Shown: positions 1 through 64,000 of the stretch, in pieces
Numbering within the stretch: the first letter of the stretch is position 1
How the letters are laid out: each line of letters begins with the position of its first letter
From: a virus
Direction: 5' to 3' (one strand)
DNA: 64,000 bases
IMG/VR virus record: IMGVR_UViG_3300047509_000037
Location: 32,152-96,151 of that record
Notes under the pieces: model-generated
What the model was told of the DNA's origin: nothing
Databases searched by the model: none
The model's input: the letters and a program-made list of their open reading frames with translations, nothing else
Program-made: the position numbers and the translations under genes

Positions 1-300
1 CTGAAGATGAAAGCCTACGGTCTCGACGCAAACCAGGACGTTCCGAACATGGACGACTGGACTGGTCGTGACGTTGACAACTGCGCTCGTAAGGCGCTCA
101 CGCTGGGTATCGACTTGGACAACGCGTCGAAGTTCATCGTGCCACTGCTCCAGTCACACGGGGCGCAGATGGATGCACTGCGGCAATCCGCCAGCGGTCG
201 CTTCCTCGCAGCCAACAAAGAAGGCGTGTACAAATACAGTCCTCCTGTTAAGAAACCTATTGTCACCGTCACAAACCCTGAGGGTAGGAAAGTCAGGTAG
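1..300 (+). CDS. AAA+ ATPase (Ycf46-like), C-terminal end only (5' truncated)
   Basis: DDWTGRDVDNCA lid motif and PLLQSHGAQMDALRQSASGRFLAA tail resemble Ycf46-type AAA ATPases; upstream of DUF1257/DUF2997; frame open from base 1. Confidence 0.7.
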   Translation: MKMKAYGLDANQDVPNMDDWTGRDVDNCARKALTLGIDLDNASKFIVPLLQSHGAQMDALRQSASGRFLAANKEGVYKYSPPVKKPIVTVTNPEGRKVR

Positions 301-302
301 GT

Positions 303-683
303 ATGCGCGATATTAAGAAACTGAAAGCGAAATGGTATCGCCATGCTCACTCCATCGGTGGAAAGTATCGAAACACTCGGGCGAGTGCTAAGAGACGAGG
401 ACTCCAATTCACTCTTACACTCGCGGAGTTTAGGGCTATCCTAAAGAAGCCGTGTGCCTACGGTGATGCCATCCACAGTCTGAAGTTACACGTCGGCATC
501 GACCGGAAGGACAACCAGCGCGGGTACGTTCGAGGTAATTGCGTGGCGTGTTGTGGAAAGCACAATCACATCAAAGGCACGTGGGCGTCGTATCGCCAGA
601 TGCGTTCTCTGATGCAAGAGTGCAAGAACAAAGCATTCACCACTTGCCAAGACAACGTGGGCGGGCGTAAAATTCCATCTTAG
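303..683 (+). CDS. HNH-type homing endonuclease
   Basis: AKRRGLQFTLT..PCAYG..GIDRKDNQRGYVRGNCVACCGKHNHIK. Confidence 0.8.
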   Translation: MRDIKKLKAKWYRHAHSIGGKYRNTRASAKRRGLQFTLTLAEFRAILKKPCAYGDAIHSLKLHVGIDRKDNQRGYVRGNCVACCGKHNHIKGTWASYRQMRSLMQECKNKAFTTCQDNVGGRKIPS

Positions 684-693
684 GAGCATTCAC

Positions 694-1107
694 GTGAAAG
701 CATTCCCGAAGACAGAGCGAAAGATTCTGACGGTCACCATCGACGAGAACGGTGACATGTTATATCTAAAAACTGATTCGTGCGATGTGCTTCTCGAACT
801 CGGTGAGACAGTCACGAAGCGTGCGAGTCACGTTGAGCCTGTGAGCGTGCCCCTGCGGTACGCGTTCAGGTTGCTCCGCATGTTCGGAGATAAGACACGC
901 GTGGCAGAGTGGACGCGTCACTGGCAATGCGAATGGCTGGTGGACACGAGACCCGTCGGTGGTCCGGTGCTCACGTATGCCGATGTCGAGCCGCGCTACA
1001 AAAACTTGAGTGCGCCAATCGGCAAGCGCATCGCAACATGGCGCAATCGCCAGGACGCGATTGACGCCGAAATTATTTTCTTGAACGAATGGTTCCTCAC
1101 GCGGTAG
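694..1107 (+). CDS. hypothetical protein (within AAA/DUF1257 module)
   Basis: AGGAG RBS before GTG start; 137-aa ORF. Confidence 0.75.
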   Translation: MKAFPKTERKILTVTIDENGDMLYLKTDSCDVLLELGETVTKRASHVEPVSVPLRYAFRLLRMFGDKTRVAEWTRHWQCEWLVDTRPVGGPVLTYADVEPRYKNLSAPIGKRIATWRNRQDAIDAEIIFLNEWFLTR

Positions 1108-1134
1108 AATCCAATTCTCGAAGGGAGCAACACC

Positions 1135-1569
1135 ATGAGCGAGTATCGCAAGAGCACGACGAACTGCAAAGACCGGGAAGTGCTGATTGGCGCACTGATT
1201 GAGATGGGCTACAAGCGTGAGCACATCGAAATCCACGAGCAAGCCCAGCAGCTAATCGACTTCCAAGGGCACCCCACACGCTACATCGACCCGACAGGCG
1301 ACAAGGCGAACGTCATCGTTCGTCGCAGGCATGTGGGCGGCGCTGCGAACGACCTTGGGTTCAAGCTGAATCCAGAGACGGGCACCTACGACGCAATCAT
1401 CAGCCGCTACGACAGCGGCAAGCACAATGCGAAGTGGCTTGCTGGTCTGAAGACGAACTACGCTGAGAAGGGCTTGGCGAAGACCCTGAAGAAACAGGGC
1501 TTCAAATATCTCGGCAAGGAAATCGTCAACGGCAAGATTCAAATCAAGTACATGGACATGAAGGCGTAG
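1135..1569 (+). CDS. DUF1257 / Ycf35-family protein
   Basis: KDREVLIGALIEMGY...ANDLGFKL..GTYDAIISRYD pattern; RBS. Confidence 0.75.
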   Translation: MSEYRKSTTNCKDREVLIGALIEMGYKREHIEIHEQAQQLIDFQGHPTRYIDPTGDKANVIVRRRHVGGAANDLGFKLNPETGTYDAIISRYDSGKHNAKWLAGLKTNYAEKGLAKTLKKQGFKYLGKEIVNGKIQIKYMDMKA

Positions 1570-1604
1570 AGCCAACATCCAAATTCAACCAGGAGAAAAA
1601 CATC

Positions 1605-1799
1605 ATGGCGAAAATTCTGACAGCGACGATTGACCCCGCGACCGGAGAGATGGAAGTTGACCTCTCCGGCTACAAGGGCAAAGGTTGCCACGCGGTTCAA
1701 GAGGCAATCAGCAAAGCGATGGGCAGCACGACCATCGAAGACAAACGCAAGCGCGAGTACAACGACGTGGAAGTGAGCAAGGTCTGCGTCCGGTCGTGA
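1605..1799 (+). CDS. DUF2997-family protein
   Basis: IDPATGEMEVDLSGYKGKGC..EAISKAMG; follows DUF1257; AGGAG RBS. Confidence 0.75.
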   Translation: MAKILTATIDPATGEMEVDLSGYKGKGCHAVQEAISKAMGSTTIEDKRKREYNDVEVSKVCVRS

Positions 1800-2161
1800 A
1801 CCAGCCCGCATACAAGGGACACGTCGTCGAGTATCGTGCATACCACGATGCCCGACGGCGATGTCTGAATCCGAAATGCGCAGACTACCCGAACTACGGC
1901 GGACGTGGAATCCAATTCCTGTTTGCATCGTTCGAGGAGTTCTTCGACGTGCTAGGCGAACGCCCGCCGGGGAAGATGCTTGACCGCATCAACAACGATG
2001 GGCACTACGAGAAGGGCAACGTCCGGTGGGCGTCTCGTGCCGTGAGCCTCAAGAACCAGAGGCATCCGAAGATTGCCAGCCTAGCGAACTTCACAACGTC
2101 CGAACTGCTGGCGGAACTCGCCAAGCGAATCTCCAAAGGGGAAATCAAATGTTCATTGTAA
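1796..2161 (+). CDS. HNH endonuclease
   Basis: RRRCLNPK..YPNYGGRGI..F.EF...LGERPPGKMLDRINNDGHYEKGNVRWA; GTGA overlap start. Confidence 0.85.
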   Translation: MNQPAYKGHVVEYRAYHDARRRCLNPKCADYPNYGGRGIQFLFASFEEFFDVLGERPPGKMLDRINNDGHYEKGNVRWASRAVSLKNQRHPKIASLANFTTSELLAELAKRISKGEIKCSL

Positions 2162-2544
2162 CGCCAAACGGAGTAATCATCGACGCTCAAGAGTACGCAC
2201 GCATCATCACCCGCCTTGCCTTCAAGGTGCTGAAGTCCAGCATCGAAGACAAAGACATCCAGCGTTTGCTGCCCTTCCAGACCTCTCTGGAACTCGGCAA
2301 CCACGTCCACATCGTGAACGAATCAGCCTACGCGGTTGAGACGAAGTACCACGTCATCACCGACGGCGATACGCTCTGTGCTCGTGGCGGTCGTCCGCGT
2401 GGCACCGTGACAGGCACAGCGCCCACGTGCCCAGGCTGCTTGGCGAAGGCTCAGGGCATCGTCGTCAACCACCTGCTCGACCAAGCGGCGGGAGATTTTC
2501 TCGCGGTCGCTTACAAACTTCAGGAGGTTGCTGAGGGCAACTAA
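2149..2544 (+). CDS. hypothetical protein with CxxC
   Basis: ATG after AAGGGG; H..C..TCPGC. Confidence 0.7.
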   Translation: MFIVTPNGVIIDAQEYARIITRLAFKVLKSSIEDKDIQRLLPFQTSLELGNHVHIVNESAYAVETKYHVITDGDTLCARGGRPRGTVTGTAPTCPGCLAKAQGIVVNHLLDQAAGDFLAVAYKLQEVAEGN

Positions 2545-2566
2545 TGACCGAGCACTAGGAGACCCT

Positions 2567-2713
2567 ATGAAATTATTTTTCTTCGCAGGCGGCAGTATCG
2601 TGTATGCTCTGTGTGTGGTCGTAGCCGGAAGATTTTTGAAACTGGTTCGCACTCCCCCAACTCCAACACCGGAGAAACCAAGTGCCACTAGCAACATTCG
2701 CCGGAGTGCCTGA
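2567..2713 (+). CDS. small membrane protein
   Basis: AGGAG RBS; hydrophobic N-terminus. Confidence 0.55.
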   Translation: MKLFFFAGGSIVYALCVVVAGRFLKLVRTPPTPTPEKPSATSNIRRSA

Positions 2714-3044
2714 TGGTCCCGTCATCGCATTGGCAAAACTGAGGCTGGAGAAATCCAAACTCAAAATGCCGTGCGAGACGCGGGCGCAAGCACTGAACAT
2801 CCTGCGTAGCATTCAACCAGCACCAGCGAAGAATGCGCCGCTCAACATCAAATCAGCCTCGGTCGTGCATGACGCGTGCCGCAACTGTGGTAAGCCAATA
2901 CCGTTCGGGACTCCATGCAAGGTGTGCTTCAACGGCGAACTGCCAGAGCACATCTCGTGCAAGAAAGTCAGCAAGACCAAGCGGCAAGAGGAAGCGGCAT
3001 TGCGTAAGTTGTACCTCGAAGCCATCAAACAAGTCTCGTGGTAA
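2682..3044 (+). CDS. Zn-ribbon hypothetical protein (start uncertain)
   Basis: CRNCGK..PCKVC. Confidence 0.6.
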   Translation: MPLATFAGVPDGPVIALAKLRLEKSKLKMPCETRAQALNILRSIQPAPAKNAPLNIKSASVVHDACRNCGKPIPFGTPCKVCFNGELPEHISCKKVSKTKRQEEAALRKLYLEAIKQVSW

Positions 3045-3078
3045 TTCGCATTTCAACTCAGCCCTGAGGAGGGTCATC

Positions 3079-3252
3079 ATGCCTGGATACGGAGCGAAGG
3101 AAGCACGCATCAACAAAGAGCGCCAGCCGCGAGTCAATCTGTGTACCTGCGGGAAAGAAATTGACAACGGTGCGCTCCTGTGTCAAGATTGCTATGAGGA
3201 GATTCATGGACAATCAAACACAGAAGTTAACGAGGGGCGCGAAGTCTCGTAG
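3079..3252 (+). CDS. small Zn-ribbon protein
   Basis: GAGGAGG RBS; CTCGK..LCQDC. Confidence 0.7.
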   Translation: MPGYGAKEARINKERQPRVNLCTCGKEIDNGALLCQDCYEEIHGQSNTEVNEGREVS

Positions 3253-3727
3253 GAAATGGCGTAGTCGTTGTATCGAACAGGGTTTGTGCGTGGGGTGTGG
3301 GCGAACTCCCAACACGGGTGGTCCGCCGCACATGTGCGAACCCTGTGCAACGCGCCAGAAAAATTATGGAACTGAACGTCGTGCGCGGGCAAAGTCAATC
3401 GGGCTGTGTACCCTTTGCGGTAAGAACCCTCCGATTGTTGGACGACGTTTATGTTCCGCGTGCGTGCTCTACCACAAGTTAAGCGATTTGAGGAGTGCGG
3501 GTTTATCGGAAGCTGAGGTAGACCGTGCCCATCATGCCGTCATAAATTTTCAAAACCTGTGCGATGCGTGTGGTCGCAATGACTGTGGAAGGTGGTGTCT
3601 AGACCATGACCACGACAGAAAAATCTTTAGAGGAATCGTCGGAAACAAGTGTAACCTCGCCCTTGGGCACGCCCGCGACAATGCAGACACCCTACGGCTA
3701 CTCGCCGCATACATCGACCGAAGATGA
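3206..3727 (+). CDS. endonuclease VII-like homing endonuclease
   Basis: CDACG..LDHDHD..FRGIV..KCNLALG..DNADTLRLLAAYI; N-terminal Cys repeats. Confidence 0.85.
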   Translation: MDNQTQKLTRGAKSRRKWRSRCIEQGLCVGCGRTPNTGGPPHMCEPCATRQKNYGTERRARAKSIGLCTLCGKNPPIVGRRLCSACVLYHKLSDLRSAGLSEAEVDRAHHAVINFQNLCDACGRNDCGRWCLDHDHDRKIFRGIVGNKCNLALGHARDNADTLRLLAAYIDRR

Positions 3728-3841
3728 GGGTGAGGAAGCGCGGCGGACCCGATGACGTGCAAACGTTGTGGACTCGCCCGCCCAGAGCGTTACGGCATAG
3801 GCTGGCGCTGTGGGTGCTGCGGGTTGTTATATGTAACAGAC

Positions 3842-3914
3842 GGGGTTGGGGTAGTGGTATCGGCAGGGTCTCCAAAGCCCATGCCAGCAGGTTCGACCCC
3901 TGCCAGCCCCGCCA
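3842..3914 (+). tRNA. tRNA-Trp(CCA), atypical D and anticodon arms
   Basis: Acceptor GGGGTTG/CAGCCCC, G73, encoded CCA; anticodon loop CTCCAAA; T arm GCAGG-TTCGACC-CCTGC. Confidence 0.75.
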
Positions 3915-3918
3915 AATA

Positions 3919-4114
3919 GCCAGAAATGCCACTTTCCCGCCCCCGCCCTGAGGGTTTGGGCGTCGGATGGGTCTTAGCCTACCCTGGCACGCCGGAGGGC
4001 TTAAATCGACCGCAAACGCAAAACGGAGGGCTATGAGCCAAGCTGAGAGTAACAGGACGCGCCGGGGTGCCATATCCGAGCTACAAACCGCCGCCGACCT
4101 GAGCGACGACTGGC
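3919..4114 (+). ncRNA. candidate structured ncRNA downstream of tRNA-Trp
   Basis: Nested helices GCCAG/CTGGC, TCGGAT/ATCCGA, TGGCACGCCGG/CCGGGGTGCCA, CGCCC/GGGCG; no convincing CDS. Confidence 0.5.
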
Positions 4115-4146
4115 GAATGGCGTCATCATTCGACCGAAAGGAATCC

Positions 4147-4275
4147 ATGAGCTACTGGACAGAAAAAATCGGATGGCGTGAGAGCATCACGACGCTGTGC
4201 GGCTGGCTGAATGAAATCATCCCGCTCATCGCGTTCGCGTTTCTCATCGCGCTGTGGATGAGTGGTGCCCGATGA
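4147..4275 (+). CDS. small membrane protein
   Basis: AAGGA RBS; C-terminal TM segment. Confidence 0.6.
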   Translation: MSYWTEKIGWRESITTLCGWLNEIIPLIAFAFLIALWMSGAR

Positions 4276-4349
4276 GTTGTAATCGACAACAGAAATATGA
4301 TGCACAAACCTTAGAACGGTTAGCAAAATACTTGAGGAGGCGAACATGA
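4272..4349 (+). pseudogene. remnant of an endonuclease VII C-terminus (25 aa)
   Basis: MSCNRQQKYDAQTLERLAKYLRRRT resembles the CN..D..L..LA.YL tail of the EndoVII genes in this window. Confidence 0.4.
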
Positions 4350-4537
4350 GTTTCACAGCCTTCTTTCAGGCAGATGGTGAACTGCGCTACACCATCGGCA
4401 CGACGAAGATGCAACACACCGCAGACTTCGCCGCAGAGAATTTCATCAAGCGCATGACGCACCCTGAGGTTGGTATCTGGTGGGTGTGGGTCGAGGAGAC
4501 CAATGACCCGGACGACGAAGCAAAAAGAAATCGCTAG
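4346..4537 (+). CDS. hypothetical protein
   Basis: GAGGAGG RBS. Confidence 0.7.
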   Translation: MSFTAFFQADGELRYTIGTTKMQHTADFAAENFIKRMTHPEVGIWWVWVEETNDPDDEAKRNR

Positions 4538-4700
4538 TCATTGCACGTGCCCGCATTGTAAGCTGGCTCACAAGATGCCCGCCTACGTCTACGCACATTG
4601 GGAAGACGCGTTCACCGTGACGTGTGCCGATGAAGGCGAGACCAAGGGATGCGGCAAACAGTTCGAGATGTTTCAGGGAGAGACCGAATGTATAAACTGA
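4503..4700 (+). CDS. small Zn-ribbon protein
   Basis: GAGGAG RBS; CPHC..TC..GCGKQF. Confidence 0.65.
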   Translation: MTRTTKQKEIASHCTCPHCKLAHKMPAYVYAHWEDAFTVTCADEGETKGCGKQFEMFQGETECIN

Positions 4701-5329
4701 ACGGTAAGAACCTCAGCCTCGCACGTCTCATCCCACGAGGGAAAGACGCGGACAAGCGTTTGAAATATCTCCACGTCAACAACAAGGGCGTCACCGCTGT
4801 CAGCCCCGAACTGGTCGCACGCGTCACACTGCCTGACGGTGTAGCGCAGCCCCAGCAGTCGGTCATCTACCCGCAGGAGTCTCTTGATTCGATTCCGATG
4901 GGAGCACGTGCGCCGGAGAGCAACGAACTGGTGACACTGACTGGAGACAAGCCCGCGTTCACAGGTCCGCACTATCTCGTGCCGATGGTGGACAAGTGCT
5001 TCCCAGAGCCGACAGAGACCACCGCGACGTTCACGTGCAACGGAGAACTTCTCCGCAAGCTGCTCACGGTCGCGTGCGAAGTGTGCAACGACAGCAACAA
5101 GACTCTGCGTCTTCGCATCGTTGACAACGGCAAGGCTCTACGCGTGGACACGTATCGCCAGCCGGGAGAACAAGAATTTTGTGGCGTCATCAAACCAATT
5201 GAGTACGACGGCGATTACATCCCCGGCGAGATTCCATCAGGTACGCCGAAGGTCGAGAAGAAACCTCAGCAGACAGGTCTGTTGCTGAAGACCAGCGCCG
5301 GGAGGAAAATCCGAGGCGAGGGTGAGTAA
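4688..5329 (+). CDS. hypothetical protein (possibly single-domain sliding-clamp-like fold)
   Basis: GGGAG RBS; beta-rich pattern loosely like a clamp domain; ends GRKIRGEGE. Confidence 0.6.
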   Translation: MYKLNGKNLSLARLIPRGKDADKRLKYLHVNNKGVTAVSPELVARVTLPDGVAQPQQSVIYPQESLDSIPMGARAPESNELVTLTGDKPAFTGPHYLVPMVDKCFPEPTETTATFTCNGELLRKLLTVACEVCNDSNKTLRLRIVDNGKALRVDTYRQPGEQEFCGVIKPIEYDGDYIPGEIPSGTPKVEKKPQQTGLLLKTSAGRKIRGEGE

Positions 5330-6518
5330 CGGTTGCTTCCATGAGATGCAGAATGGCGCTACCGCCGTCATCCGGCATCAAATGATTAACGGAGACATCT
5401 GGGTTAGGTGTCTTCGATGCGGCGACACGTGGCACTCCGAGGAGGAGTTCGCAATGAGCACAGGCACGGGGAAAGCGAAATGCAAACACACTCAGTGGAC
5501 CACCGACAAGGTGACCGGGGTGAAGATGTGTACGGATTGCGGCACTGACCTTGCCAAACATCCGAAGTGCAATCACGCCCTGGCGAAAATCGTCATCGAA
5601 AATGGAATGACGAAGACGCAATGTGAGAAGTGCGGAGTGATTGTCACAGAGGGTCCGGTGCAATCCGTGAAGGTTCCGCTGGGCTATGAGAAGCGATTGC
5701 TCCCGATTCCGAACGTGCGCCCCGTCGGACAGTGGGTCAAGGAAGGATTCGGAGCATTCCAGCCGAAGACACGACAGCAAGCGCAGATTCTCATCGACGA
5801 GTGGAACGAAGCATGTCAGACGAACGGCATGAAAGTTGAGTACCGCCTGCCCGTGGTGAATGTTGACTTACGTTGCAAGAAATGCGATACTCTCGTGAAC
5901 GAGACGTACAAGGGCGATGTCTGCCTCTCGTGTCACCTTCAGGAGAAAATGGCAATGGCGAAAGAACCTAAGGTCTCGAAGTCGAACCCCGATTTTGATA
6001 TTTACGGAATGCCTGTCTGGAAGACCAAGAACAAACCCGCGTTCAACGTTAACAGCACTCCGGCGAAACCTGTCACGAAGAAACCAACTCTCATGGTCGT
6101 GCCGAAGGCTCCTGTCGTTCACACCGAGGGAGACATCTGGGAATTACCACACGTCAATGCTCCGTTTATGAGTAAGCAATGGGCGTACCAAGGCAGCGCA
6201 TCGACGCCGTATGTCATCACGCACTACCAGACCAAGCGCGATGGCGCGGTGACGAAAGATGGTTGGGCTTGCTCGTGCATGAATTTTACGCGGAAGACCC
6301 CACGCACCGAATGCAAGCACATCCTGAAGACGATGATGAAGAACGGCACGAAGCCCACGGCTGATGCGAAGCTGGCGGCGGTACCCGATGAGACCCTGAA
6401 GGCGTTCCAGAAGTGGCAGCGCGAACAAGCGGCGGCGGGCGTCCCGGTCGGTGCGGGCGTCGGCGCTGAGAAGGGCAAGCTGAACATGTTTGAGAACAAG
6501 GGGAGGAAAATCCGATGA
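5322..6518 (+). CDS. multi-Zn-finger protein with C-terminal SWIM domain
   Basis: Several CxxC pairs; WACSC..F..ECKHI SWIM motif; second in-frame start with GGAGGAG at 5454. Confidence 0.75.
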   Translation: MSNGCFHEMQNGATAVIRHQMINGDIWVRCLRCGDTWHSEEEFAMSTGTGKAKCKHTQWTTDKVTGVKMCTDCGTDLAKHPKCNHALAKIVIENGMTKTQCEKCGVIVTEGPVQSVKVPLGYEKRLLPIPNVRPVGQWVKEGFGAFQPKTRQQAQILIDEWNEACQTNGMKVEYRLPVVNVDLRCKKCDTLVNETYKGDVCLSCHLQEKMAMAKEPKVSKSNPDFDIYGMPVWKTKNKPAFNVNSTPAKPVTKKPTLMVVPKAPVVHTEGDIWELPHVNAPFMSKQWAYQGSASTPYVITHYQTKRDGAVTKDGWACSCMNFTRKTPRTECKHILKTMMKNGTKPTADAKLAAVPDETLKAFQKWQREQAAAGVPVGAGVGAEKGKLNMFENKGRKIR

Positions 6519-6829
6519 AGCATATCGCAATTTTCAGGGTAGAGGGGTACTCCAAAACGGGAACCGACCAGGCTTTCGTCACGGGGAAAGGCGAGGAGTC
6601 AGTGACCACGCATCTCAAGGCGGACAGTTGGAATCCCGGCGCACGCATCGGAGCGTTCACACTGCACTCGCTGGAGAGCAAAGCACCTGAGTGGAAGGAT
6701 GGTTTCATCGTCACTCTGGAACCGTTGCCACCAAAGCCCGAAGGCGCGGACTACACCGGATATCTAAAGCAGGTAATCGCGGAGAAGCTAGACCCAACTC
6801 CAGCACCGAGCGGGAGAAAAATCCGATGA
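6515..6829 (+). CDS. hypothetical protein
   Basis: ATGA coupling; ends GRKIR. Confidence 0.75.
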   Translation: MKHIAIFRVEGYSKTGTDQAFVTGKGEESVTTHLKADSWNPGARIGAFTLHSLESKAPEWKDGFIVTLEPLPPKPEGADYTGYLKQVIAEKLDPTPAPSGRKIR

Positions 6830-7104
6830 CGGACAGAGACGCACTCATTCAAATCGGCAACCTTGTGGGCGCACCCACGTCGGCATACTTCCCAGAGCAA
6901 GAGCGCAAGCAACTGGTGAAACGTCTTCAGGACATCAGCGCCATTGTACAGGCCCAGCTAGGCGTTCCGACGCCGCCTGCGAAGCACCCAGACGACACTA
7001 GACAGAACCCCGGCATCGGTGCTATATTGAATGGGTCGTTCTATCGTCCGAGCCGATTCAACAAAATCGACGAGGAAGACAACGGGAGGGACATCGGAAA
7101 ATGA
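6826..7104 (+). CDS. hypothetical protein
   Basis: ATGA coupling. Confidence 0.7.
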   Translation: MTDRDALIQIGNLVGAPTSAYFPEQERKQLVKRLQDISAIVQAQLGVPTPPAKHPDDTRQNPGIGAILNGSFYRPSRFNKIDEEDNGRDIGK

Positions 7105-7247
7105 GCATGTCAGCCAAGGCAGTTCTGGCGCGGTTCGGCGGCAACGTCACCGCAGCCTGCGATTATTGCGAAACGATGGCGCGAACCTACGCCAACCTGA
7201 CCACGGAGTATCGTGGATACCGTGAGGAGATTCTGAGCCATGTCTAA
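7101..7247 (+). CDS. small hypothetical protein (48 aa)
   Basis: ATGA coupling, GGAGG RBS; MSMSAKAVLARFGGNVTAACDYC...; fills the gap before ligase. Confidence 0.6.
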   Translation: MSMSAKAVLARFGGNVTAACDYCETMARTYANLTTEYRGYREEILSHV

Positions 7248-8154
7248 ATTCCCAAAGCCCATGCTTGCTGAAGCGGTCGAGAACTTCGCCGCTCTCACTT
7301 TTCCGAAGATGGCGTCACCGAAACTCGACGGCATTCGTGGCACCGTTCACGCGGGCATTCTCCGCTCACGGTCACTGAAAGATATTCCGAACGTTCACGT
7401 GCAGAAGAAATTCGCGGGACTCCGCGAAGGGCTGGATGGTGAGTTCATCGTCGGTGACCCGTATGGTCCTGAGGTCTACGACCGCACTCGCCGCGTCATC
7501 ATGGAGTCGGGTAAGAAGACCAACGCGGACGACGTTCGCTACTACGTCTTTGATTCCCAGCCTCAGGATGACGCGCTGCCTTTTCACGTGCGCTACGACT
7601 CCCTGCCGAACGCAGCCGCCGGGAAGACGGATGTCATCGTCGTGCCCCACATTGTTATAAGTAACTTGGAAGAACTGGAGCAATACGAGAACGCGATGTT
7701 GTCGAAGGGCTTCGAGGGCGTCATGCTCCGTGACCCTGTCGGACCCTACAAGCACGGTCGGTCCACCGAAGCGGAGGGCTGGCTTGTGAAGGTGAAGCGT
7801 TACGTCGATGACGAGTGCCGCGTGCTCTCGTGCTACGAGGAGATGGGGAACAACAACGAATCGTTCACCAACGAACTTGGACGCACCGCACGGTCAGCAT
7901 CGAAGGCTGGCAAGACTGGCAATGACACGCTGGGCGGATTCAACGCCGTCGGTCTCACCGGGAAGTACAAGGGCGTCGAGTTCCAAGTCGCGGTCTCCAG
8001 CCTGAAGCACCCAGAGCGCAAAGCAATCTGGGACACGCGTGATGAACAGGTCGGAAAGATTCTGACCTACAAGTGGTTCCCAATCGGTAGCGAAGAAAAA
8101 CCACGTCACCCGATGTTCAAAAACTGGCGAGAAGTCATAGATATGAGCGAATGA
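7240..8154 (+). CDS. lig: ATP-dependent DNA ligase
   Basis: PMLA, KLDGIR (adenylated Lys), LDGE, FD, EGVMLR, KVK, PRHP motifs. Confidence 0.95.
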   Translation: MSKFPKPMLAEAVENFAALTFPKMASPKLDGIRGTVHAGILRSRSLKDIPNVHVQKKFAGLREGLDGEFIVGDPYGPEVYDRTRRVIMESGKKTNADDVRYYVFDSQPQDDALPFHVRYDSLPNAAAGKTDVIVVPHIVISNLEELEQYENAMLSKGFEGVMLRDPVGPYKHGRSTEAEGWLVKVKRYVDDECRVLSCYEEMGNNNESFTNELGRTARSASKAGKTGNDTLGGFNAVGLTGKYKGVEFQVAVSSLKHPERKAIWDTRDEQVGKILTYKWFPIGSEEKPRHPMFKNWREVIDMSE

Positions 8155-8181
8155 TGTACGACCCAAAGACCCACAAGTTTG

Positions 8182-8211
8182 TTGACAAAGCCAGAGCCGC
8201 CGTGGTAGGCT
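8182..8211 (+). promoter_or_regulatory. sigma70-type promoter, probably leaderless recombinase mRNA
   Basis: TTGACA-N18-TAGGCT with TGn extension; ATG 7 nt after -10, no SD. Confidence 0.6.
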
Positions 8212-8218
8212 TGTAGGC

Positions 8219-8725
8219 ATGTTGAAATCAATGACACGCGAAGAACTGGACAGGCTGCTCGAAGTCGCCAAGCAAGAGTCCTTCATGGACTACCTGATGA
8301 TGCTCGTGACGTTTCTCCACGGGCTTCGAGTCTCCGAGACGTTGTCGCTGACAAAAGACAACATCGTCAACGGCTACATCGTCGTGAAGCGCGGCAAGGG
8401 TTCGCACAAATGCGAACATCCCCTCTTACTCACGCCGAGCGAAGCCGAGCACCTGTCCAGTATCGAAGGCAAGTTCTTCACGATGTCGCGCATCACGTTC
8501 TGGCGCAGGATGCAGAAATACGGTGCGACCGCTGGGCTGGCTCCATACCTGAGGCACCCGCACACGCTGAAGCACACGTGCGGCAGGCTGGGGTTTAAGG
8601 GCGGCATGACGGTGCCCGACCTCGTCGAGTGGCTTGGTCACAAGAATCCAGCGATGGCTCTGGTGTATTCCGCCAGTGATATTGACACGGCGTCACGAGC
8701 GTTCGCCGCTGCGGTGGGACGCTGA
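8219..8725 (+). CDS. tyrosine recombinase, catalytic domain only
   Basis: GLRVSE, K(RGKG), HPHTLKH, WLGH, Y nucleophile; 168 aa. Confidence 0.85.
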   Translation: MLKSMTREELDRLLEVAKQESFMDYLMMLVTFLHGLRVSETLSLTKDNIVNGYIVVKRGKGSHKCEHPLLLTPSEAEHLSSIEGKFFTMSRITFWRRMQKYGATAGLAPYLRHPHTLKHTCGRLGFKGGMTVPDLVEWLGHKNPAMALVYSASDIDTASRAFAAAVGR

Positions 8726-8928
8726 TGGACGGCTTGGCGTGGTTGCTCAAAGACATGAAGCCTATGCCGCCGGAAGTGAAAGAGGCATACAAGGGGACTG
8801 AGTTCACGTGTGAGTGCGGCGGGATGGTCATCCCGCAAACGATGGATGACGGCATCTGCTTTTCTTGCAAAGCAATTCTGAAACTCGCGGAATGCGAATA
8901 CGAGGAGGCTAACGATGACACCACCTAA
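8725..8928 (+). CDS. small Zn-ribbon protein
   Basis: TGATG coupling; CECGG..CFSC. Confidence 0.65.
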   Translation: MDGLAWLLKDMKPMPPEVKEAYKGTEFTCECGGMVIPQTMDDGICFSCKAILKLAECEYEEANDDTT

Positions 8929-9967
8929 AGGGCGCTACGCATGGTTTGGACCGGACGAACCCGTACACCGGGAGAAGTCGCAAATTCCGTGGGGGAGAGC
9001 AATCATCTGGTTTATTCTTGCGGCGCTGGCGGTCTGGGCGGTAGATGCCCACGGGCAAGAAAGGCTCTATGACATCGAAGACGGCACAACAGCGGTATCT
9101 CCATTCACCCAGGGGTCGAGCGGCGACCGACCGGAGACATGCGCGGTATCGCACGCGACCCAAGAACAAGTTTCGCATCTACCAGTATCGTGCGACCCGT
9201 CTTCTCAAGGTGGAATTTTCTTTGGGGTTCGAGCATTTCTGCAATCTGATTGCACAAGCGTGCCGTTACTGTGGAGACCCTGCGACGGGGATAGACCGAC
9301 TCAACAACGCCGAAGGCTACACCGCGACGAACAGCGTCCCCTGTTGCGGGATGTGCAATCGCATGAAACTCAAATGGGGCGAGGACTTGTTTCTTGCTCA
9401 AATCGAGAAGATTTATCGGCATCGGTTCATGCCGTCGCCTGTGCAATCGCTAGAACTGAAGGCTTCTTTACCAAGAGAACAAAACCCAATCGCTACAACA
9501 ATCCGGGGGACATCCGAGGGTTTGGCGAGACGCGATACGCCGGGGAGATTGGACGAGACCGATTCGGTTATGTGATTTTTAAGTCCTCAGCGTTCGGCTG
9601 GGCTGCATTGACGCGGAACCTCCAGCGCATCGTGGACGGCACGAGCACGTACTACTCGACCGACCCGACGTTCGCAGAGATTGCGAAGGCATACGCGACC
9701 GACAAACGGTGGGGCAAGAGCGTGTGCAAGATTCTCCAAATCAATCCGCGAGCAACGATGCGGGAGTACCTTGGGCTGGCTCCACTGGTGAGGATGACAT
9801 GGAACTCAAATGCGGACATCTTGAAGCGCATACTTGCACCGCTTGCGGACAGTGTCGGGCTTGTCGCCACACCTACGTTGAGCGTGCGGACGGGTGGGTT
9901 TGGTGTCGGTGTCCTAATCTCAGATGGAGGCGGGTATTACAAATCCGAAACATATCAACGACCGTAA
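8915..9967 (+). CDS. secreted lysozyme-like (NNPG-motif) protein containing an out-of-frame HNH gene
   Basis: GAGGAGG RBS; TM/signal IIWFILAALAVWAVDAHG; C-terminal AIARTEGF..NRYNNPGDIR..YVIFKS...GW.AL. Confidence 0.65.
   Translation: MTPPKGRYAWFGPDEPVHREKSQIPWGRAIIWFILAALAVWAVDAHGQERLYDIEDGTTAVSPFTQGSSGDRPETCAVSHATQEQVSHLPVSCDPSSQGGIFFGVRAFLQSDCTSVPLLWRPCDGDRPTQQRRRLHRDEQRPLLRDVQSHETQMGRGLVSCSNREDLSASVHAVACAIARTEGFFTKRTKPNRYNNPGDIRGFGETRYAGEIGRDRFGYVIFKSSAFGWAALTRNLQRIVDGTSTYYSTDPTFAEIAKAYATDKRWGKSVCKILQINPRATMREYLGLAPLVRMTWNSNADILKRILAPLADSVGLVATPTLSVRTGGFGVGVLISDGGGYYKSETYQRP
9069..9575 (+). CDS. HNH endonuclease nested in alternative frame
   Basis: CRYCGD..GIDRLNNAEGYT..NSVPCCGMCNRMK. 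Confidence 0.85.
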   Translation: MTSKTAQQRYLHSPRGRAATDRRHARYRTRPKNKFRIYQYRATRLLKVEFSLGFEHFCNLIAQACRYCGDPATGIDRLNNAEGYTATNSVPCCGMCNRMKLKWGEDLFLAQIEKIYRHRFMPSPVQSLELKASLPREQNPIATTIRGTSEGLARRDTPGRLDETDSVM

Positions 9968-10005
9968 ACGAAACACATGTCTTCGATGCGCCCAAACTTT
10001 CTTAA
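9799..10005 (+). CDS. Cys/His-rich small protein
   Basis: GAGGA RBS; KCGH..HTCTACGQCRACRH. Confidence 0.55.
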   Translation: MELKCGHLEAHTCTACGQCRACRHTYVERADGWVWCRCPNLRWRRVLQIRNISTTVNETHVFDAPKLS

Positions 10006-10460
10006 CGTACTTTCGATTAGAGAGTGGACGATACCTGAATTGCGCGAATCGAAAACTGTGTTTCGAGTGCAACCCTTTGAAGTCCGGCAAACACTACGCA
10101 GAAAGAACACCCGCCTGCGAGAAATGTGGTGCGACAGAACCTAGCGGGAAATGGTGTGACTCTTGCTACCGGAATCAACGACGGTGGGCACACAAACGTC
10201 GCGCAGTGGAACTGTTGGGCGGCAAATGTAATCGCTGCTCGTGGTCAGGACACATCGCAGGTTATGACTTCCATCATCCTGCGGACGATAAAGAATTTAC
10301 GCCGAGCCAGATGCTATCTTTCAGTTGGGAGAAATTCTGGAGTGAGGCGCAGAAGTGCGAACTACTCTGTGCGATTTGCCATCGCATCGAACACTCAAAA
10401 TTCGAGGAGGAGCCACATGAAGGGATTGAAGGAAGCAACCAAGAACCTCAAGCTAGTTGA
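9924..10460 (+). CDS. HNH endonuclease
   Basis: LLGGKCNRC..YDFHH..KCELLCAICHRIEH. Confidence 0.85.
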   Translation: MEAGITNPKHINDRKRNTCLRCAQTFLTYFRLESGRYLNCANRKLCFECNPLKSGKHYAERTPACEKCGATEPSGKWCDSCYRNQRRWAHKRRAVELLGGKCNRCSWSGHIAGYDFHHPADDKEFTPSQMLSFSWEKFWSEAQKCELLCAICHRIEHSKFEEEPHEGIEGSNQEPQAS

Positions 10461-10623
10461 CACCGACGCGATTGCCGCGAAGGGGAAGCTGGCATACCGG
10501 ATGGGCATCGAACGCCGGAACAACCCGGAGAACACACCGACCGCACGCACCGTGTGGGAGCGTGGCTGGGATGCGGCGAAGGTCGAGTTCGAGGCGATGC
10601 AACTCCGCTGGAAATCTCTGTAA
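10417..10623 (+). CDS. Rmf/CrpP-like small protein
   Basis: GAGGAGG RBS; G..AY..G..R..NP......W..GW pattern. Confidence 0.55.
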   Translation: MKGLKEATKNLKLVDTDAIAAKGKLAYRMGIERRNNPENTPTARTVWERGWDAAKVEFEAMQLRWKSL

Positions 10624-10655
10624 ACCGTTTCACAATTAGGTGACGACCTACGTCG

Positions 10656-11003
10656 ATGTATTGGAGTTCACAATGGGAAACGATTCTGTTTCTGCTTTTC
10701 CTCGTGTCGCGCACGGGGAGAAAATTCGGAGTAATTTTGGGCATCTATCAGAAGAACCACTACGACCGACGCATGGTCGAATACCAGCGGTTGAAGTCTA
10801 AGCCGTGTCGAGATTGCAAGAAAAAGTTTCATCCGGTGTGCATGGATTGGGACCATCGACCACGCACAAAGAAACTCGCAGATGTCTCACGTTTGGTCAT
10901 CGCCCGCTGTTCGTGGAAGCGTGTCCTTGCGGAGATTAGAAAGTGTGACCTCGTGTGCGCGAACTGCCACAGACTTCGCACGTTCAGAAGGGAACAATAC
11001 TAA
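10656..11003 (+). CDS. HNH endonuclease (true start may be downstream)
   Basis: KPCRDC..MDWDH..KCDLVCANCHRLRT. Confidence 0.85.
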   Translation: MYWSSQWETILFLLFLVSRTGRKFGVILGIYQKNHYDRRMVEYQRLKSKPCRDCKKKFHPVCMDWDHRPRTKKLADVSRLVIARCSWKRVLAEIRKCDLVCANCHRLRTFRREQY

Positions 11004-11004
11004 T

Positions 11005-11181
11005 ATGCCTTGGGACGATTCTTTAAGTGCGGTCCACAACGATGACACGAAAGTCGTTGGTCGCGCACTCAACGCAGTAAACTTTATCGAAGTCGATTGG
11101 GAAGCCGTCGAACGCCGGAACGCCGGATACCTCGCGGTCAACATCGCCAACAGCCGAAAGCGAGAACAAGATGCCAAGTAA
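11005..11181 (+). CDS. hypothetical protein
   Basis: ORF filling gap. Confidence 0.55.
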   Translation: MPWDDSLSAVHNDDTKVVGRALNAVNFIEVDWEAVERRNAGYLAVNIANSRKREQDAK

Positions 11182-11458
11182 AAAGCGCAAGCTGCTACAA
11201 GCTGAAATCGAATACCTCGACCCGCTCAACTGCGGCTCGACACTCGGCTACAACATCGTCGACGGTCGCCGGGGACTCTATGGCGACGTGGACATCACTG
11301 ATTGCAATCGCAAGGTGACGTGGAACTTCAGCGTCAGCGACGAGAATCCGCTGGCGAAAATCGACTGTGCTATCGGTCTGCTCATTCGATTCCGGTCGAA
11401 GCTGGACCTAGAACTTTCCAAGGCGAAGAAGCGCCGCCCGCGAAAACCGAGGGCTTGA
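11171..11458 (+). CDS. hypothetical protein
   Basis: 95-aa ORF, typical codon use. Confidence 0.7.
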   Translation: MPSKKRKLLQAEIEYLDPLNCGSTLGYNIVDGRRGLYGDVDITDCNRKVTWNFSVSDENPLAKIDCAIGLLIRFRSKLDLELSKAKKRRPRKPRA

Positions 11459-11492
11459 CACGCGTGGTATACTAGTGTCTGGAGGATTTCTC

Positions 11493-11768
11493 ATGGACAA
11501 AGAAAAATCGGTCAAGGTCGTCACGCTCGAAGGCACATTCCCTGAACTGGTCGTGAAGCACGTGTACCAGCAAGGGCGGGGCACCGGGAGCAACATCCGT
11601 GCCGCTGCCGCCGCTGCCATTCGGGATTTGATGAGTAAGCCGGGATTGAAAGCCCGCCGCATCACATCTGCGAAGTTGACAATGAGCATTGGAACGCGTA
11701 TAGTCGATTCAGTCGAATCCACGGAGGGCACCAATGTCGCTGATGGTCTACAAAAATCGAACGGTTGA
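11493..11768 (+). CDS. hypothetical protein
   Basis: GGAGG RBS; extended -10 TGGTATACT at 11465-11473. Confidence 0.7.
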   Translation: MDKEKSVKVVTLEGTFPELVVKHVYQQGRGTGSNIRAAAAAAIRDLMSKPGLKARRITSAKLTMSIGTRIVDSVESTEGTNVADGLQKSNG

Positions 11769-12243
11769 AGTCATCGAAACGTCCGGCTCGTTGTCCAAGA
11801 TTAACGACGACGGCAACGAGTACAGCGTGAAAACCGCCAGCCTCAAGGCACCGAAGACGCCCCGGCGTCCCAAGAGCCTGAACATCGTCACCATCACGGA
11901 GAGCATGAAGCCCTTTGTGACATATCTGCTCACCGCTCAGGCGAAGACCTTGCTCACGCTGGAAGCACAGTGTGAGGAGATGGACTTCGCGGTTCGCAAA
12001 CAGTACACCGCTCTGACGGGCGGCGACGAACTGGTCGAGGGTGCGGGCTACCACGTCGCGCCGGAGTCAGCCAAGAAAGAAGGCTGCGAGGGTAGTGTCA
12101 CATTCGTCATGCCAACCGACGAGTCCATCATCACACCGGAGATTACCGCCATGATGACACAGCGTCCCGGTCTCATCAACCGAATCGGTTTCGTGTGGGC
12201 TTTGGTCGAAGCCGGATTCAAGGTGGCGCGGGTTCTCGGATAG
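11734..12243 (+). CDS. hypothetical protein
   Basis: GGAGG RBS; 169 aa. Confidence 0.75.
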   Translation: MSLMVYKNRTVEVIETSGSLSKINDDGNEYSVKTASLKAPKTPRRPKSLNIVTITESMKPFVTYLLTAQAKTLLTLEAQCEEMDFAVRKQYTALTGGDELVEGAGYHVAPESAKKEGCEGSVTFVMPTDESIITPEITAMMTQRPGLINRIGFVWALVEAGFKVARVLG

Positions 12244-12250
12244 GAGTCGC

Positions 12251-13324
12251 ATGGCTCTCAAGATTCACAAATACCCGGACCTGTCGGGACCTCTGTACCA
12301 TTACAACAATAGCGTCAAGCTGAGATTCAGCCCGAAGCACTGGCTCTATCTGCTCGAAGGTGCCGACGGTTCCCTGACTCCAATCTCCGGCGTCACGAAT
12401 ACGCTGAAGATTGTGGACAAGAGTCAGGCACTCATCGGCTGGGCGACTCGGCTGTTCATGGAGAAAGCCGTCGCGCTTCTTCAAGAGTGTCGCCGGGGAA
12501 ACATGGTCGAGGTCGAGTACGAAGACTTGATTACGATTTTGATGAAGGCGAAGGACGAGCACCGCAACGTGCTCGAAGCGGCGGGAGACACCGGACACAG
12601 CGCACACGCGTTCGTCGAATCTCTCATCCGTGCGACCGCAGTCGAAGACGAGAACCGTCGGCTGGAGATACTGGCGAAGTTCCCTGAGGATGAGCGTGCA
12701 TCGAACGCGGCTATCGCGTGCTTGGCGTTCTTCGCGGAGCACAACGTCCGGTACATCGCGGCGGAGCAACGCGTCTTCTCACTGGAGTGGTTAGTCGCGG
12801 GGATGATGGACGGCGACGTTCTGATGGACTCGTGCGACGATGCCGACTGTCCCTGCCAGCAACACGCACCGTTCAAGGACAGGCGCATGGTGCTGGATTT
12901 GAAGACCAGCAACCAAGTCGTAGCGACGTACTTCGCGCAAGCGAATTTCTATTGGAAGGCGAAGGTCGAGGAGTTCCCCGACACCAAGTTTGACGGTGTC
13001 GTCATCCTCAGGCTGGGCAAAGACGACGCGGCTGAGTTCGAGCCGTGGATTCACTTCGGAGACGAAGCGCACGAGCGGCATCTGCGGTTCTTCAAGCGGG
13101 CACTGGACCTGAAGCAATCGGTCGAAGAAGTCGAAGGCGAGATGAAGTCGGTCAAGGCAGCCCTACGCGCTAAGGCGCAGGCGGCGAAGGACGCGGCGAT
13201 GCGTATCGCGTGCCCCAAGGCGAAGGTCTATAAGGGCAGCCGCAAGAGCAAGTGCTTCGACGACGGCACACAATGTGAGGCGTGCGCGAAGATTTACTTG
13301 ACAGCCAATAGCACGAAAGTGTAG
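12251..13324 (+). CDS. PD-(D/E)XK exonuclease-family protein
   Basis: SGVTNTL..LIGWA, GHSAH, EQRVFS..AGMMDG, LDLKTS, Q..FY. Confidence 0.8.
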   Translation: MALKIHKYPDLSGPLYHYNNSVKLRFSPKHWLYLLEGADGSLTPISGVTNTLKIVDKSQALIGWATRLFMEKAVALLQECRRGNMVEVEYEDLITILMKAKDEHRNVLEAAGDTGHSAHAFVESLIRATAVEDENRRLEILAKFPEDERASNAAIACLAFFAEHNVRYIAAEQRVFSLEWLVAGMMDGDVLMDSCDDADCPCQQHAPFKDRRMVLDLKTSNQVVATYFAQANFYWKAKVEEFPDTKFDGVVILRLGKDDAAEFEPWIHFGDEAHERHLRFFKRALDLKQSVEEVEGEMKSVKAALRAKAQAAKDAAMRIACPKAKVYKGSRKSKCFDDGTQCEACAKIYLTANSTKV

Positions 13325-13327
13325 TAT
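13298..13327 (+). promoter_or_regulatory. sigma70-type promoter
   Basis: TTGACA-N18-TAGTAT. Confidence 0.6.
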
Positions 13328-13346
13328 TGAAAGAGTGGAGGGACAC

Positions 13347-13562
13347 ATGACTATCGGCAAAGTAGGGAACATAGCAGTCAGCGGAGTGGTCGAAATTGCG
13401 CAGCGGTACGAAGCTGCTGGTAACCGTCGTATCGCGTGTCAAGCCGCAATCGACGAGTACCTCGACCGTCCTGAGTACAAAAAACTTTGCAAGGCTTTGC
13501 GGGATGCCGACGCTGCATGGCGTGCGGCAGGAGCCGAATATGAAACTGGTCGTTTGGTCTAA
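13347..13562 (+). CDS. hypothetical protein
   Basis: GGAGG RBS. Confidence 0.7.
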   Translation: MTIGKVGNIAVSGVVEIAQRYEAAGNRRIACQAAIDEYLDRPEYKKLCKALRDADAAWRAAGAEYETGRLV

Positions 13563-13574
13563 CGGGAGGGATAC

Positions 13575-13871
13575 ATGACTTTTGCAAAGGATGCACTCAG
13601 GCAGGCGAAGCGCCTTACACGCAAAGAGCGCAACAAGGCGGGCAAGCTGGCGAAAGCCGCTGCACGTGAAGCTGCTACCAAGATTCCCACCATCGAAGTT
13701 CCCCCGGTGCCGCGTAGTGTTTCGTCGCTGGCATTTCTGGGCGGCAAGCAGTACCGCCAGCACGGTCTGAGCATGAAGAACCGCCCCGGCAATCACATGC
13801 TGCACGAGGAAGCGGAAGCTGAGAACCACGCACGTTCACTGACGGCGTATCAACCGAGCGCGGAGTTATAA
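13575..13871 (+). CDS. basic hypothetical protein
   Basis: GGAGG RBS. Confidence 0.7.
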   Translation: MTFAKDALRQAKRLTRKERNKAGKLAKAAAREAATKIPTIEVPPVPRSVSSLAFLGGKQYRQHGLSMKNRPGNHMLHEEAEAENHARSLTAYQPSAEL

Positions 13872-13940
13872 ATAAAATGAACTTCTTCAAATACATGCGA
13901 CCAGAGAACGAAAAAATTTCTTCTATCCTGTTCGCCATGC

Positions 13941-13970
13941 TTGACAACAAGGATGTGCGTCCGGTAATCT
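13941..13970 (+). promoter_or_regulatory. sigma70-type promoter
   Basis: TTGACA-N18-TAATCT with AT-rich upstream tract. Confidence 0.6.
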
Positions 13971-14046
13971 GGAAGAAGGTTAAGCACGTGACCGCCGGGG
14001 GTCAACCCGATGGTCGATTCGCATAGCCTCTGAGGAGGGACACATC

Positions 14047-14424
14047 ATGGCAACTTCAAAAACCAAAACCGGAGCCACACTCGTCTCGACCATCGGCGGT
14101 CGTGTCAAGTATCGCTTCACTTCCATCCTGATGAAGCAGGTCCAAAGCAGATACGCCTACTTCGCAACCAAGAACGAGATTTTCTCGCTCATCAACAGCC
14201 TGTTCCGCACGGAAGTCGCTGAGTTCCCGACGATTGTTTACACCGGGACGCAGGGTCGCACGACCTACAACGCCCGCAAGAACAGCTACGGTGGATTCAG
14301 CATCGGCTGTCAAGACTTCGACCGCAACACGGTTCGCGCTATCGCAGCCAGCGTCGGTCACTCGAAGTCATTCATCAACGCGTACCTGCCCCGGTTGGCG
14401 AAAGCCGCTGCCGCTGGTCGCTAG
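14047..14424 (+). CDS. hypothetical protein
   Basis: GAGGAGG RBS. Confidence 0.75.
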   Translation: MATSKTKTGATLVSTIGGRVKYRFTSILMKQVQSRYAYFATKNEIFSLINSLFRTEVAEFPTIVYTGTQGRTTYNARKNSYGGFSIGCQDFDRNTVRAIAASVGHSKSFINAYLPRLAKAAAAGR

Positions 14425-14531
14425 ACTGTACAGCAGGGAGCCTGAACTACCAGCCCTGTCACTCGCGTTGAAACGGTAGACTGATGCGGCGAATAACACG
14501 CGTGCCAAATTCAAATTCAGGAGACACAAAC

Positions 14532-14768
14532 ATGAGCATGACATCGAAAGTAATCAACCTGCTCCGGCTAGCAATTCTCAATGCTCTGGCGAACGGTTCG
14601 AGCGCCAGCAACCAAAGTCTTCGCTCCGTCGTCGGCAGTGTTTACTCACTGCGTTCGATTCAGGAAGCGACCCAGAAGATGACCAAAGAGGGACTGCTCG
14701 TCGCGTCCACTCGTGGTGTCTACAAGTTGAACACGAACGTCCCGCAGGCAATTGGCGCGACGGCGTAG
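14532..14768 (+). CDS. winged-helix DNA-binding protein
   Basis: AILNAL..SIQEATQKMTKEGLLVASTRGVYKL. Confidence 0.6.
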   Translation: MSMTSKVINLLRLAILNALANGSSASNQSLRSVVGSVYSLRSIQEATQKMTKEGLLVASTRGVYKLNTNVPQAIGATA

Positions 14769-14861
14769 TCCCTTCGAGGGGCGTGGTTCCTCACGAGATG
14801 GGGACTAACGCGGAGGATGCGAGCCTCCCGCCACATTGTTGTTTGATTCAGGAGAGTTCAC

Positions 14862-15317
14862 ATGGCTCGTGCAGGAAAGAAAGACGTTCTCGCCGCAGGC
14901 GGGAGCAAGATGGTCATCGCAGGCGGCATTGGAGAGAGCGACCCGCTACGCAACGTATCGAAGGAAGGGCGTGACGACACACCGATTCCAGCGTTCGAGA
15001 AACCTGTCGAACCCAAGATGGAGTTCATCCCCAAGAACGGTCACATCCTCGTTCGCCGCGACACCCCGGTCGAAGCGAAGGGTCTGGTCGAACTGGTGCA
15101 GGACGAAGCCGCGAAAGAAAAACCTGCTCAGGGCATCGTGCTTGAGACGAATTGTGTTGACTACGTCGTCGGCACTCGTGTAGTGTTTGGAAAGTATTCG
15201 GGCACTGAGTTCAAGCTGAACGGCGAGTTGCTGCTCATCATGCGTGACGAAGACGTTCAAGGGCTGCTCGTGCAGGCGGAACCCGACAGCGAAGTAGAAA
15301 TCGAAATCCTTCCGTAG
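14862..15317 (+). CDS. groES: co-chaperonin GroES with N-terminal extension
   Basis: PKNGHILVRR, EKPAQGIV, GTRVVFGKYSGTEFK, LLIMRDEDV. Confidence 0.9.
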   Translation: MARAGKKDVLAAGGSKMVIAGGIGESDPLRNVSKEGRDDTPIPAFEKPVEPKMEFIPKNGHILVRRDTPVEAKGLVELVQDEAAKEKPAQGIVLETNCVDYVVGTRVVFGKYSGTEFKLNGELLLIMRDEDVQGLLVQAEPDSEVEIEILP

Positions 15318-15328
15318 AGGAGTCCAAC

Positions 15329-16075
15329 ATGGAGAAAGCTGCAATCGTCGGAGACGCGGACGTATCTCGCGCAACACACGTCCGCCGCCGCATCACCAAT
15401 CTGGTCAAGGCAGCCAACACGAGCGACTTTGACCTTGCCGAATTGTTCCACGAGTCAAAGAAGAACCAGTACCCCGCGATGTGGGGCTTCGAGTCCTTCT
15501 CTGCTTACGGCAAGGCTCTGGCGAAGGACTACAACTTCAAGTGGACGAAGGTCTACTACCTGACTCGCATTGCTGAGAACATGGAAGCCGCGAAGCTGGA
15601 GCGTTCGCAGTACGAACCCGTTGGCAAGACCAAGCTGCGAATGATTTCCCGGCTGAAGCCTGACACCGAGTTCAACGGCGTCTCCGTCTCTATCCTGATT
15701 CGGGAACTGACGCTGAAGGCTGGGCAGATGTCACCAGACGAAGTCCAGTACGAGGTCGATAAGATTCTCGGACTGACGGAAGATGAGTCGATGTCATGGC
15801 TCAACATCCGTGTGAAGAAGATGGCGAAGGACAACGTCATCATGCCGTCCATCGCTCTCGCAAAGAAACACATCGGGAGCGTTGGGCAGGACGAAGAAGG
15901 ACAGTCGCAGGACGCAAGTGAAGGTCGCTGTCTCGAACTCATCTGTGCGAACTTCCTCGCGGACCCGAACTACAACAACGAGCAACCGCCGGATACCGCC
16001 GCGAAGATTCAAGCAGCCGCCGATGCAACCGAGGCGGCGCAAGAGGAAAACGAACAACCAACCAACGACGAATAA
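15329..16075 (+). CDS. hypothetical protein
   Basis: GAGGAG RBS; 248 aa. Confidence 0.75.
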   Translation: MEKAAIVGDADVSRATHVRRRITNLVKAANTSDFDLAELFHESKKNQYPAMWGFESFSAYGKALAKDYNFKWTKVYYLTRIAENMEAAKLERSQYEPVGKTKLRMISRLKPDTEFNGVSVSILIRELTLKAGQMSPDEVQYEVDKILGLTEDESMSWLNIRVKKMAKDNVIMPSIALAKKHIGSVGQDEEGQSQDASEGRCLELICANFLADPNYNNEQPPDTAAKIQAAADATEAAQEENEQPTNDE

Positions 16076-16088
16076 CTGGAGGGTGCCA

Positions 16089-17129
16089 ATGCCATTCCGA
16101 AAGCTGGACATCACCCGCAAGACTGGTGAGGCAACCGCTCTGGCAACGAAACTCGAAGGACTCATCGTGGGACAGCGGGCACCTAAAGACGCTCTCCTGT
16201 CGGTCGTAGACCGCATCCAAAGTGGGTTCTATGACAAGACGAGACCCGTCGGCATCTTCCTCTTTCTCGGACCCACCGGGACGGGAAAGACCGGAGTAGC
16301 CGAGGCGTTCACGATGGGTCTGTTCAATAACCCGAAGATGTTGATGAAGGTGGATTGCGCAGAGTTCCAGCACTCGCACGAGATTGCGAAGCTAGTTGGC
16401 AGCCCTCCCGGTTATCTGGGACACCGCGAGACGCATCCGTACTTCACCAACAATTCGCTCAAGGCGCATCGCACCGATGCCTTTCCATTCACGCCGATTC
16501 TGTTCGACGAGATTGAGAAGGCAAGCGACTCACTCTGGAATCTCCTGCTGGGTATTCTGGATAAGGGCACGCTCACGACGGGCGCCAACGAAGTCGTGGA
16601 CATGAAGCCCACAATCATTTTGATGACCAGCAACGTCGGGGCGTCGGAGATGTCGGAAGACAAGTCTCTGGGCTTCGTCGGCAAGACCACAGTTGATGAT
16701 GCCAAGCTGGAGTCAATCGCTCTGGCGGCGGCACGGCGGAAGTTCTCGCCGGAGTTCCTGAACCGCATCGACTACATTTTGAACTTCAAGACTCTGACTG
16801 AAGACGAACTCAAACAGGTTCTCGCGCTTCAGTTGCAATTGCTTCAAGACCGCATCGTCGTTGACTCGAAGGTGCTCTTTGAACTGCGTGTCTCCAGCCG
16901 GGGACTCGCGCAATTGCTGGTGGATGGTTATGACCGTCGCTACAACGCACGGCATCTCAAGCGGACGATAGACAAACACATCTCCGCTCCGCTAACGAGT
17001 CTTGTCGCCACGGGGCAGATAATGAACGAAGACGTTGTCATCGTTGACTACCTCGAAGGCGACTGGCGATATGTGGCAGTACCGAGGGCGAATGCTCCCC
17101 AAGGCGATTTCTCAGGCAGTCTACCGTAG
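16089..17129 (+). CDS. ClpA/ClpB-type AAA+ ATPase, D2 module only
   Basis: GQ, LFLGPTGTGKT, KLVGSPPGYLGH pore loop, ILFDEIEKA, TSNVG, PEFLNRID, ARHLKR. Confidence 0.9.
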   Translation: MPFRKLDITRKTGEATALATKLEGLIVGQRAPKDALLSVVDRIQSGFYDKTRPVGIFLFLGPTGTGKTGVAEAFTMGLFNNPKMLMKVDCAEFQHSHEIAKLVGSPPGYLGHRETHPYFTNNSLKAHRTDAFPFTPILFDEIEKASDSLWNLLLGILDKGTLTTGANEVVDMKPTIILMTSNVGASEMSEDKSLGFVGKTTVDDAKLESIALAAARRKFSPEFLNRIDYILNFKTLTEDELKQVLALQLQLLQDRIVVDSKVLFELRVSSRGLAQLLVDGYDRRYNARHLKRTIDKHISAPLTSLVATGQIMNEDVVIVDYLEGDWRYVAVPRANAPQGDFSGSLP

Positions 17130-17418
17130 AGACGGCTGGAAATGTCGTTCCTGCAACAACCGCAATGGGCTTGACCCGCACCACGTCATATTCCAAAGCG
17201 CAGGCGGACCCGACACACTGGACAACCTGCTGGCGCTCTGCCGCAAATGCCACGATGACATTCACGCCGGGAGACTGGTGCTGGAAGTCCTTCGTAAGCT
17301 GGAGAGCAACCTTGACGTTCGATTCTGGAAGCGTGCTGCGTGGGAGATTTACAGGAGTGTAAATGAAGACTTGCACCAAGTGTCAAACATCGAAGAACCC
17401 GAAAACGGATTTTCATAA
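17092..17418 (+). CDS. HNH endonuclease
   Basis: RDGWKCRSC..DPHH..SAGG.D.LDNLLALCRKCH. Confidence 0.85.
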   Translation: MLPKAISQAVYRRDGWKCRSCNNRNGLDPHHVIFQSAGGPDTLDNLLALCRKCHDDIHAGRLVLEVLRKLESNLDVRFWKRAAWEIYRSVNEDLHQVSNIEEPENGFS

Positions 17419-17845
17419 GGATAAGAGTACGAAAGACGGGTTGCGCTATTGGTGTAAGGCGTGTGCGCGACCCGCTGCGGTGAGCTACGCTCGACGAAAT
17501 CCTGAGGAAAAGACGCATCGTCACCGAGACTACAAGCGAGACAACCCTGAACACTACTTATTGTGGCAGGCGAAACATCGCGCCAAGCGGAATGGTCTAG
17601 TCTTTGAGTTAGTGCCGGGAGATATACAAATCCCGCCGACCTGTCCGGTGTTGAAGATACCCATCTATCCGGGGAAACGAAACTCTCCGAACTCACCGAG
17701 TCTCGATAGGCGGGACAATGACGAAGGCTACACGAAGGCGAACACTCAAGTGATTTCGTATCGGGCGAATGTACTTAAACGAGACGCCACGGTCACTGAG
17801 TTGAAATTGTTCGCGGACTGGATTGTGGGGACGTATGGAACTTAG
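17363..17845 (+). CDS. HNH-type homing endonuclease
   Basis: KTCTKC..CKAC; CPVL..SPSLDRRDNDEGYTKANTQVISYRANVLK. Confidence 0.85.
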   Translation: MKTCTKCQTSKNPKTDFHKDKSTKDGLRYWCKACARPAAVSYARRNPEEKTHRHRDYKRDNPEHYLLWQAKHRAKRNGLVFELVPGDIQIPPTCPVLKIPIYPGKRNSPNSPSLDRRDNDEGYTKANTQVISYRANVLKRDATVTELKLFADWIVGTYGT

Positions 17846-19502
17846 GAGTTACCAGCAGGACGCACTCAATTCCATCGTTACAAACTATGACGCGGGGGCG
17901 AGAAAACTTCTCATTCAATCGGCAACTGGAACAGGGAAAACGATAATTTTCGCATCCCTGTACGAGCGCATGAAGTCCCGAATACCCGGACAGATGTGGG
18001 TTCTGTCTCACACGGAAGAACTAGTTGTCCAGAATTTGAAGAAACTCCAACAGGTGAACCGAGCCCTGAAGGTAGGCAAAGAGATGGCGGGGAGTTATGC
18101 CGACCCTGATTGCGATATAATCTCGGCGTGCGTGGCGACAACAGGTAGACACGGAACGAAACGCAATGACAGATTTAATTGGGGGAATGTTTCCCTGCTC
18201 ACAATCGACGAGGCTCATCACTCCACCGCTGACGCATACGGACGAGTCATCGACCTTGTCGGCATTAACAGCCCCGGCTCGAACAAACTTCTGGTCGGCG
18301 TTACGGCAACGGCTCAACGTCCTGACGGCAAGGCTCTGTCTGAAGTTTTCGACAAAGTTGCCTACGTGTATGGGATGCGGCAAGCCATCGAAGAAGGATG
18401 GCTCGTGCGTGTTCGGGGATACCGAGTATCGACGGACACATCCGTGGACGACGTATCGGTTTCATCTGGGGACTTCTCCGTCACCAAGCTGGCGGCACGT
18501 GTCAACACGGAAGCACGAAATCGACAAGTCGTAGAGGCATGGGCGAAGCTGGCGGGCGACCGCCGAACGGTTGTGTTCTGCGCCGACATCGACCATGCGA
18601 AGGCAATGGCTGAGGAGTTTAAGAAGTCAGGCGTACTCGCGGAAGCTGTCTGGGGTGAAGACCCGGAGCGCGAGTCAAAACTGGAGACACACCGTGCGGG
18701 AAAAATTCAAGTTATTTGTAACTGCGCTGTACTCGTGGAAGGCTACGATGACCCAAGCATTGCGTGCGTTGTACTGGCTCGTCCTACCACGTCTCCTGTC
18801 CTATTTTCCCAGATGGTAGGACGCGGGACTCGTCTCGCAGAAGGCAAGAAAGACCTTATCGTCATCGACGTGGTGGACGCATCGTCCAGCCACTCGCTCA
18901 TCACCCTGCCGACGCTGTTGGGCCTGCAAGGCATCCTAGACCTTCGTGGGCGCGACGTGCTCACGGTTGTTGAGGAGATGGAGGAGATTCAGTTAGCGAA
19001 CCCCGGCATCGACCTGTCGAAGCTGGACGACGTTGCGAAGCTGAAGACCCTCGTCGAACAAGTCAACCTGTTCACCATCCGGTTCCCGGCTGAAGTCGAA
19101 GCGAACAGCGAGTTGACTTGGTTCAAAGCGATTGACGGCGGCTACAAGATGCTCGTGCCGAAAGATGGACCGGAGCCTGCGGGCTTCATGCGAATTTACC
19201 AGAACCAACTCGGCTCGTGGGACATCATCGGGAGCATCAAAGGCAGGGCGCTTCAGGCGAACCGCGCCACGATGGAAGACGCGTTCAAGGCGACTGATGA
19301 ACAGATTCGTAAGCGGCTGTCGAAGATGGCTCTGTCTTACGTGAAACGTGAGGCTACATGGCACGGCAAACCAGTCACGAGTGGACAGATAAAAATGCTG
19401 GCGCGGTTGTTCCCGAAGAAGTTGTTTCCTTTGGAGTCGATGACATCGGGGATGGCGTCCAAGATAATCAGCGAACGCCTAGCACGCAAGCACAAAGGTT
19501 GA
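17835..19502 (+). CDS. SF2 DEAD/DEAH helicase (Irc3/YejH-like)
   Basis: LRSYQ, ATGTGKT, DEAHH, TAT, EGYD, QMVGRGTR. Confidence 0.95.
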   Translation: MELRSYQQDALNSIVTNYDAGARKLLIQSATGTGKTIIFASLYERMKSRIPGQMWVLSHTEELVVQNLKKLQQVNRALKVGKEMAGSYADPDCDIISACVATTGRHGTKRNDRFNWGNVSLLTIDEAHHSTADAYGRVIDLVGINSPGSNKLLVGVTATAQRPDGKALSEVFDKVAYVYGMRQAIEEGWLVRVRGYRVSTDTSVDDVSVSSGDFSVTKLAARVNTEARNRQVVEAWAKLAGDRRTVVFCADIDHAKAMAEEFKKSGVLAEAVWGEDPERESKLETHRAGKIQVICNCAVLVEGYDDPSIACVVLARPTTSPVLFSQMVGRGTRLAEGKKDLIVIDVVDASSSHSLITLPTLLGLQGILDLRGRDVLTVVEEMEEIQLANPGIDLSKLDDVAKLKTLVEQVNLFTIRFPAEVEANSELTWFKAIDGGYKMLVPKDGPEPAGFMRIYQNQLGSWDIIGSIKGRALQANRATMEDAFKATDEQIRKRLSKMALSYVKREATWHGKPVTSGQIKMLARLFPKKLFPLESMTSGMASKIISERLARKHKG

Positions 19503-19637
19503 AGAAGCTGGAGGAAGACAAGGGTGGTCGTCGATGTGATGATTGCCGCCGGGGATTTGAACCCGGACGCGATTGAGACAGCCAAGCACGAGAAGGCTCT
19601 CACCATCTGGAAGTACCTGCATCATCAGGAGGGCTAG

Positions 19638-19973
19638 TTGCTGACACCGGAAAAAGAACAACGCATTCAAGAAATCACCGCAGAGATTGCGGCAGAAGTG
19701 ACCCGCGCCACGAGGATGTTTGAACCGATGAACTCTCCGCATGAAGCCGAGGGTGTCATCCGTGAGGAGTTCGACGAGTTCTGGGATGAAGTGAAGGCGT
19801 ACAATCCCCGCAAGAACCGCGACACCCGTCCCGCGATGCGAACCGAGTTGATTCAGTTAGCAGCGATGGCAACACGAGCAGTGCTTGATGTCATCGACTT
19901 TGGGAAGCACTACGAGGCGCAACCATGCTACAACCCCGTTCCGACGCAACCTACTACCGAAACTTCCAACTGA
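19638..19973 (+). CDS. MazG-like NTP-PPase-fold protein
   Basis: SPHEAEGVIREEFDEFWDEV...ELIQLAAMA. Confidence 0.55.
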   Translation: MLTPEKEQRIQEITAEIAAEVTRATRMFEPMNSPHEAEGVIREEFDEFWDEVKAYNPRKNRDTRPAMRTELIQLAAMATRAVLDVIDFGKHYEAQPCYNPVPTQPTTETSN

Positions 19974-20266
19974 GCAAATTTCAGGTGGGCATCCTCAAGC
20001 GCCTTGCCAACGGTAAGGTCAAGGTCTACTGTATGCCTGCCGGGACGCTGCGCGACAAGCGCCGCGACGAGATGAACATCCAGTTCAACGAGGTTCTGCA
20101 ACTCGTGGAGATGGGGATGGTCAACGACGTGAGCGACGGTGAGAAGTTCAAATCCATCGTCGAACAGCATCGCGTGAACGAAGGGCGCGACGTTGTGGTC
20201 GTGTGGCTCAACGGATTCGGGCAAGAGATGTGGGGAAGGACTCCGTGGGACAAACAACGAAACTGA
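19925..20266 (+). CDS. hypothetical protein (start uncertain)
   Basis: ORF with typical codon use. Confidence 0.6.
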   Translation: MLQPRSDATYYRNFQLSKFQVGILKRLANGKVKVYCMPAGTLRDKRRDEMNIQFNEVLQLVEMGMVNDVSDGEKFKSIVEQHRVNEGRDVVVVWLNGFGQEMWGRTPWDKQRN

Positions 20267-20805
20267 ACACGAAGGACCGAGCCAAAGCAAAGCGGCTCAT
20301 GGATACTTACCAGCAAACTCTGGAGGAACACAATGCAAAGCGAACAGACCAAACCAACGCCTGCGCCATCTGCCGCCGACCGTTCAGCCAGTATCAAGCC
20401 TACCAAGACCACGACCATAAGTGCTGTGCCCGTCCCCGGAAAAAAGAAGGTCGGTACTGTGGTAAGTGCAACCGTGGACTCCTGTGTTTTCTTTGCAACA
20501 AGAAAGCCGTAGCGTGGCTGGAGCAACTAGCGAAGTGGGGCATCGACATTGAAAAGGTGCTTGAATACATTCGCTTCTGGACAAGAGAGATTACGTTGAA
20601 AGGTGGATATGCCTCTAAAGCCCCGAAAGCAAAAACCCCGCGAAAGCGAAAGTCCAAAGCCGGAGTACCGCGCAAACAAAAAAGCGTTCGACCAAGTTCT
20701 GAGCCGAGTGCGCCAGAACGGGGAAGTGACAGTGGGTCCGGTGAAAGCAGTGAAGTCAAGTGGTGGCGGTGGGAAGCCAGCGGCGATGAACCCAGCCGTC
20801 CCTAG
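20203..20805 (+). CDS. endonuclease VII-like protein (start uncertain)
   Basis: QTNACAIC..DHDHKCC..CGKCNRGLLC..CN. Confidence 0.8.
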   Translation: MAQRIRARDVGKDSVGQTTKLNTKDRAKAKRLMDTYQQTLEEHNAKRTDQTNACAICRRPFSQYQAYQDHDHKCCARPRKKEGRYCGKCNRGLLCFLCNKKAVAWLEQLAKWGIDIEKVLEYIRFWTREITLKGGYASKAPKAKTPRKRKSKAGVPRKQKSVRPSSEPSAPERGSDSGSGESSEVKWWRWEASGDEPSRP

Positions 20806-21070
20806 CATGGTCGAATTTCTGTGCGACGTGTTCCTCGCGGTGAAGCGTGTGCTCCCGCGTGACATCTCGTTCGAGAAGTTCCGTCAGGCTTACACGTTCC
20901 CCATCACCGATGACTACATCGAACAGGAGCGGTTCGCTCAGTTCGTTCTCCGCGACCGTCGGCATAGTGCAGAGCAACGCATCGGCGCTGAGTTCATTCG
21001 CGTCGGGATTTTCCCACTGACCAAGTACATGAAGTGTCCCCGCAAGCCGCGACCGAAGAACGCGGTCTAA
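20609..21070 (+). CDS. hypothetical protein
   Basis: AAGGTGG RBS; overlaps EndoVII tail. Confidence 0.7.
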   Translation: MPLKPRKQKPRESESPKPEYRANKKAFDQVLSRVRQNGEVTVGPVKAVKSSGGGGKPAAMNPAVPSMVEFLCDVFLAVKRVLPRDISFEKFRQAYTFPITDDYIEQERFAQFVLRDRRHSAEQRIGAEFIRVGIFPLTKYMKCPRKPRPKNAV

Positions 21071-21105
21071 ATTTTTGTGTCAAATCCAACCTGAGGTACA
21101 ACGCA

Positions 21106-21465
21106 ATGACAGCTACAGCGGTACTCCACAAGGAACGTAAACGTAGGGAACGCAAGACGAAGCGAGGGGCGGTGACTCTCGAAGTCAACGTGAAGCGGCA
21201 ACTCTCGGCTGAGATTGGCGAAGACGAATTGCCGCAGGGTGAGAAGTTCATCCTGCTTCAGAAGTACGGAGTGGCGGCTCCACGCATTGACCGTCTCGTG
21301 ACAAAACCCGTTTGGATGGAGGAACGTTTATGGCGACAGAAGAACAACGATTGGATGCGGGCAACGAAGGGTCTAGTGCCAGCGAAGCAGCAACCGCGAA
21401 CGCAGGCGCAACAGAGGCACCAACAGTCACAGCGCCCGACTACTCGAACCTCCCGCCAGAGCTAA
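21106..21465 (+). CDS. basic hypothetical protein
   Basis: GAGG RBS. Confidence 0.6.
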   Translation: MTATAVLHKERKRRERKTKRGAVTLEVNVKRQLSAEIGEDELPQGEKFILLQKYGVAAPRIDRLVTKPVWMEERLWRQKNNDWMRATKGLVPAKQQPRTQAQQRHQQSQRPTTRTSRQS

Positions 21466-21860
21466 GACCTGACGCAGACGGCAACCCGCCCGTGCTCACC
21501 GAAGCCCTGATGCGGAAACTCCGGGGGGAGTATTTCACGGTCAAACATGCGAGGCTCGACAACTGCGAACACCGCATTGACCTGATTACGGAGCCACGCA
21601 CGAATTGTCAGAACTGCTGGTGGAATTGGTTCAACATCCACCCGCAGTTGATTGAAACCACCGACCAGTTCTTTCGGACTAAGGGGAAGGAACCGCTCAT
21701 AGCCATGAGGGGCAAACGCTACTTCAAAATGTTTCTTCGGTTCATGAGCACGGTGTGCCAACTTCAGAAAGAACAAGAGGCACTCAATGCCAAGCAGATA
21801 CGTGAAGCGAACCCGCCGAGCGTTGAAGATGAACGAAATATGGAGGATATGTGGCGCTAA
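21330..21860 (+). CDS. hypothetical protein with Cys/His cluster
   Basis: GGAGG RBS; H..CEH..CQNCW. Confidence 0.7.
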   Translation: MATEEQRLDAGNEGSSASEAATANAGATEAPTVTAPDYSNLPPELRPDADGNPPVLTEALMRKLRGEYFTVKHARLDNCEHRIDLITEPRTNCQNCWWNWFNIHPQLIETTDQFFRTKGKEPLIAMRGKRYFKMFLRFMSTVCQLQKEQEALNAKQIREANPPSVEDERNMEDMWR

Positions 21861-22975
21861 CAGCGGGAGTCAAATCGACGGCGGCAACGCCGGAGAAGTC
21901 GGAGGAGAAGTCGTTCGTGAAACCACAGACCAAGGCGGACAAGTTGCAAGCGGTCTCGTCGGCGGCGAAGTCACTCAATAACACGTACAAAGACCCGAAG
22001 TTAGTCCAGAAGCTAGGGAAGAAGGCAGGCGCACTCCGCTTGCCTTCTCTCGCGCTTGGACTACCGACGGTAGACGAAGATGTCATCGGTTGCGGCGGAT
22101 TGCCCGACGGTCGCATCATCGAAATCTATGGACCGGAGTCGGCTGGTAAGACTGCCATCTCCCTGCACGCAATCGCGCAGGCGCAGGCTGGTGGTGACCT
22201 AGCTGCCATCGTGGATGCCGAGCACGCACTGATGCTCTCGCACGCGAAGACTCTGGGCGTCAACATCGACGAACTCATCATCTCGCAGCCTGACTACGGT
22301 GAGCAGGCATTGGAGGTTGTCCTTGGTCTTGCTGAGACTGGCGCGGTGCGTCTTATTGTCGTTGATTCGGTATCCGCACTCGTCCCGAAAGCCGAGTTGG
22401 ACGGAGATATGGGAGACAGCCACATGGGTCTCCAAGCGCGACTGATGTCTCAGGCGATGCGGAAACTCGTGGGCGTCTCTGCGAAGACGGGCACGACAAT
22501 CATCTTCATCAACCAAGTGCGCGAGAAAATCGGCGTCATGTTCGGCAACCCGGAGACCACAACGGGCGGGCGTGCTCTGAAGTTTTACGCGTCACTCCGC
22601 TTCGAGGTTCGGCGTCTGTCGAAGACTGACGGCGGTGAAATCATCGACCCCGTGACCAAGCTGCACATCGGTCACCGGATGCGTGTGAAGAACGTCAAGA
22701 ACAAAGTAGGCTCACCATTCCGCGAGACCTGCGTGGACTTGCTCTACGATAAAGGGTTTGACAAACGGGCGGACACTCTGGAATACTTGCTTGGGCAGGA
22801 CGTTGTCATCGTCGGAGACATGACGAAGGACAACAAGGGCAACGGCGTGTCGAAGGGTTGGCTGGGGTTCGAGGGCGAGAGCTACCGAAAATCGGACTTG
22901 ACATTGGACCCCGTTTACGATAAGGTTGCACTAGCGGCGAAGAAGGTCATCGACGCGAAACTTCAACAGCAGTAA
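21851..22975 (+). CDS. recA: recombinase RecA
   Basis: GRIIEIYGPESAGKT, DAEHAL, VVDSVSALVP, QARLMSQAMRKL, FINQVREKIGVMFGNPETTTGGRALKFY. Confidence 0.97.
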   Translation: MALTAGVKSTAATPEKSEEKSFVKPQTKADKLQAVSSAAKSLNNTYKDPKLVQKLGKKAGALRLPSLALGLPTVDEDVIGCGGLPDGRIIEIYGPESAGKTAISLHAIAQAQAGGDLAAIVDAEHALMLSHAKTLGVNIDELIISQPDYGEQALEVVLGLAETGAVRLIVVDSVSALVPKAELDGDMGDSHMGLQARLMSQAMRKLVGVSAKTGTTIIFINQVREKIGVMFGNPETTTGGRALKFYASLRFEVRRLSKTDGGEIIDPVTKLHIGHRMRVKNVKNKVGSPFRETCVDLLYDKGFDKRADTLEYLLGQDVVIVGDMTKDNKGNGVSKGWLGFEGESYRKSDLTLDPVYDKVALAAKKVIDAKLQQQ

Positions 22976-22979
22976 ACAC

Positions 22980-23170
22980 GTGGGTGCTCCGTTCCGTAAG
23001 GACGGGGAGTTCGCCAAGCGTGCGGCATAGCCGCGAGAGTGGCTTGGTGATTGGATACACCCACCTTAGCGGGCGGTAGTTGAATATGTCACAACACCGG
23101 GAACGCAGGGCAGTGCTCTACGAAAGCCTGCTCGTGCCCTCGGAAGCGTTGGTTAAAACCCAACCCGCCC
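22980..23170 (+). ncRNA. candidate two-domain structured RNA
   Basis: GTGGGTG/CACCCAC and GGGCGG/CCGCCC closing helices with internal hairpins including a GTAA tetraloop. Confidence 0.5.
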
Positions 23171-23191
23171 CATCACTTTCTGGAGGGTGCC

Positions 23192-23548
23192 ATGAGCAAG
23201 AAGAACCGTGTCGTGCCGAAGACTGTCAACCTGAAGGACGCCGTGTTCGCGTACTTCTCCATGTGCTGCAATGAAATTGCCGAGAAGCCTTCCTGCGTCG
23301 TGCCTCAGGGCGAACGTGTGGGAACGTATCTCGGTGCGGTGCCCGACCCTGCCAAGCGCAATCTGACGCTGGGCACGTGGCGCTGCTCGAAGTGCAAGAA
23401 GAAGTGCAAGGTGACCCGGACGGCAAAGAGCGCCGGTGCCCAGTCCAGACCACCTTCGCGGGATAGTTCCCGTGCGGTAACATTTTCTCAATCTCGCGCC
23501 TTAGACGCGCAATTATTCCCGAACGGGAACATTCTGGAGGAACCATGA
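23192..23548 (+). CDS. Zn-binding hypothetical protein
   Basis: GGAGG RBS; SMCC..WRCSKCKKKC. Confidence 0.7.
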   Translation: MSKKNRVVPKTVNLKDAVFAYFSMCCNEIAEKPSCVVPQGERVGTYLGAVPDPAKRNLTLGTWRCSKCKKKCKVTRTAKSAGAQSRPPSRDSSRAVTFSQSRALDAQLFPNGNILEEP

Positions 23549-24735
23549 GCCACGCAGACCATATGATGGGGTTAAGCCCATCGCAACCTCGTGACACCCA
23601 CGCGGTACGCATCATCGTCGTAGGACCGATTCTGCCTCACCCGAACGCCGACAAGTTAGAAATAACAATGGTCGGCGGCTATCAAATCGTCACCGGGAAG
23701 GGCAACTTCAAAGAGGGCGACCTCGCGGTCTACATCCAGCCCGACAGCGTCGTTCCACAGACCGAGCCGTTCAAGTTCATCTGGGCTGACCACGTCGGCA
23801 TCGACGGCAAGGTGCCAGAGAAGCGCCGCCGCATCACGGTGAAGCGTCTTCGCAAAGAGTACAGCGAAGGACTGCTCATGCCCGTGACGGATTTCCCGAC
23901 CGAGTTGGTGTGTGGAATCCTACAGCAACGTGCCAGCCTCAACCTTCGGGTCGAAGGCATCGACGTTGCCGAACTCCTCGGCATCACGCACTACGTCCCT
24001 GAGTTCGACAAGGAATCGACGAAGGCGGACATCGCTGTGTCCCCGAAGCGCCGCTACCCGAAGACCCTGCGTGGATGGTTCTATTGGACCCTCCGCAAGA
24101 TTGGGTTCAAGAATGCGGGCGGTCGGAGCTACGCTGAGGAAGTCAGCTTCCAACTCCCGGTCTACGACATCGACGCTCTGAAGAACCACAAGAACTGGTT
24201 CGACGAGACCGACATCGTTCAGGTGACCGAGAAGATTCACGGCAGCAATGCGCGGTTCACTTTCATCCTCGACGATGAAAAGCAGGTTCTCGGTCCCGGC
24301 AAGTTCTACGTCGGCTCCCACGAGCAGTGGAAGATGGACGGCGCGAACGTGTGGTGGAACGTTGCCCGTGCCTTCCCTCAGATTGAGGAGTGGTGCGTGC
24401 AGAACCCCGGCAAGGTTCTCTATGGCGAGGTTGGTCCGACTCAAAAGGGCTATCGCTACGGAGCCGAGCAGGGCGAGACGTTCTTCTTCGCGTTCGATGT
24501 CTACGACCCGAAGACGAACAACTGGACGTGGGCTGGTAATGAAGGCTTTGCGCCAACCGTGCCCATCCTCTACGTCGGCTCTTATGACTTCGAGAAGGTG
24601 AAGGCTCTGGTCGACGGAAAGAGCACCGTGCCTCAGGCTCAGAACATCCGTGAGGGTGTCGTAGTTCGCCGCCTCTCCGACAGTCGCAAGCTGAAGATTG
24701 TCAGCAACAGTTATCTAGAAAGTGACGCTAAGTGA
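23545..24735 (+). CDS. RNA ligase (DRB0094/Rnl2-like) with N-terminal OB domain
   Basis: HPNADKLE, TEKIHGSN, LYGE, FDV, VPILY, REGVV. Confidence 0.9.
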   Translation: MSHADHMMGLSPSQPRDTHAVRIIVVGPILPHPNADKLEITMVGGYQIVTGKGNFKEGDLAVYIQPDSVVPQTEPFKFIWADHVGIDGKVPEKRRRITVKRLRKEYSEGLLMPVTDFPTELVCGILQQRASLNLRVEGIDVAELLGITHYVPEFDKESTKADIAVSPKRRYPKTLRGWFYWTLRKIGFKNAGGRSYAEEVSFQLPVYDIDALKNHKNWFDETDIVQVTEKIHGSNARFTFILDDEKQVLGPGKFYVGSHEQWKMDGANVWWNVARAFPQIEEWCVQNPGKVLYGEVGPTQKGYRYGAEQGETFFFAFDVYDPKTNNWTWAGNEGFAPTVPILYVGSYDFEKVKALVDGKSTVPQAQNIREGVVVRRLSDSRKLKIVSNSYLESDAK

Positions 24736-25073
24736 ACTTGAAGATATGCCCGCACACCGGACAACCGGGGCGGTCAAAATGCAATCTGTGCATCAACGAT
24801 TTGCGTAAGAAGCACCGAGCCGCCGACCCCGAAACATATAGAGGGTACTCCCGAAAGTGGCATCGTAAGAAGTACGGCGTCAACACAGGGGAGCGGCGGG
24901 TGGGAACTTGCCCTTTATGTGATGCGGAAGGCGTCGAACTCCGACCCGACCACAATCACGAAACCAATAAGTTGCGGGACTGGATTTGCGCCCGCTGTAA
25001 CATGGCGTTGGGCTTCATGGAGCAGAACTCGAACCTCCGAAGACTACTCGCATACTTGGAGAAACACAAATGA
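24732..25073 (+). CDS. endonuclease VII-like protein
   Basis: CPLC..DHNHET..RDWICARCNMALG. Confidence 0.8.
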   Translation: MNLKICPHTGQPGRSKCNLCINDLRKKHRAADPETYRGYSRKWHRKKYGVNTGERRVGTCPLCDAEGVELRPDHNHETNKLRDWICARCNMALGFMEQNSNLRRLLAYLEKHK

Positions 25074-25483
25074 AGAAGACCATCGGTTGGTTTATCATCC
25101 TTGCCGCTCTGTTCCTGTGTCTAGCTGGGTTGATGATAGGGACCGGGCATGCTTCGACCACGTCTAGGACCAACGCATTCGGTGCCCAGACGATTACCAG
25201 CGACCCAAACGTCACTCTGGTTGCTTCCTTACTCGGTGGAGAGGTTCACAAGGACAGCGACGGGCGTCTAGGCTACAATCTGCGCCTGCATCCCAAGTAC
25301 ACGTTTGGTCTCTATGACGAGAGCATCATGTTCTGCGGCGACATCCGGGGACAGATGGACGGCAAGCAGACGACGTTTCAGGCTTACACCTATCGTCGCG
25401 CAGCCAGCCGACTCATCGACGGCATACCGTGCCACGCTCTCGTTGGCGTGGACGATGTGAAAAATGAGAAAGGGATTCAGTGA
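25070..25483 (+). CDS. exported or membrane-anchored hypothetical protein
   Basis: MKK plus hydrophobic signal. Confidence 0.7.
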   Translation: MKKTIGWFIILAALFLCLAGLMIGTGHASTTSRTNAFGAQTITSDPNVTLVASLLGGEVHKDSDGRLGYNLRLHPKYTFGLYDESIMFCGDIRGQMDGKQTTFQAYTYRRAASRLIDGIPCHALVGVDDVKNEKGIQ

Positions 25484-25866
25484 ACTTCAAATTTGAAATC
25501 AAGACGGGCATCCTGTACGGACTCGACGGCAAGAAGGTTTGGGCTGGGTACGCGGGCGGAAACTGTGGGAAAAATCCTGAGGCAATCAACAACCCGGACT
25601 TCATCAAAGTCAAGAGCGTCGGTCCACTCTGCCCCGGCATCTACACGTTCGGCACGCCCGTGGCTCAGTCGCACCTTGGACCGTTCGCCATTCCACTCAT
25701 CCCTGACCCAAGCAACGAGATGTACGGTCGCGGGGACTTCTTCTGCCACGGCGACACAACGCCATCCGGCAAGGCTTCTGAGGGTTGCGTTATTATGCCG
25801 CGATGGGTCCGCGATATGCTCTGGGCGTCACCGTGCCACACGATTGAAGTAGTCATCTCACTCTAG
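25480..25866 (+). CDS. Tlde1/DUF2778 L,D-transpeptidase-like protein
   Basis: GYAG..NNP..GPLCPGIY..GRGDFFCHGD..ASEGCV. Confidence 0.75.
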   Translation: MNFKFEIKTGILYGLDGKKVWAGYAGGNCGKNPEAINNPDFIKVKSVGPLCPGIYTFGTPVAQSHLGPFAIPLIPDPSNEMYGRGDFFCHGDTTPSGKASEGCVIMPRWVRDMLWASPCHTIEVVISL

Positions 25867-25876
25867 GAGCGCACAC

Positions 25877-26278
25877 ATGGATTCTGTCGGCAGCAAACCG
25901 GACCTATTCGGTGTGGGAACCCGTTACGACCACTACGTCGAATTGCGAGAGGTCTTCGCGCTAGGCTCAGAGGTCATTGACGGGCTGGAGAAAACCAACC
26001 GCATCTGCGAGGCTGACAAGGTGCTGCGGACCAAGTTACAGGGAGCCGTCGAGGTTATAAATAAACGGCTCTCGTACCTGAGCAACTTCGAGCAACTGAC
26101 GGTCTACAGTTCTGCGCTGGCTACGATGACTCGTGTCGTCGAACTCCAGCGCAAGGCGGGCAACTTGCCGGAGACCAAGAGTGGGAAGTTCGGAGCGACC
26201 AATGAGCAAGCAGCGGCGCAAGATGTCAATCAAGTACGTCCTGAAGAAAGTAAGGGCGGCGAAACCCTCAACGCCTAA
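25877..26278 (+). CDS. hypothetical protein
   Basis: AGGAG RBS. Confidence 0.7.
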   Translation: MDSVGSKPDLFGVGTRYDHYVELREVFALGSEVIDGLEKTNRICEADKVLRTKLQGAVEVINKRLSYLSNFEQLTVYSSALATMTRVVELQRKAGNLPETKSGKFGATNEQAAAQDVNQVRPEESKGGETLNA

Positions 26279-26690
26279 AGAGTTCCGTGCCCTCGGTCTT
26301 ACGCTGCGTGCGATTGGCTCCGGCGCATTCCGAGACGTGTTCAAGGTCACCAACTGCGACCTAGTCGTGAAGTTCCCGATGGAAGGCAGGACGTGCGGCA
26401 AGAAGCATACGCTGTCTGAAGTGCGGCGGCTCACGCGGCTGAGGAAGTCACGAGTGATGCGACCGCATCTGCCAGAGGTCTTCTATCTCGACAAGCAGCA
26501 CGGCGTCGTCATCATGCGCTACTACCCTGAGTACGAGTCGTTCGAGACGCAGGCTGGCTCTATGGGGAACCTGATTCAGAGGCTCATCTATGCACACACC
26601 CGCGTTCGCACTAGCGACATTCACACAGGCAACGTTCACAAACGGAGAACGAACCATGAGCAATCTGTCATTATCGACCTTGGTTATTGA
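26223..26690 (+). CDS. minimal protein-kinase-like protein
   Basis: IGSGAFRDVF, VVKFP, E, DIHTGNV, IIDLG. Confidence 0.75.
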   Translation: MSIKYVLKKVRAAKPSTPKEFRALGLTLRAIGSGAFRDVFKVTNCDLVVKFPMEGRTCGKKHTLSEVRRLTRLRKSRVMRPHLPEVFYLDKQHGVVIMRYYPEYESFETQAGSMGNLIQRLIYAHTRVRTSDIHTGNVHKRRTNHEQSVIIDLGY

Positions 26691-26880
26691 CCCGCACTTC
26701 TGGCAGTCGTTCCAGTACCAGTACCAGTACAACCGACCAGACACGAAGGTGGGCGAGAAGACGACCATCTACGGACGCTGGTTCTGCGCTGGCGTCAAAT
26801 GCGACGAGTGCATGGTACGCTGGTCTTGCTCTCTCGAAGCCGACGGACCAACGTTCGAGCCATGCGAGATGCACCGATGA
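26656..26880 (+). CDS. hypothetical protein
   Basis: GGAG RBS; CDEC..PCEMH. Confidence 0.6.
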   Translation: MSNLSLSTLVIDPHFWQSFQYQYQYNRPDTKVGEKTTIYGRWFCAGVKCDECMVRWSCSLEADGPTFEPCEMHR

Positions 26881-27239
26881 GATTCGCCAACGGGCGCTAC
26901 CCAATCGCACACGACCAAGAGCAGGAACCGATTGACAACCCATCGCAGCGTCTCATCCTCCAAGACGATTCGCTGAAGATGCGGAAGCGACCGGACTACG
27001 CTTACGACACCGAGAACGGATACGCCCGCGTCTGGACGTGGTGGTACACTCCCAAAGACTGTACCGACATGATTAAGGACGTGCGGGCGAAGGGGCTTGC
27101 GAAGGGCTTGCTGAAGATGGAGATTCTCATCGCGCAAGAGGCTTACGCTGAGTCGATGGATTGGTTCACACGAAATGGATTTGAGCGCGACGAGGGACGT
27201 GGGTCAGGCGACCTACTCTCTTTCGTTCGGGCGCTGTAG
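26877..27239 (+). CDS. hypothetical protein
   Basis: ATGA coupling. Confidence 0.65.
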   Translation: MRFANGRYPIAHDQEQEPIDNPSQRLILQDDSLKMRKRPDYAYDTENGYARVWTWWYTPKDCTDMIKDVRAKGLAKGLLKMEILIAQEAYAESMDWFTRNGFERDEGRGSGDLLSFVRAL

Positions 27240-27240
27240 T

Positions 27241-27327
27241 GCGGTTGTGGCGGAACTGGTAGACGCACAGCGTTGAGGTCGCTGTGGGAGCAATCCCGTG
27301 AAGGTTCGAGTCCTTTCAACCGCACCA
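27241..27327 (+). tRNA. tRNA-Leu(GAG)
   Basis: Canonical class II cloverleaf, CAGCG-TTGAGGT-CGCTG, long variable arm, ACCA end. Confidence 0.95.
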
Positions 27328-27332
27328 AAAGA

Positions 27333-27392
27333 AAAAGAGGCCCGCTGTCAATATAGTTCCATCATGAAACCATATTTGACAGTGGGCCTTTT
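27333..27392. terminator. long inverted repeat, probably terminator
   Basis: AGGCCCGCTGTCAATAT / ATATTTGACAGTGGGCCT flanked by A and T tracts. Confidence 0.65.
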
Positions 27393-27404
27393 GCATGTTA
27401 AGAT
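27376..27404 (+). promoter_or_regulatory. sigma70-type promoter for OMP moron
   Basis: TTGACA-N17-TAAGAT. Confidence 0.7.
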
Positions 27405-27427
27405 GTGGTAAGTTCTAGGAGGAACCC

Positions 27428-28126
27428 ATGAAAACTTTGTTTCGGATGTTCGCCGTTCTTTCGCTGCTTGTAATGTCGGCGGTTGCCCAGATTCCAACGC
27501 CGTACGTCTACGCCGGGGGAATTATTAACGGCTCTGGATATTCTACCGTTGCAAGTCTGGCGGGAGTCGGCCTCTCGTCGGAGTCAAACCATTTCTCTTG
27601 GCGTGCGGAAGCGGACTACGATAACGCCAAAAAGGTCGATGACGGAGTCAACGGAATCTCGGGACATAACACAGGACGCGACCGAGGGCTACGCACGTCG
27701 GTCTACTATCGTTTTAGCAATGGCTGGATGTTTGGCCCCGGTGCTCGATGGTCCGAGCTATCAACAACAGGCTATCAAAAACAATCGTGGCACGGAACGA
27801 TGGGCGTAGGAAAAGACTTCATCAGAGACAACTATTCTTTCCGATTGACCGCCGACGTTCTTGTGCCAAGGATTGGTTCAGAGCATGTCAACCAACAGGG
27901 CTGTACAATCCCTAAAGGGCAGTGTACGAGTGGGCCACAAGGTGTCGATGTTCATTACGTCCTGCCATCTCCAGCACTCCACGGACATTTCTTTTTCATG
28001 GTCGATGCTGGCGTATACGTCGTTCACACGACAGTGACCAGCACCGACCCGAAGTTGACCGCCCTGCAAATCGCCGCGAAACAAACGACCGGAAGCACAT
28101 CATTCACATTACTAGTTCGATTCTAG
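27428..28126 (+). CDS. outer-membrane beta-barrel protein (moron)
   Basis: Signal peptide ending AVA-Q, alternating aromatic/polar strands, C-terminal F (FTLLVRF). Confidence 0.65.
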   Translation: MKTLFRMFAVLSLLVMSAVAQIPTPYVYAGGIINGSGYSTVASLAGVGLSSESNHFSWRAEADYDNAKKVDDGVNGISGHNTGRDRGLRTSVYYRFSNGWMFGPGARWSELSTTGYQKQSWHGTMGVGKDFIRDNYSFRLTADVLVPRIGSEHVNQQGCTIPKGQCTSGPQGVDVHYVLPSPALHGHFFFMVDAGVYVVHTTVTSTDPKLTALQIAAKQTTGSTSFTLLVRF

Positions 28127-29838
28127 CTTGCTTTTTGGAGAACAAATACAATAGTGACATGGACAGTGACGGTGTTGAGACTCAAGGTAAGAGTCCACGC
28201 CGTCGCTGCCGTTGTAGCCGGAAGGGGCGGGTCGAAACTCACATTGATGACCGTTGGGTCCGCTGTCGCAGCCGCCAGAGCACCTGTGTCCATATCGAAA
28301 ATATACGTGTTCGTTCCATCACTCAGACTAGCAGTGAAGGCTAAGTCAGTCGTCGCCGCCGGAGTGACTGTCAAAACCAGAGTCGAGATGTCCGCAAAGA
28401 TTCCCGCCGCTTGAGCCGCAACAACAGTTGTCGCTACACTGGAATTCGTGATAGTGGTTGCTTGCCCCTTTGTCTGGCCGCGACGATACGGCTTCACGAA
28501 CACACTGCCTTGATAATCAGACTGGATAGCTACTGATTGGCCCGCTGCGAGAGACGGTGCAGTAGTCTGGTTAACACTCAGAGTCGCAACAGCATTCGCT
28601 GGGGCCGTGGCTGCGGTAATGACCGCGTCCAGAGCCGCTGCGGTCGAACCGCTGATACCAACTTTCTGTACACCTGAAGCCGCCGTTGAAACAGCCGCGT
28701 TACCGATGTTCTTTGTATTGTGGTCGAGAACCCCCGCTGTGGTTTCGAGACTCGTTCCTGCACGACCTTCGATACCGACAAGCTGGACGCCCGCCGCCGC
28801 AGTGCTGCAAGCAATGCCCACAACAGAGGACAAATCCCCCTTCAGGGCAGTAGTTGCCGCGATAACAGCAGCTTGTGTGGTGCCGTCCCAAATCTTGACC
28901 TGTGAGTCGTTAGATACCGTGACACGAGGAGCACCCGTGCCGGAGACACCAGTCCCCGTCAGAATTGCATTTCCCGCAATCTGGTCGAGACTCTCCCGAA
29001 TAAACCCATTCGGGGTACTCAGCAACGGCTTGAATCCCGTCACCGCCCCGCCCGCGTTCGTGGTATATGACCCACCCAGAGAAATCGCGAGTGGTACAGT
29101 TTCCACAACCGACAGAGTAATAGTACCTTGAGTAGTGACTGTACTCAGCCGTGCTCGAAGTTGACCAAAGCCGACATTACGAATTTCATATGTAGCCGTG
29201 GCTGCAGTCCCTACCGGGTTAGATGAACTGAAGAACGAACTCGACGGGACCAGAATATCTTGAACATTGGTCGCGGTCCATGTCGCTCCACCATCAGTCG
29301 TGTACTCGAAGGTGATAGCCCCGTTAGCCGAGCCTGTCTGGGTGACTTGTACTGTGACAAATGCGGGACTGTCACCCGAAACTGTGAGATTGGCAGTCGT
29401 GTTGAGCGGCGTACTGGAGTTCCACGTAGCCACACTAGTATTCACTAGGCCCGCAGGCTGTGAGGCAACGGGAGTCATGCCGGACTCACCCTGAATTGAA
29501 ATCACATCAACTGATGGAGTCCCAGCTACGCCCACTGCTGGTTGCTTCGCACTGGTTGCTGCTCCAGTCGGAGTCACAGATGCCGCGACATTGACATTAA
29601 GATTTCCAGAAGGGTCAAGAGAGACAGGCTGGAGAACTCCACTCTCGCTACCGCCAACGAGTGTAGCCGAGGAAGGTGCCCCCGCACCTATTGGAGCGAC
29701 AGAAGCGTTAGAGCCTCCACCAGAGGTCACGTTGACCTTCAGGGCACCAGTACTATCAACATCTGCGAGATTTCCCGAGAAACCTTCAATGATAGATTTC
29801 GGACCTTGCACAACAGGATTTTGAACGGGCTGAGTCAT
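28123..29838 (-). CDS. Ala/Thr/Gly-rich beta-structured virion fibre or appendage protein
   Basis: VDSTGALKV and LDPSGNLNV repeats, STAA.GVQ.VGI repeats; end of late arm. Confidence 0.6.
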   Translation of the reverse strand: MTQPVQNPVVQGPKSIIEGFSGNLADVDSTGALKVNVTSGGGSNASVAPIGAGAPSSATLVGGSESGVLQPVSLDPSGNLNVNVAASVTPTGAATSAKQPAVGVAGTPSVDVISIQGESGMTPVASQPAGLVNTSVATWNSSTPLNTTANLTVSGDSPAFVTVQVTQTGSANGAITFEYTTDGGATWTATNVQDILVPSSSFFSSSNPVGTAATATYEIRNVGFGQLRARLSTVTTQGTITLSVVETVPLAISLGGSYTTNAGGAVTGFKPLLSTPNGFIRESLDQIAGNAILTGTGVSGTGAPRVTVSNDSQVKIWDGTTQAAVIAATTALKGDLSSVVGIACSTAAAGVQLVGIEGRAGTSLETTAGVLDHNTKNIGNAAVSTAASGVQKVGISGSTAAALDAVITAATAPANAVATLSVNQTTAPSLAAGQSVAIQSDYQGSVFVKPYRRGQTKGQATTITNSSVATTVVAAQAAGIFADISTLVLTVTPAATTDLAFTASLSDGTNTYIFDMDTGALAAATADPTVINVSFDPPLPATTAATAWTLTLSLNTVTVHVTIVFVLQKAS

Positions 29839-29849
29839 GATTTTTTTTT

Positions 29850-30074
29850 CTACACTTCATTCCCGAAGTGTGTAGGGTCCGGTTGCCAAGTGACCGGATT
29901 TGAGTCTAGGCTGGGGTTTGTCGCAGGAATCGGATTGCCGAAATGCGACGGATTAGGAGTGGGCCAAGTCACAGGATTACTATCATCCTTCGGACTCGCG
30001 GGAGGAACCGGATTTCCTTTTCGATAACTCTTTCCGGTCGTGTTGAGGTCAGTACGTACAACACCTTCAGGCAT
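29850..30074 (-). CDS. small Pro-rich tandem-repeat protein
   Basis: Two copies of GNP.P...P..DSNPVTW..P.P.HF with synonymous divergence. Confidence 0.6.
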   Translation of the reverse strand: MPEGVVRTDLNTTGKSYRKGNPVPPASPKDDSNPVTWPTPNPSHFGNPIPATNPSLDSNPVTWQPDPTHFGNEV

Positions 30075-30093
30075 GACGACCTTTCAGAATCTT

Positions 30094-30168
30094 TGGTGGA
30101 CAGTACAGGGGTTGAACCTGCAACCTCCTGCGTGCAAGGCAGGCGCTCTCCCATTGAGCTAACCGCCC
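30094..30168 (-). tRNA. tRNA-Ala(TGC)
   Basis: GGGCGGT/ACTGTCC with G3-U70, CCTGC-CTTGCAC-GCAGG, ACCA. Confidence 0.95.
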
Positions 30169-30283
30169 ACAGGACATGTACTGGCACGATTCCCGAGGCA
30201 CAAGGCCGCAGGGTTGACAGCCGACTCCGTAGAGTCTCCCGCATGTCCACGGGTTCTCACAGCAATCGATAGGCTATTTCGCA

Positions 30284-30409
30284 TTACTCCATCGATGTGT
30301 AGTTGTTGTTCATCGGTGCCCGCCACAGAACGCGAATGGCTGCGTAGCCATTGGCGACATCGTCGGCGGTCATCGTGTAAATCACTTTAGTGCAATTGGG
30401 CGAAGACAT
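30284..30409 (-). CDS. 41-aa ORF, possibly a gene fragment
   Basis: GGAGAGGG RBS; MSSPNCTKVIYTMTADDVANGYAAIRVLWRAPMNNNYTSME. Confidence 0.4.
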   Translation of the reverse strand: MSSPNCTKVIYTMTADDVANGYAAIRVLWRAPMNNNYTSME

Positions 30410-30524
30410 GGTGCCCTCTCCACTCCAACACAGGACCGGAGTAGGCGAACACGTTATGACTGTGTAGTAGCCCGAAGTGCGACTAGGTTAGAACGTTCGG
30501 AGCCGTTCTCTGCTCCCGAAGTTT

Positions 30525-30602
30525 TGGTAGCGGGAGTTGGATTTGAACCAACGTACTCTGGATTATGAGACCAGCGAGGGAACCGGACTCCTCTATCCCG
30601 CC
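30525..30602 (-). tRNA. tRNA-Met(CAT) (Met/fMet/Ile2 identity uncertain)
   Basis: GGCGGGA/TCCCGCT, CTGGT-CTCATAA-TCCAG, T arm GTTGG-TTCAAAT-CCAAC, ACCA. Confidence 0.9.
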
Positions 30603-30608
30603 ATCGGG

Positions 30609-31319
30609 TTAAGGCTTGATTGCTTCACGACCGAGGAACCCGACAGCAACACCAGCCCAGAAAGTTTTCCACTTACTCCGGCGGGCGTCTTTCACGAGGG
30701 CATCCTTCTCATCTTTCCATGCCTTCGCGTTCTTGTCGTCTTCGGTCTTCATGCTGCCGATAAGTTTATCGCGGTCAGCCACTTGTGTCAAGGCTGATGC
30801 GGTATTCGCTTGCGAGTCACTCAACTGCTCTTTGGTGTCTGTCAGGTCTGCGCTACAAGCATCTGACAAAAGTTTCGTAGCGGTGAACTGCTGGAGGTCT
30901 ACCGTCGGCACGTTCGCGCCGGAGTCGGTTGCGACCAACGGCGTAGGCAGCGCCGGATACGCGGCGTTCAAATCTGCGACCGCCTCAGGCGGCGTCTTCG
31001 GTGCCGTGACTTCTACCACCTTCTTCTGGGTAGCTGCGTCACGAGCGACGATGGTCTGGACGAGCGTTGCAATCTCGGCGTCCTTCGCGGCACGCTCTTG
31101 TTGCGCGACGGCGTCGTGTTGCGCCATCGTAGCCGTCATCTGGTCAACGATTGCTTTCTGTGCGGCGGCATCCTTCGCGGAGACCGATGCTTCGATGTCC
31201 GCCTTATGTGCGGCGTAGTCGATGTACTTGGTCGTCCCCATGAACCCGACCGCGAGAACCGCTGCGATGATGATGAGACGTTCGTGTGCAACGAACCACT
31301 TCAGATACGTGTCCAGCAT
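30609..31319 (-). CDS. membrane-anchored coiled-coil protein, spanin-like
   Basis: N-terminal TM, Ala-rich coiled coil, hydrophobic C-terminus. Confidence 0.55.
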   Translation of the reverse strand: MLDTYLKWFVAHERLIIIAAVLAVGFMGTTKYIDYAAHKADIEASVSAKDAAAQKAIVDQMTATMAQHDAVAQQERAAKDAEIATLVQTIVARDAATQKKVVEVTAPKTPPEAVADLNAAYPALPTPLVATDSGANVPTVDLQQFTATKLLSDACSADLTDTKEQLSDSQANTASALTQVADRDKLIGSMKTEDDKNAKAWKDEKDALVKDARRSKWKTFWAGVAVGFLGREAIKP

Positions 31320-31327
31320 GTTGTCTC

Positions 31328-31531
31328 CTACTGATTGACGAGAAACGTTCCGTCGTCACTAATCTGCGTTCCCGGCAGACCGCTCAACTGGTCGAGTGCC
31401 TGTTGGAACACTTGACGCTTCACTTCAAGGTCGGCAGAAGCCGCCTGAATGGTTGCGAACGCCGTCTTGTACGCGGCAACCTTTGAACTGATTGCCGATT
31501 GCTGCGGTGCTGTCAACGGTGTGACCTTCAT
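31328..31531 (-). CDS. small hypothetical protein
   Basis: AGGAG RBS. Confidence 0.7.
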   Translation of the reverse strand: MKVTPLTAPQQSAISSKVAAYKTAFATIQAASADLEVKRQVFQQALDQLSGLPGTQISDDGTFLVNQ

Positions 31532-31575
31532 GCTTCTCCTGTGGTGCCAGTTTGTCCGAACTAGGAAACGGATTG

Positions 31576-31652
31576 GGTGGCGAGTGGAAGTCGAATCCAC
31601 CAGAGGTCAGGTTCACAGCCTGCCATAACATTCCCAGAGTTATCATCGCCAC
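31576..31652 (-). tRNA. tRNA-His(GTG), atypical
   Basis: GTGGCGA/TCGCCAC, C73, loop CTGTGAA, T arm GTGGA-TTCGACT-TCCAC; 5-bp D stem; no encoded G-1. Confidence 0.75.
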
Positions 31653-31717
31653 AATTTGCCGCACACGCTCACCGGGGTAACTTCGTTCTTGTCCCGCGTT
31701 GGTGTGCGGACTTAATC

Positions 31718-31797
31718 TGGTCCCCGTGGCAGGTGGTGTGCCCTGCGACCCTCGCCTTCCAATGGCGATGCTGACCACATTTCTCAGCTTCACGGGG
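31718..31797 (-). tRNA. tRNA-Pro(TGG) with non-canonical T loop
   Basis: CCCCGTG/CACGGGG-A-CCA, D stem GCTG/CAGC, TCGCC-ATTGGAA-GGCGA, T arm GCAGG-GCACACCA-CCTGC. Confidence 0.75.
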
Positions 31798-31928
31798 TCA
31801 TAGAATTTGTGTGGGTCTTCGGCTCACGCTTCAGGTTACACCCACTGTCACCCCTGACCATTTCGCTTCTAACAGGCTGGTCAGTCCACGCTCCTGCACA
31901 TCGGGGTTCTCCCGGCAAGCAGGTTATC

Positions 31929-32408
31929 TTACAGCGTCTTCAGGTCGAAGAACGTCTTGATGCTCTGGTACTCGTGCGGCGACAGCGGTTCTGCCGTTCC
32001 CACTTCACCCTTCTCGTTCAGAGAGGCAATCTGGTCGGGCATGTCATTCAACGTCGCTGGGCGCTTGCCCAACTTGATGAGTGTCGCGGTGAAGACGTAG
32101 CCGATGAGATTCCAAATCGCCTGAGTCGCGTGAGGTTCGTCACGCATCCCAGCCTTCAGCTTCGCCAAGTGTCGTTCGCAGGAGTCGATATACCATGACA
32201 GCGGCATACCCTTCTCCCAATTACGTGACGCGTACTTTGCCGCGCCGTCTTCGTAAATCCGGCTGACCATCCAGATGACCCAATTCGGCACGAGGGATGG
32301 TTTGCCCTTGTTTGCCGACTTGTCGCGCACTGCGCCTGTTTCCGTTGTACGACGTTCGCCGGAGTCTTTGAACCCCTCGACCATCGTCTTTGTCTCACTC
32401 CCCATCAT
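31929..32408 (-). CDS. dATP/dGTP diphosphohydrolase-like (DUF5664) protein
   Basis: DSGERR..TGAVRD..KGKPSL..GAAKY..RNWEKGMP..S.ERHL...E.H..A.WN. Confidence 0.8.
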   Translation of the reverse strand: MMGSETKTMVEGFKDSGERRTTETGAVRDKSANKGKPSLVPNWVIWMVSRIYEDGAAKYASRNWEKGMPLSWYIDSCERHLAKLKAGMRDEPHATQAIWNLIGYVFTATLIKLGKRPATLNDMPDQIASLNEKGEVGTAEPLSPHEYQSIKTFFDLKTL

Positions 32409-33043
32409 TCCCCCTTCAGAACAATTTCAGCGAACTCGTTCACTGAGTAAACGCGTTGAAATTCGGGATTGACATAGTCCTGATTGTGAGACGCGTTCAT
32501 CAGAAAAACTTGACAGGTCGGGTTCGCCTTCTTGATTGCTTCACAGTTTGTCGGACGGTCGTCGATGAAGTAGTCGTACTTCAGCGCAGCCGCCAACGGA
32601 CCTTTCTCGTTCGAGACGAACACCGTCGGGAACGCGATAAGGAAATTCTTTCGGAGCCATGTTGCAGATTGGCGTCCAACGTCGATGCCGCCCTTCGTCA
32701 CCGCACGAGCCGTCGGAAAATACAACTTGGTCCGATAGTCCAGCTTGTTGATGAGTTGAGCGTCAACCCCCGGCATGACTTCGAGAGTCTGCCAGAAGTC
32801 GGGCGTGGCGATGATGACATCCCACACTGCGACGACGATTTTGTCCTTCTGCTCCGGCGTTAATGGAGTCCCGTCGAGGAACTTGCAACCGTCCCAATCC
32901 CAATTGGACTGAAGTACGTTCGGGTCCACTTGGAACAGCCGACGGGCGATGTCCATGAACGTCTTCATGAAATTCGCTAGAACGTCGTCAAGGTCCATGC
33001 CAACAATCTTGCGATTGTCTTTGATGAAGTTTGGGGCTGGCAT
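32405..33043 (-). CDS. HAD-family 5'(3')-deoxyribonucleotidase
   Basis: DLDDVLANF, TAR, K, FIDD, HN. Confidence 0.85.
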   Translation of the reverse strand: MPAPNFIKDNRKIVGMDLDDVLANFMKTFMDIARRLFQVDPNVLQSNWDWDGCKFLDGTPLTPEQKDKIVVAVWDVIIATPDFWQTLEVMPGVDAQLINKLDYRTKLYFPTARAVTKGGIDVGRQSATWLRKNFLIAFPTVFVSNEKGPLAAALKYDYFIDDRPTNCEAIKKANPTCQVFLMNASHNQDYVNPEFQRVYSVNEFAEIVLKGE

Positions 33044-33044
33044 G

Positions 33045-33314
33045 TTAGCTCAACCCCAAATCCTTCAGAGCCGGAGGGGTCTGTTCGCCCTTCACAATTC
33101 TGAAACCCTTGATGAAGTTCATGTCGTTCATCGCCTGAAGACGCTGGGTGTGGATGAGCCAGTAGGGAACCTCGTAGGCTACCTCTTGCGTTCCACCTTC
33201 AGCGGTCTTGGTGATGATTGACATTTCACACGTAGGACCGCAGCCGTAGCTGCCATCCAACGGAATTACGAAGCCTTTCGGCTGGTCTTGGTCTTCGGAC
33301 ATAGTCTCCTCCAT
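33045..33314 (-). CDS. hypothetical protein
   Basis: GGAGGAG RBS (start may be 33302). Confidence 0.65.
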   Translation of the reverse strand: MEETMSEDQDQPKGFVIPLDGSYGCGPTCEMSIITKTAEGGTQEVAYEVPYWLIHTQRLQAMNDMNFIKGFRIVKGEQTPPALKDLGLS

Positions 33315-33341
33315 GCTCGAACGATTTGTACTGCGAAACCT

Positions 33342-34964
33342 CTAGGCGTGCCACTTCCCGTTCTTCATCGTCACGATGGCTCGTTGCCCGTTAGGGTAGA
33401 GCACCACGTGCGAATGACTCCACGAACTCGGACCCGTCGTGTAATCCCAGCCCGTTGTCAGCTTCGACGACGTGCCAGCGACGTACAGCCCGTGATAGAT
33501 TCCGGCTGAGTGGGTGTGCGCCGTCGTTGCCTTCTTCCCAATCTTTGCGAGAGTCGCGGGGTTACCGAAACTGCCGTTGGGTCCAAGGTGACCGTGCATA
33601 CCGCATTCAACTTCAGCAATCTCGAAGGGGTCATCGGGGAGCAGGAATTGAACCGCGCCCGCTTTCAGACCAGCCTCGTTCTCCATGACATAGCGAGTGA
33701 GATTGATGTTCTTCACCATCTTCATCTGGCGCAACTCGTGGAACATGAAAGTCTGCATACGCAGGAAGATTTCAGTGTTCGGCGGGTCCACCCGATAGTC
33801 GTACTCTTGCAGCCAAGCCTTCAACCACGAGCGGTCGTGATTGGCGTCAGGCACGACGGTCTTGCACCACGGTCGGAGATAACGCTCCAGCACCGTGCGG
33901 GTCTGCTTGAACTCCTCCTCCACGCGGTGAAGCCCACGGAGCCACACGGTGAACTTCTCGTGAATGGCTTTGTGCTTCCGGTTGTGGCGGTTGAACCCAG
34001 CACCCTCAAACAAATCGTGGATGAATTGCGCCGACGGCTTGAGCGTGTCGAGCATCCCCTGAGACGCTTCGACTACTTCAGGCTGCGATGCCGTTGCGTG
34101 CAAATCGCCCCACGTAATCGCGGCGACCTTAGCGTCGGTTGATGTAATCTCCCCGCCCTGTGCCACGACTTGCAAATCTTGAATCGTGCGACCGTTCTTA
34201 CGAGCCGCAACTTGACGTACCCACCAATTGCCTTCGCTGTCCACTTCCACGAGAAGGAACGCATAGCGGTGGTGATGCTCCGCTTTGATGCCCAGCTTCT
34301 TCTGGAGATAGTTCATCAACGTCACAGCGCCCGTCGTGTAAATCATCTTCGTCGGGACATCGGGCGTTGTGGCAATCGAACGCATCTCAATCTTCGTGTG
34401 CGGGAAGACGATGCTGTCTGCGCCGCCGTAAGTCTCCAATCCCGCGATAGGATTATCTTCGGTCGGCAGAATGTTCATGTTACCGCACCAGAGGAGTCCC
34501 GGCGCGAGTTGTACCTTCTCATCGCTGATGAAGGGCACGATAGCTGGGTCGAACCACAACGTGTGGTCGTAGGCTTTCTTCGTCCCACGCTTCACCGCCA
34601 GCTTGCCGTAGTTGTTCTGATTGTACGAGAACGTTCCTACGAGAATCTGGGCGTCGTAATGCTTCGCCATCGCTTGCACGTTGTCCCAGAAAGATTTGTG
34701 GACGTGCGTGTTGTTCTGAGCCGAGGTCAGGATGTACCGTTTGATTTTCCCTGTCGCCGGAAGACTGGTCTCTGTCGGAGCCGCGTGGCGCTTGCCGCCA
34801 GCAAGGGGCTTCTTCCCCATGCCGACCGCTGCGAGGTTGCGCCGGATTGAACTGCGAGACATGCCGAGTTCTTTTGCTACGGCAGTGATGTTTCCGCTGT
34901 ACTTGTTGAACAAAGCGACCACTGTCGCACGCTGCTTCGTGAGTGCCTCTGAAGTCTTACCCAT
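33342..34964 (-). CDS. HTH plus metallophosphoesterase-fold nuclease (T5 A1-like)
   Basis: N-terminal HTH; ILTSAQNNT; GDLH, HD.F, NHD, HGHLGPNG, HTHS. Confidence 0.7.
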   Translation of the reverse strand: MGKTSEALTKQRATVVALFNKYSGNITAVAKELGMSRSSIRRNLAAVGMGKKPLAGGKRHAAPTETSLPATGKIKRYILTSAQNNTHVHKSFWDNVQAMAKHYDAQILVGTFSYNQNNYGKLAVKRGTKKAYDHTLWFDPAIVPFISDEKVQLAPGLLWCGNMNILPTEDNPIAGLETYGGADSIVFPHTKIEMRSIATTPDVPTKMIYTTGAVTLMNYLQKKLGIKAEHHHRYAFLLVEVDSEGNWWVRQVAARKNGRTIQDLQVVAQGGEITSTDAKVAAITWGDLHATASQPEVVEASQGMLDTLKPSAQFIHDLFEGAGFNRHNRKHKAIHEKFTVWLRGLHRVEEEFKQTRTVLERYLRPWCKTVVPDANHDRSWLKAWLQEYDYRVDPPNTEIFLRMQTFMFHELRQMKMVKNINLTRYVMENEAGLKAGAVQFLLPDDPFEIAEVECGMHGHLGPNGSFGNPATLAKIGKKATTAHTHSAGIYHGLYVAGTSSKLTTGWDYTTGPSSWSHSHVVLYPNGQRAIVTMKNGKWHA

Positions 34965-34976
34965 TGTGCTCCTCTC

Positions 34977-35279
34977 CTAGATTTCCACTGTCGTGTCGGA
35001 GTCCCCGGTCATGTGTTGCGCCATGCGACCGATGTTCTTATCCATCGTGATGATGGACCGCTCCATGTGCGGAAAGTGGTTTGTTGCCATTGTGTCGATT
35101 TGCCCGACGGTCTTGGTGACCTGAGCCTGCGCCTGACTGGAGAATTTGCCAGCCTGCCATACAAGCCAGATGACCGTCCCCCAGCCGACGAGATGAATGT
35201 GTTGTGAAGCCCACTCGAAGGGGCTATTTCCCGCTGTCTGTTGCGCCGCTTGCGCCGCTTGCACCAGAAGATGAATCAT
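34977..35279 (-). CDS. single-TM lysis-cassette protein (holin/antiholin-like)
   Basis: One TM; next to holin. Confidence 0.5.
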   Translation of the reverse strand: MIHLLVQAAQAAQQTAGNSPFEWASQHIHLVGWGTVIWLVWQAGKFSSQAQAQVTKTVGQIDTMATNHFPHMERSIITMDKNIGRMAQHMTGDSDTTVEI

Positions 35280-35481
35280 CGGAAGTTCCTTTTACTTTGC
35301 CCCACATCTGAGCGCCGCCGTGAGCCGCGAGAAACCCGTACATTGCGTACAGGGAGTTCACGTAGTTCGGACCAAGGTCTGCATGTGTCTTGACGTGAAC
35401 GACTGTAGTCACGATGAAGACGATGATGGCGATTGGGATATGTGCGTAAGTCTGCAATTTCTCTAGCACGTTAGTCCACAT
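35224..35481 (-). CDS. putative holin
   Basis: Two hydrophobic segments, 85 aa, follows hydrolase-like gene. Confidence 0.55.
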   Translation of the reverse strand: MWTNVLEKLQTYAHIPIAIIVFIVTTVVHVKTHADLGPNYVNSLYAMYGFLAAHGGAQMWGKVKGTSDDSSSGASGASGATDSGK

Positions 35482-35492
35482 TTCTCCCCTCC

Positions 35493-35936
35493 CTAACGCC
35501 AGAAATTAAGACCGCCCATGTTGGCGATGCGGTCGTGGTTCTCTGGAGACCGGACGATTTTTTCGAGGAACCATTCGCGTTCTACGCGGGCGAGGTCCGC
35601 CCAATAGAGTCCGCCTGATTTCCCTTGCGCTCTATCCAGTGCGCTGAGTGTAAGGTCTGAGACCGAGCCGTCGTAGATTCCATCGACGGCGTGCAACAGT
35701 TTGATGAATGCAGGTTCCCACACCGACGGATGCGTCAGCGGCGGGAGTTCGTTCTCTGCCATGAATTGCGGGATGTTATCTATAACTTGTAGCCAACTGC
35801 CCCAGCCCTGCCGCACACGATTGGCGAGTGCTTGCATGACCATCTGTCCTGCGATGTGCCCGCCCGAATAGGACTGACCGAACCGCCAGCCAGCCTGCAC
35901 CAATTGAGCCTTAATAAAATCATCCTGCTTGAGCAC
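35493..35936 (-). CDS. cell-wall hydrolase (SleB/Hydrolase_2)-like protein, divergent
   Basis: G..VMQALANRVRQGW..., D.T..GGLYW; canonical Glu not evident. Confidence 0.5.
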   Translation of the reverse strand: MLKQDDFIKAQLVQAGWRFGQSYSGGHIAGQMVMQALANRVRQGWGSWLQVIDNIPQFMAENELPPLTHPSVWEPAFIKLLHAVDGIYDGSVSDLTLSALDRAQGKSGGLYWADLARVEREWFLEKIVRSPENHDRIANMGGLNFWR

Positions 35937-36369
35937 TTCGCCGCCTATCCCACCATGCTTGGATAGCAACACTGCGTTTGGCAATTTCTTCCGGGGATTG
36001 TTTACCCTTCGGACGACCTTTACCAATTGCTTTCTTGTTGCCTCTATGGATGGTGCTCAGAAACCGTCGATGTTCTTCGGTTCGTTTGTATCTCCCGTTC
36101 TCAGCCGCACTACCGCCAAGCCCTCCGTCTGCGTGGTTCCGCAGACATCCGGTGCTGCGGTCGATTCTACCATAGAAGTCTACGAGAAACTTCTCTGCGT
36201 CAAAGGCTTCCTGCTCATCCGCGTATTCCTGCACGATGATTCGACTCCGTGACACGGGACGATGCACGGAATGTTGAACTCGGAGGTATGCCCTTCCGCC
36301 CGTGCCTTTGCCGACATAGTACGGCGTCCCGTCTTCCCTCAACCAGAGATAGACGTAAAACTTGAGCAT
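35920..36369 (-). CDS. GIY-YIG homing endonuclease with NUMOD3 repeats
   Basis: FYVY..PYYVGKG..R..E..LRN..DGG; RTEEHRR, QSPEEIAKRS. Confidence 0.85.
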   Translation of the reverse strand: MLKFYVYLWLREDGTPYYVGKGTGGRAYLRVQHSVHRPVSRSRIIVQEYADEQEAFDAEKFLVDFYGRIDRSTGCLRNHADGGLGGSAAENGRYKRTEEHRRFLSTIHRGNKKAIGKGRPKGKQSPEEIAKRSVAIQAWWDRRRSAQAG

Positions 36370-36385
36370 AGACCCTTCCATAAAC

Positions 36386-36428
36386 AGAGTAGCACGAAGG
36401 TGTGGTTACTGTCAACACCTTCGTGCTA
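36386..36428 (-). promoter_or_regulatory. perfect 14-bp inverted repeat overlapping a sigma70 promoter
   Basis: TAGCACGAAGGTGT/ACACCTTCGTGCTA; TTGACA-N18-TACTCT on minus strand. Confidence 0.6.
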
Positions 36429-36454
36429 GTTACTTTGGTTTCGCTGGTTGTTCG

Positions 36455-36655
36455 CTACTTGGTGTCTACATCTGGCGGATTCTGAAGGGCTTCCACTTCC
36501 CGTTGAAATTCCTCAGGGAGTTGGGCGATGTCTTCCGCGTCGAGAGCCTTCGGCGCGGGCGGCTTGCCCATGAATGCCCAATGCAGGTAGTTGTTCAGCG
36601 TCATCGGGACTTTCGCCCGAATCATCGCCGCCTGTACTGCGTCCTGTTTCGCCAT
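36455..36655 (-). CDS. small protein downstream of polyvalent protein
   Basis: GGAGG RBS; PMTLNNYL..AFMG.PP..LDAE..AQLPEEFQ. Confidence 0.7.
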   Translation of the reverse strand: MAKQDAVQAAMIRAKVPMTLNNYLHWAFMGKPPAPKALDAEDIAQLPEEFQREVEALQNPPDVDTK

Positions 36656-36776
36656 GTGTTTGTGCCTCCAAGCACGTTCCTAGATGCAGAGTCGCCCGAC
36701 CTGACCGAATCCGAACACCGCACTCGGCACAGAAGGGCTCAACGAATCTGGAATCGAACCGCGTCTTCATGCTCAA

Positions 36777-36806
36777 AGCGTATCAGAAAGGGGCTGATGT
36801 TGTCAA
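36777..36806 (-). promoter_or_regulatory. sigma70-type promoter
   Basis: TTGACA-N18-TACGCT with TGn extension, immediately after stop of the 1457-aa gene. Confidence 0.55.
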
Positions 36807-36809
36807 CCC

Positions 36810-39800
36810 CTATTCCTTGACTTTGACTATGTTCGACAGGGCATCGGTCACCTTCGAGCCTGTTGGGAAGTCCAGCGATTGATGATTCTTACCGTCCACA
36901 GTTTCGAGAACGATGCGACCATTTCGTAGTTTCCCTGCCGCTGCACGAATCTGACGTGCTTGGCTTTCAGTGATTTGTTTCGGTAGCGAGAAGACTTGCT
37001 CCTCGCCCGCACGTGACATGCGATAACGGCTACGGATGACGCCTGTGTCTTTGATGAACTGCTCACGCGTATTCTCGGTAGTTTTGCCGCCGAGCATGTG
37101 GTCGTGTTCACCAACGAGCGGAATCATGTCGCCTTCAGGTAGGATGAATCCTGCCTTCAGAACGTCTCCAGTCGTTCCATACTTCTGCTTGAGTGCGTCC
37201 GTCACTGAGCCTTCGCCAGTGCCGCCCGTTTGGATTTCGCCTTCGCCGCCGAGATGATAGACCGCCTTTTGATTGGCAGCTTTACCAGCTTTGATAGCGT
37301 CCGCACGTTTGTCATAAATCCTAGCGACATCTAACGTGTGTGCCCCCGTATCGGGGTCTTTCCACGTGCCAACAGCATGTCCGGGTTTGTTAAGAACGTC
37401 GGAGTTGATGTCTTTGAAGGCATCTATGTGGTCGGGAGTTAGTTTGCCTTTGACTTGCTGGGTTCTTTCAGGATAAGAGCCGACTGAGTATTTGTTGGCT
37501 CCCGCGAGATTGTTTCCCTGCATGTCGAAAGTCGAACCGCCCTTTTCGTTGTGCGCCGCGACCTGTTCCTCGTTCGAGAAATCCGTCGGATTGAAAGACG
37601 TGCTTTCATCTTTCAACTCACGCGTAGGTGCTTTTGTCTCAGGTAATTCATCCCCACCCATCCACGGCGGTCGAGTGAAACCCTTCGCCGCTTTCACAAT
37701 CTCTGCACGTGCTTGGTCGAGTGTCAAGTCGCCCGCCATGTGCTGGGACCAGATGCCCGTCACTGCCTTGCGGAGTTCGGGAGTCCTTTTCTCGTCGCCC
37801 ATGAGAGCCTTAACGCCTTCCCATGTTATAGATTGCAGTTCACGCGGCAAGATACCGATGCGTTTCGCTGCGTCGATATAGGCTGCGTGGTGAAGCGAGT
37901 ACATCCCCTTCTGACCCGTGGCTTTGTTCGCCGGGGCACCACCGAAGACGCCCTTGATTTCTGCGTCGTCACTACCACGAGGGATTAGCATGTCTGCGTT
38001 AGCAGCGTGCGTGTCAATCGTTGCGTGACCTTCCGGTGAGTTCGGAGAGATGATGTTGTTGTAGAAGTTCCGAATCTTGTGACCGTCACCGATGACATCG
38101 TGGATGGCGGCAGGAGTGCCGTCGCCCTTGAGCATCTCCAAGGCTTTCGCCATTGGTGCGGGCATTCCCCACTGCATGTTGAGATGTCCGCGAACGTCGC
38201 CGTTCGGAGCATACAACTCAGTTTGAGGAGCGCCGTGTGCTTGGTCTAGGATTCGCATCCACAACGCTTGCGAGAAGTTCGTCGCGTCTGGGTTCTCAGG
38301 GTCGTTGAGTTCGTCGAACGTCTTGCCACGAAGTTTGTCGAGTTCAGCGCGGAAGTCTGGTTTGATTCCCTTGCCGTTACGAATCTTCGATAGCGTGGTG
38401 TCCATCTCAGGTGACCACTCGTGACCGCGTTGGTTGACGTACATGTCAATCATACGCTTCGCCTGACCCGCGTTCACGTCCCATGCGTTCTGCGGAGAGA
38501 GCGCCGCGATAACTCCTGCGACTTTCTCTTTCGGTACGCCGTACTGGTCTGCCCACTTGATTGCCATCTGGTGAGCAGAGTCATACCAGAGTTTCGAGAT
38601 TTCACGAATCTCCGGCGGAATTTGATTGTGCAACCATTCAAGGTTGCCCGACCATCGGTCAACAACTTTCTGGAGACCCTGACGAGGATTCGCCAAGTCT
38701 TCAGGAGTCAGGTTGATTCCCAACTCAGGATACTTGTTGACTTCATCAAGCAGCTTTGCCATGTGTCCCGGCTTCAGCTTCTCAGCTTCTTCGATTGCAT
38801 CCCAGCCCGTCTTGTGTTCGGTTGGGTTGTTCTCGCCTGCGGGACGTGTGGAGATTTCACTGTCTGGGTTGTGCCCAGCGGTGACGCTGCCTTCCGGTTC
38901 GGCTTGCTTGGGGATGAAGTGCTCGACACCGCCGCCTTGTTCAGTCGGGTTGCCATCGCTATCCATCACCGGAGCGTGTTGCACATCATAGCCGCGCCGT
39001 TCGAGTTTGTTCCAGTGCCCTTCGTTCTCAGGAGAGCGGAGGTCTGGGTGGTCGGAGACGATTCGACTGTACGCGTCGGTCTTGTTCATCCGAGCGACAG
39101 CTTCGTCCATCATCTGTTGTCCAGCGCCGGGAGCATCGACTGCGGAGATGCCCGTTTGCCGGAGTTGTTTCTTGCCTTCAAACCCCGGACGCGTGTCCGC
39201 TTCAGGCTTGAGAATCATCTGGCTCGTGCCGTTCGGGTGGTCGAACTGCCATGCGCCGTCTTCACGTCGCGTGACCTTCATATCACCCGGATTGCCGCCA
39301 AGCCGCTTGACTGGCTCATTGATGTTGCGACCGACAGCGCCCTTCTCACTCGAAAGCGGAGACGCCTTGTAAGCATCGTAAGCCTTCTGGAGATAGCCCT
39401 TAAATCGTTCGGACACCGAGAGCGCCTGTGGGTTCTGGAGCGCCGCGTTGATTTCCTTTGCCGCTGGTTCGGAAGTCATGGCGTCACCGAGGAACCGAGT
39501 CATCGCCGTGGTGAGAACGTGCTCACCAACGGTCTTGCCCAGCATTGCCTCTGCGATTGCGCCGATGCCGCCGTGTCCCGCTGCGATGAACGGGATTGCC
39601 TTCGCTGCGAATTTCGCGAGCGTTCCGAACTCTGGGGAGACCTGTTGGTCTTTCAGAGTCTTGGCGAGTTCAGCCAACGTGTCGATGTGCTCTGGAGTGA
39701 AGCCAGCTTTCACAAACTGGTTCTTCTCATCAGGCATCCGGCGCAAACGGTCAATCTGTTTCGCCAGCTTGTTGCCATCGACTTGATAGCCGCCTTCCTC

Positions 39801-41183
39801 ACCCGGACCTGTCGCGCTGTCGAATGCCGTAGCAATCTTTTCCAGTGCGATAGCCTTGCGGTAGTTGCCCTTCATGGAGTCAACATCAAGACCAGCCTTA
39901 GCGAGTTCGTCGCGGTGCTTGTCGATGATTTCATCCTGAAGCGCGAGGGCTTCCTTATATTTCTGACGACCCTCAGTCGTGAAATCGTTCCGAGAGTTGT
40001 CTGCCATGTCTTGTGCGTCACTGAACGCGTTGTTGCTGACACGGTCGAGTTCCTTCATTGCGGGCACAGATTGCTCACGCATGTCGCGTGCGTGCGAACG
40101 AATGCCAAGACGGTCTTGGTCGTTGATGGTGGTCTCTGCGCGAGAGCCGACAGCTTTACCTGTGGTCTCTCCGACTGCTTGCTTGACCGCGCCTTCTGTG
40201 TTGCGTGCCGCTTCCTCGTGAACTGAGGGGTCCACTGCTTTCTGGGCTGCGTTTGCGAGTACGCCATTGCCCTCTGCGCGAACTGGAATCTGGTTGCCGT
40301 CCACGTCTTTCATCACGGGACGAACCCTCTCTTGAAGTTTCGCGCCACGTTGTGACAAGTCCTTCGCGCCCGCTGCGCCAGCTAGTGCAGCTTGACCGAG
40401 ACCGCCGAGCATCTCCTGAGTGTTCTCTGGAGTAGCGCCGTTCTCAATCATGTCCATGCCGCCGTGAGCGCCTTGGTACAGACCTTGAAGACCGAACGCA
40501 GTGCCGACGAGTGGTGACGCGACCTTGGCAATCTTACCGACCGCCTTCGCGCCTTGGACTTCCTCAGAGCCGAGTCCGAGAGTTCCGAGCGAGAGTGGGC
40601 TGGTGAATCCTGCCGCAGTGCTGGAGGTATCCGCCGCCGAACCGTTGATGAACGTGTTGACAGCCGAAGCCGCCGCCGCGTGATGGGTAAGAAATTCGCG
40701 GATTTTGTTCTTCTGGATTTTTCCGCTCTTGTCCTTTGTGAGTTCGCTTCCCGGCAAGAAGTGGTCATTCGCCTTCGTCTCGAAGTCGTTGACGCCGGGG
40801 AGATACATTTCCTGATACATCTTCTCGAACGCAGCGGCTTTGATGATGTCGCTGGTCTTCATGCCTTCAGGCAGAATGTTGTCGAAGATAGGTTGGTTGA
40901 CCCAATCCCACGCACGACGGAGCAGACCATGCTTCGCCAGTTCTTGCTTCTGCGCCAGTTCTTTCTGGGCATCAGACTGAGCCATCCCAGCTTTTGCGCC
41001 GGGAGTAAATGCGGGAGGAGCCGTGCTCACCACAGCGGAATCGACCATGTTGTCGAGTCCGCTCTTGAGACGGTCGCTGTCTGATTGCTGAGGCAGCGGT
41101 TGTTGAGTGGGTGGTTGTGAGGGAGCCGCTGGTTGAGTCGGCTGGGCTGGCTGTTTCGCCATCTGGTCTACCATGCTATCCAT
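36810..41183 (-). CDS. large polyvalent ejection protein (GNAT-like and HhH-GPD glycosylase-like domains)
   Basis: Last of the ejectosome block; GISAVDAPGAGQQMM..IVSD..SPEN..W; WY..A..AGVIAALSP..W..GHKIRNFYNNI..TIDTHA..LQSITW. Confidence 0.7.
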   Translation of the reverse strand: MDSMVDQMAKQPAQPTQPAAPSQPPTQQPLPQQSDSDRLKSGLDNMVDSAVVSTAPPAFTPGAKAGMAQSDAQKELAQKQELAKHGLLRRAWDWVNQPIFDNILPEGMKTSDIIKAAAFEKMYQEMYLPGVNDFETKANDHFLPGSELTKDKSGKIQKNKIREFLTHHAAAASAVNTFINGSAADTSSTAAGFTSPLSLGTLGLGSEEVQGAKAVGKIAKVASPLVGTAFGLQGLYQGAHGGMDMIENGATPENTQEMLGGLGQAALAGAAGAKDLSQRGAKLQERVRPVMKDVDGNQIPVRAEGNGVLANAAQKAVDPSVHEEAARNTEGAVKQAVGETTGKAVGSRAETTINDQDRLGIRSHARDMREQSVPAMKELDRVSNNAFSDAQDMADNSRNDFTTEGRQKYKEALALQDEIIDKHRDELAKAGLDVDSMKGNYRKAIALEKIATAFDSATGPGEEGGYQVDGNKLAKQIDRLRRMPDEKNQFVKAGFTPEHIDTLAELAKTLKDQQVSPEFGTLAKFAAKAIPFIAAGHGGIGAIAEAMLGKTVGEHVLTTAMTRFLGDAMTSEPAAKEINAALQNPQALSVSERFKGYLQKAYDAYKASPLSSEKGAVGRNINEPVKRLGGNPGDMKVTRREDGAWQFDHPNGTSQMILKPEADTRPGFEGKKQLRQTGISAVDAPGAGQQMMDEAVARMNKTDAYSRIVSDHPDLRSPENEGHWNKLERRGYDVQHAPVMDSDGNPTEQGGGVEHFIPKQAEPEGSVTAGHNPDSEISTRPAGENNPTEHKTGWDAIEEAEKLKPGHMAKLLDEVNKYPELGINLTPEDLANPRQGLQKVVDRWSGNLEWLHNQIPPEIREISKLWYDSAHQMAIKWADQYGVPKEKVAGVIAALSPQNAWDVNAGQAKRMIDMYVNQRGHEWSPEMDTTLSKIRNGKGIKPDFRAELDKLRGKTFDELNDPENPDATNFSQALWMRILDQAHGAPQTELYAPNGDVRGHLNMQWGMPAPMAKALEMLKGDGTPAAIHDVIGDGHKIRNFYNNIISPNSPEGHATIDTHAANADMLIPRGSDDAEIKGVFGGAPANKATGQKGMYSLHHAAYIDAAKRIGILPRELQSITWEGVKALMGDEKRTPELRKAVTGIWSQHMAGDLTLDQARAEIVKAAKGFTRPPWMGGDELPETKAPTRELKDESTSFNPTDFSNEEQVAAHNEKGGSTFDMQGNNLAGANKYSVGSYPERTQQVKGKLTPDHIDAFKDINSDVLNKPGHAVGTWKDPDTGAHTLDVARIYDKRADAIKAGKAANQKAVYHLGGEGEIQTGGTGEGSVTDALKQKYGTTGDVLKAGFILPEGDMIPLVGEHDHMLGGKTTENTREQFIKDTGVIRSRYRMSRAGEEQVFSLPKQITESQARQIRAAAGKLRNGRIVLETVDGKNHQSLDFPTGSKVTDALSNIVKVKE

Positions 41184-41200
41184 GCGTTACTCCCTTTCAG

Positions 41201-43507
41201 TTACTTCCAACCATTTTCTTTCAGAAGTTGCTTTGCCAAGTCCGCGTTCCCGTTCGCAGCGTCAACGTACATCTTGACGACCTTCTGCGATTGAGCATCT
41301 TGCGGATTCAGTTGCGTAGGATTGTTACTGTTCCACCCACGCGGCAACTCTATGGACATCGGAGCCGATTGACTCTTAATGCCGAAGTGGTTCATCACAG
41401 AGACCGCCGCCGGGGAAATAAGTCCGGGGTAGTTCTGCTTGACCGTGTTCTGGTACTTCCAACCGAGACCAGCCGCACGAGCATCGGCGGTGTTCGTGAT
41501 TGCCTTGAGCGCCGTGAGCGCCGTCTGAGCAGTCGCGTCCTTGCCGAGCACGCCTTCCATCGCACGGATGTCAGATTCGTGTTCTGCACGATTCTGGTTG
41601 AGGAAGTTCATGTATTCCTTCAACGGTGCGATGATGGTGTCTTTGAACGTCTGGTAGTTCTGGTCGTTCGCTGCGTTCTCAGCAATCCACGAGAGCGAGT
41701 GGTTGAGAAGCGGAGAACCTGAACGAACCCAAGCATCGTTCGCGTCAAGTGCTTCTGCGGTGTGCCGCATGAGCGTATCGAACGAAGACAACTGAGCGCC
41801 GATTTTGCCTTGCGGGTCGCTGTACTCTTGGAACGTCTTGGACCGGAGTTCTTGGTTGGTCAATCCGTGCGTCACAGGGTCGAGACCACGTGCCGCGGCT
41901 TTGCGCTGGAGAAGTGAATCCATCATCAAGCGTGCGCCGCCTGAGCGAATTGTCGCCAAGTCTTTTGGACTGGAGAGACCGCCGTTGAGCATACTGTCGG
42001 CTGTCTGGTCGAGCACGGCAGGGTCTCCGGTGCGGAGGTCTTCCTGCTTCTGCTTGTCGTTCACTTCCGTGATACGGCTGCCGATACGTTCCGCTTCCCC
42101 CGTGGTCAACTGGCGGTCGCCGGGAATCATGGCTTGGAGAGTCTTGCGGTCGGTCGGGTCTTTGATGTTGTTGATGGCACCGAGGATTGCATCCTGTTGA
42201 GGTTTGCCAATCGGAGCCTTATCACCAACGCCGCCTTCTTTCGCCAGAGCATTTGCACGTTGACGTTCGAGGTCGGTGTCACGCATCCAATTATCGACAT
42301 CCTCAGGCTTGCCGAGTAGGTCGAGCATCTTGCCGCCGTCCGCCGTGCCACGAATGGCGCGAAGAACGTTGTCAGTGTCTCCAGCATCAGGACGACCGTT
42401 GCCAGCCGCGAGAGCCTTCTCCGCTGTGTCAACTGCTGCCTGATATGCCGCTGGATTCTCTTTGTACGCGGCGGCGAGGTCGATGTTACCCTTCGCCTTA
42501 GGATTGATTTCTTTCTGAGCACGATTGAGGAAATGCTCAACCGACGACAGAGTGTTCGCGGTGTGGACCGCGTCCATGTATGCGTTGATTGGAACCGTGA
42601 CGTTCCCGCCAGTCAGGTCGAACGCCTTGGCGTAGCTCTTGTTGAACTTGCCGAGTTCGTCCGTGACTTCCTTAGGGAGTTTCAGGTTCGCTTTGTTGTT
42701 GATGATTGCATAGGTCGGCTCGTCTTCGAGCACGCCCGTCTGCGGGTTGGGCTTCGTAATCATGCCGTCGATGATGACGTTGTTATCCATCAACGAGTGA
42801 TTGCCCGCGAGAACTTGGTCAGCCGTCATCCCTTTGTTGAGGAAGATGCTATCAGGCATGTCGGCGGGACGGTTCTTGTCGAAGTCCATCAGGGGCTTCA
42901 AGAAGACATCGGTGTTTCGCGCAACAGTGTCCGCGAGAACTTCGTGCTTCTGGTGAGCCATTGCAGCGGCTTGCTGCACCATCTTGGAGTTGTTCTGGAA
43001 CGTCATCAGCTTTGCAGCTTGCTGGTCGTTCGTCATTTGCTGGGCTGCGTCACGACGCTTCTGCTGGAACTCAGCGCCTTTCTCAGCCGCTCCCGCCATC
43101 GTGTTAGTCGGGTCAGCGACAGGACCATACGGCGTGTTACGATACTGAGTCGGAGCCATCAGACCCGCGAGTGCGCCCGCAAGAATTGCCCGCCCCAATT
43201 GCCCCTTAGTCTGTGGGACTTCTCGGATTGCTCCGGTCGCAGGGTCAACTACTTTGACAGGTCCACCAGACATCGTCTTGAGGATATTGTTAAAAATCCC
43301 CGACATCGGATGCGGTTTCTCTGGGGTGTTCGTGACCTCTCCTGTAGGCAACTTGTCATTTTGTCCCGGCTGAGGTTGCGCCGGAGTCGCGGAAGGAAAT
43401 ACAGTTCCCGGCTGCGTGGGCTGGGTTGGTTGAGCGGGCGGTTGGTTAGGAGTGACTTGAGTCTGTGTTGAATCTGACGTAGTAGTCTGTGCTTGTGGGT
43501 CGGGCAT
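41201..43507 (-). CDS. internal virion / DNA ejection protein
   Basis: Helical Q/A-rich, hydrophobic GRAILAGALAGL segment, position in tail block. Confidence 0.6.
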   Translation of the reverse strand: MPDPQAQTTTSDSTQTQVTPNQPPAQPTQPTQPGTVFPSATPAQPQPGQNDKLPTGEVTNTPEKPHPMSGIFNNILKTMSGGPVKVVDPATGAIREVPQTKGQLGRAILAGALAGLMAPTQYRNTPYGPVADPTNTMAGAAEKGAEFQQKRRDAAQQMTNDQQAAKLMTFQNNSKMVQQAAAMAHQKHEVLADTVARNTDVFLKPLMDFDKNRPADMPDSIFLNKGMTADQVLAGNHSLMDNNVIIDGMITKPNPQTGVLEDEPTYAIINNKANLKLPKEVTDELGKFNKSYAKAFDLTGGNVTVPINAYMDAVHTANTLSSVEHFLNRAQKEINPKAKGNIDLAAAYKENPAAYQAAVDTAEKALAAGNGRPDAGDTDNVLRAIRGTADGGKMLDLLGKPEDVDNWMRDTDLERQRANALAKEGGVGDKAPIGKPQQDAILGAINNIKDPTDRKTLQAMIPGDRQLTTGEAERIGSRITEVNDKQKQEDLRTGDPAVLDQTADSMLNGGLSSPKDLATIRSGGARLMMDSLLQRKAAARGLDPVTHGLTNQELRSKTFQEYSDPQGKIGAQLSSFDTLMRHTAEALDANDAWVRSGSPLLNHSLSWIAENAANDQNYQTFKDTIIAPLKEYMNFLNQNRAEHESDIRAMEGVLGKDATAQTALTALKAITNTADARAAGLGWKYQNTVKQNYPGLISPAAVSVMNHFGIKSQSAPMSIELPRGWNSNNPTQLNPQDAQSQKVVKMYVDAANGNADLAKQLLKENGWK

Positions 43508-43516
43508 CTTTTCTCC

Positions 43517-44227
43517 TTAACCTTGTGCGGTAGGACCGCTGTACGTACTTGGGAAGTTTCCGGGGCTTGGTGAAGAACCACCGCCCGTCAGACTCTTAGC
43601 GAATCCGCCGCCGATTCCGCCGCCGAATCCACTAGCGAAGGAACTGATTGCAGACGTGCCGAGTTTCATAATGTCGTTCATCGCCCAATTGCTTTGGGTG
43701 TCGAGGTTCTGTTGGCTGGACTCCGCTTGCTGTTGAGCATCCGTAGCTTCTTTGTTCGCGGAGGTTGCGGGGTTGAACACGTTCGTCGAGTTCTCAAGTT
43801 CGCCAGTGGCAACCTTCCAGTTCTCGTTACCCTGCTTGTAGTTCTCAATGAGGTTTTCGTTCTCTTGCGCCGCCGTATCAGCAGCCGCCTTTTGGTCAGC
43901 CGCCATGATGGTCGCCTGAGTTCCGCCAGCCGGGGTGACAACGTTTCCGCCGCCGATAGCTGCTACACCTGCCGCCGCCGACGCCTTGAGATTGCGGGCT
44001 TCGGTCGCGCCTGCTTGAACAGTGCGGGCGTCCACAGCGTTCTGCTGTGCTTGGCTCCATCCAGTTTGGCTAGGACCACCGTTCACAATCCCGGTGAGTC
44101 CGTTCTTGATGGTGTTGAACACATCGCTTGCGCCTTGGAAGATTTGACCAGCTTCGTCAGTCACCTTGCTGGAGAACTGTTGAATCTGGTTATTGATTGT
44201 TTTGAGAGCCGAAGACGGTCCACACAT
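43517..44227 (-). CDS. internal virion / pilot protein
   Basis: MCG start, A/Q/G-rich, Gly-rich hydrophobic C-terminus. Confidence 0.6.
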   Translation of the reverse strand: MCGPSSALKTINNQIQQFSSKVTDEAGQIFQGASDVFNTIKNGLTGIVNGGPSQTGWSQAQQNAVDARTVQAGATEARNLKASAAAGVAAIGGGNVVTPAGGTQATIMAADQKAAADTAAQENENLIENYKQGNENWKVATGELENSTNVFNPATSANKEATDAQQQAESSQQNLDTQSNWAMNDIMKLGTSAISSFASGFGGGIGGGFAKSLTGGGSSPSPGNFPSTYSGPTAQG

Positions 44228-44631
44228 TAGGGTTTCACTTTCCACTGTTGCAAGTATTCGATGGCGGATGCCAGAATCGACGGGTTGTCTTTCAAGAACC
44301 CAAGCCCTGCGTTACAGTCGTTGCACAACAATCCCCGAGGGGTGTTGGTAAGATGGTCGTGGTCACATGCGGGTTTCTTGACCAGCGACTCAAATTCAAT
44401 CTTGCATATAGCACATCGACCATTCTGAGTTACCAAGAATTGGTCGTGCCGTTCTAGAGTCCACCCTGCTTCTCGCAAGTCTCTCGACTTGGCGGCGAAT
44501 CGACCCTTGGGGGTCTTTCTATAAGCGGTGTGGTTAGACCGTGAGCACATTCGACATTGGCGGAAACCCTTTGGCGAAACGTAAAGATTGTCTCCCGAAA
44601 GGGGGTGACCCCGCTTACAGAATGCCTTCAT
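44227..44631 (-). CDS. endonuclease VII-like homing endonuclease
   Basis: CKRGH..RQCRMC; QNGRCAIC..DHDH..RGLLCNDCNAGLG. Confidence 0.9.
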   Translation of the reverse strand: MKAFCKRGHPLSGDNLYVSPKGFRQCRMCSRSNHTAYRKTPKGRFAAKSRDLREAGWTLERHDQFLVTQNGRCAICKIEFESLVKKPACDHDHLTNTPRGLLCNDCNAGLGFLKDNPSILASAIEYLQQWKVKP

Positions 44632-44643
44632 GTTTTGTTTCCT

Positions 44644-45024
44644 TTAGACTTGCAGGATGTATTCGCATTTGCTCTTTTTCATCTTGAGCACCTTCTCGAA
44701 GAAGGTTGCGAGTTTATCGCTCTCGGTCGTGATGATGATTTCCGTGAAGCCATTCTCGCGGGCTTTGTTAGCCGCGTCGATAATGCCCCGGAGAATTGCT
44801 CGACCGTTGCGATGACTATCCGTCTCGTCGTTCCACACGCACGAGATGCGAAGTGATTTTGTGAAGCGCACGAACGCGATTGGTCCCTGCGAATCTTCGA
44901 TGACTTCAACCGATGCCGTGGGCTGGGTGAAGTGTTCTACCTTCCATTCGCCGGGGTGAAAGGTGTCCCGGTCAATCGCCTGCTGCAATGCGGGCAAATC
45001 GGAAGTTGTCATCTTACGAATCAT
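44644..45024 (-). CDS. GNAT-like tail assembly protein (T7 gp13-like position)
   Basis: IRKMT..DL, GRAIL..A...GF..I..T..LA.FFEK; precedes ejection genes. Confidence 0.5.
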   Translation of the reverse strand: MIRKMTTSDLPALQQAIDRDTFHPGEWKVEHFTQPTASVEVIEDSQGPIAFVRFTKSLRISCVWNDETDSHRNGRAILRGIIDAANKARENGFTEIIITTESDKLATFFEKVLKMKKSKCEYILQV

Positions 45025-45032
45025 AGCCCCTC

Positions 45033-45506
45033 CTACAAGGCTTCGACGCGAATGTGAACTGCGTACTGCATTGCCGAGCCACTCGAAGCGTAACCCGTCG
45101 TAGAGAAAGACAGGTCCGTCGCGGGACCACAACTGAGGATTGCGTCGTTCTGTTGCACCGTGGTGAGCAGGTTGCCGCTTGCCGTCGGTGTGAGCGTCCA
45201 CGTTTGGAGTTGACCGTTGTTCTGGTCGGTCCACGTGAGCACGATGGACGGAAGCGTCGAGGAGACGCCGCCTGCGGTCGTGACGATGATGTAGCCAGCT
45301 ACGCGGTAGAGACCGTTCGCCGGAGCCGAGACTACCGTGGTCGAACTGATGTTCGCCGTCTGTCCGGTCAGGTCAATGTTGTCCCCGGTGAGTTCTGGTG
45401 CCGACGTGACGTAGGCGCTGATGTTGCCGCTTGAATCTTTTTGGAAGGTGACGTTCGTCGAACCCGCTGGTGCCGCTGGGAGTGTTGAGTTCAAATTGAT
45501 TGACAT
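45033..45506 (-). CDS. virion structural protein (beta-sandwich)
   Basis: Thr/Ser-rich, GLYRV..Y. Confidence 0.6.
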   Translation of the reverse strand: MSINLNSTLPAAPAGSTNVTFQKDSSGNISAYVTSAPELTGDNIDLTGQTANISSTTVVSAPANGLYRVAGYIIVTTAGGVSSTLPSIVLTWTDQNNGQLQTWTLTPTASGNLLTTVQQNDAILSCGPATDLSFSTTGYASSGSAMQYAVHIRVEAL

Positions 45507-45514
45507 GATGTCCT

Positions 45515-45802
45515 TTACGGGGCGACGATGACGCCGTTCACTTTCACAAAGGTCGCGTTGACGAAGATGATGAAGTCGTCACTCGTCGGGTCTCCGTTGA
45601 CGAGGATGCACGCGGTCTCCAGCTTCAACTCCCACTCTGCGTCATTGAAGTTGTAGCGATAGATGTTCTGGTCAACGAGTGGACCCGCTTGAATCGGGTT
45701 GCCCTGCCAGCCTACGACCGTAACTTGTGTTGCGCCCGCCGCGCCGGAGATGTCACCATTGAGCGGCGACTGCGATGCGGGATACGTTTCTCGGTTCGCC
45801 AT
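45515..45802 (-). CDS. small tail-fibre-associated protein
   Basis: LNGDISG..VTVVGWQGNPI motif; TAATG coupling. Confidence 0.55.
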   Translation of the reverse strand: MANRETYPASQSPLNGDISGAAGATQVTVVGWQGNPIQAGPLVDQNIYRYNFNDAEWELKLETACILVNGDPTSDDFIIFVNATFVKVNGVIVAP

Positions 45803-46503
45803 TATGTCTCCAGTGCCAGATAGGTAATCGTGACCGTCGCGCCGGAGATGCCTGCACTTGATGGATTGATGACGGAGACGTAGATGCTGGCATTCTGTGG
45901 CGACTGAGCATTCGCACCGATTCGGTTCTGCCAGTTCCACTGGTAAGGCGTCGTGTCGAACACAACGTCTGTGATGATTCCCGCTACAACCTCGAAGGGG
46001 ACGGCTGTGTCGGTCGCACGGGGTGCGTCACCACTCTGTGTGATTGGGTCCGCGTACATACGAACTTCAACCGGAGATGATGCGCCGAGTGAGAGAAGCT
46101 GAAAAGATTTCGCCATCGTCACAGTGGCGAAGTAAACCCCGCCGGGACCGAGCGCCGGAACGTTGATAGATACCGACGCGGAGACTAGCGAGGATGAAGA
46201 ACCTCCACCGCCGCCGGAGCCTTGCTGGATGATGGTCGTGTTATTGTTCGTCGTTCCACCGCCGCCGCCCGTGCTACTCGCGGGAAGTGGGATGACTCGA
46301 CGGGCTGGAATCTTTCCGTCTTCGTTGAATTGACGGAGTGTATCCGAAGTCGCGTTGAACGGAGGGAGCGGACACCGAATGAACGGGTTCCCATCAACCG
46401 CAGACCCCGGCTGTTGAGCCGGAGCCTGTGGTCGAGTTGGATTGTCAGCCGCGACGAAACCTTTTGGGGAATCGTGACGGAGTGTCTCGCTAAGAGGCGG
46501 CAT
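45802..46503 (-). CDS. tail structural protein
   Basis: Follows nozzle; Gly linker then beta domain. Confidence 0.6.
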   Translation of the reverse strand: MPPLSETLRHDSPKGFVAADNPTRPQAPAQQPGSAVDGNPFIRCPLPPFNATSDTLRQFNEDGKIPARRVIPLPASSTGGGGGTTNNNTTIIQQGSGGGGGSSSSLVSASVSINVPALGPGGVYFATVTMAKSFQLLSLGASSPVEVRMYADPITQSGDAPRATDTAVPFEVVAGIITDVVFDTTPYQWNWQNRIGANAQSPQNASIYVSVINPSSAGISGATVTITYLALET

Positions 46504-46505
46504 GT

Positions 46506-49500
46506 TTACCCTTCTACTTCATACGCTCCGAAAACTGTAAGCGTCTGAAGTTCGTTCATTGCCGTCTCCGGCGTCCACTGGAACAGGATTTGCATGTGCC
46601 GACAATATGCCACAAGGTCTTCGTCGTCCGACAAATAGAACCGTTGGGCGAGAATGGACTTGCTTGGCGGCAAGTTCGGCGGGTCATTAACCCAATGCTT
46701 CAGGGTGTCAAACGACCCCGTGTAGTACGGCAACGCCTCATCCATGATGACGCCGATGGTGAGTGGAGAGCCTACGTTGACGCTATCCGTGGTGATGAAT
46801 GAAACCTTTGCAACCTGTCCGGGTTGTGCGAGTACGATTGAACCGATGACACCATACGCCGAGTACGTCGTGCCGTTGATGTCCGTCGTTCCACCGTCAG
46901 AGGTTGCTGTGATGGAACGAGCAAGGATATTGCTGCTAGAGCTAGTTTGCCCGACAAGCAAGTTATGAACGCCGGGACTAGTCTCGACACTCTTAATCGC
47001 ACCTGCACCACCGCTGCCTGCGATGGTTGCGAATGGTGACCACGCTACGCTGCCCTGTTCAGGAGCAGGCGTTGCGATGCACTTGTACCATCCGTTTACG
47101 CCGTCTGCGAGATACCATGCTTGGTCTTCGCCGTTGATGTGCCACGCGACGTAGCACTTCGACGTGTTCCAACTCGTGCCCGCTGACCCGTTGTTGAGAC
47201 GGAGTAGGTTGCCGATTGGATAGCCGACGTATGAGAGTCCTGCGCTTGGGTTGAAGATGACGAACTGCTTGTCGGTCGTGAAGAACCCGATGAGTCCGCC
47301 GTTGATGTCCAGCGCGTTGTAGTTTGCAAGACCGACCCCGGTGAGGTACGGAATTGCGGGAAGGATTGGACTGCCCGATGTTCCACTCCCAGCAATGATG
47401 TAGACATCGCTCACAGTGAAGACCAACATACCGATTGCCGTCGGTACGAGGCGTCGAACCTGTGAAGCGCATTCCGCGAAGTTCCCCGGCGCAGTGCCGT
47501 CGGTTCCGTTTCCTACCGGAGCCAGCGGACCCGTCGTCCAGTACACCGTGTCACCGATGCTGTACCAGATGCGACCAAGATGCTGCGACAGATTGATTGC
47601 GCCCGTCGCAGGAGGAGTGTTCTCTCCGGCTTGAGCGCCTTGAACGAGATTGTTCAACTCCACGTCAGGCACAGTGTCCACGTAACCGTATCGGAGATAC
47701 TGCGTTAGCGGGACGGTGTAGGGCGAGTTGACAAAACCCGGAATGAGCAGCGGCGTCGTGAACCCGTCCGCAGAGCGGAAGATTGCGACGTAATCTGCCT
47801 GAGGGTCAATCGCGTTGATGTCCAGACCGGAGCCGGGACCAAATACGACTTGACCTTTGTTGATTGGACCTGTCGCTGCTGACACAGGACCAACATTGGA
47901 CACCGTCTGGTCGAGCGTGTTGACCAGAGCAATCCAGTAGAGCCAGCCCTGCGTGCTGAGTGCAGTGATGGTGTTGCCCGTCGATACGCTCGTAGGGACT
48001 GAACCTTCGTTCATCCATTGGAGCGGCGGGCTTGGGTCCGCGAGAATCGAACCTACCGTCGTGTTAGTCCACGTCGGCTGAGTCGTTCCCGTGATGCCTG
48101 TTTCATACGGACCTTGCTGGTTGCTGTTCGTGTCGATGATGCTTGTGGCTGGGAGTGTGTAAGTCTTCCCAGCGGTCCACACGTAATCGCTCGTTGGACC
48201 AAGATTGTTCCAGAGATACTGCTGACCAGCGGTCGATACTTCCACAACCTTGCCGCCCCACACGATTTGCTGGTGGGTCGTGTCGTAGCTTGCGCCCGAC
48301 TTCGTGAACGCCGGAAACACTGGCGCTGAAGTACCGGACTCGTCAAGACCGACTGCGAGGGTTTGTGCGGGAGCGCCGCCGGAGCCGGGGCACATGAAAA
48401 TCATAAACCCGCCGGAGTGATACCACTTGGCGAATGAGATTTCCAAACCGTACAGCCCAGCTTGCGGGAACTGCCACACAGCGGTGTCTGCCGCGTGATT
48501 GACCGATTGGTTGAACGGACCCGGACCCGTCGTTCCCGACAAATTCGTGCCGCTCATGGAAGACGCAGTGCCGTAACCCATCTTCGGGGTCATCGTCTGC
48601 GGGACGTTGTTTGCACCGCCGGATACCTTCGAGGCTCCCGGCGCGACAGTCAGAGGGTTAGTCTGTGCCGTGTCGAAAGAGAAGATGAGACCGTCGTTGT
48701 GCTGCGAAGTGAACGTGTACGTTCCGCCGCGTGGGATGTAAACCATCGTCGTGATGGTGCCGACCCACGAAGCACTCAGCCCTGAGAGAATCGTGCTCAG
48801 TGCGCCGACTTCACCAGCGCCGTTGATAGCCGCCTTCTGGAAGTCAGGTGAACCTGAGAGCGAACGTTGGAGCCACAGACCGTTCAACGAGGAGTGCGTC
48901 GGACTCTGTGACTGCCAAGAGTACGAGTAGCTTCCGGTGAAGATGTGCGGGTCAGTGCTGTTGAAATACAGGAACGCTCCCTGCCAATCTGAGTTCTGGT
49001 GGGAGTTCGGTTCTTCGAGCGAGTACAAGTCAATCGTCTGGTTAGGAGCGATGAACGGCTGGGTCTTGGGACCAAGCTGGAACAGATACTTCGTCGAGGA
49101 GACGATGAAGTCTCCGACGTTGTAGTGCGTGTGCGCCGTCCACGTCAACGATGGTGCTAGTTGAATGCACGTCCACACAGCGGTTCCGCCATGTACTGCT
49201 TCTGAGATTGTCGATGCAGCGTTCGTCTTCAGTGCTTGCCCGTACTCGCCAACGAACGCGGGGAATGACCCGATGACGTTCGTAGTGTACGGCGCTTGGA
49301 ACGTCGTAGTTGTCAGACCCGTTGCCGAGACTGTCAACTGAGTTCCGTCGAGATTCGGGAATGAACCCTGTCCCGCCGCGAAGGTACACATGTTCTGGAG
49401 AGTTACTGAGTCGCCCGCGACGAGCGCCGGAGACTGAGTCGTGGTCTGGAAGTAGATGTTCACTCCGTCAGAGACCACACCGAGGATGACTACTTTCTGT

Positions 49501-50801
49501 TGGGGCGTCGGACTTGCCGTCCACGCAGGTTCAACTGAACCAGTCGTGCCTGCGGTAGTTACTCGCCACAGGTGTCCATTGACGGGGTCGATACGCACCG
49601 AAGCCGGAGAGTAGTACGTGTTCTGTTGCCATGAAACTTCTTGCCCGCTTGCCTGATAGGTCGGAGCGGAGGTCGGCGGGTTGATGCCCCACTTCATTAC
49701 CGAAGGCTGTTGACCGTCACCATAGTTGACGCCACGGTTAATCCACACCGTGTTGCCGTCTTCCGTGAGGCTGCCCATGAACTCGTTGCCGACAGCTGGT
49801 CGAACCGTGCCCCACGTCGGAACACTGTTGCCAGTGATTGCGATGTAGGGAGTCGTGCCGCCGCCGAGGGTGCCCGTCTGGAGAACGAACGCTTGTCCAG
49901 TTTCAGACGATGAAACGTTCGCGTGCTCGAAGGCACCAATGAAAGTGCGACCGAGCAGAGTGTGGTCATACTTGGTCGTGAGCGTAAGCGTAGCGCCGTT
50001 CAGGAATGCGTTCTCGTTCATGCCCCACAATTGGAACGAAGTCCCGATTGGGTAGTCACGAGTGTCGTCCGTCACATTGATGGTCAACGTGAGAACATTC
50101 GCAGAGATGGTGACGTGCGTGACGTTGCCGATGCTGATGCCGATGAACTGCTGAAGGTTTCCCGTTGCAGGGTCTACGAGGTACGTTCCAAAGGGATACG
50201 TGCCCGCGAGACCATCGACGCCTTGAAGATTGTTATTGTTGCCCGCGCTATCGCGGACGAACAGAGACGTGAGCCATTTACGGTTGCTGACGCCATCGGC
50301 AAAGTACAGCGAGTTGCCGACCGACTGCATGTAGCTCTGACCCGCGCTGGCTGACTTCGTGTAATCAAGACCGTAGAAATACGAGGAGTCGCCGCCTCGC
50401 TGGAAGTTCTCGTCGAGAGAGTAGAGATGGTTCGTCCCGGTTCCGTCTTCGTCAATCATCGTGAAGATGGACTCAAGGGTAGTGCCGAACGCATCGCTCT
50501 GCGCTTTGTTGACGCGGAACTCCCCGAAAGCGCCGGGGTCGTTGTACGTGTGTTCTTGGTCGAAGATTGGATTACCGGGACGCCGAATGAGCGTCAGACG
50601 GTTCGACACTTCGATGTTCGAGCCTGCGATGAGAGCGTCACCCGAATTGTCCGAGTAATACTTCTCAGCAATGTGACTCGCACTAGCAGCCCGAAGCGGG
50701 GAGCGGTTTGTGTTGAGACCGTTGAAGAAACGCCCCTGATAAATCGGTGCGTACTTCGGTGCTTTCTGCGGCTGGCCGCCGCTGGCTGCAATCTGAGACA
50801 T
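46506..50801 (-). CDS. tail nozzle / tail tubular protein B-like with inserted PA14 and carbohydrate-binding-like domains
   Basis: FFNGLNT..N.EV..LIRRPG N-terminus; propeller-like repeats; YIPRGGTYTFTSQHNDG (PA14); TTAGTTGSVEPAW repeats. Confidence 0.7.
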   Translation of the reverse strand: MSQIAASGGQPQKAPKYAPIYQGRFFNGLNTNRSPLRAASASHIAEKYYSDNSGDALIAGSNIEVSNRLTLIRRPGNPIFDQEHTYNDPGAFGEFRVNKAQSDAFGTTLESIFTMIDEDGTGTNHLYSLDENFQRGGDSSYFYGLDYTKSASAGQSYMQSVGNSLYFADGVSNRKWLTSLFVRDSAGNNNNLQGVDGLAGTYPFGTYLVDPATGNLQQFIGISIGNVTHVTISANVLTLTINVTDDTRDYPIGTSFQLWGMNENAFLNGATLTLTTKYDHTLLGRTFIGAFEHANVSSSETGQAFVLQTGTLGGGTTPYIAITGNSVPTWGTVRPAVGNEFMGSLTEDGNTVWINRGVNYGDGQQPSVMKWGINPPTSAPTYQASGQEVSWQQNTYYSPASVRIDPVNGHLWRVTTAGTTGSVEPAWTASPTPQQKVVILGVVSDGVNIYFQTTTQSPALVAGDSVTLQNMCTFAAGQGSFPNLDGTQLTVSATGLTTTTFQAPYTTNVIGSFPAFVGEYGQALKTNAASTISEAVHGGTAVWTCIQLAPSLTWTAHTHYNVGDFIVSSTKYLFQLGPKTQPFIAPNQTIDLYSLEEPNSHQNSDWQGAFLYFNSTDPHIFTGSYSYSWQSQSPTHSSLNGLWLQRSLSGSPDFQKAAINGAGEVGALSTILSGLSASWVGTITTMVYIPRGGTYTFTSQHNDGLIFSFDTAQTNPLTVAPGASKVSGGANNVPQTMTPKMGYGTASSMSGTNLSGTTGPGPFNQSVNHAADTAVWQFPQAGLYGLEISFAKWYHSGGFMIFMCPGSGGAPAQTLAVGLDESGTSAPVFPAFTKSGASYDTTHQQIVWGGKVVEVSTAGQQYLWNNLGPTSDYVWTAGKTYTLPATSIIDTNSNQQGPYETGITGTTQPTWTNTTVGSILADPSPPLQWMNEGSVPTSVSTGNTITALSTQGWLYWIALVNTLDQTVSNVGPVSAATGPINKGQVVFGPGSGLDINAIDPQADYVAIFRSADGFTTPLLIPGFVNSPYTVPLTQYLRYGYVDTVPDVELNNLVQGAQAGENTPPATGAINLSQHLGRIWYSIGDTVYWTTGPLAPVGNGTDGTAPGNFAECASQVRRLVPTAIGMLVFTVSDVYIIAGSGTSGSPILPAIPYLTGVGLANYNALDINGGLIGFFTTDKQFVIFNPSAGLSYVGYPIGNLLRLNNGSAGTSWNTSKCYVAWHINGEDQAWYLADGVNGWYKCIATPAPEQGSVAWSPFATIAGSGGAGAIKSVETSPGVHNLLVGQTSSSSNILARSITATSDGGTTDINGTTYSAYGVIGSIVLAQPGQVAKVSFITTDSVNVGSPLTIGVIMDEALPYYTGSFDTLKHWVNDPPNLPPSKSILAQRFYLSDDEDLVAYCRHMQILFQWTPETAMNELQTLTVFGAYEVEG

Positions 50802-50812
50802 GGAGAACCTTT

Positions 50813-51985
50813 CTAGGTGGAGAACAAAATCGCCGGGACCGCGACAAAGTTGGTATGGTTAATCGGAGTAAGTGCTCCGAGTGTATTCGGGAGTGTGTTT
50901 CCGCCGACCAATCCGTTTGCCGCAATTCCGATTCGGGTCGGTCCCGATTGCGGATTGACGAAGTCGATGCCGTTAAGCAACTGTGTCAACCACTGGTAGG
51001 GGACGTGAGTGAGAACGCTGCCGTTCGCGCCTGAAGGAGCCGCGAACACGAAGTAGTAGCGAATACCCGGACGGAGTTGAATGCCGCTAAGAGTCACCTT
51101 GGAGTAGTGCTGGCTGGCGGCGAGGCTGAAAGCATTCGCCCCACAGTCGATAATCTTTGTCCCGGTGGAATCGTAGATGCCCGCCGTGAATGCGCCGTTG
51201 CTGCCCGTAACCGTGAAGGACGACGCTGCGTTGACCACGAAGCCCGCGTCGAGATACATTTCAACGGCGAACACGGTGCCAGTCGCCCAGAACCCACCAG
51301 AGTTGTCCACAACCGGACCATACGACCGCCCGCCGAGAAACCACCCGATGCCGGGGGTTTTATAGAGGGGACCGTCGAACGTGATGTCGCCGGAGCCGTC
51401 ATCCGTGAGAGTGATGCCCGACCCGTTCTGTAAATTGATAGTCGAATGCGGGGTTGGCGCTTTCTGCGTGCCGTTGACTTTAAGAATGAACCCACCCGCC
51501 GCTGCGTCAATCGTGACGCTGCCATCTCCGTTGTCGGTTAGGGTGATGTTGGTGCCGGATTCAAGGTCGAGAATGTTCTGTACTTCGTTGGGCGTGCCAT
51601 CCGTCTCTAGCAAAATGCTCGTGGAAGACGAAGGCGTCCAACTGTAAATCTGGTTCGGAACCCAGACACTCAAATCGAAAGTACCACTGCCGATGACTTG
51701 CTGATTGTTTGGTCCCCAAGCAGGCTGACCTTCGGCGGTGTATCCTGTGACGCGGTAGTACGAGTTGACGGGCGAGAGTGCGTCGTTGCCCCAGATGTCT
51801 TGCTGTGGACTGGTAACCACATTGCCGTTGGCGTCGAGTTGAATCTTAATCGTGATGCCCGCGCAGATGTTGATGCCGTTCACGTTGCTATCTTGGTTCA
51901 GTTCAAAAATCAGATAGCCGTTCGCCAGAACGTTGCCCTCCGCGTCTTGAAAGTTGCCATTGAGAAGTTGAACTGGATTTGCCAT
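50813..51985 (-). CDS. tail fibre / receptor-binding protein
   Basis: N-terminal FQD.EGN.LANG adaptor; GTNITLTDNG repeats; variable C-terminal domain. Confidence 0.6.
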   Translation of the reverse strand: MANPVQLLNGNFQDAEGNVLANGYLIFELNQDSNVNGINICAGITIKIQLDANGNVVTSPQQDIWGNDALSPVNSYYRVTGYTAEGQPAWGPNNQQVIGSGTFDLSVWVPNQIYSWTPSSSTSILLETDGTPNEVQNILDLESGTNITLTDNGDGSVTIDAAAGGFILKVNGTQKAPTPHSTINLQNGSGITLTDDGSGDITFDGPLYKTPGIGWFLGGRSYGPVVDNSGGFWATGTVFAVEMYLDAGFVVNAASSFTVTGSNGAFTAGIYDSTGTKIIDCGANAFSLAASQHYSKVTLSGIQLRPGIRYYFVFAAPSGANGSVLTHVPYQWLTQLLNGIDFVNPQSGPTRIGIAANGLVGGNTLPNTLGALTPINHTNFVAVPAILFST

Positions 51986-51994
51986 GAGAGTCCT

Positions 51995-52645
51995 TTAAGC
52001 CGACAAGAATTGGGTGAGCCAGCTTTCACCAGCGTATCCGTTGCCGCCTGACAAGACGACCGTCGAATCCGCCGTATGGTCGCCGGAGATGGTAAAGTAC
52101 GAACCTCCCGGCATACTCCCAGTTCCATTCTGTAGGAACACGACCACCGAACCACTCGTGCTGTGGAGACGAATGATGTAGTCATAGTGCGGGTCGAACG
52201 TCATGCTGAAAGTGTCTGACGTATTGACGCCCGTGCTGAGAGTTGGGGTGAAGCTACTGCCGAAAGAAATCGGAGTGCGGGAGATTACATCCCACGTATC
52301 CGGCGCAACCTTTGCGATGTTGATTGCCGAGATGGGGAAAGAACCGCTGACTACGCTGAGGGTGATTTGAGCGTGAGTGGCGTTCTGCAAAAGTCCGCGC
52401 CCTGCGAGACAGAGGAACGAAGTTCCGTTCCCTAGAAACGCCGTCGCCGGGGCGATGAATCCGCCCGTGGGTGATGTAAAGGGCAATGGGAATACGTTCA
52501 GCCCAGCGGGAACGCTTGCCGATGCGAGAGCCGCGACACTCACGGCAGTGACCCCATAGTTGACGCCGCTGCGGTCTACGGGAATGATGTCTCCCACTTG
52601 TGCGGGATTGCCGTTCGTCAACTGAGAAATTTTTTCGGATGCCAT
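51995..52645 (-). CDS. tail fibre-associated protein
   Basis: KISQL....GDIIPVDR N-terminal motif common in fibre proteins. Confidence 0.6.
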   Translation of the reverse strand: MASEKISQLTNGNPAQVGDIIPVDRSGVNYGVTAVSVAALASASVPAGLNVFPLPFTSPTGGFIAPATAFLGNGTSFLCLAGRGLLQNATHAQITLSVVSGSFPISAINIAKVAPDTWDVISRTPISFGSSFTPTLSTGVNTSDTFSMTFDPHYDYIIRLHSTSGSVVVFLQNGTGSMPGGSYFTISGDHTADSTVVLSGGNGYAGESWLTQFLSA

Positions 52646-53265
52646 TAAGTCTCCAAGAGGATTGCGTTCGGTACTCCGCTTTCGAGGAGGAACACGCCGC
52701 CAGTCTCCGTCAGGAGATAATTGGGGGCGGCTTGTGAGGCAATTACTATCTCGCCCTGCCAAGCAATCGCGCCGCCGTAGCTGTATGCCACGACTTTATA
52801 CTTTGAACCTGCGGGCAAGAGTGCATCATTCGCCCAGAGCGCCACAAGCGCCGTCCCGTTCGCGTCGAGTTGCACGCTGACTTTCTTTCCGGCTGCGACT
52901 TGTGGTCCGTTGTTCCCGGCGTCGAAGGTCAACCGAAATGTCGCGGTGCCGTTCGCCAGCGGGTTCCCCTGCGGGTCTTGGAACGCATAAAGCAAGAGAG
53001 GTTTAGGTGACGCGATAGTGACAGTGCCCGTCTCCGTGTCGCTACCTGAACCGCTTGGAAAGTTCGGCGCTCCCGGTACGTCGATGGTGAACGAGCCGCC
53101 ACTGACGCCGACTACGGTGAAGGTGTTGCCATTGAGATACGTGTCGAGAGGCGTGAGAGTCAACCCCGCGAAAGAAACCCGCGTTCCGGGTGAGATGCCT
53201 GCGACGGAGTTCACGAAGACTGTTACGACTTCGCTGCTACACGTGACTGCTGAAATTGTTGCCAT
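52645..53265 (-). CDS. tail adaptor protein
   Basis: FCCH-like barrel plus FQDPQGNPLANG domain plus LLTETG..LLE tail. Confidence 0.6.
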   Translation of the reverse strand: MATISAVTCSSEVVTVFVNSVAGISPGTRVSFAGLTLTPLDTYLNGNTFTVVGVSGGSFTIDVPGAPNFPSGSGSDTETGTVTIASPKPLLLYAFQDPQGNPLANGTATFRLTFDAGNNGPQVAAGKKVSVQLDANGTALVALWANDALLPAGSKYKVVAYSYGGAIAWQGEIVIASQAAPNYLLTETGGVFLLESGVPNAILLET

Positions 53266-53267
53266 CG

Positions 53268-53885
53268 CTACCTCGTGTGATAGAACGGAGCCGTCTCATC
53301 GGTGAATGAAACGTCGGACCATTCGCACGGCTCTATGCCGAGTCGCGCCGCAACGTCTGTCGTGATTTCATCCTGTAGCGAGATTGCTTCTTCGGAACGT
53401 GTCTCCCACGGCTTGAGCAGCGGCGGGAGGAACCGATGATACGCGTACTTAGACGCGGTGTACTTTACATCGCGGAGTAAACCCGACGCGATGATTCGCT
53501 CAACCGTCTCGCGGCTGAACCCTATCGCGGGTCCACTGAGGATTCTTTCCCCGGTGTGAGTGTATCGGTACGCACAGAAAATTGGGGCGTTGGGAAGTGT
53601 TGCGGCTTGATTGACATGCGTGTCAGGGTCAACCTTAACAAGCCATTCGTCATCGGTCTCCAGAAAGAGGTTGAAGAACCGTTCGGTCCAACGCCCACTG
53701 AATTGCGACAGCTTTAGCCTTTGTCCTTCCTGATAAGCCACTCCGTTCCGGCGGCAGAAGTCTTCGTAATCCCCGACTCCCACCCCATCTGAAATAGACA
53801 GGATGGAACCTCGGTAGCACCTTTGCAAGTTTGCGATGCACGTCTGTGCGAGATGCTGGTCACGATAGACTCCCACGTAGAACAT
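53268..53885 (-). CDS. GT-A glycosyltransferase
   Basis: ISDG, WLVKVDPDT (DxD), SGPAIGFSRETV, QDE. Confidence 0.7.
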   Translation of the reverse strand: MFYVGVYRDQHLAQTCIANLQRCYRGSILSISDGVGVGDYEDFCRRNGVAYQEGQRLKLSQFSGRWTERFFNLFLETDDEWLVKVDPDTHVNQAATLPNAPIFCAYRYTHTGERILSGPAIGFSRETVERIIASGLLRDVKYTASKYAYHRFLPPLLKPWETRSEEAISLQDEITTDVAARLGIEPCEWSDVSFTDETAPFYHTR

Positions 53886-54832
53886 TACTGGCTCCGAGCG
53901 TTCATCCCTTGTTGCATCTTCGCGGTGTAGCCCGCTTGCAGGGACTCCCACATGTTCAGGAAGATTTGTTTCTGTTCCTCGCTCAGACCTTCTTGCCGTC
54001 CGAGGAGTGCTGCTTTGAATTGGTTGTTCGCCCATCCAGCACGCGGGTCGTCCGCGAACTGCCACATCAATGAGAGGAAGCCCCAATCGTAAATGTACTG
54101 CATGAAATCCGGCAGCGGTGCCCAAGTCTGGTTGATGCTCGTGACTTGCGGTGCCGCAAGCTGGACATGAATCTCGACAGGGTATGCTTTATCTGGCGCT
54201 GACTGGACACGGAAGGTGATGTTCCCGCTCCCGTCTTCAATGTGTGGACCGATGAACTCTGGACGATTGGCTGAGGATTCCAACGACAGGTTGTTCTTTA
54301 CTTCCAACTGGAACCACTTGTTTGGAGTGCCGTCCGCGTTCAGGTCAAGCACGCTTGCGTGTTCGATATGTGAGAACAGCGGGACGTTCAAGCTGTAGTC
54401 CTGAGTCGTTAGACCCGTGAAGACGCCTGCGGTATCAGTCGCGTCTGCCAGCGTAGTGTTGGCGGTGAACGACGTGCTGTTTGCGGTGAGAACCTCAAAG
54501 ATGTTTCCGTTTGCCGTGGTCAGCCCACCCGCGAATGCCGAAGCGATGATTGGGTCGCCTTGCGCGAACGTGTTCGGCGCAGTGACCGTCAGGACTCCAG
54601 ACGAGATGACGGCAACCGTCGAGGTCGCTGTCTTAGGCGTCGGGTTACATGTAAAAACCAAGTCCTGATTGTTCCACCACCACTCGAACGGAGGTCCGAG
54701 GATTACCTGCATGACGATGTTGGCGCTGGTGAGAGCAGGCTCCAACGAGTTGCCGATGACAGGGTAGCGGTTGAAACTCATTCGCTTTGCCCAATTGATT
54801 GAGTCTTGAATTGTGCGGGTGGAGATTGCCAT
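53885..54832 (-). CDS. head-tail adaptor protein (paralog 2)
   Basis: TIQD..PALT.AN..ILGPPF.W..QDY..APD.AY..Q..P.PD..Y..GFL. Confidence 0.65.
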   Translation of the reverse strand: MAISTRTIQDSINWAKRMSFNRYPVIGNSLEPALTSANIVMQVILGPPFEWWWNNQDLVFTCNPTPKTATSTVAVISSGVLTVTAPNTFAQGDPIIASAFAGGLTTANGNIFEVLTANSTSFTANTTLADATDTAGVFTGLTTQDYSLNVPLFSHIEHASVLDLNADGTPNKWFQLEVKNNLSLESSANRPEFIGPHIEDGSGNITFRVQSAPDKAYPVEIHVQLAAPQVTSINQTWAPLPDFMQYIYDWGFLSLMWQFADDPRAGWANNQFKAALLGRQEGLSEEQKQIFLNMWESLQAGYTAKMQQGMNARSQ

Positions 54833-54838
54833 AGGTTC

Positions 54839-55585
54839 CTATCTCATGCCGAAGAAGTCGAACAGACTCGGCGGTCGCATCGCGGGCGGCGGTGGGGGTT
54901 CCACGTATGCCGTGAGCGACGGCGCGAAGGTGAACGCTTCAGTGATTTGTTCGTCAGTGAATGCGGGGAGGAAATCCACTGTAGACCAGTGCTTGTCCTG
55001 TTCGTTTTCTTTCCACAAGTAAGTTGTCACAGCGACGATGCTTCCGTCTTCTGCGATTACTGCGGACCCGCTGTCGCCGGGGATGACTTCCATGCCAAAC
55101 CGGACGACGCCTTGACTCTGGTCAATCTCGCTGAAGTCATCGAACGGGAGTTTGATTCCATCAAGACGCCGGGGAGGATACTGTCCTTCGCCGTCGCCGT
55201 AGATATGAACCCTCTCCCAAGACTTAGCTGGGCGGACTTTGTACTCCACGAAATTGTGAAGCGGGGGTCCGTCGATGAGATAGATGTCGTGGTCACGATT
55301 GTCAGTCAGAGTCTTCTGGATGTGATAATCGTTGAGCACGAGGTCAAGGTGAATCTTAGTCAGCTTGTCATCCTTGTTGCAATGAGAAGCCGTGAGCAAC
55401 GCGTGCGGACCAATCGCGGTCGCGGTGCATTCTCCTACCGCACGAGTGCCACGGAGGAAGACAACCATGTGGGTCGCCTTCTGCTCAATCGTAGGAGTGT
55501 TAAGGTTGGTCTGGAATTTTTGTGGCGTGGAGCAAGCAGCGAACAAAAGGGTTAGAGCGAACAACAGGCGTGGAAGCCATTTCAC
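54839..55585 (-). CDS. trypsin-like serine protease lipoprotein
   Basis: Lipobox LLFAAC; CTATAI..LLTASHC, D, GDSGS triad. Confidence 0.85.
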   Translation of the reverse strand: MKWLPRLLFALTLLFAACSTPQKFQTNLNTPTIEQKATHMVVFLRGTRAVGECTATAIGPHALLTASHCNKDDKLTKIHLDLVLNDYHIQKTLTDNRDHDIYLIDGPPLHNFVEYKVRPAKSWERVHIYGDGEGQYPPRRLDGIKLPFDDFSEIDQSQGVVRFGMEVIPGDSGSAVIAEDGSIVAVTTYLWKENEQDKHWSTVDFLPAFTDEQITEAFTFAPSLTAYVEPPPPPAMRPPSLFDFFGMR

Positions 55586-55677
55586 GTCGGTGTCTCCAAC
55601 AGAGCATCCGGTCTACGTCGCCATTAAGAAAAACTATACCACTTTTTCTAAATGCCCTCTGTTCGACGGTACAATGT

Positions 55678-56751
55678 CTAGATGCCCCAAGGACCGTAAG
55701 GTTGCGCGGGGTTGACTGAGTTGTACGCCCAGCCTGTTTCCATAACGTTTGACATCGGGACAAAGCCCCAATCATCTTGTTCGCGGCTGCCCTGACGAAC
55801 TGCGTTGTCGAGCGCCTGCATCCACAGCTTGAACTCCATGTCGAACTTCGTTCGCAGCTTCGGGTCAGGAGAGAACCGATAGCATTGCGCGAAGAAGCCC
55901 GTCTTGATGTAGGAGAAGTAGTCGTCTGGGATTGGTTCGATGAACTGGTTCAGCTTTGTGAACTGTTGAATCTTTGCCTGTCCAATCGGAGCAATCTGCC
56001 ACACGGGTCCAGTCTGAGAAGGACCGGGGTAGATGCGGAATCCGGCTGCCTTGGGGTTGATAGCGGTCCAAGTGACACTGCCGTCCGTCACGGTCGTTGC
56101 GACGGTAGATGGTTTGGCGAGTGTTGGGAAAACAGGATTCAGGTTCGAAAGGAAGGGGTTCGTGTTGCCACACGTTCCATACGTCGTGACCAACCACAGG
56201 TTGCCGAAAGAATCTTGGACCTGAGTGATGGGGTTGGACGGCATGGACGTTGCGCCGAGCGGACTCGTATAAACCGCGCCGGGACCGGGGTTTTGGATTC
56301 CGGTAAGAGAGTTGATTTGCGAGACGCCCCACGTTCCGAACGTCATCGTGTCGTTCTGCATCCACGCGATGCGGGCGTTGTTGCTTCCGGTGGTTTGCAG
56401 GCTGGTGATAAGAACGTCGCGCCGCACATCGACTACCGCGAAGGGTTTCGGGTATTGTGTCGAGCTAGTGTTCCACGCCCCGCAACTTTCGAGCCAGCCA
56501 AGATTGACCACGTTCGATGCGTAATCTTGCTGCCACGAGTTGATGAAGAAAGGCGGAATGATGATGCGGTTGAACTTGAAATTGAACGGAGACCCTTTGG
56601 AACTCCCCGCCAGCATCGCGGTCATCGCGTCATTGATTGCGGAGAGTGCAACCGTTTCGTAAGCGCCGCCCGTTGGGAGGGTCGGTGCGAGGTCGCCCAT
56701 TGCGCGGGCGATGTCCACGAGGTTCTGCACAGTGTAGCTGGAGTTTCCCAT
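55678..56751 (-). CDS. head-tail adaptor protein (paralog 1)
   Basis: TVQ..ALSAIN..PFNFKFN..QQDY..RIYP.P..QF..PIPDDY. Confidence 0.65.
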   Translation of the reverse strand: MGNSSYTVQNLVDIARAMGDLAPTLPTGGAYETVALSAINDAMTAMLAGSSKGSPFNFKFNRIIIPPFFINSWQQDYASNVVNLGWLESCGAWNTSSTQYPKPFAVVDVRRDVLITSLQTTGSNNARIAWMQNDTMTFGTWGVSQINSLTGIQNPGPGAVYTSPLGATSMPSNPITQVQDSFGNLWLVTTYGTCGNTNPFLSNLNPVFPTLAKPSTVATTVTDGSVTWTAINPKAAGFRIYPGPSQTGPVWQIAPIGQAKIQQFTKLNQFIEPIPDDYFSYIKTGFFAQCYRFSPDPKLRTKFDMEFKLWMQALDNAVRQGSREQDDWGFVPMSNVMETGWAYNSVNPAQPYGPWGI

Positions 56752-56862
56752 AGGTTCCTTTGAAAGTTAATCGGAGGTTTATGCGCCTTCGCCTCCGTAC
56801 ACGAGCGGCGTCCGTCATCAGCCCGAAAGCCCTAAGACACGACGCTGGCACTCGCTTGCAAC

Positions 56863-57519
56863 TTACCGAAGGTTGGTCGAGGAAATGTTCTCGCGGTAAA
56901 CGTCAGCCGCGTCAACCTTCTGACCTTGTTCGTTGAGCGTAGTGAATCGGCACTGGACCGACGTGGACATTGAGTTGCCCGTCGGATACATCACTGCCGT
57001 TTCGTACTGCTCCACAGCTTTGTCAAACTTCGCTTTGTTGAAGCTACCGTCGGCGGGAGCAACGTTGCGACCCTTCGCGTCGAAGAAAAAGTTCTTCTCG
57101 ACCGGAGGATTCCACGTCTTACCGCAACGGAGACAGCGGACCCAGATGTCGCCGTTAATCATCTGGTGCTTGATGACGGCGAACTGCTCACCGTTACCGC
57201 CAGTATGAAGAACACGATTGTCGCGGGCGTTGACTTTGCCGCCCTTGCGATGGGTGCAGATGGAGAACCGATAGTTGTCGGTCGCCTCTTGCTGTGCGAA
57301 CGTGCGACCCTGAGCAGCGCGGTCTTCCTGCAACTGCTTCTCGCGGAGTTCACGCTCTGCGATTGTCGCCTTCAAGTCCTTGATGTGGTACTTGCGTTCT
57401 TCCTGCTCCAGCTTCAGTGCTTCAAGCTGTTGTTTCTTGATTTCGAGTTCGAGTTCGCGGGCTTGCAATTCCGCCAGCTTAATCTGCTCATCGACACTCA
57501 GCGTTTCCTTGTTGCTCAT
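56863..57519 (-). CDS. head-module protein with coiled coil and Zn ribbon
   Basis: AGGAGG RBS; CTH..RCLRCG. Confidence 0.7.
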   Translation of the reverse strand: MSNKETLSVDEQIKLAELQARELELEIKKQQLEALKLEQEERKYHIKDLKATIAERELREKQLQEDRAAQGRTFAQQEATDNYRFSICTHRKGGKVNARDNRVLHTGGNGEQFAVIKHQMINGDIWVRCLRCGKTWNPPVEKNFFFDAKGRNVAPADGSFNKAKFDKAVEQYETAVMYPTGNSMSTSVQCRFTTLNEQGQKVDAADVYRENISSTNLR

Positions 57520-57526
57520 ACTCCTC

Positions 57527-58237
57527 CTATGATTTGTCCAACATGCTACCTTGGTTGCGGAAGTGCTGCAACGTTTGGTTGTACCGATGGAAAGCAGGCG
57601 TCGTAGCGGGCTTCCCAAAAAGTTCTTCGGCTTTCTTCTCGCTGATGACTCCCTTGAGAATCAACTGGAGAAGGCACGTGCGCCAGCCGCGATACTTCTC
57701 GGTGGTGGGCACGCCGTGCTCGTCGAAGCGCATGACGCTGAGTTCAGGTGCGAACCCAATCATGCACCAGCAGCCGACTTCCGGCGTCTGGTTGTCATGC
57801 TTCTGAATGACGAGCGTAATCTTTCCGGCTTGTGGATGCTGGCGATACCAGCACTTCACTCCGGCTTCACGCAGCTTGTTGATGAACACGACCGAGTGCA
57901 TGATGCGCCCGATTCGGTCCCCTGCGTACTTGTACTCCTCAGGAGTGACCCAGCGATATTCTTTCGCTGCGTTCTCCGAGGCTTCCTGCAATCGACAGAG
58001 TTCTTCTTGCGTTTGGCTCGACGGTTTCGCGTCACTCACGTTCTGAGCGTACTCAGCCATCGCTTCGAGCATCTCCGGGGAGTCGGTGTCGAGTTCCGAA
58101 TCGTAAGTCTCCCAAGGTGCGAGGTCGTTGGCGCGAGTCCCTTGCCGTGCCGCAATCTCCTCCGGCGTGAGGTTGGGAATAACAGCTTGTGGCGCAGCGT
58201 CTTCCCAACGCTGCATATATTCTTCGTTTGTTGGCAA
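57527..58237 (-). CDS. hypothetical head-module protein
   Basis: AGGAGG RBS before TTG; RGWRTCLLQLI motif. Confidence 0.7.
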   Translation of the reverse strand: MPTNEEYMQRWEDAAPQAVIPNLTPEEIAARQGTRANDLAPWETYDSELDTDSPEMLEAMAEYAQNVSDAKPSSQTQEELCRLQEASENAAKEYRWVTPEEYKYAGDRIGRIMHSVVFINKLREAGVKCWYRQHPQAGKITLVIQKHDNQTPEVGCWCMIGFAPELSVMRFDEHGVPTTEKYRGWRTCLLQLILKGVISEKKAEELFGKPATTPAFHRYNQTLQHFRNQGSMLDKS

Positions 58238-58323
58238 CCTTCCTCCTAAATTGTGTCGGCTCTCACGCTGGCTCTCGAAATGGTGCGCGGAGAGCCGTCC
58301 ACAGTTGATGCGAGAATCCAGTC

Positions 58324-58665
58324 TCATTCCCCCGGGAGCAAGCCGTGGTGAGTGCTAGTGCTTTCCCCGCGTTCTAGACCGCCGGGTTCCGCCGTCGGCT
58401 CCGCTTCCGGTAATCCACCTTCCCCGGTGCCTGTTTCTGTTGCCGCATCAAATTCGCCGTTACAAAGTTGCTTGAACAATTCGTCGTTCGCTTGCGCCTG
58501 TTGAATCTGGTTTCGCAAGCTGGTTACCGAACCGCGCAGTGCGCTGTTCACACGCCGCAAAAGGCGGGCAGTGTTGCGCGAGACTTCTAGTTCTCCGCGC
58601 AGAATATCGTTGGACTCCACGAGTCCCGCGATGATGATGTCTTTGTCCTTTGTCCCCTCCGACAT
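58324..58665 (-). CDS. coiled-coil hypothetical protein
   Basis: GGAGGAG RBS. Confidence 0.65.
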   Translation of the reverse strand: MSEGTKDKDIIIAGLVESNDILRGELEVSRNTARLLRRVNSALRGSVTSLRNQIQQAQANDELFKQLCNGEFDAATETGTGEGGLPEAEPTAEPGGLERGESTSTHHGLLPGE

Positions 58666-58684
58666 AGGCTCCTCCATTTTCAAT

Positions 58685-58726
58685 AAAGTAAAAGTGCTCA
58701 CTAAACTTTCTAGGTTTAGTGAGCAC
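58685..58726 (-). terminator. Rho-independent terminator
   Basis: GTGCTCACTAAAC/GTTTAGTGAGCAC then TTTTACTTT. Confidence 0.75.
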
Positions 58727-58741
58727 GATGTTGCGTCTCCC

Positions 58742-59299
58742 TTACGGGATTACCGTGACGATAATCTGGACGTAGATGAAGTTCACAGGTTCCGCTTCGT
58801 TGATGTCCGAAGGACCATTGCCAAGCGTATTATCGAAGGTCGGGAAAGAAACTTCGACAATCGCCTGACCGACGCCACGAGACGTAATCAGTCCGCTAGA
58901 ACTGACCGACACAATCTCAGCCGTGTAGCCCGCGAAGGCACTCGGCTTATACCACGCAGGCGGTGAACCCGCCGCGTTGTTGGGGTCGCCGTAAGATACG
59001 TAGACCGGGGAGCCGACCGGAGAGTATGCGTTGTTCTTCACGTCAACTTCGGTGGTGGTCAACTGGCAGGTGTTAGAGAACCCGCCCGCCGAACTCAGGC
59101 TGAGCGTCAGGGCGTATTGCGCGACCGGGAAAGTTCCGCCCGCCGTTGCACCGATACCCTGACCGTTGGTGCCCGATGCACCCGGATGAACCGTAGTCCC
59201 GCCGCTAGGACTCGTGATGCCCGTTCCAGAAACCTGAACGTATGCTGCTACACCCAAGCCGTCCGTGGGGACGTGTTGGGGATTGGGATTTCCACTCAT
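58742..59299 (-). CDS. Ig-like capsid decoration protein
   Basis: IVSVSSSGLITSRGVGQAIVEV (Big_2-like); near capsid gene. Confidence 0.6.
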   Translation of the reverse strand: MSGNPNPQHVPTDGLGVAAYVQVSGTGITSPSGGTTVHPGASGTNGQGIGATAGGTFPVAQYALTLSLSSAGGFSNTCQLTTTEVDVKNNAYSPVGSPVYVSYGDPNNAAGSPPAWYKPSAFAGYTAEIVSVSSSGLITSRGVGQAIVEVSFPTFDNTLGNGPSDINEAEPVNFIYVQIIVTVIP

Positions 59300-59300
59300 G

Positions 59301-59924
59301 TTAAATTTCCTTTTCTGCGAGGCTCTTAGCCCGCGTGAGAATCTCGGTGACTCTCATGTCCACAAGCAGAGACGGAATCTGGTGCCCATAAGCCCTCGTC
59401 AACGCCATTTCCAACCAAGCACGAATCGAAAACTTTGACTTGCTGGCTTGACATGACAACATCGAACTTTCGGGATGTGAACTACAGCAGGGGACGAGGT
59501 TGCCGGGAATGTGACCGAGAGACGAATCAATGCGGTCTAAACCCCAAACTTTTCCTTCATCGGGAACCCGACCGCAATAAGTACACGGTCTGGGATTTCC
59601 CAACTTGTCGAGGTAATAGTGAACTGCCTCGGTAGGGTTGGAGAACCCGAAATCACGTCCTGCCACTTTGTCTGCCCAACGCATTCCAAGATACCTCTTA
59701 CGAAGTATCTTGTAATATCCGTTTGACATCTGTTTCGCACGGTTAGAAAACTCCATGCCCGCCCGCGTGTATCCTACGAGCGTCCCATCTTTTCGCCACT
59801 CAACTGCCCAGTATTCTACCGTCTCTACGGGAATTCCCGTTCGGTCAGATATTTCCTGTCGGCTTCGTCGTTGACGCAAACCTTCTAAAACTTTTTGTCG
59901 TATTTCTTCAGTGTGTGCTTTCAT
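59301..59924 (-). CDS. HTH plus HNH homing endonuclease
   Basis: SRQEISDRTGIP HTH; CTYCG..GLDRIDSSLGH.PGNLVPCC. Confidence 0.8.
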   Translation of the reverse strand: MKAHTEEIRQKVLEGLRQRRSRQEISDRTGIPVETVEYWAVEWRKDGTLVGYTRAGMEFSNRAKQMSNGYYKILRKRYLGMRWADKVAGRDFGFSNPTEAVHYYLDKLGNPRPCTYCGRVPDEGKVWGLDRIDSSLGHIPGNLVPCCSSHPESSMLSCQASKSKFSIRAWLEMALTRAYGHQIPSLLVDMRVTEILTRAKSLAEKEI

Positions 59925-59948
59925 CTTCTCTCCTTAATAGAGAACATG

Positions 59949-59976
59949 AAAACAGGGCGTGATTAAGGCACGCCCT
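59949..59976 (-). terminator. terminator after major capsid gene
   Basis: AGGGCGTG/CACGCCCT hairpin then GTTTT. Confidence 0.6.
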
Positions 59977-59998
59977 ATTTTCGTCGTTGCCGTCAGGG

Positions 59999-61027
59999 TT
60001 AGCTGATTGCAGACGCAGCGTCGATTTGACGCATACGGATTGTAGTGTCGGGACCGAGTGACGTAGTAAAATGTACGCGATACGCAGTCCACCCCGGAAT
60101 CAAACCTTCGGGGTCTGCAACACTCGGTGCGGCGTTCTGCACGATGTTGCAGGAGATGTTGCGCCAGTCGCCATCACCGTAAGCAGTGTCCTGCTTGGCT
60201 CCGAGGTTGATGGAGAAGATACCATCGCGCCCGAAGATGTAGGTGCGGAGAGCCGTCAGACCAGTCACCCCTTGGAAGTTCGAGGTCTTGGTCACGAGGT
60301 TCGTCTGGAAGAACCGAACGCCGCTGGTCGGCAGTTCAATCTGTTCCATCAAATCCACGCTGACGAGTTCGTCCATGCGTTGCTGACCCTCGACAGTGTG
60401 CTTCAGAATGTCGATAGGGCTGTCGTTGCTGTTGTCAGCCAGCACGTCGCCAAGGGCGAACGGGTGGATAACTCCGGCGAACGCTTTCCCGCCGTCGAAC
60501 GGCATGACCGAGCGACCCGCAAGCGACTGAACGCTGTTACGGATTTGGCTCAGGGAAAGAGCGGTGAAGCTGGAAGTGCTGGAAGCAGCCAGTTTCACGA
60601 GCACGGATGCGTCAATGCTGTTCGCGCCGTCAGCAGTTGCACGGACGAGAGCAGACAGGGACTCACCGAGGCGGTACGACATTTCCTTCGCGCAATTCTC
60701 GACGGTGTTGTCAATCGCCGTAGCGAGGGACAGAGACGAGAAGTTGGCGTAGTCAGCGTACTCACCAATGGTCGCGGTCGTGGTCAGCACGTTGAGGCTG
60801 AGGGACGAACCGACGGTGCCTTCGGTTGCTTGGACAGTGTTGGCTGCCAGAGGAACGTACATGTACAATTCGTACTGGTTGCCGCTGCCCACAGGCAGTT
60901 CGAGGCGCTCCGAGCAACGGATGAACGGAGTGTTTGCCTTCAGGTTCTCACGGAACTTTTTGTCGTAATACTTCACCGTGGACTGGGGCAGGTTAGAAAG
61001 CTGGTTTCCTGCGGGAGAAAAACTCAT
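59999..61027 (-). CDS. major capsid protein (HK97 fold, N4-gp56-like)
   Basis: YYDKKF..L, TEGT..TIGEYADY..S, GVIHP...D, GVRF.QT; follows scaffold; strong codon bias. Confidence 0.85.
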   Translation of the reverse strand: MSFSPAGNQLSNLPQSTVKYYDKKFRENLKANTPFIRCSERLELPVGSGNQYELYMYVPLAANTVQATEGTVGSSLSLNVLTTTATIGEYADYANFSSLSLATAIDNTVENCAKEMSYRLGESLSALVRATADGANSIDASVLVKLAASSTSSFTALSLSQIRNSVQSLAGRSVMPFDGGKAFAGVIHPFALGDVLADNSNDSPIDILKHTVEGQQRMDELVSVDLMEQIELPTSGVRFFQTNLVTKTSNFQGVTGLTALRTYIFGRDGIFSINLGAKQDTAYGDGDWRNISCNIVQNAAPSVADPEGLIPGWTAYRVHFTTSLGPDTTIRMRQIDAASAIS

Positions 61028-61048
61028 GTGAGTTTATCCTTGTTTGGT

Positions 61049-62212
61049 TTAGACAGTGGCTCCTGACTTCACTGCGCGGGCTTTTGCCGCTTCAGCTTCG
61101 AGCCTGTTGACCGTCTTCTGGAACTCCGGGTCACGGAGCGCCGCACGGTACTGCTCTGAAGTCATTCTGTCAATGTCTCGCAGAGTAATCGAAGACCCTC
61201 CTACTCCGGGCGTTGTGACGCCGGATGAGGCTGAAGAAATTGATTCATTCAACCCTGAGGGTACGTGACTCTGTCGCTTTGCTTGCGCCTGCGGTTGCGT
61301 CCCCAATCCGGGGGTCGTCGCTGGCAGTGCCTGCGGGTTCGGCACTTCTAGTTCCACGGGCACAACGGCAGCGGGGGCTGCGGTCGGCACGAGTGATACC
61401 TGTTGCACATCAGGTGCTTCTTTGAGCAATCCGGCTCCAGAAAGCGTGTCTTGGGCGAGTTTGAAATTTGCTACGGTCGGAGCGAGGTTTCGCTTGCCCA
61501 TCCAACGCGTAACGATTTCACGGTTCTCCGGCGAGTCAACATAACCCGAACCGGAGTTCACAAAGTCGATGTAGTTCTCGACAGCGCGATTCTGAATGAG
61601 GCTGCGTTGCACTTCATTCAGCGTGTTGGCGACAACCGAAGGCTTCTGACCGAAGACCGACTCAATCAGCTTGTCGGTTGCGCTCGCGGTCGTCTCAGGA
61701 TTCACGAGTTCGCGGGCGATAGTGAACCGCTCATCCGGCGTCAAATCGCGGGACTTGAACTCAGGAACATTCTGAAAACGTTCTGCGGTATCGGGAACTG
61801 CTTCCTCGACGCCGAGCGCCTTCTCGCGGGAGACCTTACGAAGCTGGCGCAGAATCAATTCGTTCTGCTTGACCAGTTTGGTCGTGAGTTCATCCGGCGT
61901 TTTATAGATAATAACTTGCTTCCCACCGAGCGGGCGTCCATCAGCATCCATCGGCTGATACTCGTAACGCTGGTCGGGGAGTTCCGCAACCGGGGCTGCG
62001 ACTACGGGAGTCGGTGCCGGAGTGGGAACAATCGCGGGCGATGCGCCTGCGGGGGTTTCTTCGATGATGATGGTTTCACCATTCGCACGGGCAGCGGCTT
62101 CTTTGTAGAGCCGCTCAACCGTTGCGGAAAAATCGGGGTTGCTCCGAAGGTTCTCTTTGTATTCTTCGGAAGTCATCTTGTTTACTGCGTCGAGCGTGAT
62201 AGGTGTAGACAT
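61049..62212 (-). CDS. capsid scaffolding protein
   Basis: Between portal and capsid; Pro/Ala linkers; C-terminal IDRMTSEQYR helix. Confidence 0.75.
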   Translation of the reverse strand: MSTPITLDAVNKMTSEEYKENLRSNPDFSATVERLYKEAAARANGETIIIEETPAGASPAIVPTPAPTPVVAAPVAELPDQRYEYQPMDADGRPLGGKQVIIYKTPDELTTKLVKQNELILRQLRKVSREKALGVEEAVPDTAERFQNVPEFKSRDLTPDERFTIARELVNPETTASATDKLIESVFGQKPSVVANTLNEVQRSLIQNRAVENYIDFVNSGSGYVDSPENREIVTRWMGKRNLAPTVANFKLAQDTLSGAGLLKEAPDVQQVSLVPTAAPAAVVPVELEVPNPQALPATTPGLGTQPQAQAKRQSHVPSGLNESISSASSGVTTPGVGGSSITLRDIDRMTSEQYRAALRDPEFQKTVNRLEAEAAKARAVKSGATV

Positions 62213-62232
62213 TTTCAATCTCCTCCAGATTG

Positions 62233-62562
62233 TTAGTTCGCATTCGCCCTTCGTCGCATCAGTTCTTTCTTCCACTGATGATTCCAACACAACGTTTGGA
62301 ATTTGCCATCCGGCAGACCTTGAGCTAAGACGGAGTCATACAAATCTTTCCGTCTTGAATCCACGTTTCCGTCATCTGCTACGTGGTCAAGAGTTAGTAA
62401 GTCCGGGTCGTTGACATCACAACCAGACCAACAGCATTTCAACTTCTGGTCCTTGCCGTAGTGGGCAAGAACTCTCAGTTTGTTCTCCAACCGATACTGA
62501 CGCCGTTGCGGTCGCATTTCTCGGTCGTGGGCACGTCGCGCATCTGCGGTCTTGTATGGCAC
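62233..62562 (-). CDS. HNH endonuclease
   Basis: VLAHYG..CC..LTLDHV.DDG..QTLCWNHQ.KK. Confidence 0.8.
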   Translation of the reverse strand: MPYKTADARRAHDREMRPQRRQYRLENKLRVLAHYGKDQKLKCCWSGCDVNDPDLLTLDHVADDGNVDSRRKDLYDSVLAQGLPDGKFQTLCWNHQWKKELMRRRANAN

Positions 62563-62564
62563 AG

Positions 62565-62912
62565 CTAGTTCCAGTCATCCGTCAACGGTGGGTGCTCAGG
62601 ATTCTCCGGGGTGCCAATGCCTGCGGCGGCAACTGCTTCAAGGTGCAGCAACTCAGTGAGACGCTGCATCACGCCTGCATAGAACATGCCTGCGCCCTTG
62701 GCTACTGCATGATTCGCTACAATCTCCTGCGTGTTCGCAGTCGATGTGTTCAGCAACTTGATGTTGAGCAATCGAATCTCTTGCTCCATTAACCGCTGGA
62801 GGATGTCGAATCCTTCAGACCGAACTTGCGATGAAAGCACTTGTCGGTCGCGGTCGCTCAACTCAAAGGACAGTTCAAGACCTTTGATGTTTTCCTCCGT
62901 AATCTTGAGCAT
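62565..62912 (-). CDS. hypothetical protein after portal
   Basis: GGAGGAG RBS. Confidence 0.7.
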   Translation of the reverse strand: MLKITEENIKGLELSFELSDRDRQVLSSQVRSEGFDILQRLMEQEIRLLNIKLLNTSTANTQEIVANHAVAKGAGMFYAGVMQRLTELLHLEAVAAAGIGTPENPEHPPLTDDWN

Positions 62913-62969
62913 TTCTCCTCCGAAATGGTGGACAGGGTGTCAGGTGAACCTGACGACCCCGCCCGTCTC

Positions 62970-64000
62970 TTACGCAACTGTAGGCAGTTGACCTTGCAGC
63001 CCACCCGCACTCGGCACCCCTTCAACCGCTTCGCTCATGCCGCTGGCTTTCGCCGCTTCACGAGTGATGTCGCGTTTGATTCGGTTGTCCGATGCTTGGT
63101 CTTCCAACTGTTGCTTCTGTTGGAACTTCTGCTGGTCGCTTTGCTGTTTCGCCTGCATTTGCATCTGCATCACCGCAGCCTTCGAGTTGGCATCGCGCTT
63201 CTTCTTCATCGCGTCTGTCATCGGCTTGATGATGTCGTTTTTGTTCTTCCACTCCGATGCTTCGAGCCACATGGAAATGATTGGCTTGAAGTCGATGTAC
63301 TCCTCATTGATGTCAGCCAACGATTGCTGAATCTGAGGGTTGTTGAGAATCTGAGTGAGCATAACCATCGACTGAGCCATCGTCCGCTTTGCAGCGAGAG
63401 ACGAACCCGCCAGAACCTCGTATTCGATTTGAGCGTCGTGATAGTCCTGAATGTTGAACTCGTTCAGGAAATCGTTGCCCATCTCTTTGCCGAGAATGTG
63501 GAGGATTGCCGCATCGGACATGACGTTGAACACGAGCATGTCGATGATGGACAGGAATGGTTTGAAGACCTGTTCGATAAAGTTGTCGAGAGGTCCGTCA
63601 AGTCGGGTCGCACTCGCGCCTGCGAGAATGTTTGCGCCCGATGCCGAGCGTCCCATACCAGACCGAGGTCCAGCGGAACTCCCTTGGACAAGCTGCTGGT
63701 CTGCGCCCGAAGACGATTCCGTAGCCTGTTCAGATTCTTTCAGCGCCGCCCAGATGTCGGACGGAACTTTCGGAGACTCCAGCAAGCGGTACGACTTCTC
63801 AACGTTGGTCACTGACATGATTTTGCCCAAACCAGTTTTGATGGTCTGTGTCGGTGCGTTGTCGTCGCGGTTGCGGAGGTAAACCGGGTTGACTCCGTAG
63901 CTCAGAATTTTGAGGATGGAGTTGATGGTGCCTTGGTCAACACGTTGGTTCTGACCAACGATGAGTCCGAGACCCATACCGTAGAATGCTTTCGGTCGGT
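62970..64000 (-). CDS. portal protein, C-terminal part (5' truncated)
   Basis: FYGMGLG..Q..N, ESSSGAD..QG..RSASGA, Q-rich C-terminal coiled coil; upstream of scaffold and capsid. Confidence 0.8.
   Translation of the reverse strand, partial: RPKAFYGMGLGLIVGQNQRVDQGTINSILKILSYGVNPVYLRNRDDNAPTQTIKTGLGKIMSVTNVEKSYRLLESPKVPSDIWAALKESEQATESSSGADQQLVQGSSAGPRSGMGRSASGANILAGASATRLDGPLDNFIEQVFKPFLSIIDMLVFNVMSDAAILHILGKEMGNDFLNEFNIQDYHDAQIEYEVLAGSSLAAKRTMAQSMVMLTQILNNPQIQQSLADINEEYIDFKPIISMWLEASEWKNKNDIIKPMTDAMKKKRDANSKAAVMQMQMQAKQQSDQQKFQQKQQLEDQASDNRIKRDITREAAKASGMSEAVEGVPSAGGLQGQLPTVA

Follow-up and report, generated by a model that had tools for sequence, protein, structure and literature searches.

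Shared docking tails are one way in which large AAA+ machines, among them proteasome activators and p97 with its cofactors, choose their partners. For instance, the p97/Cdc48 cofactor motifs (the Arg-rich VBM, the VIM and the SHP box), MIT-MIM of Vps4/ESCRT-III and the ClpX-binding tail of SspB all follow the same principle, in which unrelated partners use one short motif that is docked on a non-catalytic part of the machine. Similarly, in T7-type replisomes, the acidic C-terminal tails of gp2.5 and gp4 compete for one site on the polymerase. The proteasome activators themselves have docking tails, namely the HbYX motif of PAN, Rpt and Cdc48, and the C-terminal QYL of mycobacterial Mpa and Bpa/PafE (PMC5515868). 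A further AAA-associated set, found in cyanobacteria and plastids, comprises Ycf46, Ycf35 and DUF2997; in cyanobacteria, DUF2997 adjoins DUF1257/ycf35 (PMC4284462). DUF3150, which is listed with this set, is found on mobile elements.

Here, we describe a C-terminal tail in the complete genome (96,151 bp) of an uncultured soil phage, in which six proteins, one of them a Cdc48-like ATPase, share the ending G-R-K-[IV]-R. Four of them are encoded within the window, i.e. the whole 64,000-nucleotide stretch of this genome for which the tail was originally predicted, and two upstream of it (Table 1). In the literature, we found no published description of such a common phage GRK[IV]R tail.

Six phage proteins and their common tail

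The original prediction had placed four strong copies in the window, and both their positions and their sequences were confirmed. A scan of all C-termini of the genome added the two upstream bearers and no internal occurrence: the pattern GR[KR][MFIVL]R has six matches in the ~25,700 residues of the whole proteome, all of them C-terminal, where ~0.003 C-terminal matches would be expected by chance and 2000 shuffles gave a maximum of one. When the present phage (G000) is combined with four related genomes (G001-G004), 23 C-terminal matches stand against a single internal one, and every C-terminal case lies on the strand of the ATPase gene. Likewise, in an unbiased count over G000-G003, the most frequent C-terminal 3-mers are GRK/RKI/KIR, or RKF/KFR and RRF/RFR. 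According to BLASTP, the bearer families are not related to each other. For two weaker copies suggested earlier, membership found no support: VGGRKIPS is kept by no ortholog, and the Gly-Arg of DNGRDIGK is an in-frame reading of the GGGAGG Shine-Dalgarno (SD) sequence of the next gene. An AT-hook, which has a G-R-P core, was likewise rejected, as no tail has a Pro after Gly-Arg.

Table 1. Features of the tail-bearing region; positions refer to the window unless given as genome positions
Feature	Position	Strand	C-terminus	Remarks
Bearer outside the window, 290 aa	ends genome 22541		AAGRKIR	GGA AGG AAA ATC CGA TGA
DUF3150-like bearer outside the window, 307 aa	ends genome 30458		VTGRKIR	GGT CGT AAA ATT CGC TAG; next start 52 nt away
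Cdc48/Ycf46-like tandem AAA ATPase, 520 aa, gene 3' end	1..300 (gene: genome 30889-32451)	+	PEGRKVR; tail 283-297, stop 298-300	start 1262 nt upstream of the window
HNH/EndoVII-like endonuclease	303..683	+	GGRKIPS	PHROG HNH endonuclease 2e-15; doubtful degenerate look-alike
Module protein g40, 137 aa	694..1107	+	tail-less	conserved, 51-58% identity in G001-G003, beside ATPase/DUF1257 genes
DUF1257 (Ycf35-like) module protein	1135..1569	+	tail-less	pI 9.5; PF06868 29.4 bits, cut-off 22.2
DUF2997-like small module protein	1605..1799	+	tail-less	conserved in G001-G003
Client, family F3, 213 aa	4688..5329	+	SAGRKIRGEGE; tail 5300-5314, G-E-G-E 5315-5326, stop 5327-5329	
Zinc-ribbon/SWIM-finger client, family F4, 354 aa	5454..6518	+	NKGRKIR; tail 6501-6515	alternative GTG start at 5322
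Client, family F6, 104 aa	6515..6829	+	PSGRKIR; tail 6812-6826	
ORF, 92 aa, non-member	6826..7104	+	DNGRDIGK	no ortholog found

The ATPase matches PF00004 with 27.5 bits (Pfam cut-off 21.2), and the best Foldseek matches of its AF2 model (pLDDT 90) are NVL, p97, Rix7 and Drg1 (E 5e-12 to 1e-10), in alignments of ~580-600 columns with TM 0.38-0.53. It models as a p97/NVL-like tandem AAA protein with an acidic, P-loop-less D1 half. The GxxxxGK[ST] P-loop is absent from this N-terminal AAA-like half in 115/115 homologs, and the net charge of D1 averages -9.3 across 115 homologs, with a neutral D2; in remote ATPases, the acidity of D1 is weaker (-1 to -8). The remaining module proteins and the clients are basic or near-neutral. 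The AF2 model lacks an N-terminal cofactor-binding domain and opens directly with the first alpha/beta domain. Low tail pLDDT values (~60 for the ATPase, <50 for the DUF3150-like protein) suggest that the tails are flexible, and neither of them is docked in the monomer models.

The DUF2997-like protein scores 16.4 bits against PF11211 (E 0.008), under the cut-off of 24.1. The DUF3150-like protein has no Pfam match at E <=0.01, PF11348 included, but PF11348 (DUF3150) occurs in 13-20% of the members among its ESM Atlas feature and structure neighbours (TM 0.88). Family F3 matches neither Pfam nor PDB sequences; its ESM Atlas neighbours are in part DNA_pol3_beta_2 proteins (TM 0.61-0.68), which we take only as a lead towards a possibly beta-clamp-like fold. 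Its orthologs (45-50% identity) end in GRRFR followed by an identical GEGE in G001, and in GRRFRS in G003. Family F4 has a CxC...CxH motif, and one of its homologs is named a nucleic-acid-binding Zn finger protein by JGI. The gene slot of F6 is occupied in G003 by a different, 164-aa protein, which ends in GRKFR.

Among the homologs, 117/120 ATPases retain the tail (as R[KR]-hydrophobic-R within the last nine residues), as do 114/118 DUF3150-like proteins and all 25 homologs of F4 (34-69% identity), which end in x-R-[KR]-[FI]-R. Arg occupies positions -4 and -1 without exception, both in the tails picked by a pattern that permits Lys there too (84/84 for the ATPase, 113/113 for the DUF3150-like protein) and in the F4 homologs (25/25); position -3 is the sole site that varies between Lys and Arg, and Lys never takes either Arg position. 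The hydrophobic residue is Ile in the clients and Val in the ATPase of G000 and its nearest relatives, and Phe in the clients and Met or Phe in the ATPase elsewhere. Such a concerted switch (Phe/Met to Ile/Val) in unrelated families would fit one common reader.

Orthologs that keep the tail share 30-80% identity and represent at least four unrelated families. In all lineages examined, it is present on both the ATPase and the DUF3150-like protein, and F3 and the F5 slot retain it in G001-G004. About 150 remoter DUF3150-like representatives keep P-[GST]-R-K-[FI]-R, mostly with an acidic extension after it, and the cultured Tunturiibacter phage Tunturi_3 has GRIIR (ATPase), RKFHLEGEEF (DUF3150-like) and RKIRLDNE (gene after the phosphoesterase). 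Extensions past the motif are tolerated, be it GEGE, TE, T, D or a longer acidic run. Judging from these sequences, the tail is selected as a peptide in hundreds of related phages: synonymous variation, conservation in at least four families and the concerted hydrophobic change all bear out the original prediction of a phage-encoded short linear peptide motif.

A candidate address for an AAA ATPase module

We lean towards the view that G-R-[KR]-hydrophobic-R, at the tip of a flexible linker, serves as a portable C-terminal address or docking motif of a phage AAA module, with all tails going to one site. The conserved module would consist of the Cdc48/p97-like tandem AAA ATPase, DUF1257, DUF2997 and the DUF3150-like protein. 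In the present clade, the tag would also have been put on three to four unrelated proteins, i.e. the SWIM/zinc-ribbon protein, the possibly clamp-like protein, the variable gene after the phosphoesterase and a small protein. By binding one common site, a single receptor, all tails would bring these proteins together on the ATPase machine. Our preferred candidate for this site, on an admittedly weak charge argument, is the P-loop-less D1 ring, since it is acidic and faces basic or near-neutral module proteins and clients; alternatively, a tail-less module protein may provide it. A self-tagged ATPase would be awkward if the ATPase were also the reader. A mutual-information search for alignment columns of the ATPase that covary with the tail residue was confounded by phylogeny. 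The ClpB-D2-like ATPase, which had been named as another potential reader, is unlikely to be the ancestral one, because there are complete relatives that lack it but have the tailed ATPase and DUF3150-like proteins.

A more specific version of the docking view, which we offer tentatively and with considerable doubt, is a ubiquitin-independent client-selection code. Here, the tag might recruit DNA-associated proteins (the DUF3150-like, the SWIM/zinc-ribbon and possibly the clamp-like protein) to the acidic, nucleotide-free D1 ring of a Cdc48-like segregase, which would remodel its clients or pull them out of DNA or complexes; genes would join the system via the tag, and tag and reader would co-evolve by lineage.

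The tail could also be a degron or unfolding handle, gripped in the pore of the Cdc48-like ATPase or of a host unfoldase such as ClpX and leading to unfolding, to removal from DNA or complexes, or to scheduled destruction. We regard this as unlikely, even though the ATPase is modelled as a p97/NVL-type unfoldase, the tails sit on flexible linkers in the models, and the clients have a DNA-associated look (SWIM/Zn ribbons, the clamp-like lead). Moreover, ClpX recognizes the basic C-terminal RRKKAI of MuA, which the tail loosely resembles, while it is unlike the LAA of ssrA. However, the ATPase, self-tagged in 117/120 homologs, would be its own substrate, and the strictness of the Gly and of both Arg positions would suit a shaped pocket better than pore loops. 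Furthermore, there is no peptidase partner among the annotated genes, which cover part of the proteome, and in distant relatives the motif lies inside an acidic extension, so that a free C-terminus is unnecessary.

Quite improbable, in our estimate, is a generic polyanion tether or localization signal, in which the basic tail would bind DNA, RNA or acidic membrane lipids and concentrate proteins at the replication site without a protein receptor. The net charge of the tail (+3, plus one hydrophobic residue) is in keeping with such a role, as is the location of the tagged genes in the replication region, alongside SSB, primase-helicase, family-A polymerase and ligase. Yet pure electrostatics would not be expected to exclude Lys from two Arg positions in >220 sequences, to keep Gly nearly fixed or to change the hydrophobic residue in concert, and a peptide of five residues is very short for this kind of binding. 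Lastly, encapsulin cargo tags have the same format, a short C-terminal peptide behind a flexible linker, and by this analogy the tail might send proteins into the capsid; a virion-loading signal is very improbable, though, given that all tagged genes share the strand of the replication genes and are distant from the head genes, that a hexameric 520-aa ATPase is improbable as cargo, and that the module is also present in a bacterial chromosome context (L055).

Tail codons and the start of the next gene

On the evidence of its codons, the tail is a peptide motif rather than a nucleotide cassette. Among 24 tails from five related genomes, every Gly codon (GGT, GGA, GGG and GGC) and each of the six Arg codons occurs, i.e. 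the motif is not conserved as fixed nucleotides only. As noted originally, the ATPase copy differs (GGT AGG AAA GTC AGG); both this tail and that of the DUF3150-like protein are encoded by different codons and are not overlapped by a downstream start. At 5300, the copy is indeed offset from the next start, having four further codons and no start at the cassette distance, a layout that is kept in G001. Finally, the frame of the repeat is always the one that yields GR[KR]-hydrophobic-R.

Nevertheless, part of the tails carries a second signal. The 15-mer GGGAG(G/A)AAAATCCGA is present in exactly three copies (0.26 expected even when two mismatches are allowed), two of which lead into an ATGA start/stop overlap, just as had been claimed. 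The wider GG[GA]AG[GA]AAAATCCGA is common to three window copies and one outside, with an overlapping ATG after 3/4. An overlapping downstream start, with an SD-like purine run 5-10 nt before the ATG, is found at 3/6 tails in G000 and at 11/25 overall. In overlapped tails, the first Arg codon is AGG or AGA in 10/11 cases, compared with 5/14 in non-overlapped ones (p = 0.012) and a genome-wide AGR share for Arg of 11-15%. For instance, the tail codons of F4 (GGG AGG AAA ATC CGA + TGA) constitute the SD and ATGA overlap of the next gene, and the tail of F6 doubles in the same way.

We therefore see the SD/ATGA cassette as a secondary overlay, in which the overlapped tail codons (GGN-AGR...CGA-TGA) double as the ribosome-binding site of the next gene; overlapping downstream genes would have recruited them for this role. 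As codons for both a peptide and a ribosome-binding site, they offer a neat example of overlapping constraints. Since four G000 tails have near-identical codons, gene-to-gene copying may add to their likeness. The translational-coupling cassette of the original prediction thus holds as an overlay on overlapped tails; as the whole explanation, a reused SD, spacer and ATGA element or RNA operator with the peptide as a by-product is contradicted by the codons, frame and layout described above, and we give it next to no credence.

Comparison with known docking systems

The logic of docking tails would herewith extend to a module that is widespread in phages and mobile elements; its DUF3150-like partner alone has >6,000 representatives at 50% clustering. 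The tag also provides an experimental handle, as it yields a client list from sequence alone and allows reporter fusions, and genetics is possible in the cultured relative Tunturi_3.

Like HbYX and QYL, the tail is a short C-terminal peptide on the flexible tail of an AAA+ ring and is carried by unrelated proteins too. HbYX and QYL bearers all insert into one and the same pocket of a single partner, and we infer a single pocket for the GRK[IV]R tail. In contrast to the hydrophobic-Tyr-X pattern, however, the tail is a basic G-R-K-hydrophobic-R that does not need a free carboxylate, given its extensions of 1-4 or more residues. Moreover, no peptidase ring is encoded among the annotated genes, and each genome has 4-6 bearers, including small non-ring proteins.

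The T7 tails, too, are similar short C-terminal tails on different proteins of one phage, and a single binding site would be their common denominator with the present system. They have the opposite charge, sit on other proteins and have only two bearers, whereas the SSB and primase-helicase of the present phage have ordinary acidic/hydrophobic ends (…AEQF, …PEIDL).

In gene content, the module resembles the Ycf46/Ycf35/DUF2997 set, with an AAA ATPase and a DUF1257 protein above their Pfam cut-offs and a DUF2997-like protein below, and the tag may help to explain the Ycf46/Ycf35 genes of cyanobacteria and plastids. In its logic, it resembles the p97-cofactor, MIT-MIM and SspB systems, in which one short linear motif is common to several unrelated proteins around a classical AAA ATPase. 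Unlike the ATPases of those systems, the phage ATPase has no dedicated N-terminal domain but opens with a degenerate D1, and it bears the motif itself.

A C-terminal tail shared within one phage genome

The window comprises the final 64 kb of a 96,151-bp virus record, and a megablast search of its positions 1-9000 against phage records gave no match. Its Cdc48/Ycf46-like AAA ATPase (520 aa) ends in PEGRKVR, and three proteins encoded downstream carry the related tail GRKIR. An ORF listing and pattern searches confirmed all strong copies at the positions originally predicted, as well as the ATGA stop/start overlap, which two of the three downstream copies reach. A scan of all C-termini in the genome added two further tailed proteins, both upstream of the window. 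The approximately 25,700 predicted residues contain the pattern GR[KR][MFIVL]R at six sites, every one of them C-terminal, while about 0.003 C-terminal matches are expected by chance and 2000 shuffles never yielded more than one. In this genome, the tag takes a compact form that ends with the final arginine. Two weaker copies that had also been proposed do not belong to this group: the ending GGRKIPS of an HNH endonuclease is kept in no relative, and the Gly-Arg of DNGRDIGK is the in-frame reading of the next gene's GGGAGG.

Tailed genes and other features, with their positions
Feature	Position	Remarks
AAA ATPase gene	genome 30889-32451 (3' end, window 1-300)	tail codons GGT AGG AAA GTC AGG, window 283-297
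GRKIR copy	window 5300	DNA GGGAG(G/A)AAAATCCGA; four further codons (GEGE) after the tail
GRKIR copy	window 6501	DNA GGGAG(G/A)AAAATCCGA
GRKIR copy	window 6812	DNA GGGAG(G/A)AAAATCCGA
290-aa protein	genome 22541	ends AAGRKIR; same SD-like codons and ATGA overlap
307-aa DUF3150-like protein	genome 30458	ends VTGRKIR; GGT CGT AAA ATT CGC TAG; next start 52 nt off
Hairpin-capable sequence CAGCCCTCCCCCGGCTG	genome 30459-30485	3' of the DUF3150-like gene, same place in related phage G001; no T-run; not called a terminator, as no canonical intrinsic terminator was found after this gene
Possible 44-aa N-terminal extension of SWIM/zinc-ribbon gene	window 5322-5453	GTG at 5322; strong-SD ATG at 5454, where the database copy begins
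GroES-like ORF	window 14862-15317	kept in G001-G004
ClpB-D2-like ATPase	window ~16089-17129	single-ring; GPTGTGKT, GYLG, SLGF
Four tRNA genes	window 27241-31652	Leu-GAG, Ala-TGC, Met-CAT, His-GTG; at the switch between two transcription directions
Permuted (two-piece) tmRNA gene	genome 19588-20021 (L001 6588-7021)	upstream of window; ARAGORN call; tag peptide AKTNTLAMGAAAGR, an unusual ssrA-tag ending
Stretches without convincing ORF	genome 25334-27170 (~1.8 kb) and 28823-29534 (~0.7 kb)	upstream of window; rest of genome around them dense
Tailed protein of related phage G003, g49 slot	L008 19532-20026	DnaJ-type CxxCxGxG zinc-finger pair
Tunturi_3 gp96	L036 11962-12921	C-terminus RKFHLEGEEF

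Conservation of the tail and its codons

Hundreds of metagenomic proteins are homologous to the ATPase, with identities of 55-78%, and 117 of the best 120 carry R-[KR]-hydrophobic-R inside their last nine residues. While a scan of IMG/VR with the single ATPase sequence returned no matches, an alignment-based scan yielded five related phage contigs (G001-G005) with ATPases of 56-67% identity. In the four of these taken in full, four to six proteins per genome end in G-R-[KR]-[FMIV]-R, with two such endings in G004, a fragment that is 89% complete, and the tailed genes always lie on the same strand as the ATPase gene. An unbiased count likewise returned this motif as the top shared C-terminal 3-mers in our genome and G001-G003.

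By BLASTP, the bearers of the tail fall into at least five families that show no similarity to one another, namely the ATPase, the 307-aa protein, a protein of ~215 aa with GEGE after the tail in both our genome and G001, a zinc-ribbon/SWIM protein and the variable gene 3' of a phosphoesterase gene; a small protein forms a sixth group. Database searches found the tail kept in 114 of 118 homologs of the 307-aa protein and in all 25 of the zinc-ribbon/SWIM protein, at 34-87% identity. A scan of genome contigs with the DUF3150-like alignment found nothing.

Whether the element is read as peptide or as nucleic acid can be judged from its codons. Together, 24 tails from the related genomes use all four glycine and all six arginine codons, five codons at the third position (AAA, AAG, AGG, AGA and CGC) and six at the hydrophobic one, which bears out the original prediction of a short linear peptide motif. 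The alternative of a translational-coupling or Shine-Dalgarno cassette holds as a secondary overlay. Where the downstream ATG overlaps the stop codon (…CGA TGA or AGA TGA), the first arginine is encoded by AGG or AGA in 10 of 11 cases, against 5 of 14 without overlap (Fisher p = 0.012) and a genome-wide AGR share of only 11-15% of arginine codons. The Gly-Arg-Lys codons in overlapped tails have thus been selected to act as the next gene's Shine-Dalgarno sequence as well, which is why the three window copies resemble one nucleotide cassette. As the sole basis of the pattern, a purely nucleotide-level cassette is hardly tenable in view of this synonymous variation.

The ATPase module and its distant relatives

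The ATPase is adjoined by a conserved protein of 137 aa (g40) and by DUF1257 (Ycf35-like) and DUF2997-like proteins. The assignment of the 307-aa protein as DUF3150-like comes from ESM Atlas features and structure, with no match from Pfam itself; its model (pLDDT 87) gave generic helical-bundle matches only (Foldseek E ≥0.28, VIA Z ≤9.3). PDB sequence searches with this protein, the ATPase, the ~215-aa protein and the post-phosphoesterase protein returned no matches, Pfam offered no clamp family for the ~215-aa protein at E-values up to 10, and an NCBIfam search gave nothing useful.

A profile search recovered 6,133 relatives of the DUF3150-like protein among 1.84 billion representatives, and most of the best 150 contain P-[GST]-R-K-[FI]-R, in most cases with a hydrophobic residue and an acidic stretch after it. 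This marks the motif as old, and it need not form the last residues. In distant modules, related tails are found on the ATPase as well as on the DUF3150-like protein next to it: …ARRF and …ARMFS in module L010; …RRKIDA and …RRRIDK, with …KRKLDV on the neighbour, in L011 and L015; …GRAINPEGN and …ARRIVLED on a Myxococcales MAG contig; and …NRKIIKRSCM and …YRRIRMETHED… on a Desulfobacterales chromosome.

The sole cultured relative that we found is the Tunturiibacter phage Tunturi_3, a 97.6-kb podovirus infecting an acidobacterium (PMC11924767). Its ATPase (gp103) ends in GRIIR, and its gp96 matches the DUF3150-like protein, so that the public label 'HNH endonuclease' looks like a mis-annotation. 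Its gp131 ends in RKIRLDNE and occupies the same post-phosphoesterase slot as our g24; the two have slot and tail in common, although BLASTP detects no homology between them.

Candidate readers and the role of the tail

Positions -4 and -1 are arginine in all 84 ATPase tails, all 113 tails of the DUF3150-like family and all 25 zinc-ribbon/SWIM homologs, the former two sets having been selected by a pattern that also permits lysine; Lys/Arg variation is confined to position -3. Glycine occupies -5 in all 23 tails of five genomes, and hydrophobic residues are seen repeatedly around -10 and -8. The hydrophobic residue of the tail itself is isoleucine in all five clients of our genome, i.e. the tailed proteins other than the ATPase, and valine in the ATPase. 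The closest relatives from metagenomes share this Ile/Val pattern, with RKIR in DUF3150-like (87% and 81% identity) and zinc-ribbon/SWIM proteins (63-69%) and RKVR in ATPases (78% and 74%), while all more distant members have phenylalanine in the clients and methionine or phenylalanine in the ATPase. Gene conversion between tails cannot account for the whole pattern, as the DUF3150-like gene uses ATT and other arginine codons and the ATPase gene uses GTC. At the sequence level, the concerted hydrophobic change and the invariant arginines point to a single, specific reader. When the tail residue of the ATPase was compared by mutual information with the remaining columns of that protein's alignment, phylogeny dominated the signal.

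In AlphaFold2 models, the tails are predicted to lie outside the protein folds: residues 303-307 of the DUF3150-like protein score below 50 (mean pLDDT 87) and the 13 C-terminal residues of the ATPase about 60 (mean pLDDT 90), and neither monomer model docks the tail. The best Foldseek matches of the ATPase are the tandem AAA proteins NVL, p97/Cdc48, Rix7 and Drg1 (E 5e-12 to 1e-10 across ~600 aligned columns); its profile gave only weak AAA matches. It has no separate N-terminal cofactor-binding domain. Its N-terminal half, D1, lacks a P-loop in all 115 homologs and averages -9.3 in net charge, whereas D2 is neutral and has a P-loop in 111 of 115. The pI is basic (8.0-9.5) for the DUF1257 protein, g40 and the clients, and near neutral (6.6) for the DUF2997 protein. 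Because D1 is acidic and non-catalytic and the tail carries a charge of +3, we infer that the D1 ring is the preferred candidate for the reader. Within D2, a Walker-B-like 'LIVRMDEIEKQF' precedes the P-loop 'GVPGSSKS', and the interval from the P-loop to the sensor-1 'IATAN' contains no hhhhDE; the core may be permuted.

The ClpB-D2-like ATPase, which the original prediction had named as a possible reader, is present in G001-G004. Tunturi_3, G006 and G009, whose genomes are complete, lack it but retain tailed ATPase and DUF3150-like proteins. The ClpB-D2-like protein is therefore disfavoured, and unlikely to be the ancestral reader.

On balance, we favour the reading that the tail is an address or docking tag, which would gather ATPase partners and clients at one site. 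Less probably, the tail is a degron or unfolding handle, on which the ATPase or an unfoldase of the host would take hold. A non-specific polyanion tether appears improbable, and a capsid-loading signal more so. Lysine modification by the adjacent GNAT acetyltransferase (a PHROG match) was rejected, as 8 of 23 tails have arginine instead, and an AT-hook was ruled out since the tails lack proline.

In the full-text literature on DUF1257, DUF2997, DUF3150, phage Ycf46 and Cdc48-like phage ATPases, we found no published description of the tail or of the module's function; the cultured Tunturi_3 is available for experiments. The docking tag that we propose would work like the short motifs common to several p97 cofactors, and likewise like the HbYX/QYL tails, which are common to unrelated proteasome activators (PMC5515868).

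Follow-up and report, generated by a model that had tools for sequence, protein, structure and literature searches.

A predicted zinc-ribbon module occurs in an early SWIM-like protein and a late coiled-coil protein of a soil phage

The DNA analysed here (the window, 64,000 nt) corresponds to bases 32152-96151 in an IMG/VR virus record of 96,151 bp, complete according to CheckV. Replication-type genes, e.g. a DNA ligase (7240-8154), are found on the plus strand up to about 28 kb. Structural genes are found on the minus strand, including a portal/adaptor-like gene (62970-63977) and the gene for the major head protein (59999-61027). Throughout, the labels 'early' and 'late' refer solely to gene content and strand. 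The sole cultured relative that we found is Tunturiibacter phage Tunturi_3 (PP885686.1), a podovirus of 97.6 kb from tundra soil with an acidobacterial host (PMC11924767). The features discussed are the following (with their basis in brackets):

4649-5329, plus strand: upstream early gene of 226 aa with a GRKIRGEGE end, syntenic with the SWIM gene in relatives (ORF list, loci of relatives)
5313-5329, plus strand: GAGG 5 nt before GTG 5322, where the frame from GTG overlaps the upstream gene up to its TAA (5327-5329) by 8 nt, GTGAGTAA (sequence)
5322-6518, plus strand: early SWIM-like multi-zinc protein, 398 aa if started at GTG 5322 or 354 aa if started at ATG 5454, with a GRKIR tail (ORF list, homologues P0002-P0027, alignment A3)
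5322-5453, plus strand: N-terminal extension of 44 codons with a full short-loop module (C5, H7, C30, C33) and an acidic SEEEF tail (orthologous modules in P0033 and P0040, runs X2 and X3)
5364-5432, plus strand: early copy of the 23-aa core, a beta-hairpin and CxxCG knuckle (ORF translation, BLASTP)
5440-5456, plus strand: putative internal start, consisting of GAGGAGGAG (which also encodes EEE), a 6-nt spacer and ATG 5454 (sequence; database call P0001, P0002-P0004)
5481-5636, plus strand: modules 2 and 3, shorter CxH...CxxCG units (C54/H56/C70/C73 and C83/H85/C101/C104; alignment A3, hhalign)
56863-57519, minus strand: late protein of 218 aa from ATG 57519 (AGGAGGAG upstream), with a long helix (9-87) and a C-terminal zinc domain (homologue starts, alignment A2, AF2)
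56866-57270, minus strand: zinc domain of 135 aa, with a long-loop module and a helix/beta subdomain carrying an ETNNSMS motif (alignment A4; AF2 pLDDT 86, pTM 0.74)
57112-57180, minus strand: late copy of the 23-aa core (ORF translation, BLASTP)

The two matching peptides of the original prediction are both present: the early ORF (5322-6518, plus strand) and the late ORF (56863-57519, minus strand) share 21 of 23 residues, and BLASTP aligns the two ORFs with 25/37 identities at a pairwise E of 7e-14. The early coordinates given at the time (5364-5432, plus strand) stand, whereas the late interval, placed at 57111 on the minus strand, contained one base too many and is to be read as 57112-57180. 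In a six-frame search of the entire 96,151-bp genome the 44-aa extension matches only itself and the late gene (E 1.3e-14), and an HMM of the module likewise recovers just the two known copies in all six frames. A marginal HMM match at genome positions 24889-25029 is out of frame and was discarded as noise.

At the DNA level the two cores are identical at 56 of 69 nucleotides. The differing codons are mostly synonymous (nine, against two that are non-synonymous: R/K and D/K), with a Nei-Gojobori dS of 1.21, a dN of 0.087 and a ratio of 0.07, so that the earlier claim of selection acting on the protein sequence is borne out. A role for the repeat at the DNA level was rejected (identity 81%, longest identical runs 11 nt).

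The shared string is the second half of a larger unit. Each core ends in CxxCG, and on its N-terminal side there is a CxH (C5/H7 in the early copy, C88/H90 in the late), indicating a zinc-ribbon module with four putative ligands; the loop from CxH to hairpin has 16 more residues in the late copy. The original prediction had not noted that the match covers only half of the four-ligand module. In AlphaFold models of the late protein and of its zinc domain the core forms a beta-hairpin running into the CxxC (in the zinc-domain model, strands 32-36 and 42-46 lie immediately before the CxxC). The module thus shows what characterizes a zinc ribbon, two conserved ligand pairs, the second of which sits on a knuckle after a beta-hairpin.

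Known families resemble the module only in part. The closest in layout are MJ0042/Zn_ribbon_4 (TIGR02098, PF13717), which also have a beta-hairpin followed by a CxxC knuckle and a second ligand pair upstream. Their weak matches cover exactly the shared core (late residues 113-137, i.e. 30-54 of the 135-aa domain), at scores below the curated cut-offs (15.2 against 20.9 bits for TIGR02098, 12.3 against 30.3 bits for PF13717). For the early protein, a query of the N-terminal 113 aa reaches 9.8 bits against a zinc-ribbon profile (E 1, residues 26-37), and the 44-aa extension alone matches no zinc-ribbon profile. Unlike in these families, however, the first ligand pair is CxH instead of CxxC, and the KHQMINGD.W stretch is peculiar to the phage family. 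The treble-clef repeats of DUF4379/CapR (PF14311, PF21817) came up through [VI]RC.RCG..W repeats in P0034, P0037 and P0070 (phmmer with the extension). Here the likeness is local to the knuckle, the repeats of those families being CxxC...CxxC and occurring in nuclease-associated proteins. Only such unrelated multi-repeat proteins, retrieved because of the local likeness, match their models; at E up to 10 neither PF14311 nor PF21817 is matched by the extension, by the N-terminal 113 aa of the early protein or by the late domain.

The late ORF as listed spans 56863-57618 (minus strand), but alignments with homologues, 30 of which (all from IMG/VR) start near ATG 57519, together with the AGGAGGAG-ATG site place the real start at 57519. 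Homologues occur on 30 IMG/VR contigs (51-69% identity) with conserved gene order, and members of this family share full-length homology, a long helix followed by the ETNNSMS zinc domain, and a conserved position in the structural block. In Tunturi_3 the corresponding protein is gp11 (XOB77192.1, a hypothetical protein), which has 31% identity over 71% of the query (E 7e-15) and whose gene has the corresponding place, upstream of one for a 'structural protein'; it is nonetheless distant from the window protein and itself unannotated. The searched text of PMC11924767 reports no virion proteomics of Tunturi_3. The late partner had been called a head-module protein; its gene does belong to the structural block (2.5 kb downstream of the capsid gene), but this position does not by itself show it to encode a head protein.

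Within the late family the module stands out by its conservation. C88, H90, C129 and C132 do not vary among 19 late homologues (alignment A2), and in the zinc domain alone (alignment A4) the CxxC pair (C46, C49) is likewise invariant, with C5 and H7 conserved to at least 90%. The 23-residue core is near invariant across late homologues, with DNA differences at 5-23 of its 69 bases, and the hairpin is almost unchanged in proteins that are otherwise 48-69% identical (A2). Such near invariance points to a constrained surface or core: it may reflect a binding surface, or packing against the equally invariant C-terminal subdomain. Structural comparison adds no relative. The full late model has no Foldseek match at E <= 0.001 in PDB and BFVD, and VIA-align returns generic coiled coils only (Z about 7); the model of the 135-aa zinc domain (pLDDT 86) has no Foldseek match in PDB and none at Z >= 2 in a wide VIA-align search. 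Neither the late protein nor its zinc domain has a usable match in the ESM Atlas. PDB profile matches of the late domain are to designed TPR proteins, on the EY..A..ETNN helix, and were rejected as spurious. The late protein, the early protein and the neighbouring genes at 4649-5329, 57527-58327 and 55678-56751 all lack an above-cut-off family in Pfam, PHROGs and NCBIfam.

In several relatives a short paralogue of the zinc domain (a domain of 114-122 aa without coiled coil) is encoded 1.3-1.9 kb upstream of the late gene:

L002:4862-5227, L012:4941-5282 and L021:4343-4684: short late-domain paralogues in relatives

The window has no such paralogue in the interval 58324-59924; the capsid gene of the window is directly followed by an HNH/endonuclease VII-like gene (59301-59924).

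In the family of the early protein the two halves behave differently: the C-terminal half, with its CxxC...CxxC finger, SWIM-like CxC...CxH and GRK[FI]R tail, is conserved, and the N-terminal half, which contains between zero and three CxH...CxxC modules, varies strongly. The SWIM-like CxC-x11-CxH (C317/C319/C331/H333) is invariant in 15 family members (A3) and lies in the most conserved region. Although this signature (CxC-x(n)-CxH) is that of SWIM domains, the Pfam SWIM model (PF04434) is matched neither by the whole early protein (E up to 0.1) nor by residues 277-398 (E up to 10), and neither its N-terminal zinc-ribbon array nor its GRKIR tail belongs to the SWIM type. A weak match to Y4YQ_C (PF23893) is seen just upstream of the SWIM-like site (window 6270-6320), and the JGI annotation of one homologue reads 'predicted nucleic acid-binding Zn finger protein'. 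A PDB sequence profile search with the early family gave no matches, no homologue of the early SWIM protein was found in the phage collection searched, and scans of viral contigs with the early protein and of genome contigs with P0033 gave nothing closer.

Downstream of the extension, module 2 of the early protein aligns with the NG..W.RC..CG module of other SWIM-family members (A3), and profile-profile alignment places it in the ancestral module position of the family. Neither module 2 nor module 3 scores against the module HMM, i.e. no homology is detectable by HMM. When the late domain (A4) is compared with the early family (A3), hhalign reports a probability of 94.6%, but over the 16 columns of the knuckle only, which argues against any deeper homology between the two.

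The module itself is far more widespread than the two copies of the window. An exhaustive phmmer/HMMER search with the 44-aa extension yields 57 representative clusters at E <= 0.001, and the same core is found in at least five protein contexts. These are the late proteins (30 IMG/VR loci and Tunturi_3 gp11); the short late-domain paralogues without coiled coil; the N-termini of SWIM-family proteins (P0007, P0008, P0010, P0019, P0020, P0027, P0033 and P0040, and at loci L050, L053 and L058); small proteins consisting of module plus tail (P0039, P0066); and a 299-aa protein of relative G001 (L042:877-1776, minus strand). Many SWIM-family members carry a single NG..W.RC..CG..W module at their called N-terminus. 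We conclude from these searches that the module would constitute a newly recognised, unnamed domain family of the zinc-ribbon kind, specific to Tunturi_3-related soil phages of about 96 kb, which form a clade. The original proposal of a portable module under selection at the protein level agrees well with the dN/dS of 0.07 and with the many protein contexts.

Two lineages can be distinguished. In the long-loop lineage, comprising the conserved late coiled-coil protein and its short paralogues, the module would be an integral part of the 135-aa domain, whereas in the short-loop lineage it appears as a free-standing N-terminal or internal add-on of early proteins, mostly ones with GRKFR-type tails, in variable copy number. 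The window would hold one copy of each. The early copy has all traits of the early type, i.e. an N-terminal position, 11 residues from the CxH to the strand histidine and a DTWHSE tail, which it has in common with P0033 and P0040; the 11-residue spacing is also seen in P0007, P0008, P0019, P0027 and P0053. Other short-loop modules (P0027, P0053, P0057 and P0087) contain HQMINGD/E.W.RC as well, and because they share the HQMING reading, the high identity between early and late copies is largely family consensus. The recurrence of the core in at least five contexts and 57 clusters, together with the early-type lineage of the early copy, leads to the same view, namely that the 21/23 identity mostly represents a family core under strong purifying selection.

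It might be argued instead that the early copy was recently duplicated or converted from the phage's own late gene, or recently captured from that of another phage. The 21/23 identity to the late-type consensus is what such an event would leave, and the early core of the window is indeed closer to the late type than those of other early modules, which reach about 11/23. The synonymous sites are saturated, however (dS 1.21), and the phage's own late gene, at 56/69 nt, is no closer to the early core than the best foreign late gene (57/69). Compared with 20 late DNAs the early core shows 12-22 differences (mean 17.0), more than most late-late pairs (mean 11.9). The early copy, P0033 and P0040 furthermore agree in the loop length of their N-terminal modules and in the DTWHSEEEF tail, and a (poorly resolved) tree of 30 modules groups these three outside the long-loop clade, which has a support of 92/87. 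A recent origin is therefore extremely improbable. By this divergence the two copies are old paralogues, with no recent copying, gene conversion or capture. The synonymous divergence from the late genes could also predate a transfer, having accumulated in the donor gene.

The earlier description of the motif as part of a 44-aa N-terminal extension ahead of a second strong start at 5454 is confirmed, with GAGGAGGAG positioned 6 nt before the ATG. What this means for translation has to be weighed. The database gene call (P0001, 354 aa) begins at ATG 5454, and in P0002-P0004, the closest full-length homologues (63-69% identical), the called protein has no extension and starts with a conserved MST... 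N-terminus. The ribosome-binding site of GTG 5322 is only GAGG and that of ATG 5454 is far stronger. These observations would suit an untranslated relic, i.e. a module fragment that landed between two genes, of which only ATG 5454 (at the MSTG methionine) is used.

On the other side, P0033 (a called protein of 189 aa) has the orthologous module at its called start, 32/43 identical (74%) without gaps, next to a SWIM part in which 122/148 residues are identical (82%), and P0040 shows the same architecture at a greater distance. The frame of the extension is open, in phase and begins at the stop of the upstream gene; in relative G001 the ATG of the SWIM gene overlaps the stop of the same upstream gene (ATGA) in a manner similar to GTG 5322. 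Neither a promoter nor a terminator consensus is present in 5330-5453. In the simulation, at least eight random changes leaving no more than two amino-acid changes in the core occurred with P = 0.0007. Every early variant seen (window, X3, P0033 and P0040) retains the four putative zinc ligands as well as the NGD.W.RCLRCGDTW.SEEEF part.

Strain variants bear on the same question. In run X2, an independent run, the extension is identical to that of the window and the frame intact; no RNA data set was among the sequencing runs listed. Run X3, from a near-identical strain (a single, short, low-depth contig of 176 nt), has 13 substitutions in the extension (5332-5433) without stop or indel and is identical in the flanks; 10 of these nucleotide changes are non-synonymous (in seven codons) and three synonymous, a roughly neutral ratio that would fit a relic. 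For comparison, 8 of 9 X3 differences in the upstream gene are at third positions. The near-neutral changes suggest weak constraint on parts of the early copy, or diversification, and the X3 stretch may be either a recombined allele or a product of local diversification. Five of the differences fall within 7 nt (5381-5387) and turn HQMI into HHWR in the first strand, which is invariant in the late proteins; among close early relatives this strand reads HQMI in the window, HKMI in P0033 and HHWR in X3. A DGR-type origin was rejected, given that the substitutions are not specific to A positions.

In soil run X4 a contig of 164 nt (again single, short and of low depth) skips 429 nt (5360-5788), i.e. 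143 codons, in frame with GTG 5322. Lost by the skip are the module 1 hairpin, both further modules and ATG 5454, and an in-frame variant lacking this ATG speaks against the exclusive use of the downstream start. P0033 in turn has no equivalent of residues 46-250. Judging from such variants, the N-terminal half of the early protein appears structurally very plastic between strains.

Taken together, translation of the 44-codon extension is very probable, whereas an untranslated relic is unlikely; the same applies to the untranslated captured fragment that the original prediction had named as its refuting case, which is disfavoured by the called N-terminus of P0033 and the four retained ligands. 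The early module occupies precisely the stretch from the upstream stop to the older start (MSTGTGKAKCKH), and the 398-aa form would probably be made from GTG 5322 by coupling to the upstream gene. Given the strong ribosome-binding site, it is plausible that ATG 5454 gives a second isoform (probably 354 aa, lacking the module), in line with the two isoforms considered possible before.

A precedent for this arrangement is gene 4A/4B of phage T7, whose primase-helicase is made in two collinear forms from in-frame starts. There, too, the zinc motif is at the N-terminus of the long product only, and an internal site and start lead to the short product. The two systems have nonetheless no relation in sequence or function, and dual initiation is here proposed from the sequence alone. 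The early gene is in any case a concrete candidate for dual translation initiation, of a type in which gene callers miss the longer form, as happened in the database call.

Regarding function, the best-supported reading is that the module would act as a zinc-stabilised binding or structural knob on proteins of different modules; most likely it would bind nucleic acid or a conserved protein. The original prediction had proposed a link between the early protein and head assembly or packaging. This finds no support, as the core recurs in at least five contexts and the early copy is of the early-type lineage. A role of the early protein as mimic or inhibitor of a virion protein is equally unsupported, the change from HQMI to HHWR in X3 speaking against a strictly shared binding surface.

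A related reading holds that the module is an interaction surface common to early and late proteins, by which the long isoform competes with, mimics or recruits the late partner, as a temporal switch or an assembly link. The almost invariant hairpin of the late proteins and the 21/23 core residues kept by the early allele of the window would both suit such a surface, and through the internal start the proportion of module-bearing to module-less product could be tuned. Yet the same core is present in many unrelated proteins, the late invariance may be explained by packing against the protein's own invariant C-terminal subdomain, and the first strand differs in P0033 and X3. Since this strand varies between close early relatives, early and late copies need not bind the same thing. 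We consider a shared surface decidedly improbable.

A further observation is that a SEEE stretch followed by a methionine occurs in the window, P0033 and P0040, with a different downstream sequence each time. Conceivably the module is a self-contained cassette that lands exactly on the start codons of SWIM genes and brings its own restart (SEEE as ribosome-binding site), so that both forms are made and the early form, sharing a surface with the late coiled-coil protein, competes with it in a timed manner for one partner. In that case both a module-bearing and a module-less form would arise from each recipient gene. We regard this combination as quite improbable. The reading that we prefer, with fair confidence, is that of a clade-specific module in two old lineages, the early copy of which is probably translated and possibly accompanied by a second form. 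Otherwise the findings amount to ordinary domain shuffling, with no new mechanism and no demonstrated link between an early function and virion assembly.

The analysis defines a zinc-ribbon domain family that is unannotated and absent from Pfam, PHROGs and NCBIfam. In the widespread but almost unstudied large soil phages concerned (whose hosts are probably acidobacterial) the module is among the most conserved protein elements. The early proteins are meanwhile being rebuilt: even near-identical strains differ by gain, loss or in-frame deletion of modules.

Some minor observations concern the C-termini and the protein of G001. Three consecutive early proteins of the window end in GRKIR (5300-5314, 6501-6515 and 6812-6826), the first continuing with GEGE. 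In relatives the same families have GRKFR or GRRFR ends, the tail of the SWIM family being preceded by a conserved KLN[LM]F, and a GRKFR-type tail is also present on the small module-only proteins P0039 and P0066. By its sequence this tail looks like a shared C-terminal docking peptide. The 299-aa protein of G001 combines two CxxC-type fingers, a short-loop module with a late-like core, a coiled coil and a GRRFR tail, and its gene adjoins a GNAT acetyltransferase-like gene.

Follow-up and report, generated by a model that had tools for sequence, protein, structure and literature searches.

The locus and its two reading frames

The window, i.e., the whole stretch of DNA analysed here, comprises the final 64 kb of a 96,151-bp IMG/VR virus record, and at 8915-9967 it holds a single unbroken frame with an ATG start and 350 aa (ORF A), whose product combines a signal/TM helix, a long linker and a domain resembling peptidoglycan hydrolases. 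A second gene (ORF B), in the +1 frame of the first, occupies the linker region and runs on into the hydrolase domain. The features of the locus, all of them on the plus strand, are the following:

8902-8908, plus strand: Shine-Dalgarno sequence of ORF A, GAGGAGG, read from the sequence, 6 nt 5' of the ATG
8915-9967, plus strand: ORF A, the host gene, 350 aa, with signal/TM helix, shadow linker of ~120 aa and GH73-like peptidoglycan hydrolase domain
8990-9055, plus strand: signal-anchor or signal-peptide helix, residues 26-47 (AlphaFold2 pLDDT ~93 and alignment with homologue P0003)
~9044-9418, plus strand: cassette inserted relative to the HNH-less homologue P0003; a poorly conserved stop-free linker in frame A, the body of the HNH gene in the +1 frame
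9045-9575, plus strand: ORF B, 176 aa, a PacI-like HNH (His-Me finger) homing-endonuclease-like gene (ORF list, phrog and PacI matches)
9261-9359, plus strand: HNH core of ORF B, CxxC ... DR ... N ... CCxxCN (alignment A6 and PacI 3ldy)
9404-9814, plus strand: lysozyme-like (GH73-like) hydrolase domain, residues 164-300 (AlphaFold2 pLDDT 93-98, structural matches and invariant columns)
9419-9575, plus strand: true dual-coding stretch, where the C-terminal tail of the HNH protein lies over hydrolase helix 1, Glu182 (9458-9460) and NPGD (9500-9511)

The AlphaFold2 model of ORF A, built from 57 sequences, contains the TM/signal helix (26-47) and the domain (164-300, pLDDT 93-98), separated by residues 48-163, which are unstructured at pLDDT 35-50, so that the shadow linker is predicted to be disordered. 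In the alignments, the family-invariant residues E182, G183, R193, N196, P197, G198 and D199 are all kept in the hydrolase domain of the window. Searched by structure, this domain has peptidoglycan glycosidases of the GH73/lysozyme-like kind as its top eight VIA matches, AtlA, TM0633, Ecd09610, LytB, Enc34 and FlgJ among them, with modest Z scores of 5.7-6.9. The best Foldseek match is the Enc34 endolysin, with a probability of 0.98 but an E value of 0.14, and against the PDB there was no Foldseek match of the domain at E<=0.001. ORF A also has a weak match to phrog_873, "endolysin" (E 1.5e-4), and neither ORF A nor ORF B matched Pfam. The domain is called here a GH73-like cell-wall hydrolase by its predicted fold and its context, with membership of that family unproven.

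ORF B may start at the ATG at 9045 or at an alternative ATG at 9069, behind GAAAGG (9059-9064), and its TGA stop (9573-9575) lies within the sequence of the host domain. It matches phage HNH/endonuclease VII families (phrog_1035, E 3e-13), isolated phages carry homologues annotated as HNH or endonuclease VII, and a three-sequence profile matches the HNH restriction enzyme PacI (3ldy, E 1.3e-5). The core residues, in ORF B numbering, are C73, C76, D84, R85, N96, C100/101, C104 and N105; the cysteines and the two asparagines are invariant in alignment A6 and align to PacI 3ldy and 4h9d. The canonical first His of the HNH motif is absent and D84-R85 stands there, as in PacI (GVDR), which matches a PacI-like subgroup, to judge by sequence, rather than a classical HNH. 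The AlphaFold2 model of ORF B, obtained from 3 sequences, is poor (mean pLDDT 48), and the C-terminal tail in the dual-coding stretch is of low confidence and varies in length between loci. The nested frame is seldom annotated by gene callers, which probably explains why a protein homologue search with ORF B gave a single weak match.

GC3 marks frame B as coding in 9069-9430 (0.64 vs 0.47) and frame A in 9431-9967 (0.64 vs 0.52), the coding frame switching at ~9430. The automatic gene call on the record (P0001, 131 aa) starts the hydrolase at a GTG at 9572 (9572-9967), overlapping the HNH stop (ATGTGA). As the catalytic Glu182 and the NPGD motif are missing from it, this start is an annotation artefact of the nested layout, by which the hydrolase has been reduced to a fragment without its catalytic residues.

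As for the neighbourhood, the hydrolase gene is located in a cluster of homing-endonuclease-like genes. Two more free-standing HNH genes lie directly downstream, at 9924-10460 (phrog_2255, E 6e-22) and 10656-11003 (phrog_3106, E 5e-24); the former shares 44 nt with the 3' end of ORF A, and its GC3 is atypically flat (0.49). An ORF of 165 aa at 10126-10623 is mostly a shadow of that same HNH gene, and its last ~68 codons (from the ATG at ~10417) have the appearance of a genuine small gene that overlaps the 3' end of the HNH gene. A short tyrosine-recombinase-like ORF of 168 aa (Pfam Phage_integrase, E 2e-19) immediately precedes the locus, at 8219-8725.

Insert boundaries and HNH-less homologues

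The limits of the insert become apparent in the alignment with P0003, the closest HNH-less homologue, of 187 aa and 56-59% identity. There the helix ends in ...WAVDCYAQ and is directly joined to SVHDVANAIARTEG, whereas the window protein reads ...WAVDAHGQ, then ~120 aa, and then SVHAVACAIARTEG. The insert comprises ~375 nt, is clean, in-frame and a multiple of three, and begins at the SD/ATG of the nuclease, while ORF B extends 157 nt beyond the other boundary into the hydrolase domain.

This compact arrangement is the usual one in the family. An exhaustive profile-free search found 619 homologues of ORF A, most of them of 150-250 aa, and in most the match to ORF A residues ~169-300 starts at residue 25-30 of the homologue. 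At the DNA level, 160 loci were collected from IMG/VR and JGI metagenomes, which were scanned with patterns based on alignments of the hydrolase domain (a scan with a single domain protein gave none), a procedure that is independent of the openness of the host frame. In ~150 of the 160 the signal peptide is fused straight to the domain or the gene belongs to a signal-less subfamily, part of the wider hydrolase family having no signal peptide, and at none of them was a separate TM ORF found next to a hydrolase ORF.

For the window's own phage, no empty allele was found at the DNA level, the nearest being the 56-59% identical protein. The sequencing runs listed with the locus included none of RNA; their DNA contigs contained no joints, hence neither an empty allele nor a spliced form, and they say nothing for or against expression. 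An independent soil run yielded an identical contig spanning the 3' junction (9127-9456). A freshwater metagenome run, X4, contains a 172-nt contig (9108-9279) wholly within the HNH gene, with one mismatch, the remaining locus being unseen in that run. A further homologue seen as protein only, P0011 (187 aa), looks empty and, where the signal peptide meets the domain, contains ~15 odd residues (…HARPKDPCSSPSAAP…); these resemble the start of the type-2 nucleases described below, MPYKDP, and may represent an excision scar.

These data bear out the architecture proposed in a preliminary description of this DNA. The 350-aa ORF with a signal/TM segment and a lysozyme-like domain is there as described (helix to nt 9055, domain from ~9404), and the ~120 linker codons are indeed the alternative reading of an intact HNH gene, that is, ORF B from 9045 or 9069 to 9575. 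The P0003 alignment agrees with the claim that the host frame is unbroken, with both flanks in frame. The overlap of the HNH gene with the hydrolase domain, put at 145 nt in that description, measures 157 nt here from the insert boundary. The expected HNH-less orthologues, with a signal peptide directly fused to the AIARTEG domain, have been found in P0003 and in ~150 of the 160 loci, and the opposite arrangement, in which the TM peptide and the hydrolase would be encoded by separate genes, appears in none of the 160.

Other filled alleles and mobility of the cassette

The same layout is repeated at five other full-length loci (L082, L014, L084, L086 and L104), all with a nuclease at the same site, in the same +1 frame and with its own SD. 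Two types of nuclease are involved. That of L082 is the same PacI-like HNH as in the window (type 1), at 48% identity. That of L014 matches Pfam Endonuclease_7 (E 3e-19) and is unrelated to the window HNH, and those of L084, L086 and L104 (type 2, with L014) share 38-53% identity with it or among themselves. BLASTP between type-1 and type-2 nucleases found no similarity. A seventh locus (L161:344-964) holds a decayed cassette, with a 52-aa Endonuclease VII remnant in which the N- and C-termini are joined and the catalytic core is deleted, and its host frame is open. With this one, the layout recurs at six loci besides the window, and it is also counted in three homologues known at the protein level alone. 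Homologous shadow peptides stand at the same site in six protein sequences (P0002, P0017, P0033, P0047, P0056 and P0068), and their similarity suggests nested ORFs in the first five; P0156, a longer member of the P0068 cluster, is the product of L086, and P0009 that of L082. Finally, at L023:1997-2632 an Endonuclease VII gene related to the type-2 cassettes is free-standing, ~300 nt upstream of an uninterrupted hydrolase gene.

Filled and empty alleles occur as close sisters. Between the filled L014 and the empty L012, identity is 99% across 491 nt of upstream flank and 92% downstream, and in L014 the nuclease ORF, with 23 nt on its 5' side and 14 nt on its 3' side (532 nt in all), stands in place of 85 nt; a recoded first helix of the domain belongs to the replaced segment. 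P0153 (empty) and P0056/P0152 (filled) share one 90% cluster, and the latter keep the old helix 1 upstream of the insert and a diverged copy of it downstream. On a maximum-likelihood tree of 54 hydrolase domains the filled alleles are scattered, and five of them have an empty sister with starred support: window-P0003 (100/95), P0056-P0153 (100/99), L086-P0006 (100/98), L104-P0048 (97/93) and L082 (98/92); L014-L012 is a sixth filled-empty pair (99/66). From these pairs, and above all from the one with 99% identical upstream DNA, it follows that the cassette is mobile. Furthermore, P0002, with a PacI-like cassette, and L084, with an Endonuclease VII cassette, are identical in their signal peptide and nearly so in the distal domain, and therefore two nucleases alternate at one site of one host allele. 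Such matched filled, empty and decayed alleles provide the material for testing homing and translation-through.

Stop avoidance in the host frame

Is the open host frame a matter of chance? With the HNH protein fixed and the codon usage of the genome, 4.6 frame-A stops are expected over the 117 insert codons (P(0) = 0.004), and with its own synonymous codons permuted, 5.3-7.3 are expected (P(0) = 0.0002-0.0003). Across 38 genes of the same genome, that relative frame is stop-free in 2.8% of 117-codon windows and in 0.4% of 176-codon windows. Taken as a single case, the open frame is thus unusual, not overwhelming, and it is the replication that makes it decisive. Each of the other five full-length loci has 0 host-frame stops against 4.2-6.4 expected, with P values of 0.0002-0.003 each that are not fully independent, the nested loci sharing ancestry within each nuclease type. 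Adding the decayed cassette, 7/7 nested loci are stop-free in the host frame. For the filled proteins from the protein database, ascertainment depended in part on the open frame itself, unlike for the 160 DNA loci, which form a modest census.

The comparison with free-standing relatives points in the same direction. Among 40 full-length IMG/VR relatives of the Endonuclease VII type, the nested one alone is stop-free in that frame and the others have 2-34 stops; for the PacI-like type, 17 of 17 full-length relatives, many of them AT-richer, have 13-118. Taken together, 6 full-length nested cassettes contain 0 stops, vs 2-118 in 56 full-length free-standing relatives. The preliminary description had named two observations that would speak for or against it, namely stop-codon avoidance in the shadow frame among homologous HNHs and an open shadow frame that is commonplace at this codon usage; the former proves in these counts to be specific to nested copies, and the latter does not agree with the simulations (P(0) 0.0002-0.004) or with the share of stop-free windows in the genome's own genes (0.4-2.8%).

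The way in which stops are avoided can be read from the codons. In the +1 layout, a host-frame stop needs an HNH codon ending in T before a codon starting with AA, AG or GA, which means that every such stop is avoidable by synonymous changes (T-to-C) in the nuclease frame. Across the six full-length cassettes, T-ending codons at these risky pairs number 0/257, compared with 14-26% at other positions. Set against the many stops of the free-standing relatives, this is the clearest quantitative sign so far of a selected open frame. Within the insert, protein-level selection acts on the HNH frame, whose conservation far exceeds that of the host frame (BLOSUM scores 275 vs 80, 380 vs 117, etc.), and therefore the latter is merely kept open, not conserved as protein.

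On the other hand, an HNH insertion might have inactivated the hydrolase, leaving a decaying gene whose frame is open by coincidence at this GC content. At 56% GC the window does abound in long shadow ORFs, and 2.8% of the same-strand 117-codon windows in the genome's own genes are stop-free. We nevertheless regard this explanation as extremely unlikely: the stop-free state recurs in two nuclease families and in six full-length cassettes, despite their divergence to 38-53% protein identity (P 0.0002-0.003 each), it is absent from the 56 full-length free-standing relatives, and the catalytic residues are invariant across the filled alleles.

Antisense shadow ORFs are a related feature of this DNA: very long ones (312-601 aa) lie opposite large structural genes at 38421-40226, 42533-43471, 55777-56763 and 60071-61066. 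Since they are common in the window, the same-strand frame was tested directly.

Expression of the two frames

The explanation that we consider probable is that of a mobile homing-endonuclease cassette overprinted in the hydrolase gene, whose frame would be read through unspliced. The cassette would consist of its own ribosome-binding site and an HNH ORF in the +1 frame, placed between the signal peptide and the catalytic domain. Ribosomes starting at 8915 would traverse it in the host frame and produce the signal peptide, a disordered shadow linker of ~120 residues and an intact GH73-like domain, with no splicing involved; given that the insertion site is a natural hinge, the hydrolase may well remain exported and active. 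The HNH nuclease would come from ribosomes that initiate at the internal SD/ATG (9045 or 9069), and its gene, bringing no stop of its own, would end 157 nt into the host domain. The nuclease, if active, would cut empty alleles in co-infecting relatives, and repair would copy the cassette in, while the host frame would be kept open by selection acting on nothing but the choice among synonymous codons of the HNH gene.

Homing endonucleases usually reside in introns or inteins, which raises the question of whether the insert is removed by an unrecognised intron, an intein-like element or a long-range ribosomal bypass, the linker then being absent from the mature hydrolase. The lack of a match to known ribozyme families is no proof that there is no intron, and the authors who described the comparable ShiLan insertion also leave splicing formally open (PMC11855218). 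The preliminary description had noted that there is no room for a group I intron core and no intein motif, and Rfam, RNA folding and Pfam are indeed all blank: there is no Rfam match at E<=1 in 8600-10100 and no intron core, shuffled versions of the insert RNA fold just as well (z = 0.29), and no Hint/intein domain is matched in ORF A at E<=0.1 in Pfam. The insert begins with A-H-G-Q-E and ends with D-L-S-A, whereas the splicing blocks of inteins have Cys/Ser/Thr as first residue and a terminal His-Asn, and it is predicted to be unstructured. Moreover, there is no room for a ribozyme core, because the cassette is almost wholly ORF B (in L014, 23 nt precede and 14 nt follow the nuclease ORF). 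Removal of the insert is also disfavoured by the stop codons, since after splicing or bypass host-frame stops would be free of selection, yet they are avoided at every locus. All this makes such a removal very unlikely.

Some other arrangements were considered and rejected. A bypass of the T4 gene-60 type covers 50 nt and requires the take-off codon to be followed by a stop, and the stretch here is of 375 nt and open. A frameshift that fuses the signal peptide to the HNH protein is at odds with the SD and ATG that every cassette has of its own. Lastly, a free-standing homing endonuclease that splits its host gene does not fit the single unbroken ORF of 7/7 loci or the lack of any split arrangement among the 160.

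The gene could also be split functionally, with the hydrolase being made from an internal start, such as the ATG at 9374 (Met154), without a signal peptide, and the TM segment with its shadow as a by-product. That ATG is in frame and lies 45 nt 5' of the domain, and both the signal-less part of the family and the automatic gene call, with its downstream GTG at 9572, speak for it. However, the ATG at 9374 has no SD, a start at 9572 would remove Glu182 and the NPGD motif, and every empty sister allele has its signal peptide fused to the domain. An internal restart would, besides, give no reason for ~120 stop-free upstream codons in six diverged cassettes. Hence this possibility appears very improbable too.

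A more far-reaching reading of the read-through cassettes, to which we give an even chance, is that they constitute a guild of specialised homing endonucleases, adapted to life in genes that are translated through them without splicing. Two unrelated domains, a PacI-like HNH and an Endonuclease VII, behind a similar MP.K... N-terminus would have converged on one hinge site and on the +1 frame, would bring along a copy of the host domain's first helix that is immune and would replace one another in near-identical alleles. If this were true, the hinges of secreted phage proteins would be a general and unannotated niche for selfish nucleases, and gene callers would systematically mis-annotate nested cassettes, as has happened on this record.

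Comparison with known systems

The closest known case is the ShiLan domain, described together with Pacc40 gp60 as hidden out-of-frame HNH insertions in the DNA methylases of actinobacteriophages (Arsenault, Gosselin & Gogarten 2025, PMC11855218). In ShiLan, published in February 2025, the host frame is likewise without stops, the HNH is encoded out of frame with it, and neither an intron nor an intein could be identified (PMC11855218). The idea put forward in the preliminary description, i.e., that a homing endonuclease can inhabit a gene without splicing by overprinting it, is thus upheld by the layout, the stop avoidance and the empty orthologues, although its principle had already been published, and the translation of the linker would still follow only by implication.

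Both systems have in common an insertion that some close homologues have and others lack and that brings no host-frame stop with it, a host-frame product that is featureless and predicted to be disordered, an HNH nuclease in the alternative frame, and no intron or intein signature. In both, a related nuclease is found elsewhere as a free-standing gene just upstream of the host gene (Tiff81/Sashimi there, L023 here). This likeness is one of layout, not the result of a sequence comparison, and there are several differences. The host is a methylase there and a secreted GH73-like cell-wall hydrolase here, a clearly different family; the site is a run of conserved catalytic residues there and the hinge between signal peptide and domain here. 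The ShiLan nuclease is in the third frame and starts at a GTG without RBS, for which leaderless initiation was proposed, whereas here it is in the second frame (+1), with a clear SD before the ATG. In addition, the nuclease frame here stays open to the end of the insert and covers up to 157 nt of the catalytic domain as well, the site is occupied by one or the other of two unrelated nuclease families, the PacI-like and the Endonuclease VII type, and stop avoidance has been quantified.

Inteins with an out-of-frame homing endonuclease have been described as well (bioRxiv 10.1101/2025.01.02.630785; 10.64898/2026.09.14.751524). In these, the nuclease is reportedly likewise overprinted in another frame of an in-frame insertion; the host-frame product, however, splices itself out, whereas the present insert lacks a Hint domain and would not be expected to splice.

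Two other systems share one side of the arrangement each. In phage Aeh1, mobE is said to be a free-standing homing endonuclease gene that splits its host gene nrdA into two ORFs, whose products reportedly reassemble. It resembles the present case in that a nuclease gene with neither intron nor intein sits within a coding gene, with function retained there, and differs from it in that the host ORF is here a single one and would be read through. The Rickettsia palindromic elements and others like them are mobile elements translated in-frame within host proteins, with no gene of their own. In both these elements and the cassettes, selfish DNA is apparently tolerated as an innocuous peptide insert; here, the insert also encodes a nuclease of its own in another frame.

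The comparison supports as new the host gene, the insertion logic and the two competing nucleases, the principle itself being already published (PMC11855218). This third way for a homing endonuclease to inhabit a gene, with no intron and no intein, would therefore not be confined to the methylases of actinophages, and read-through residence would be found in soil phages too, with a secreted enzyme as host and two different nucleases as residents.
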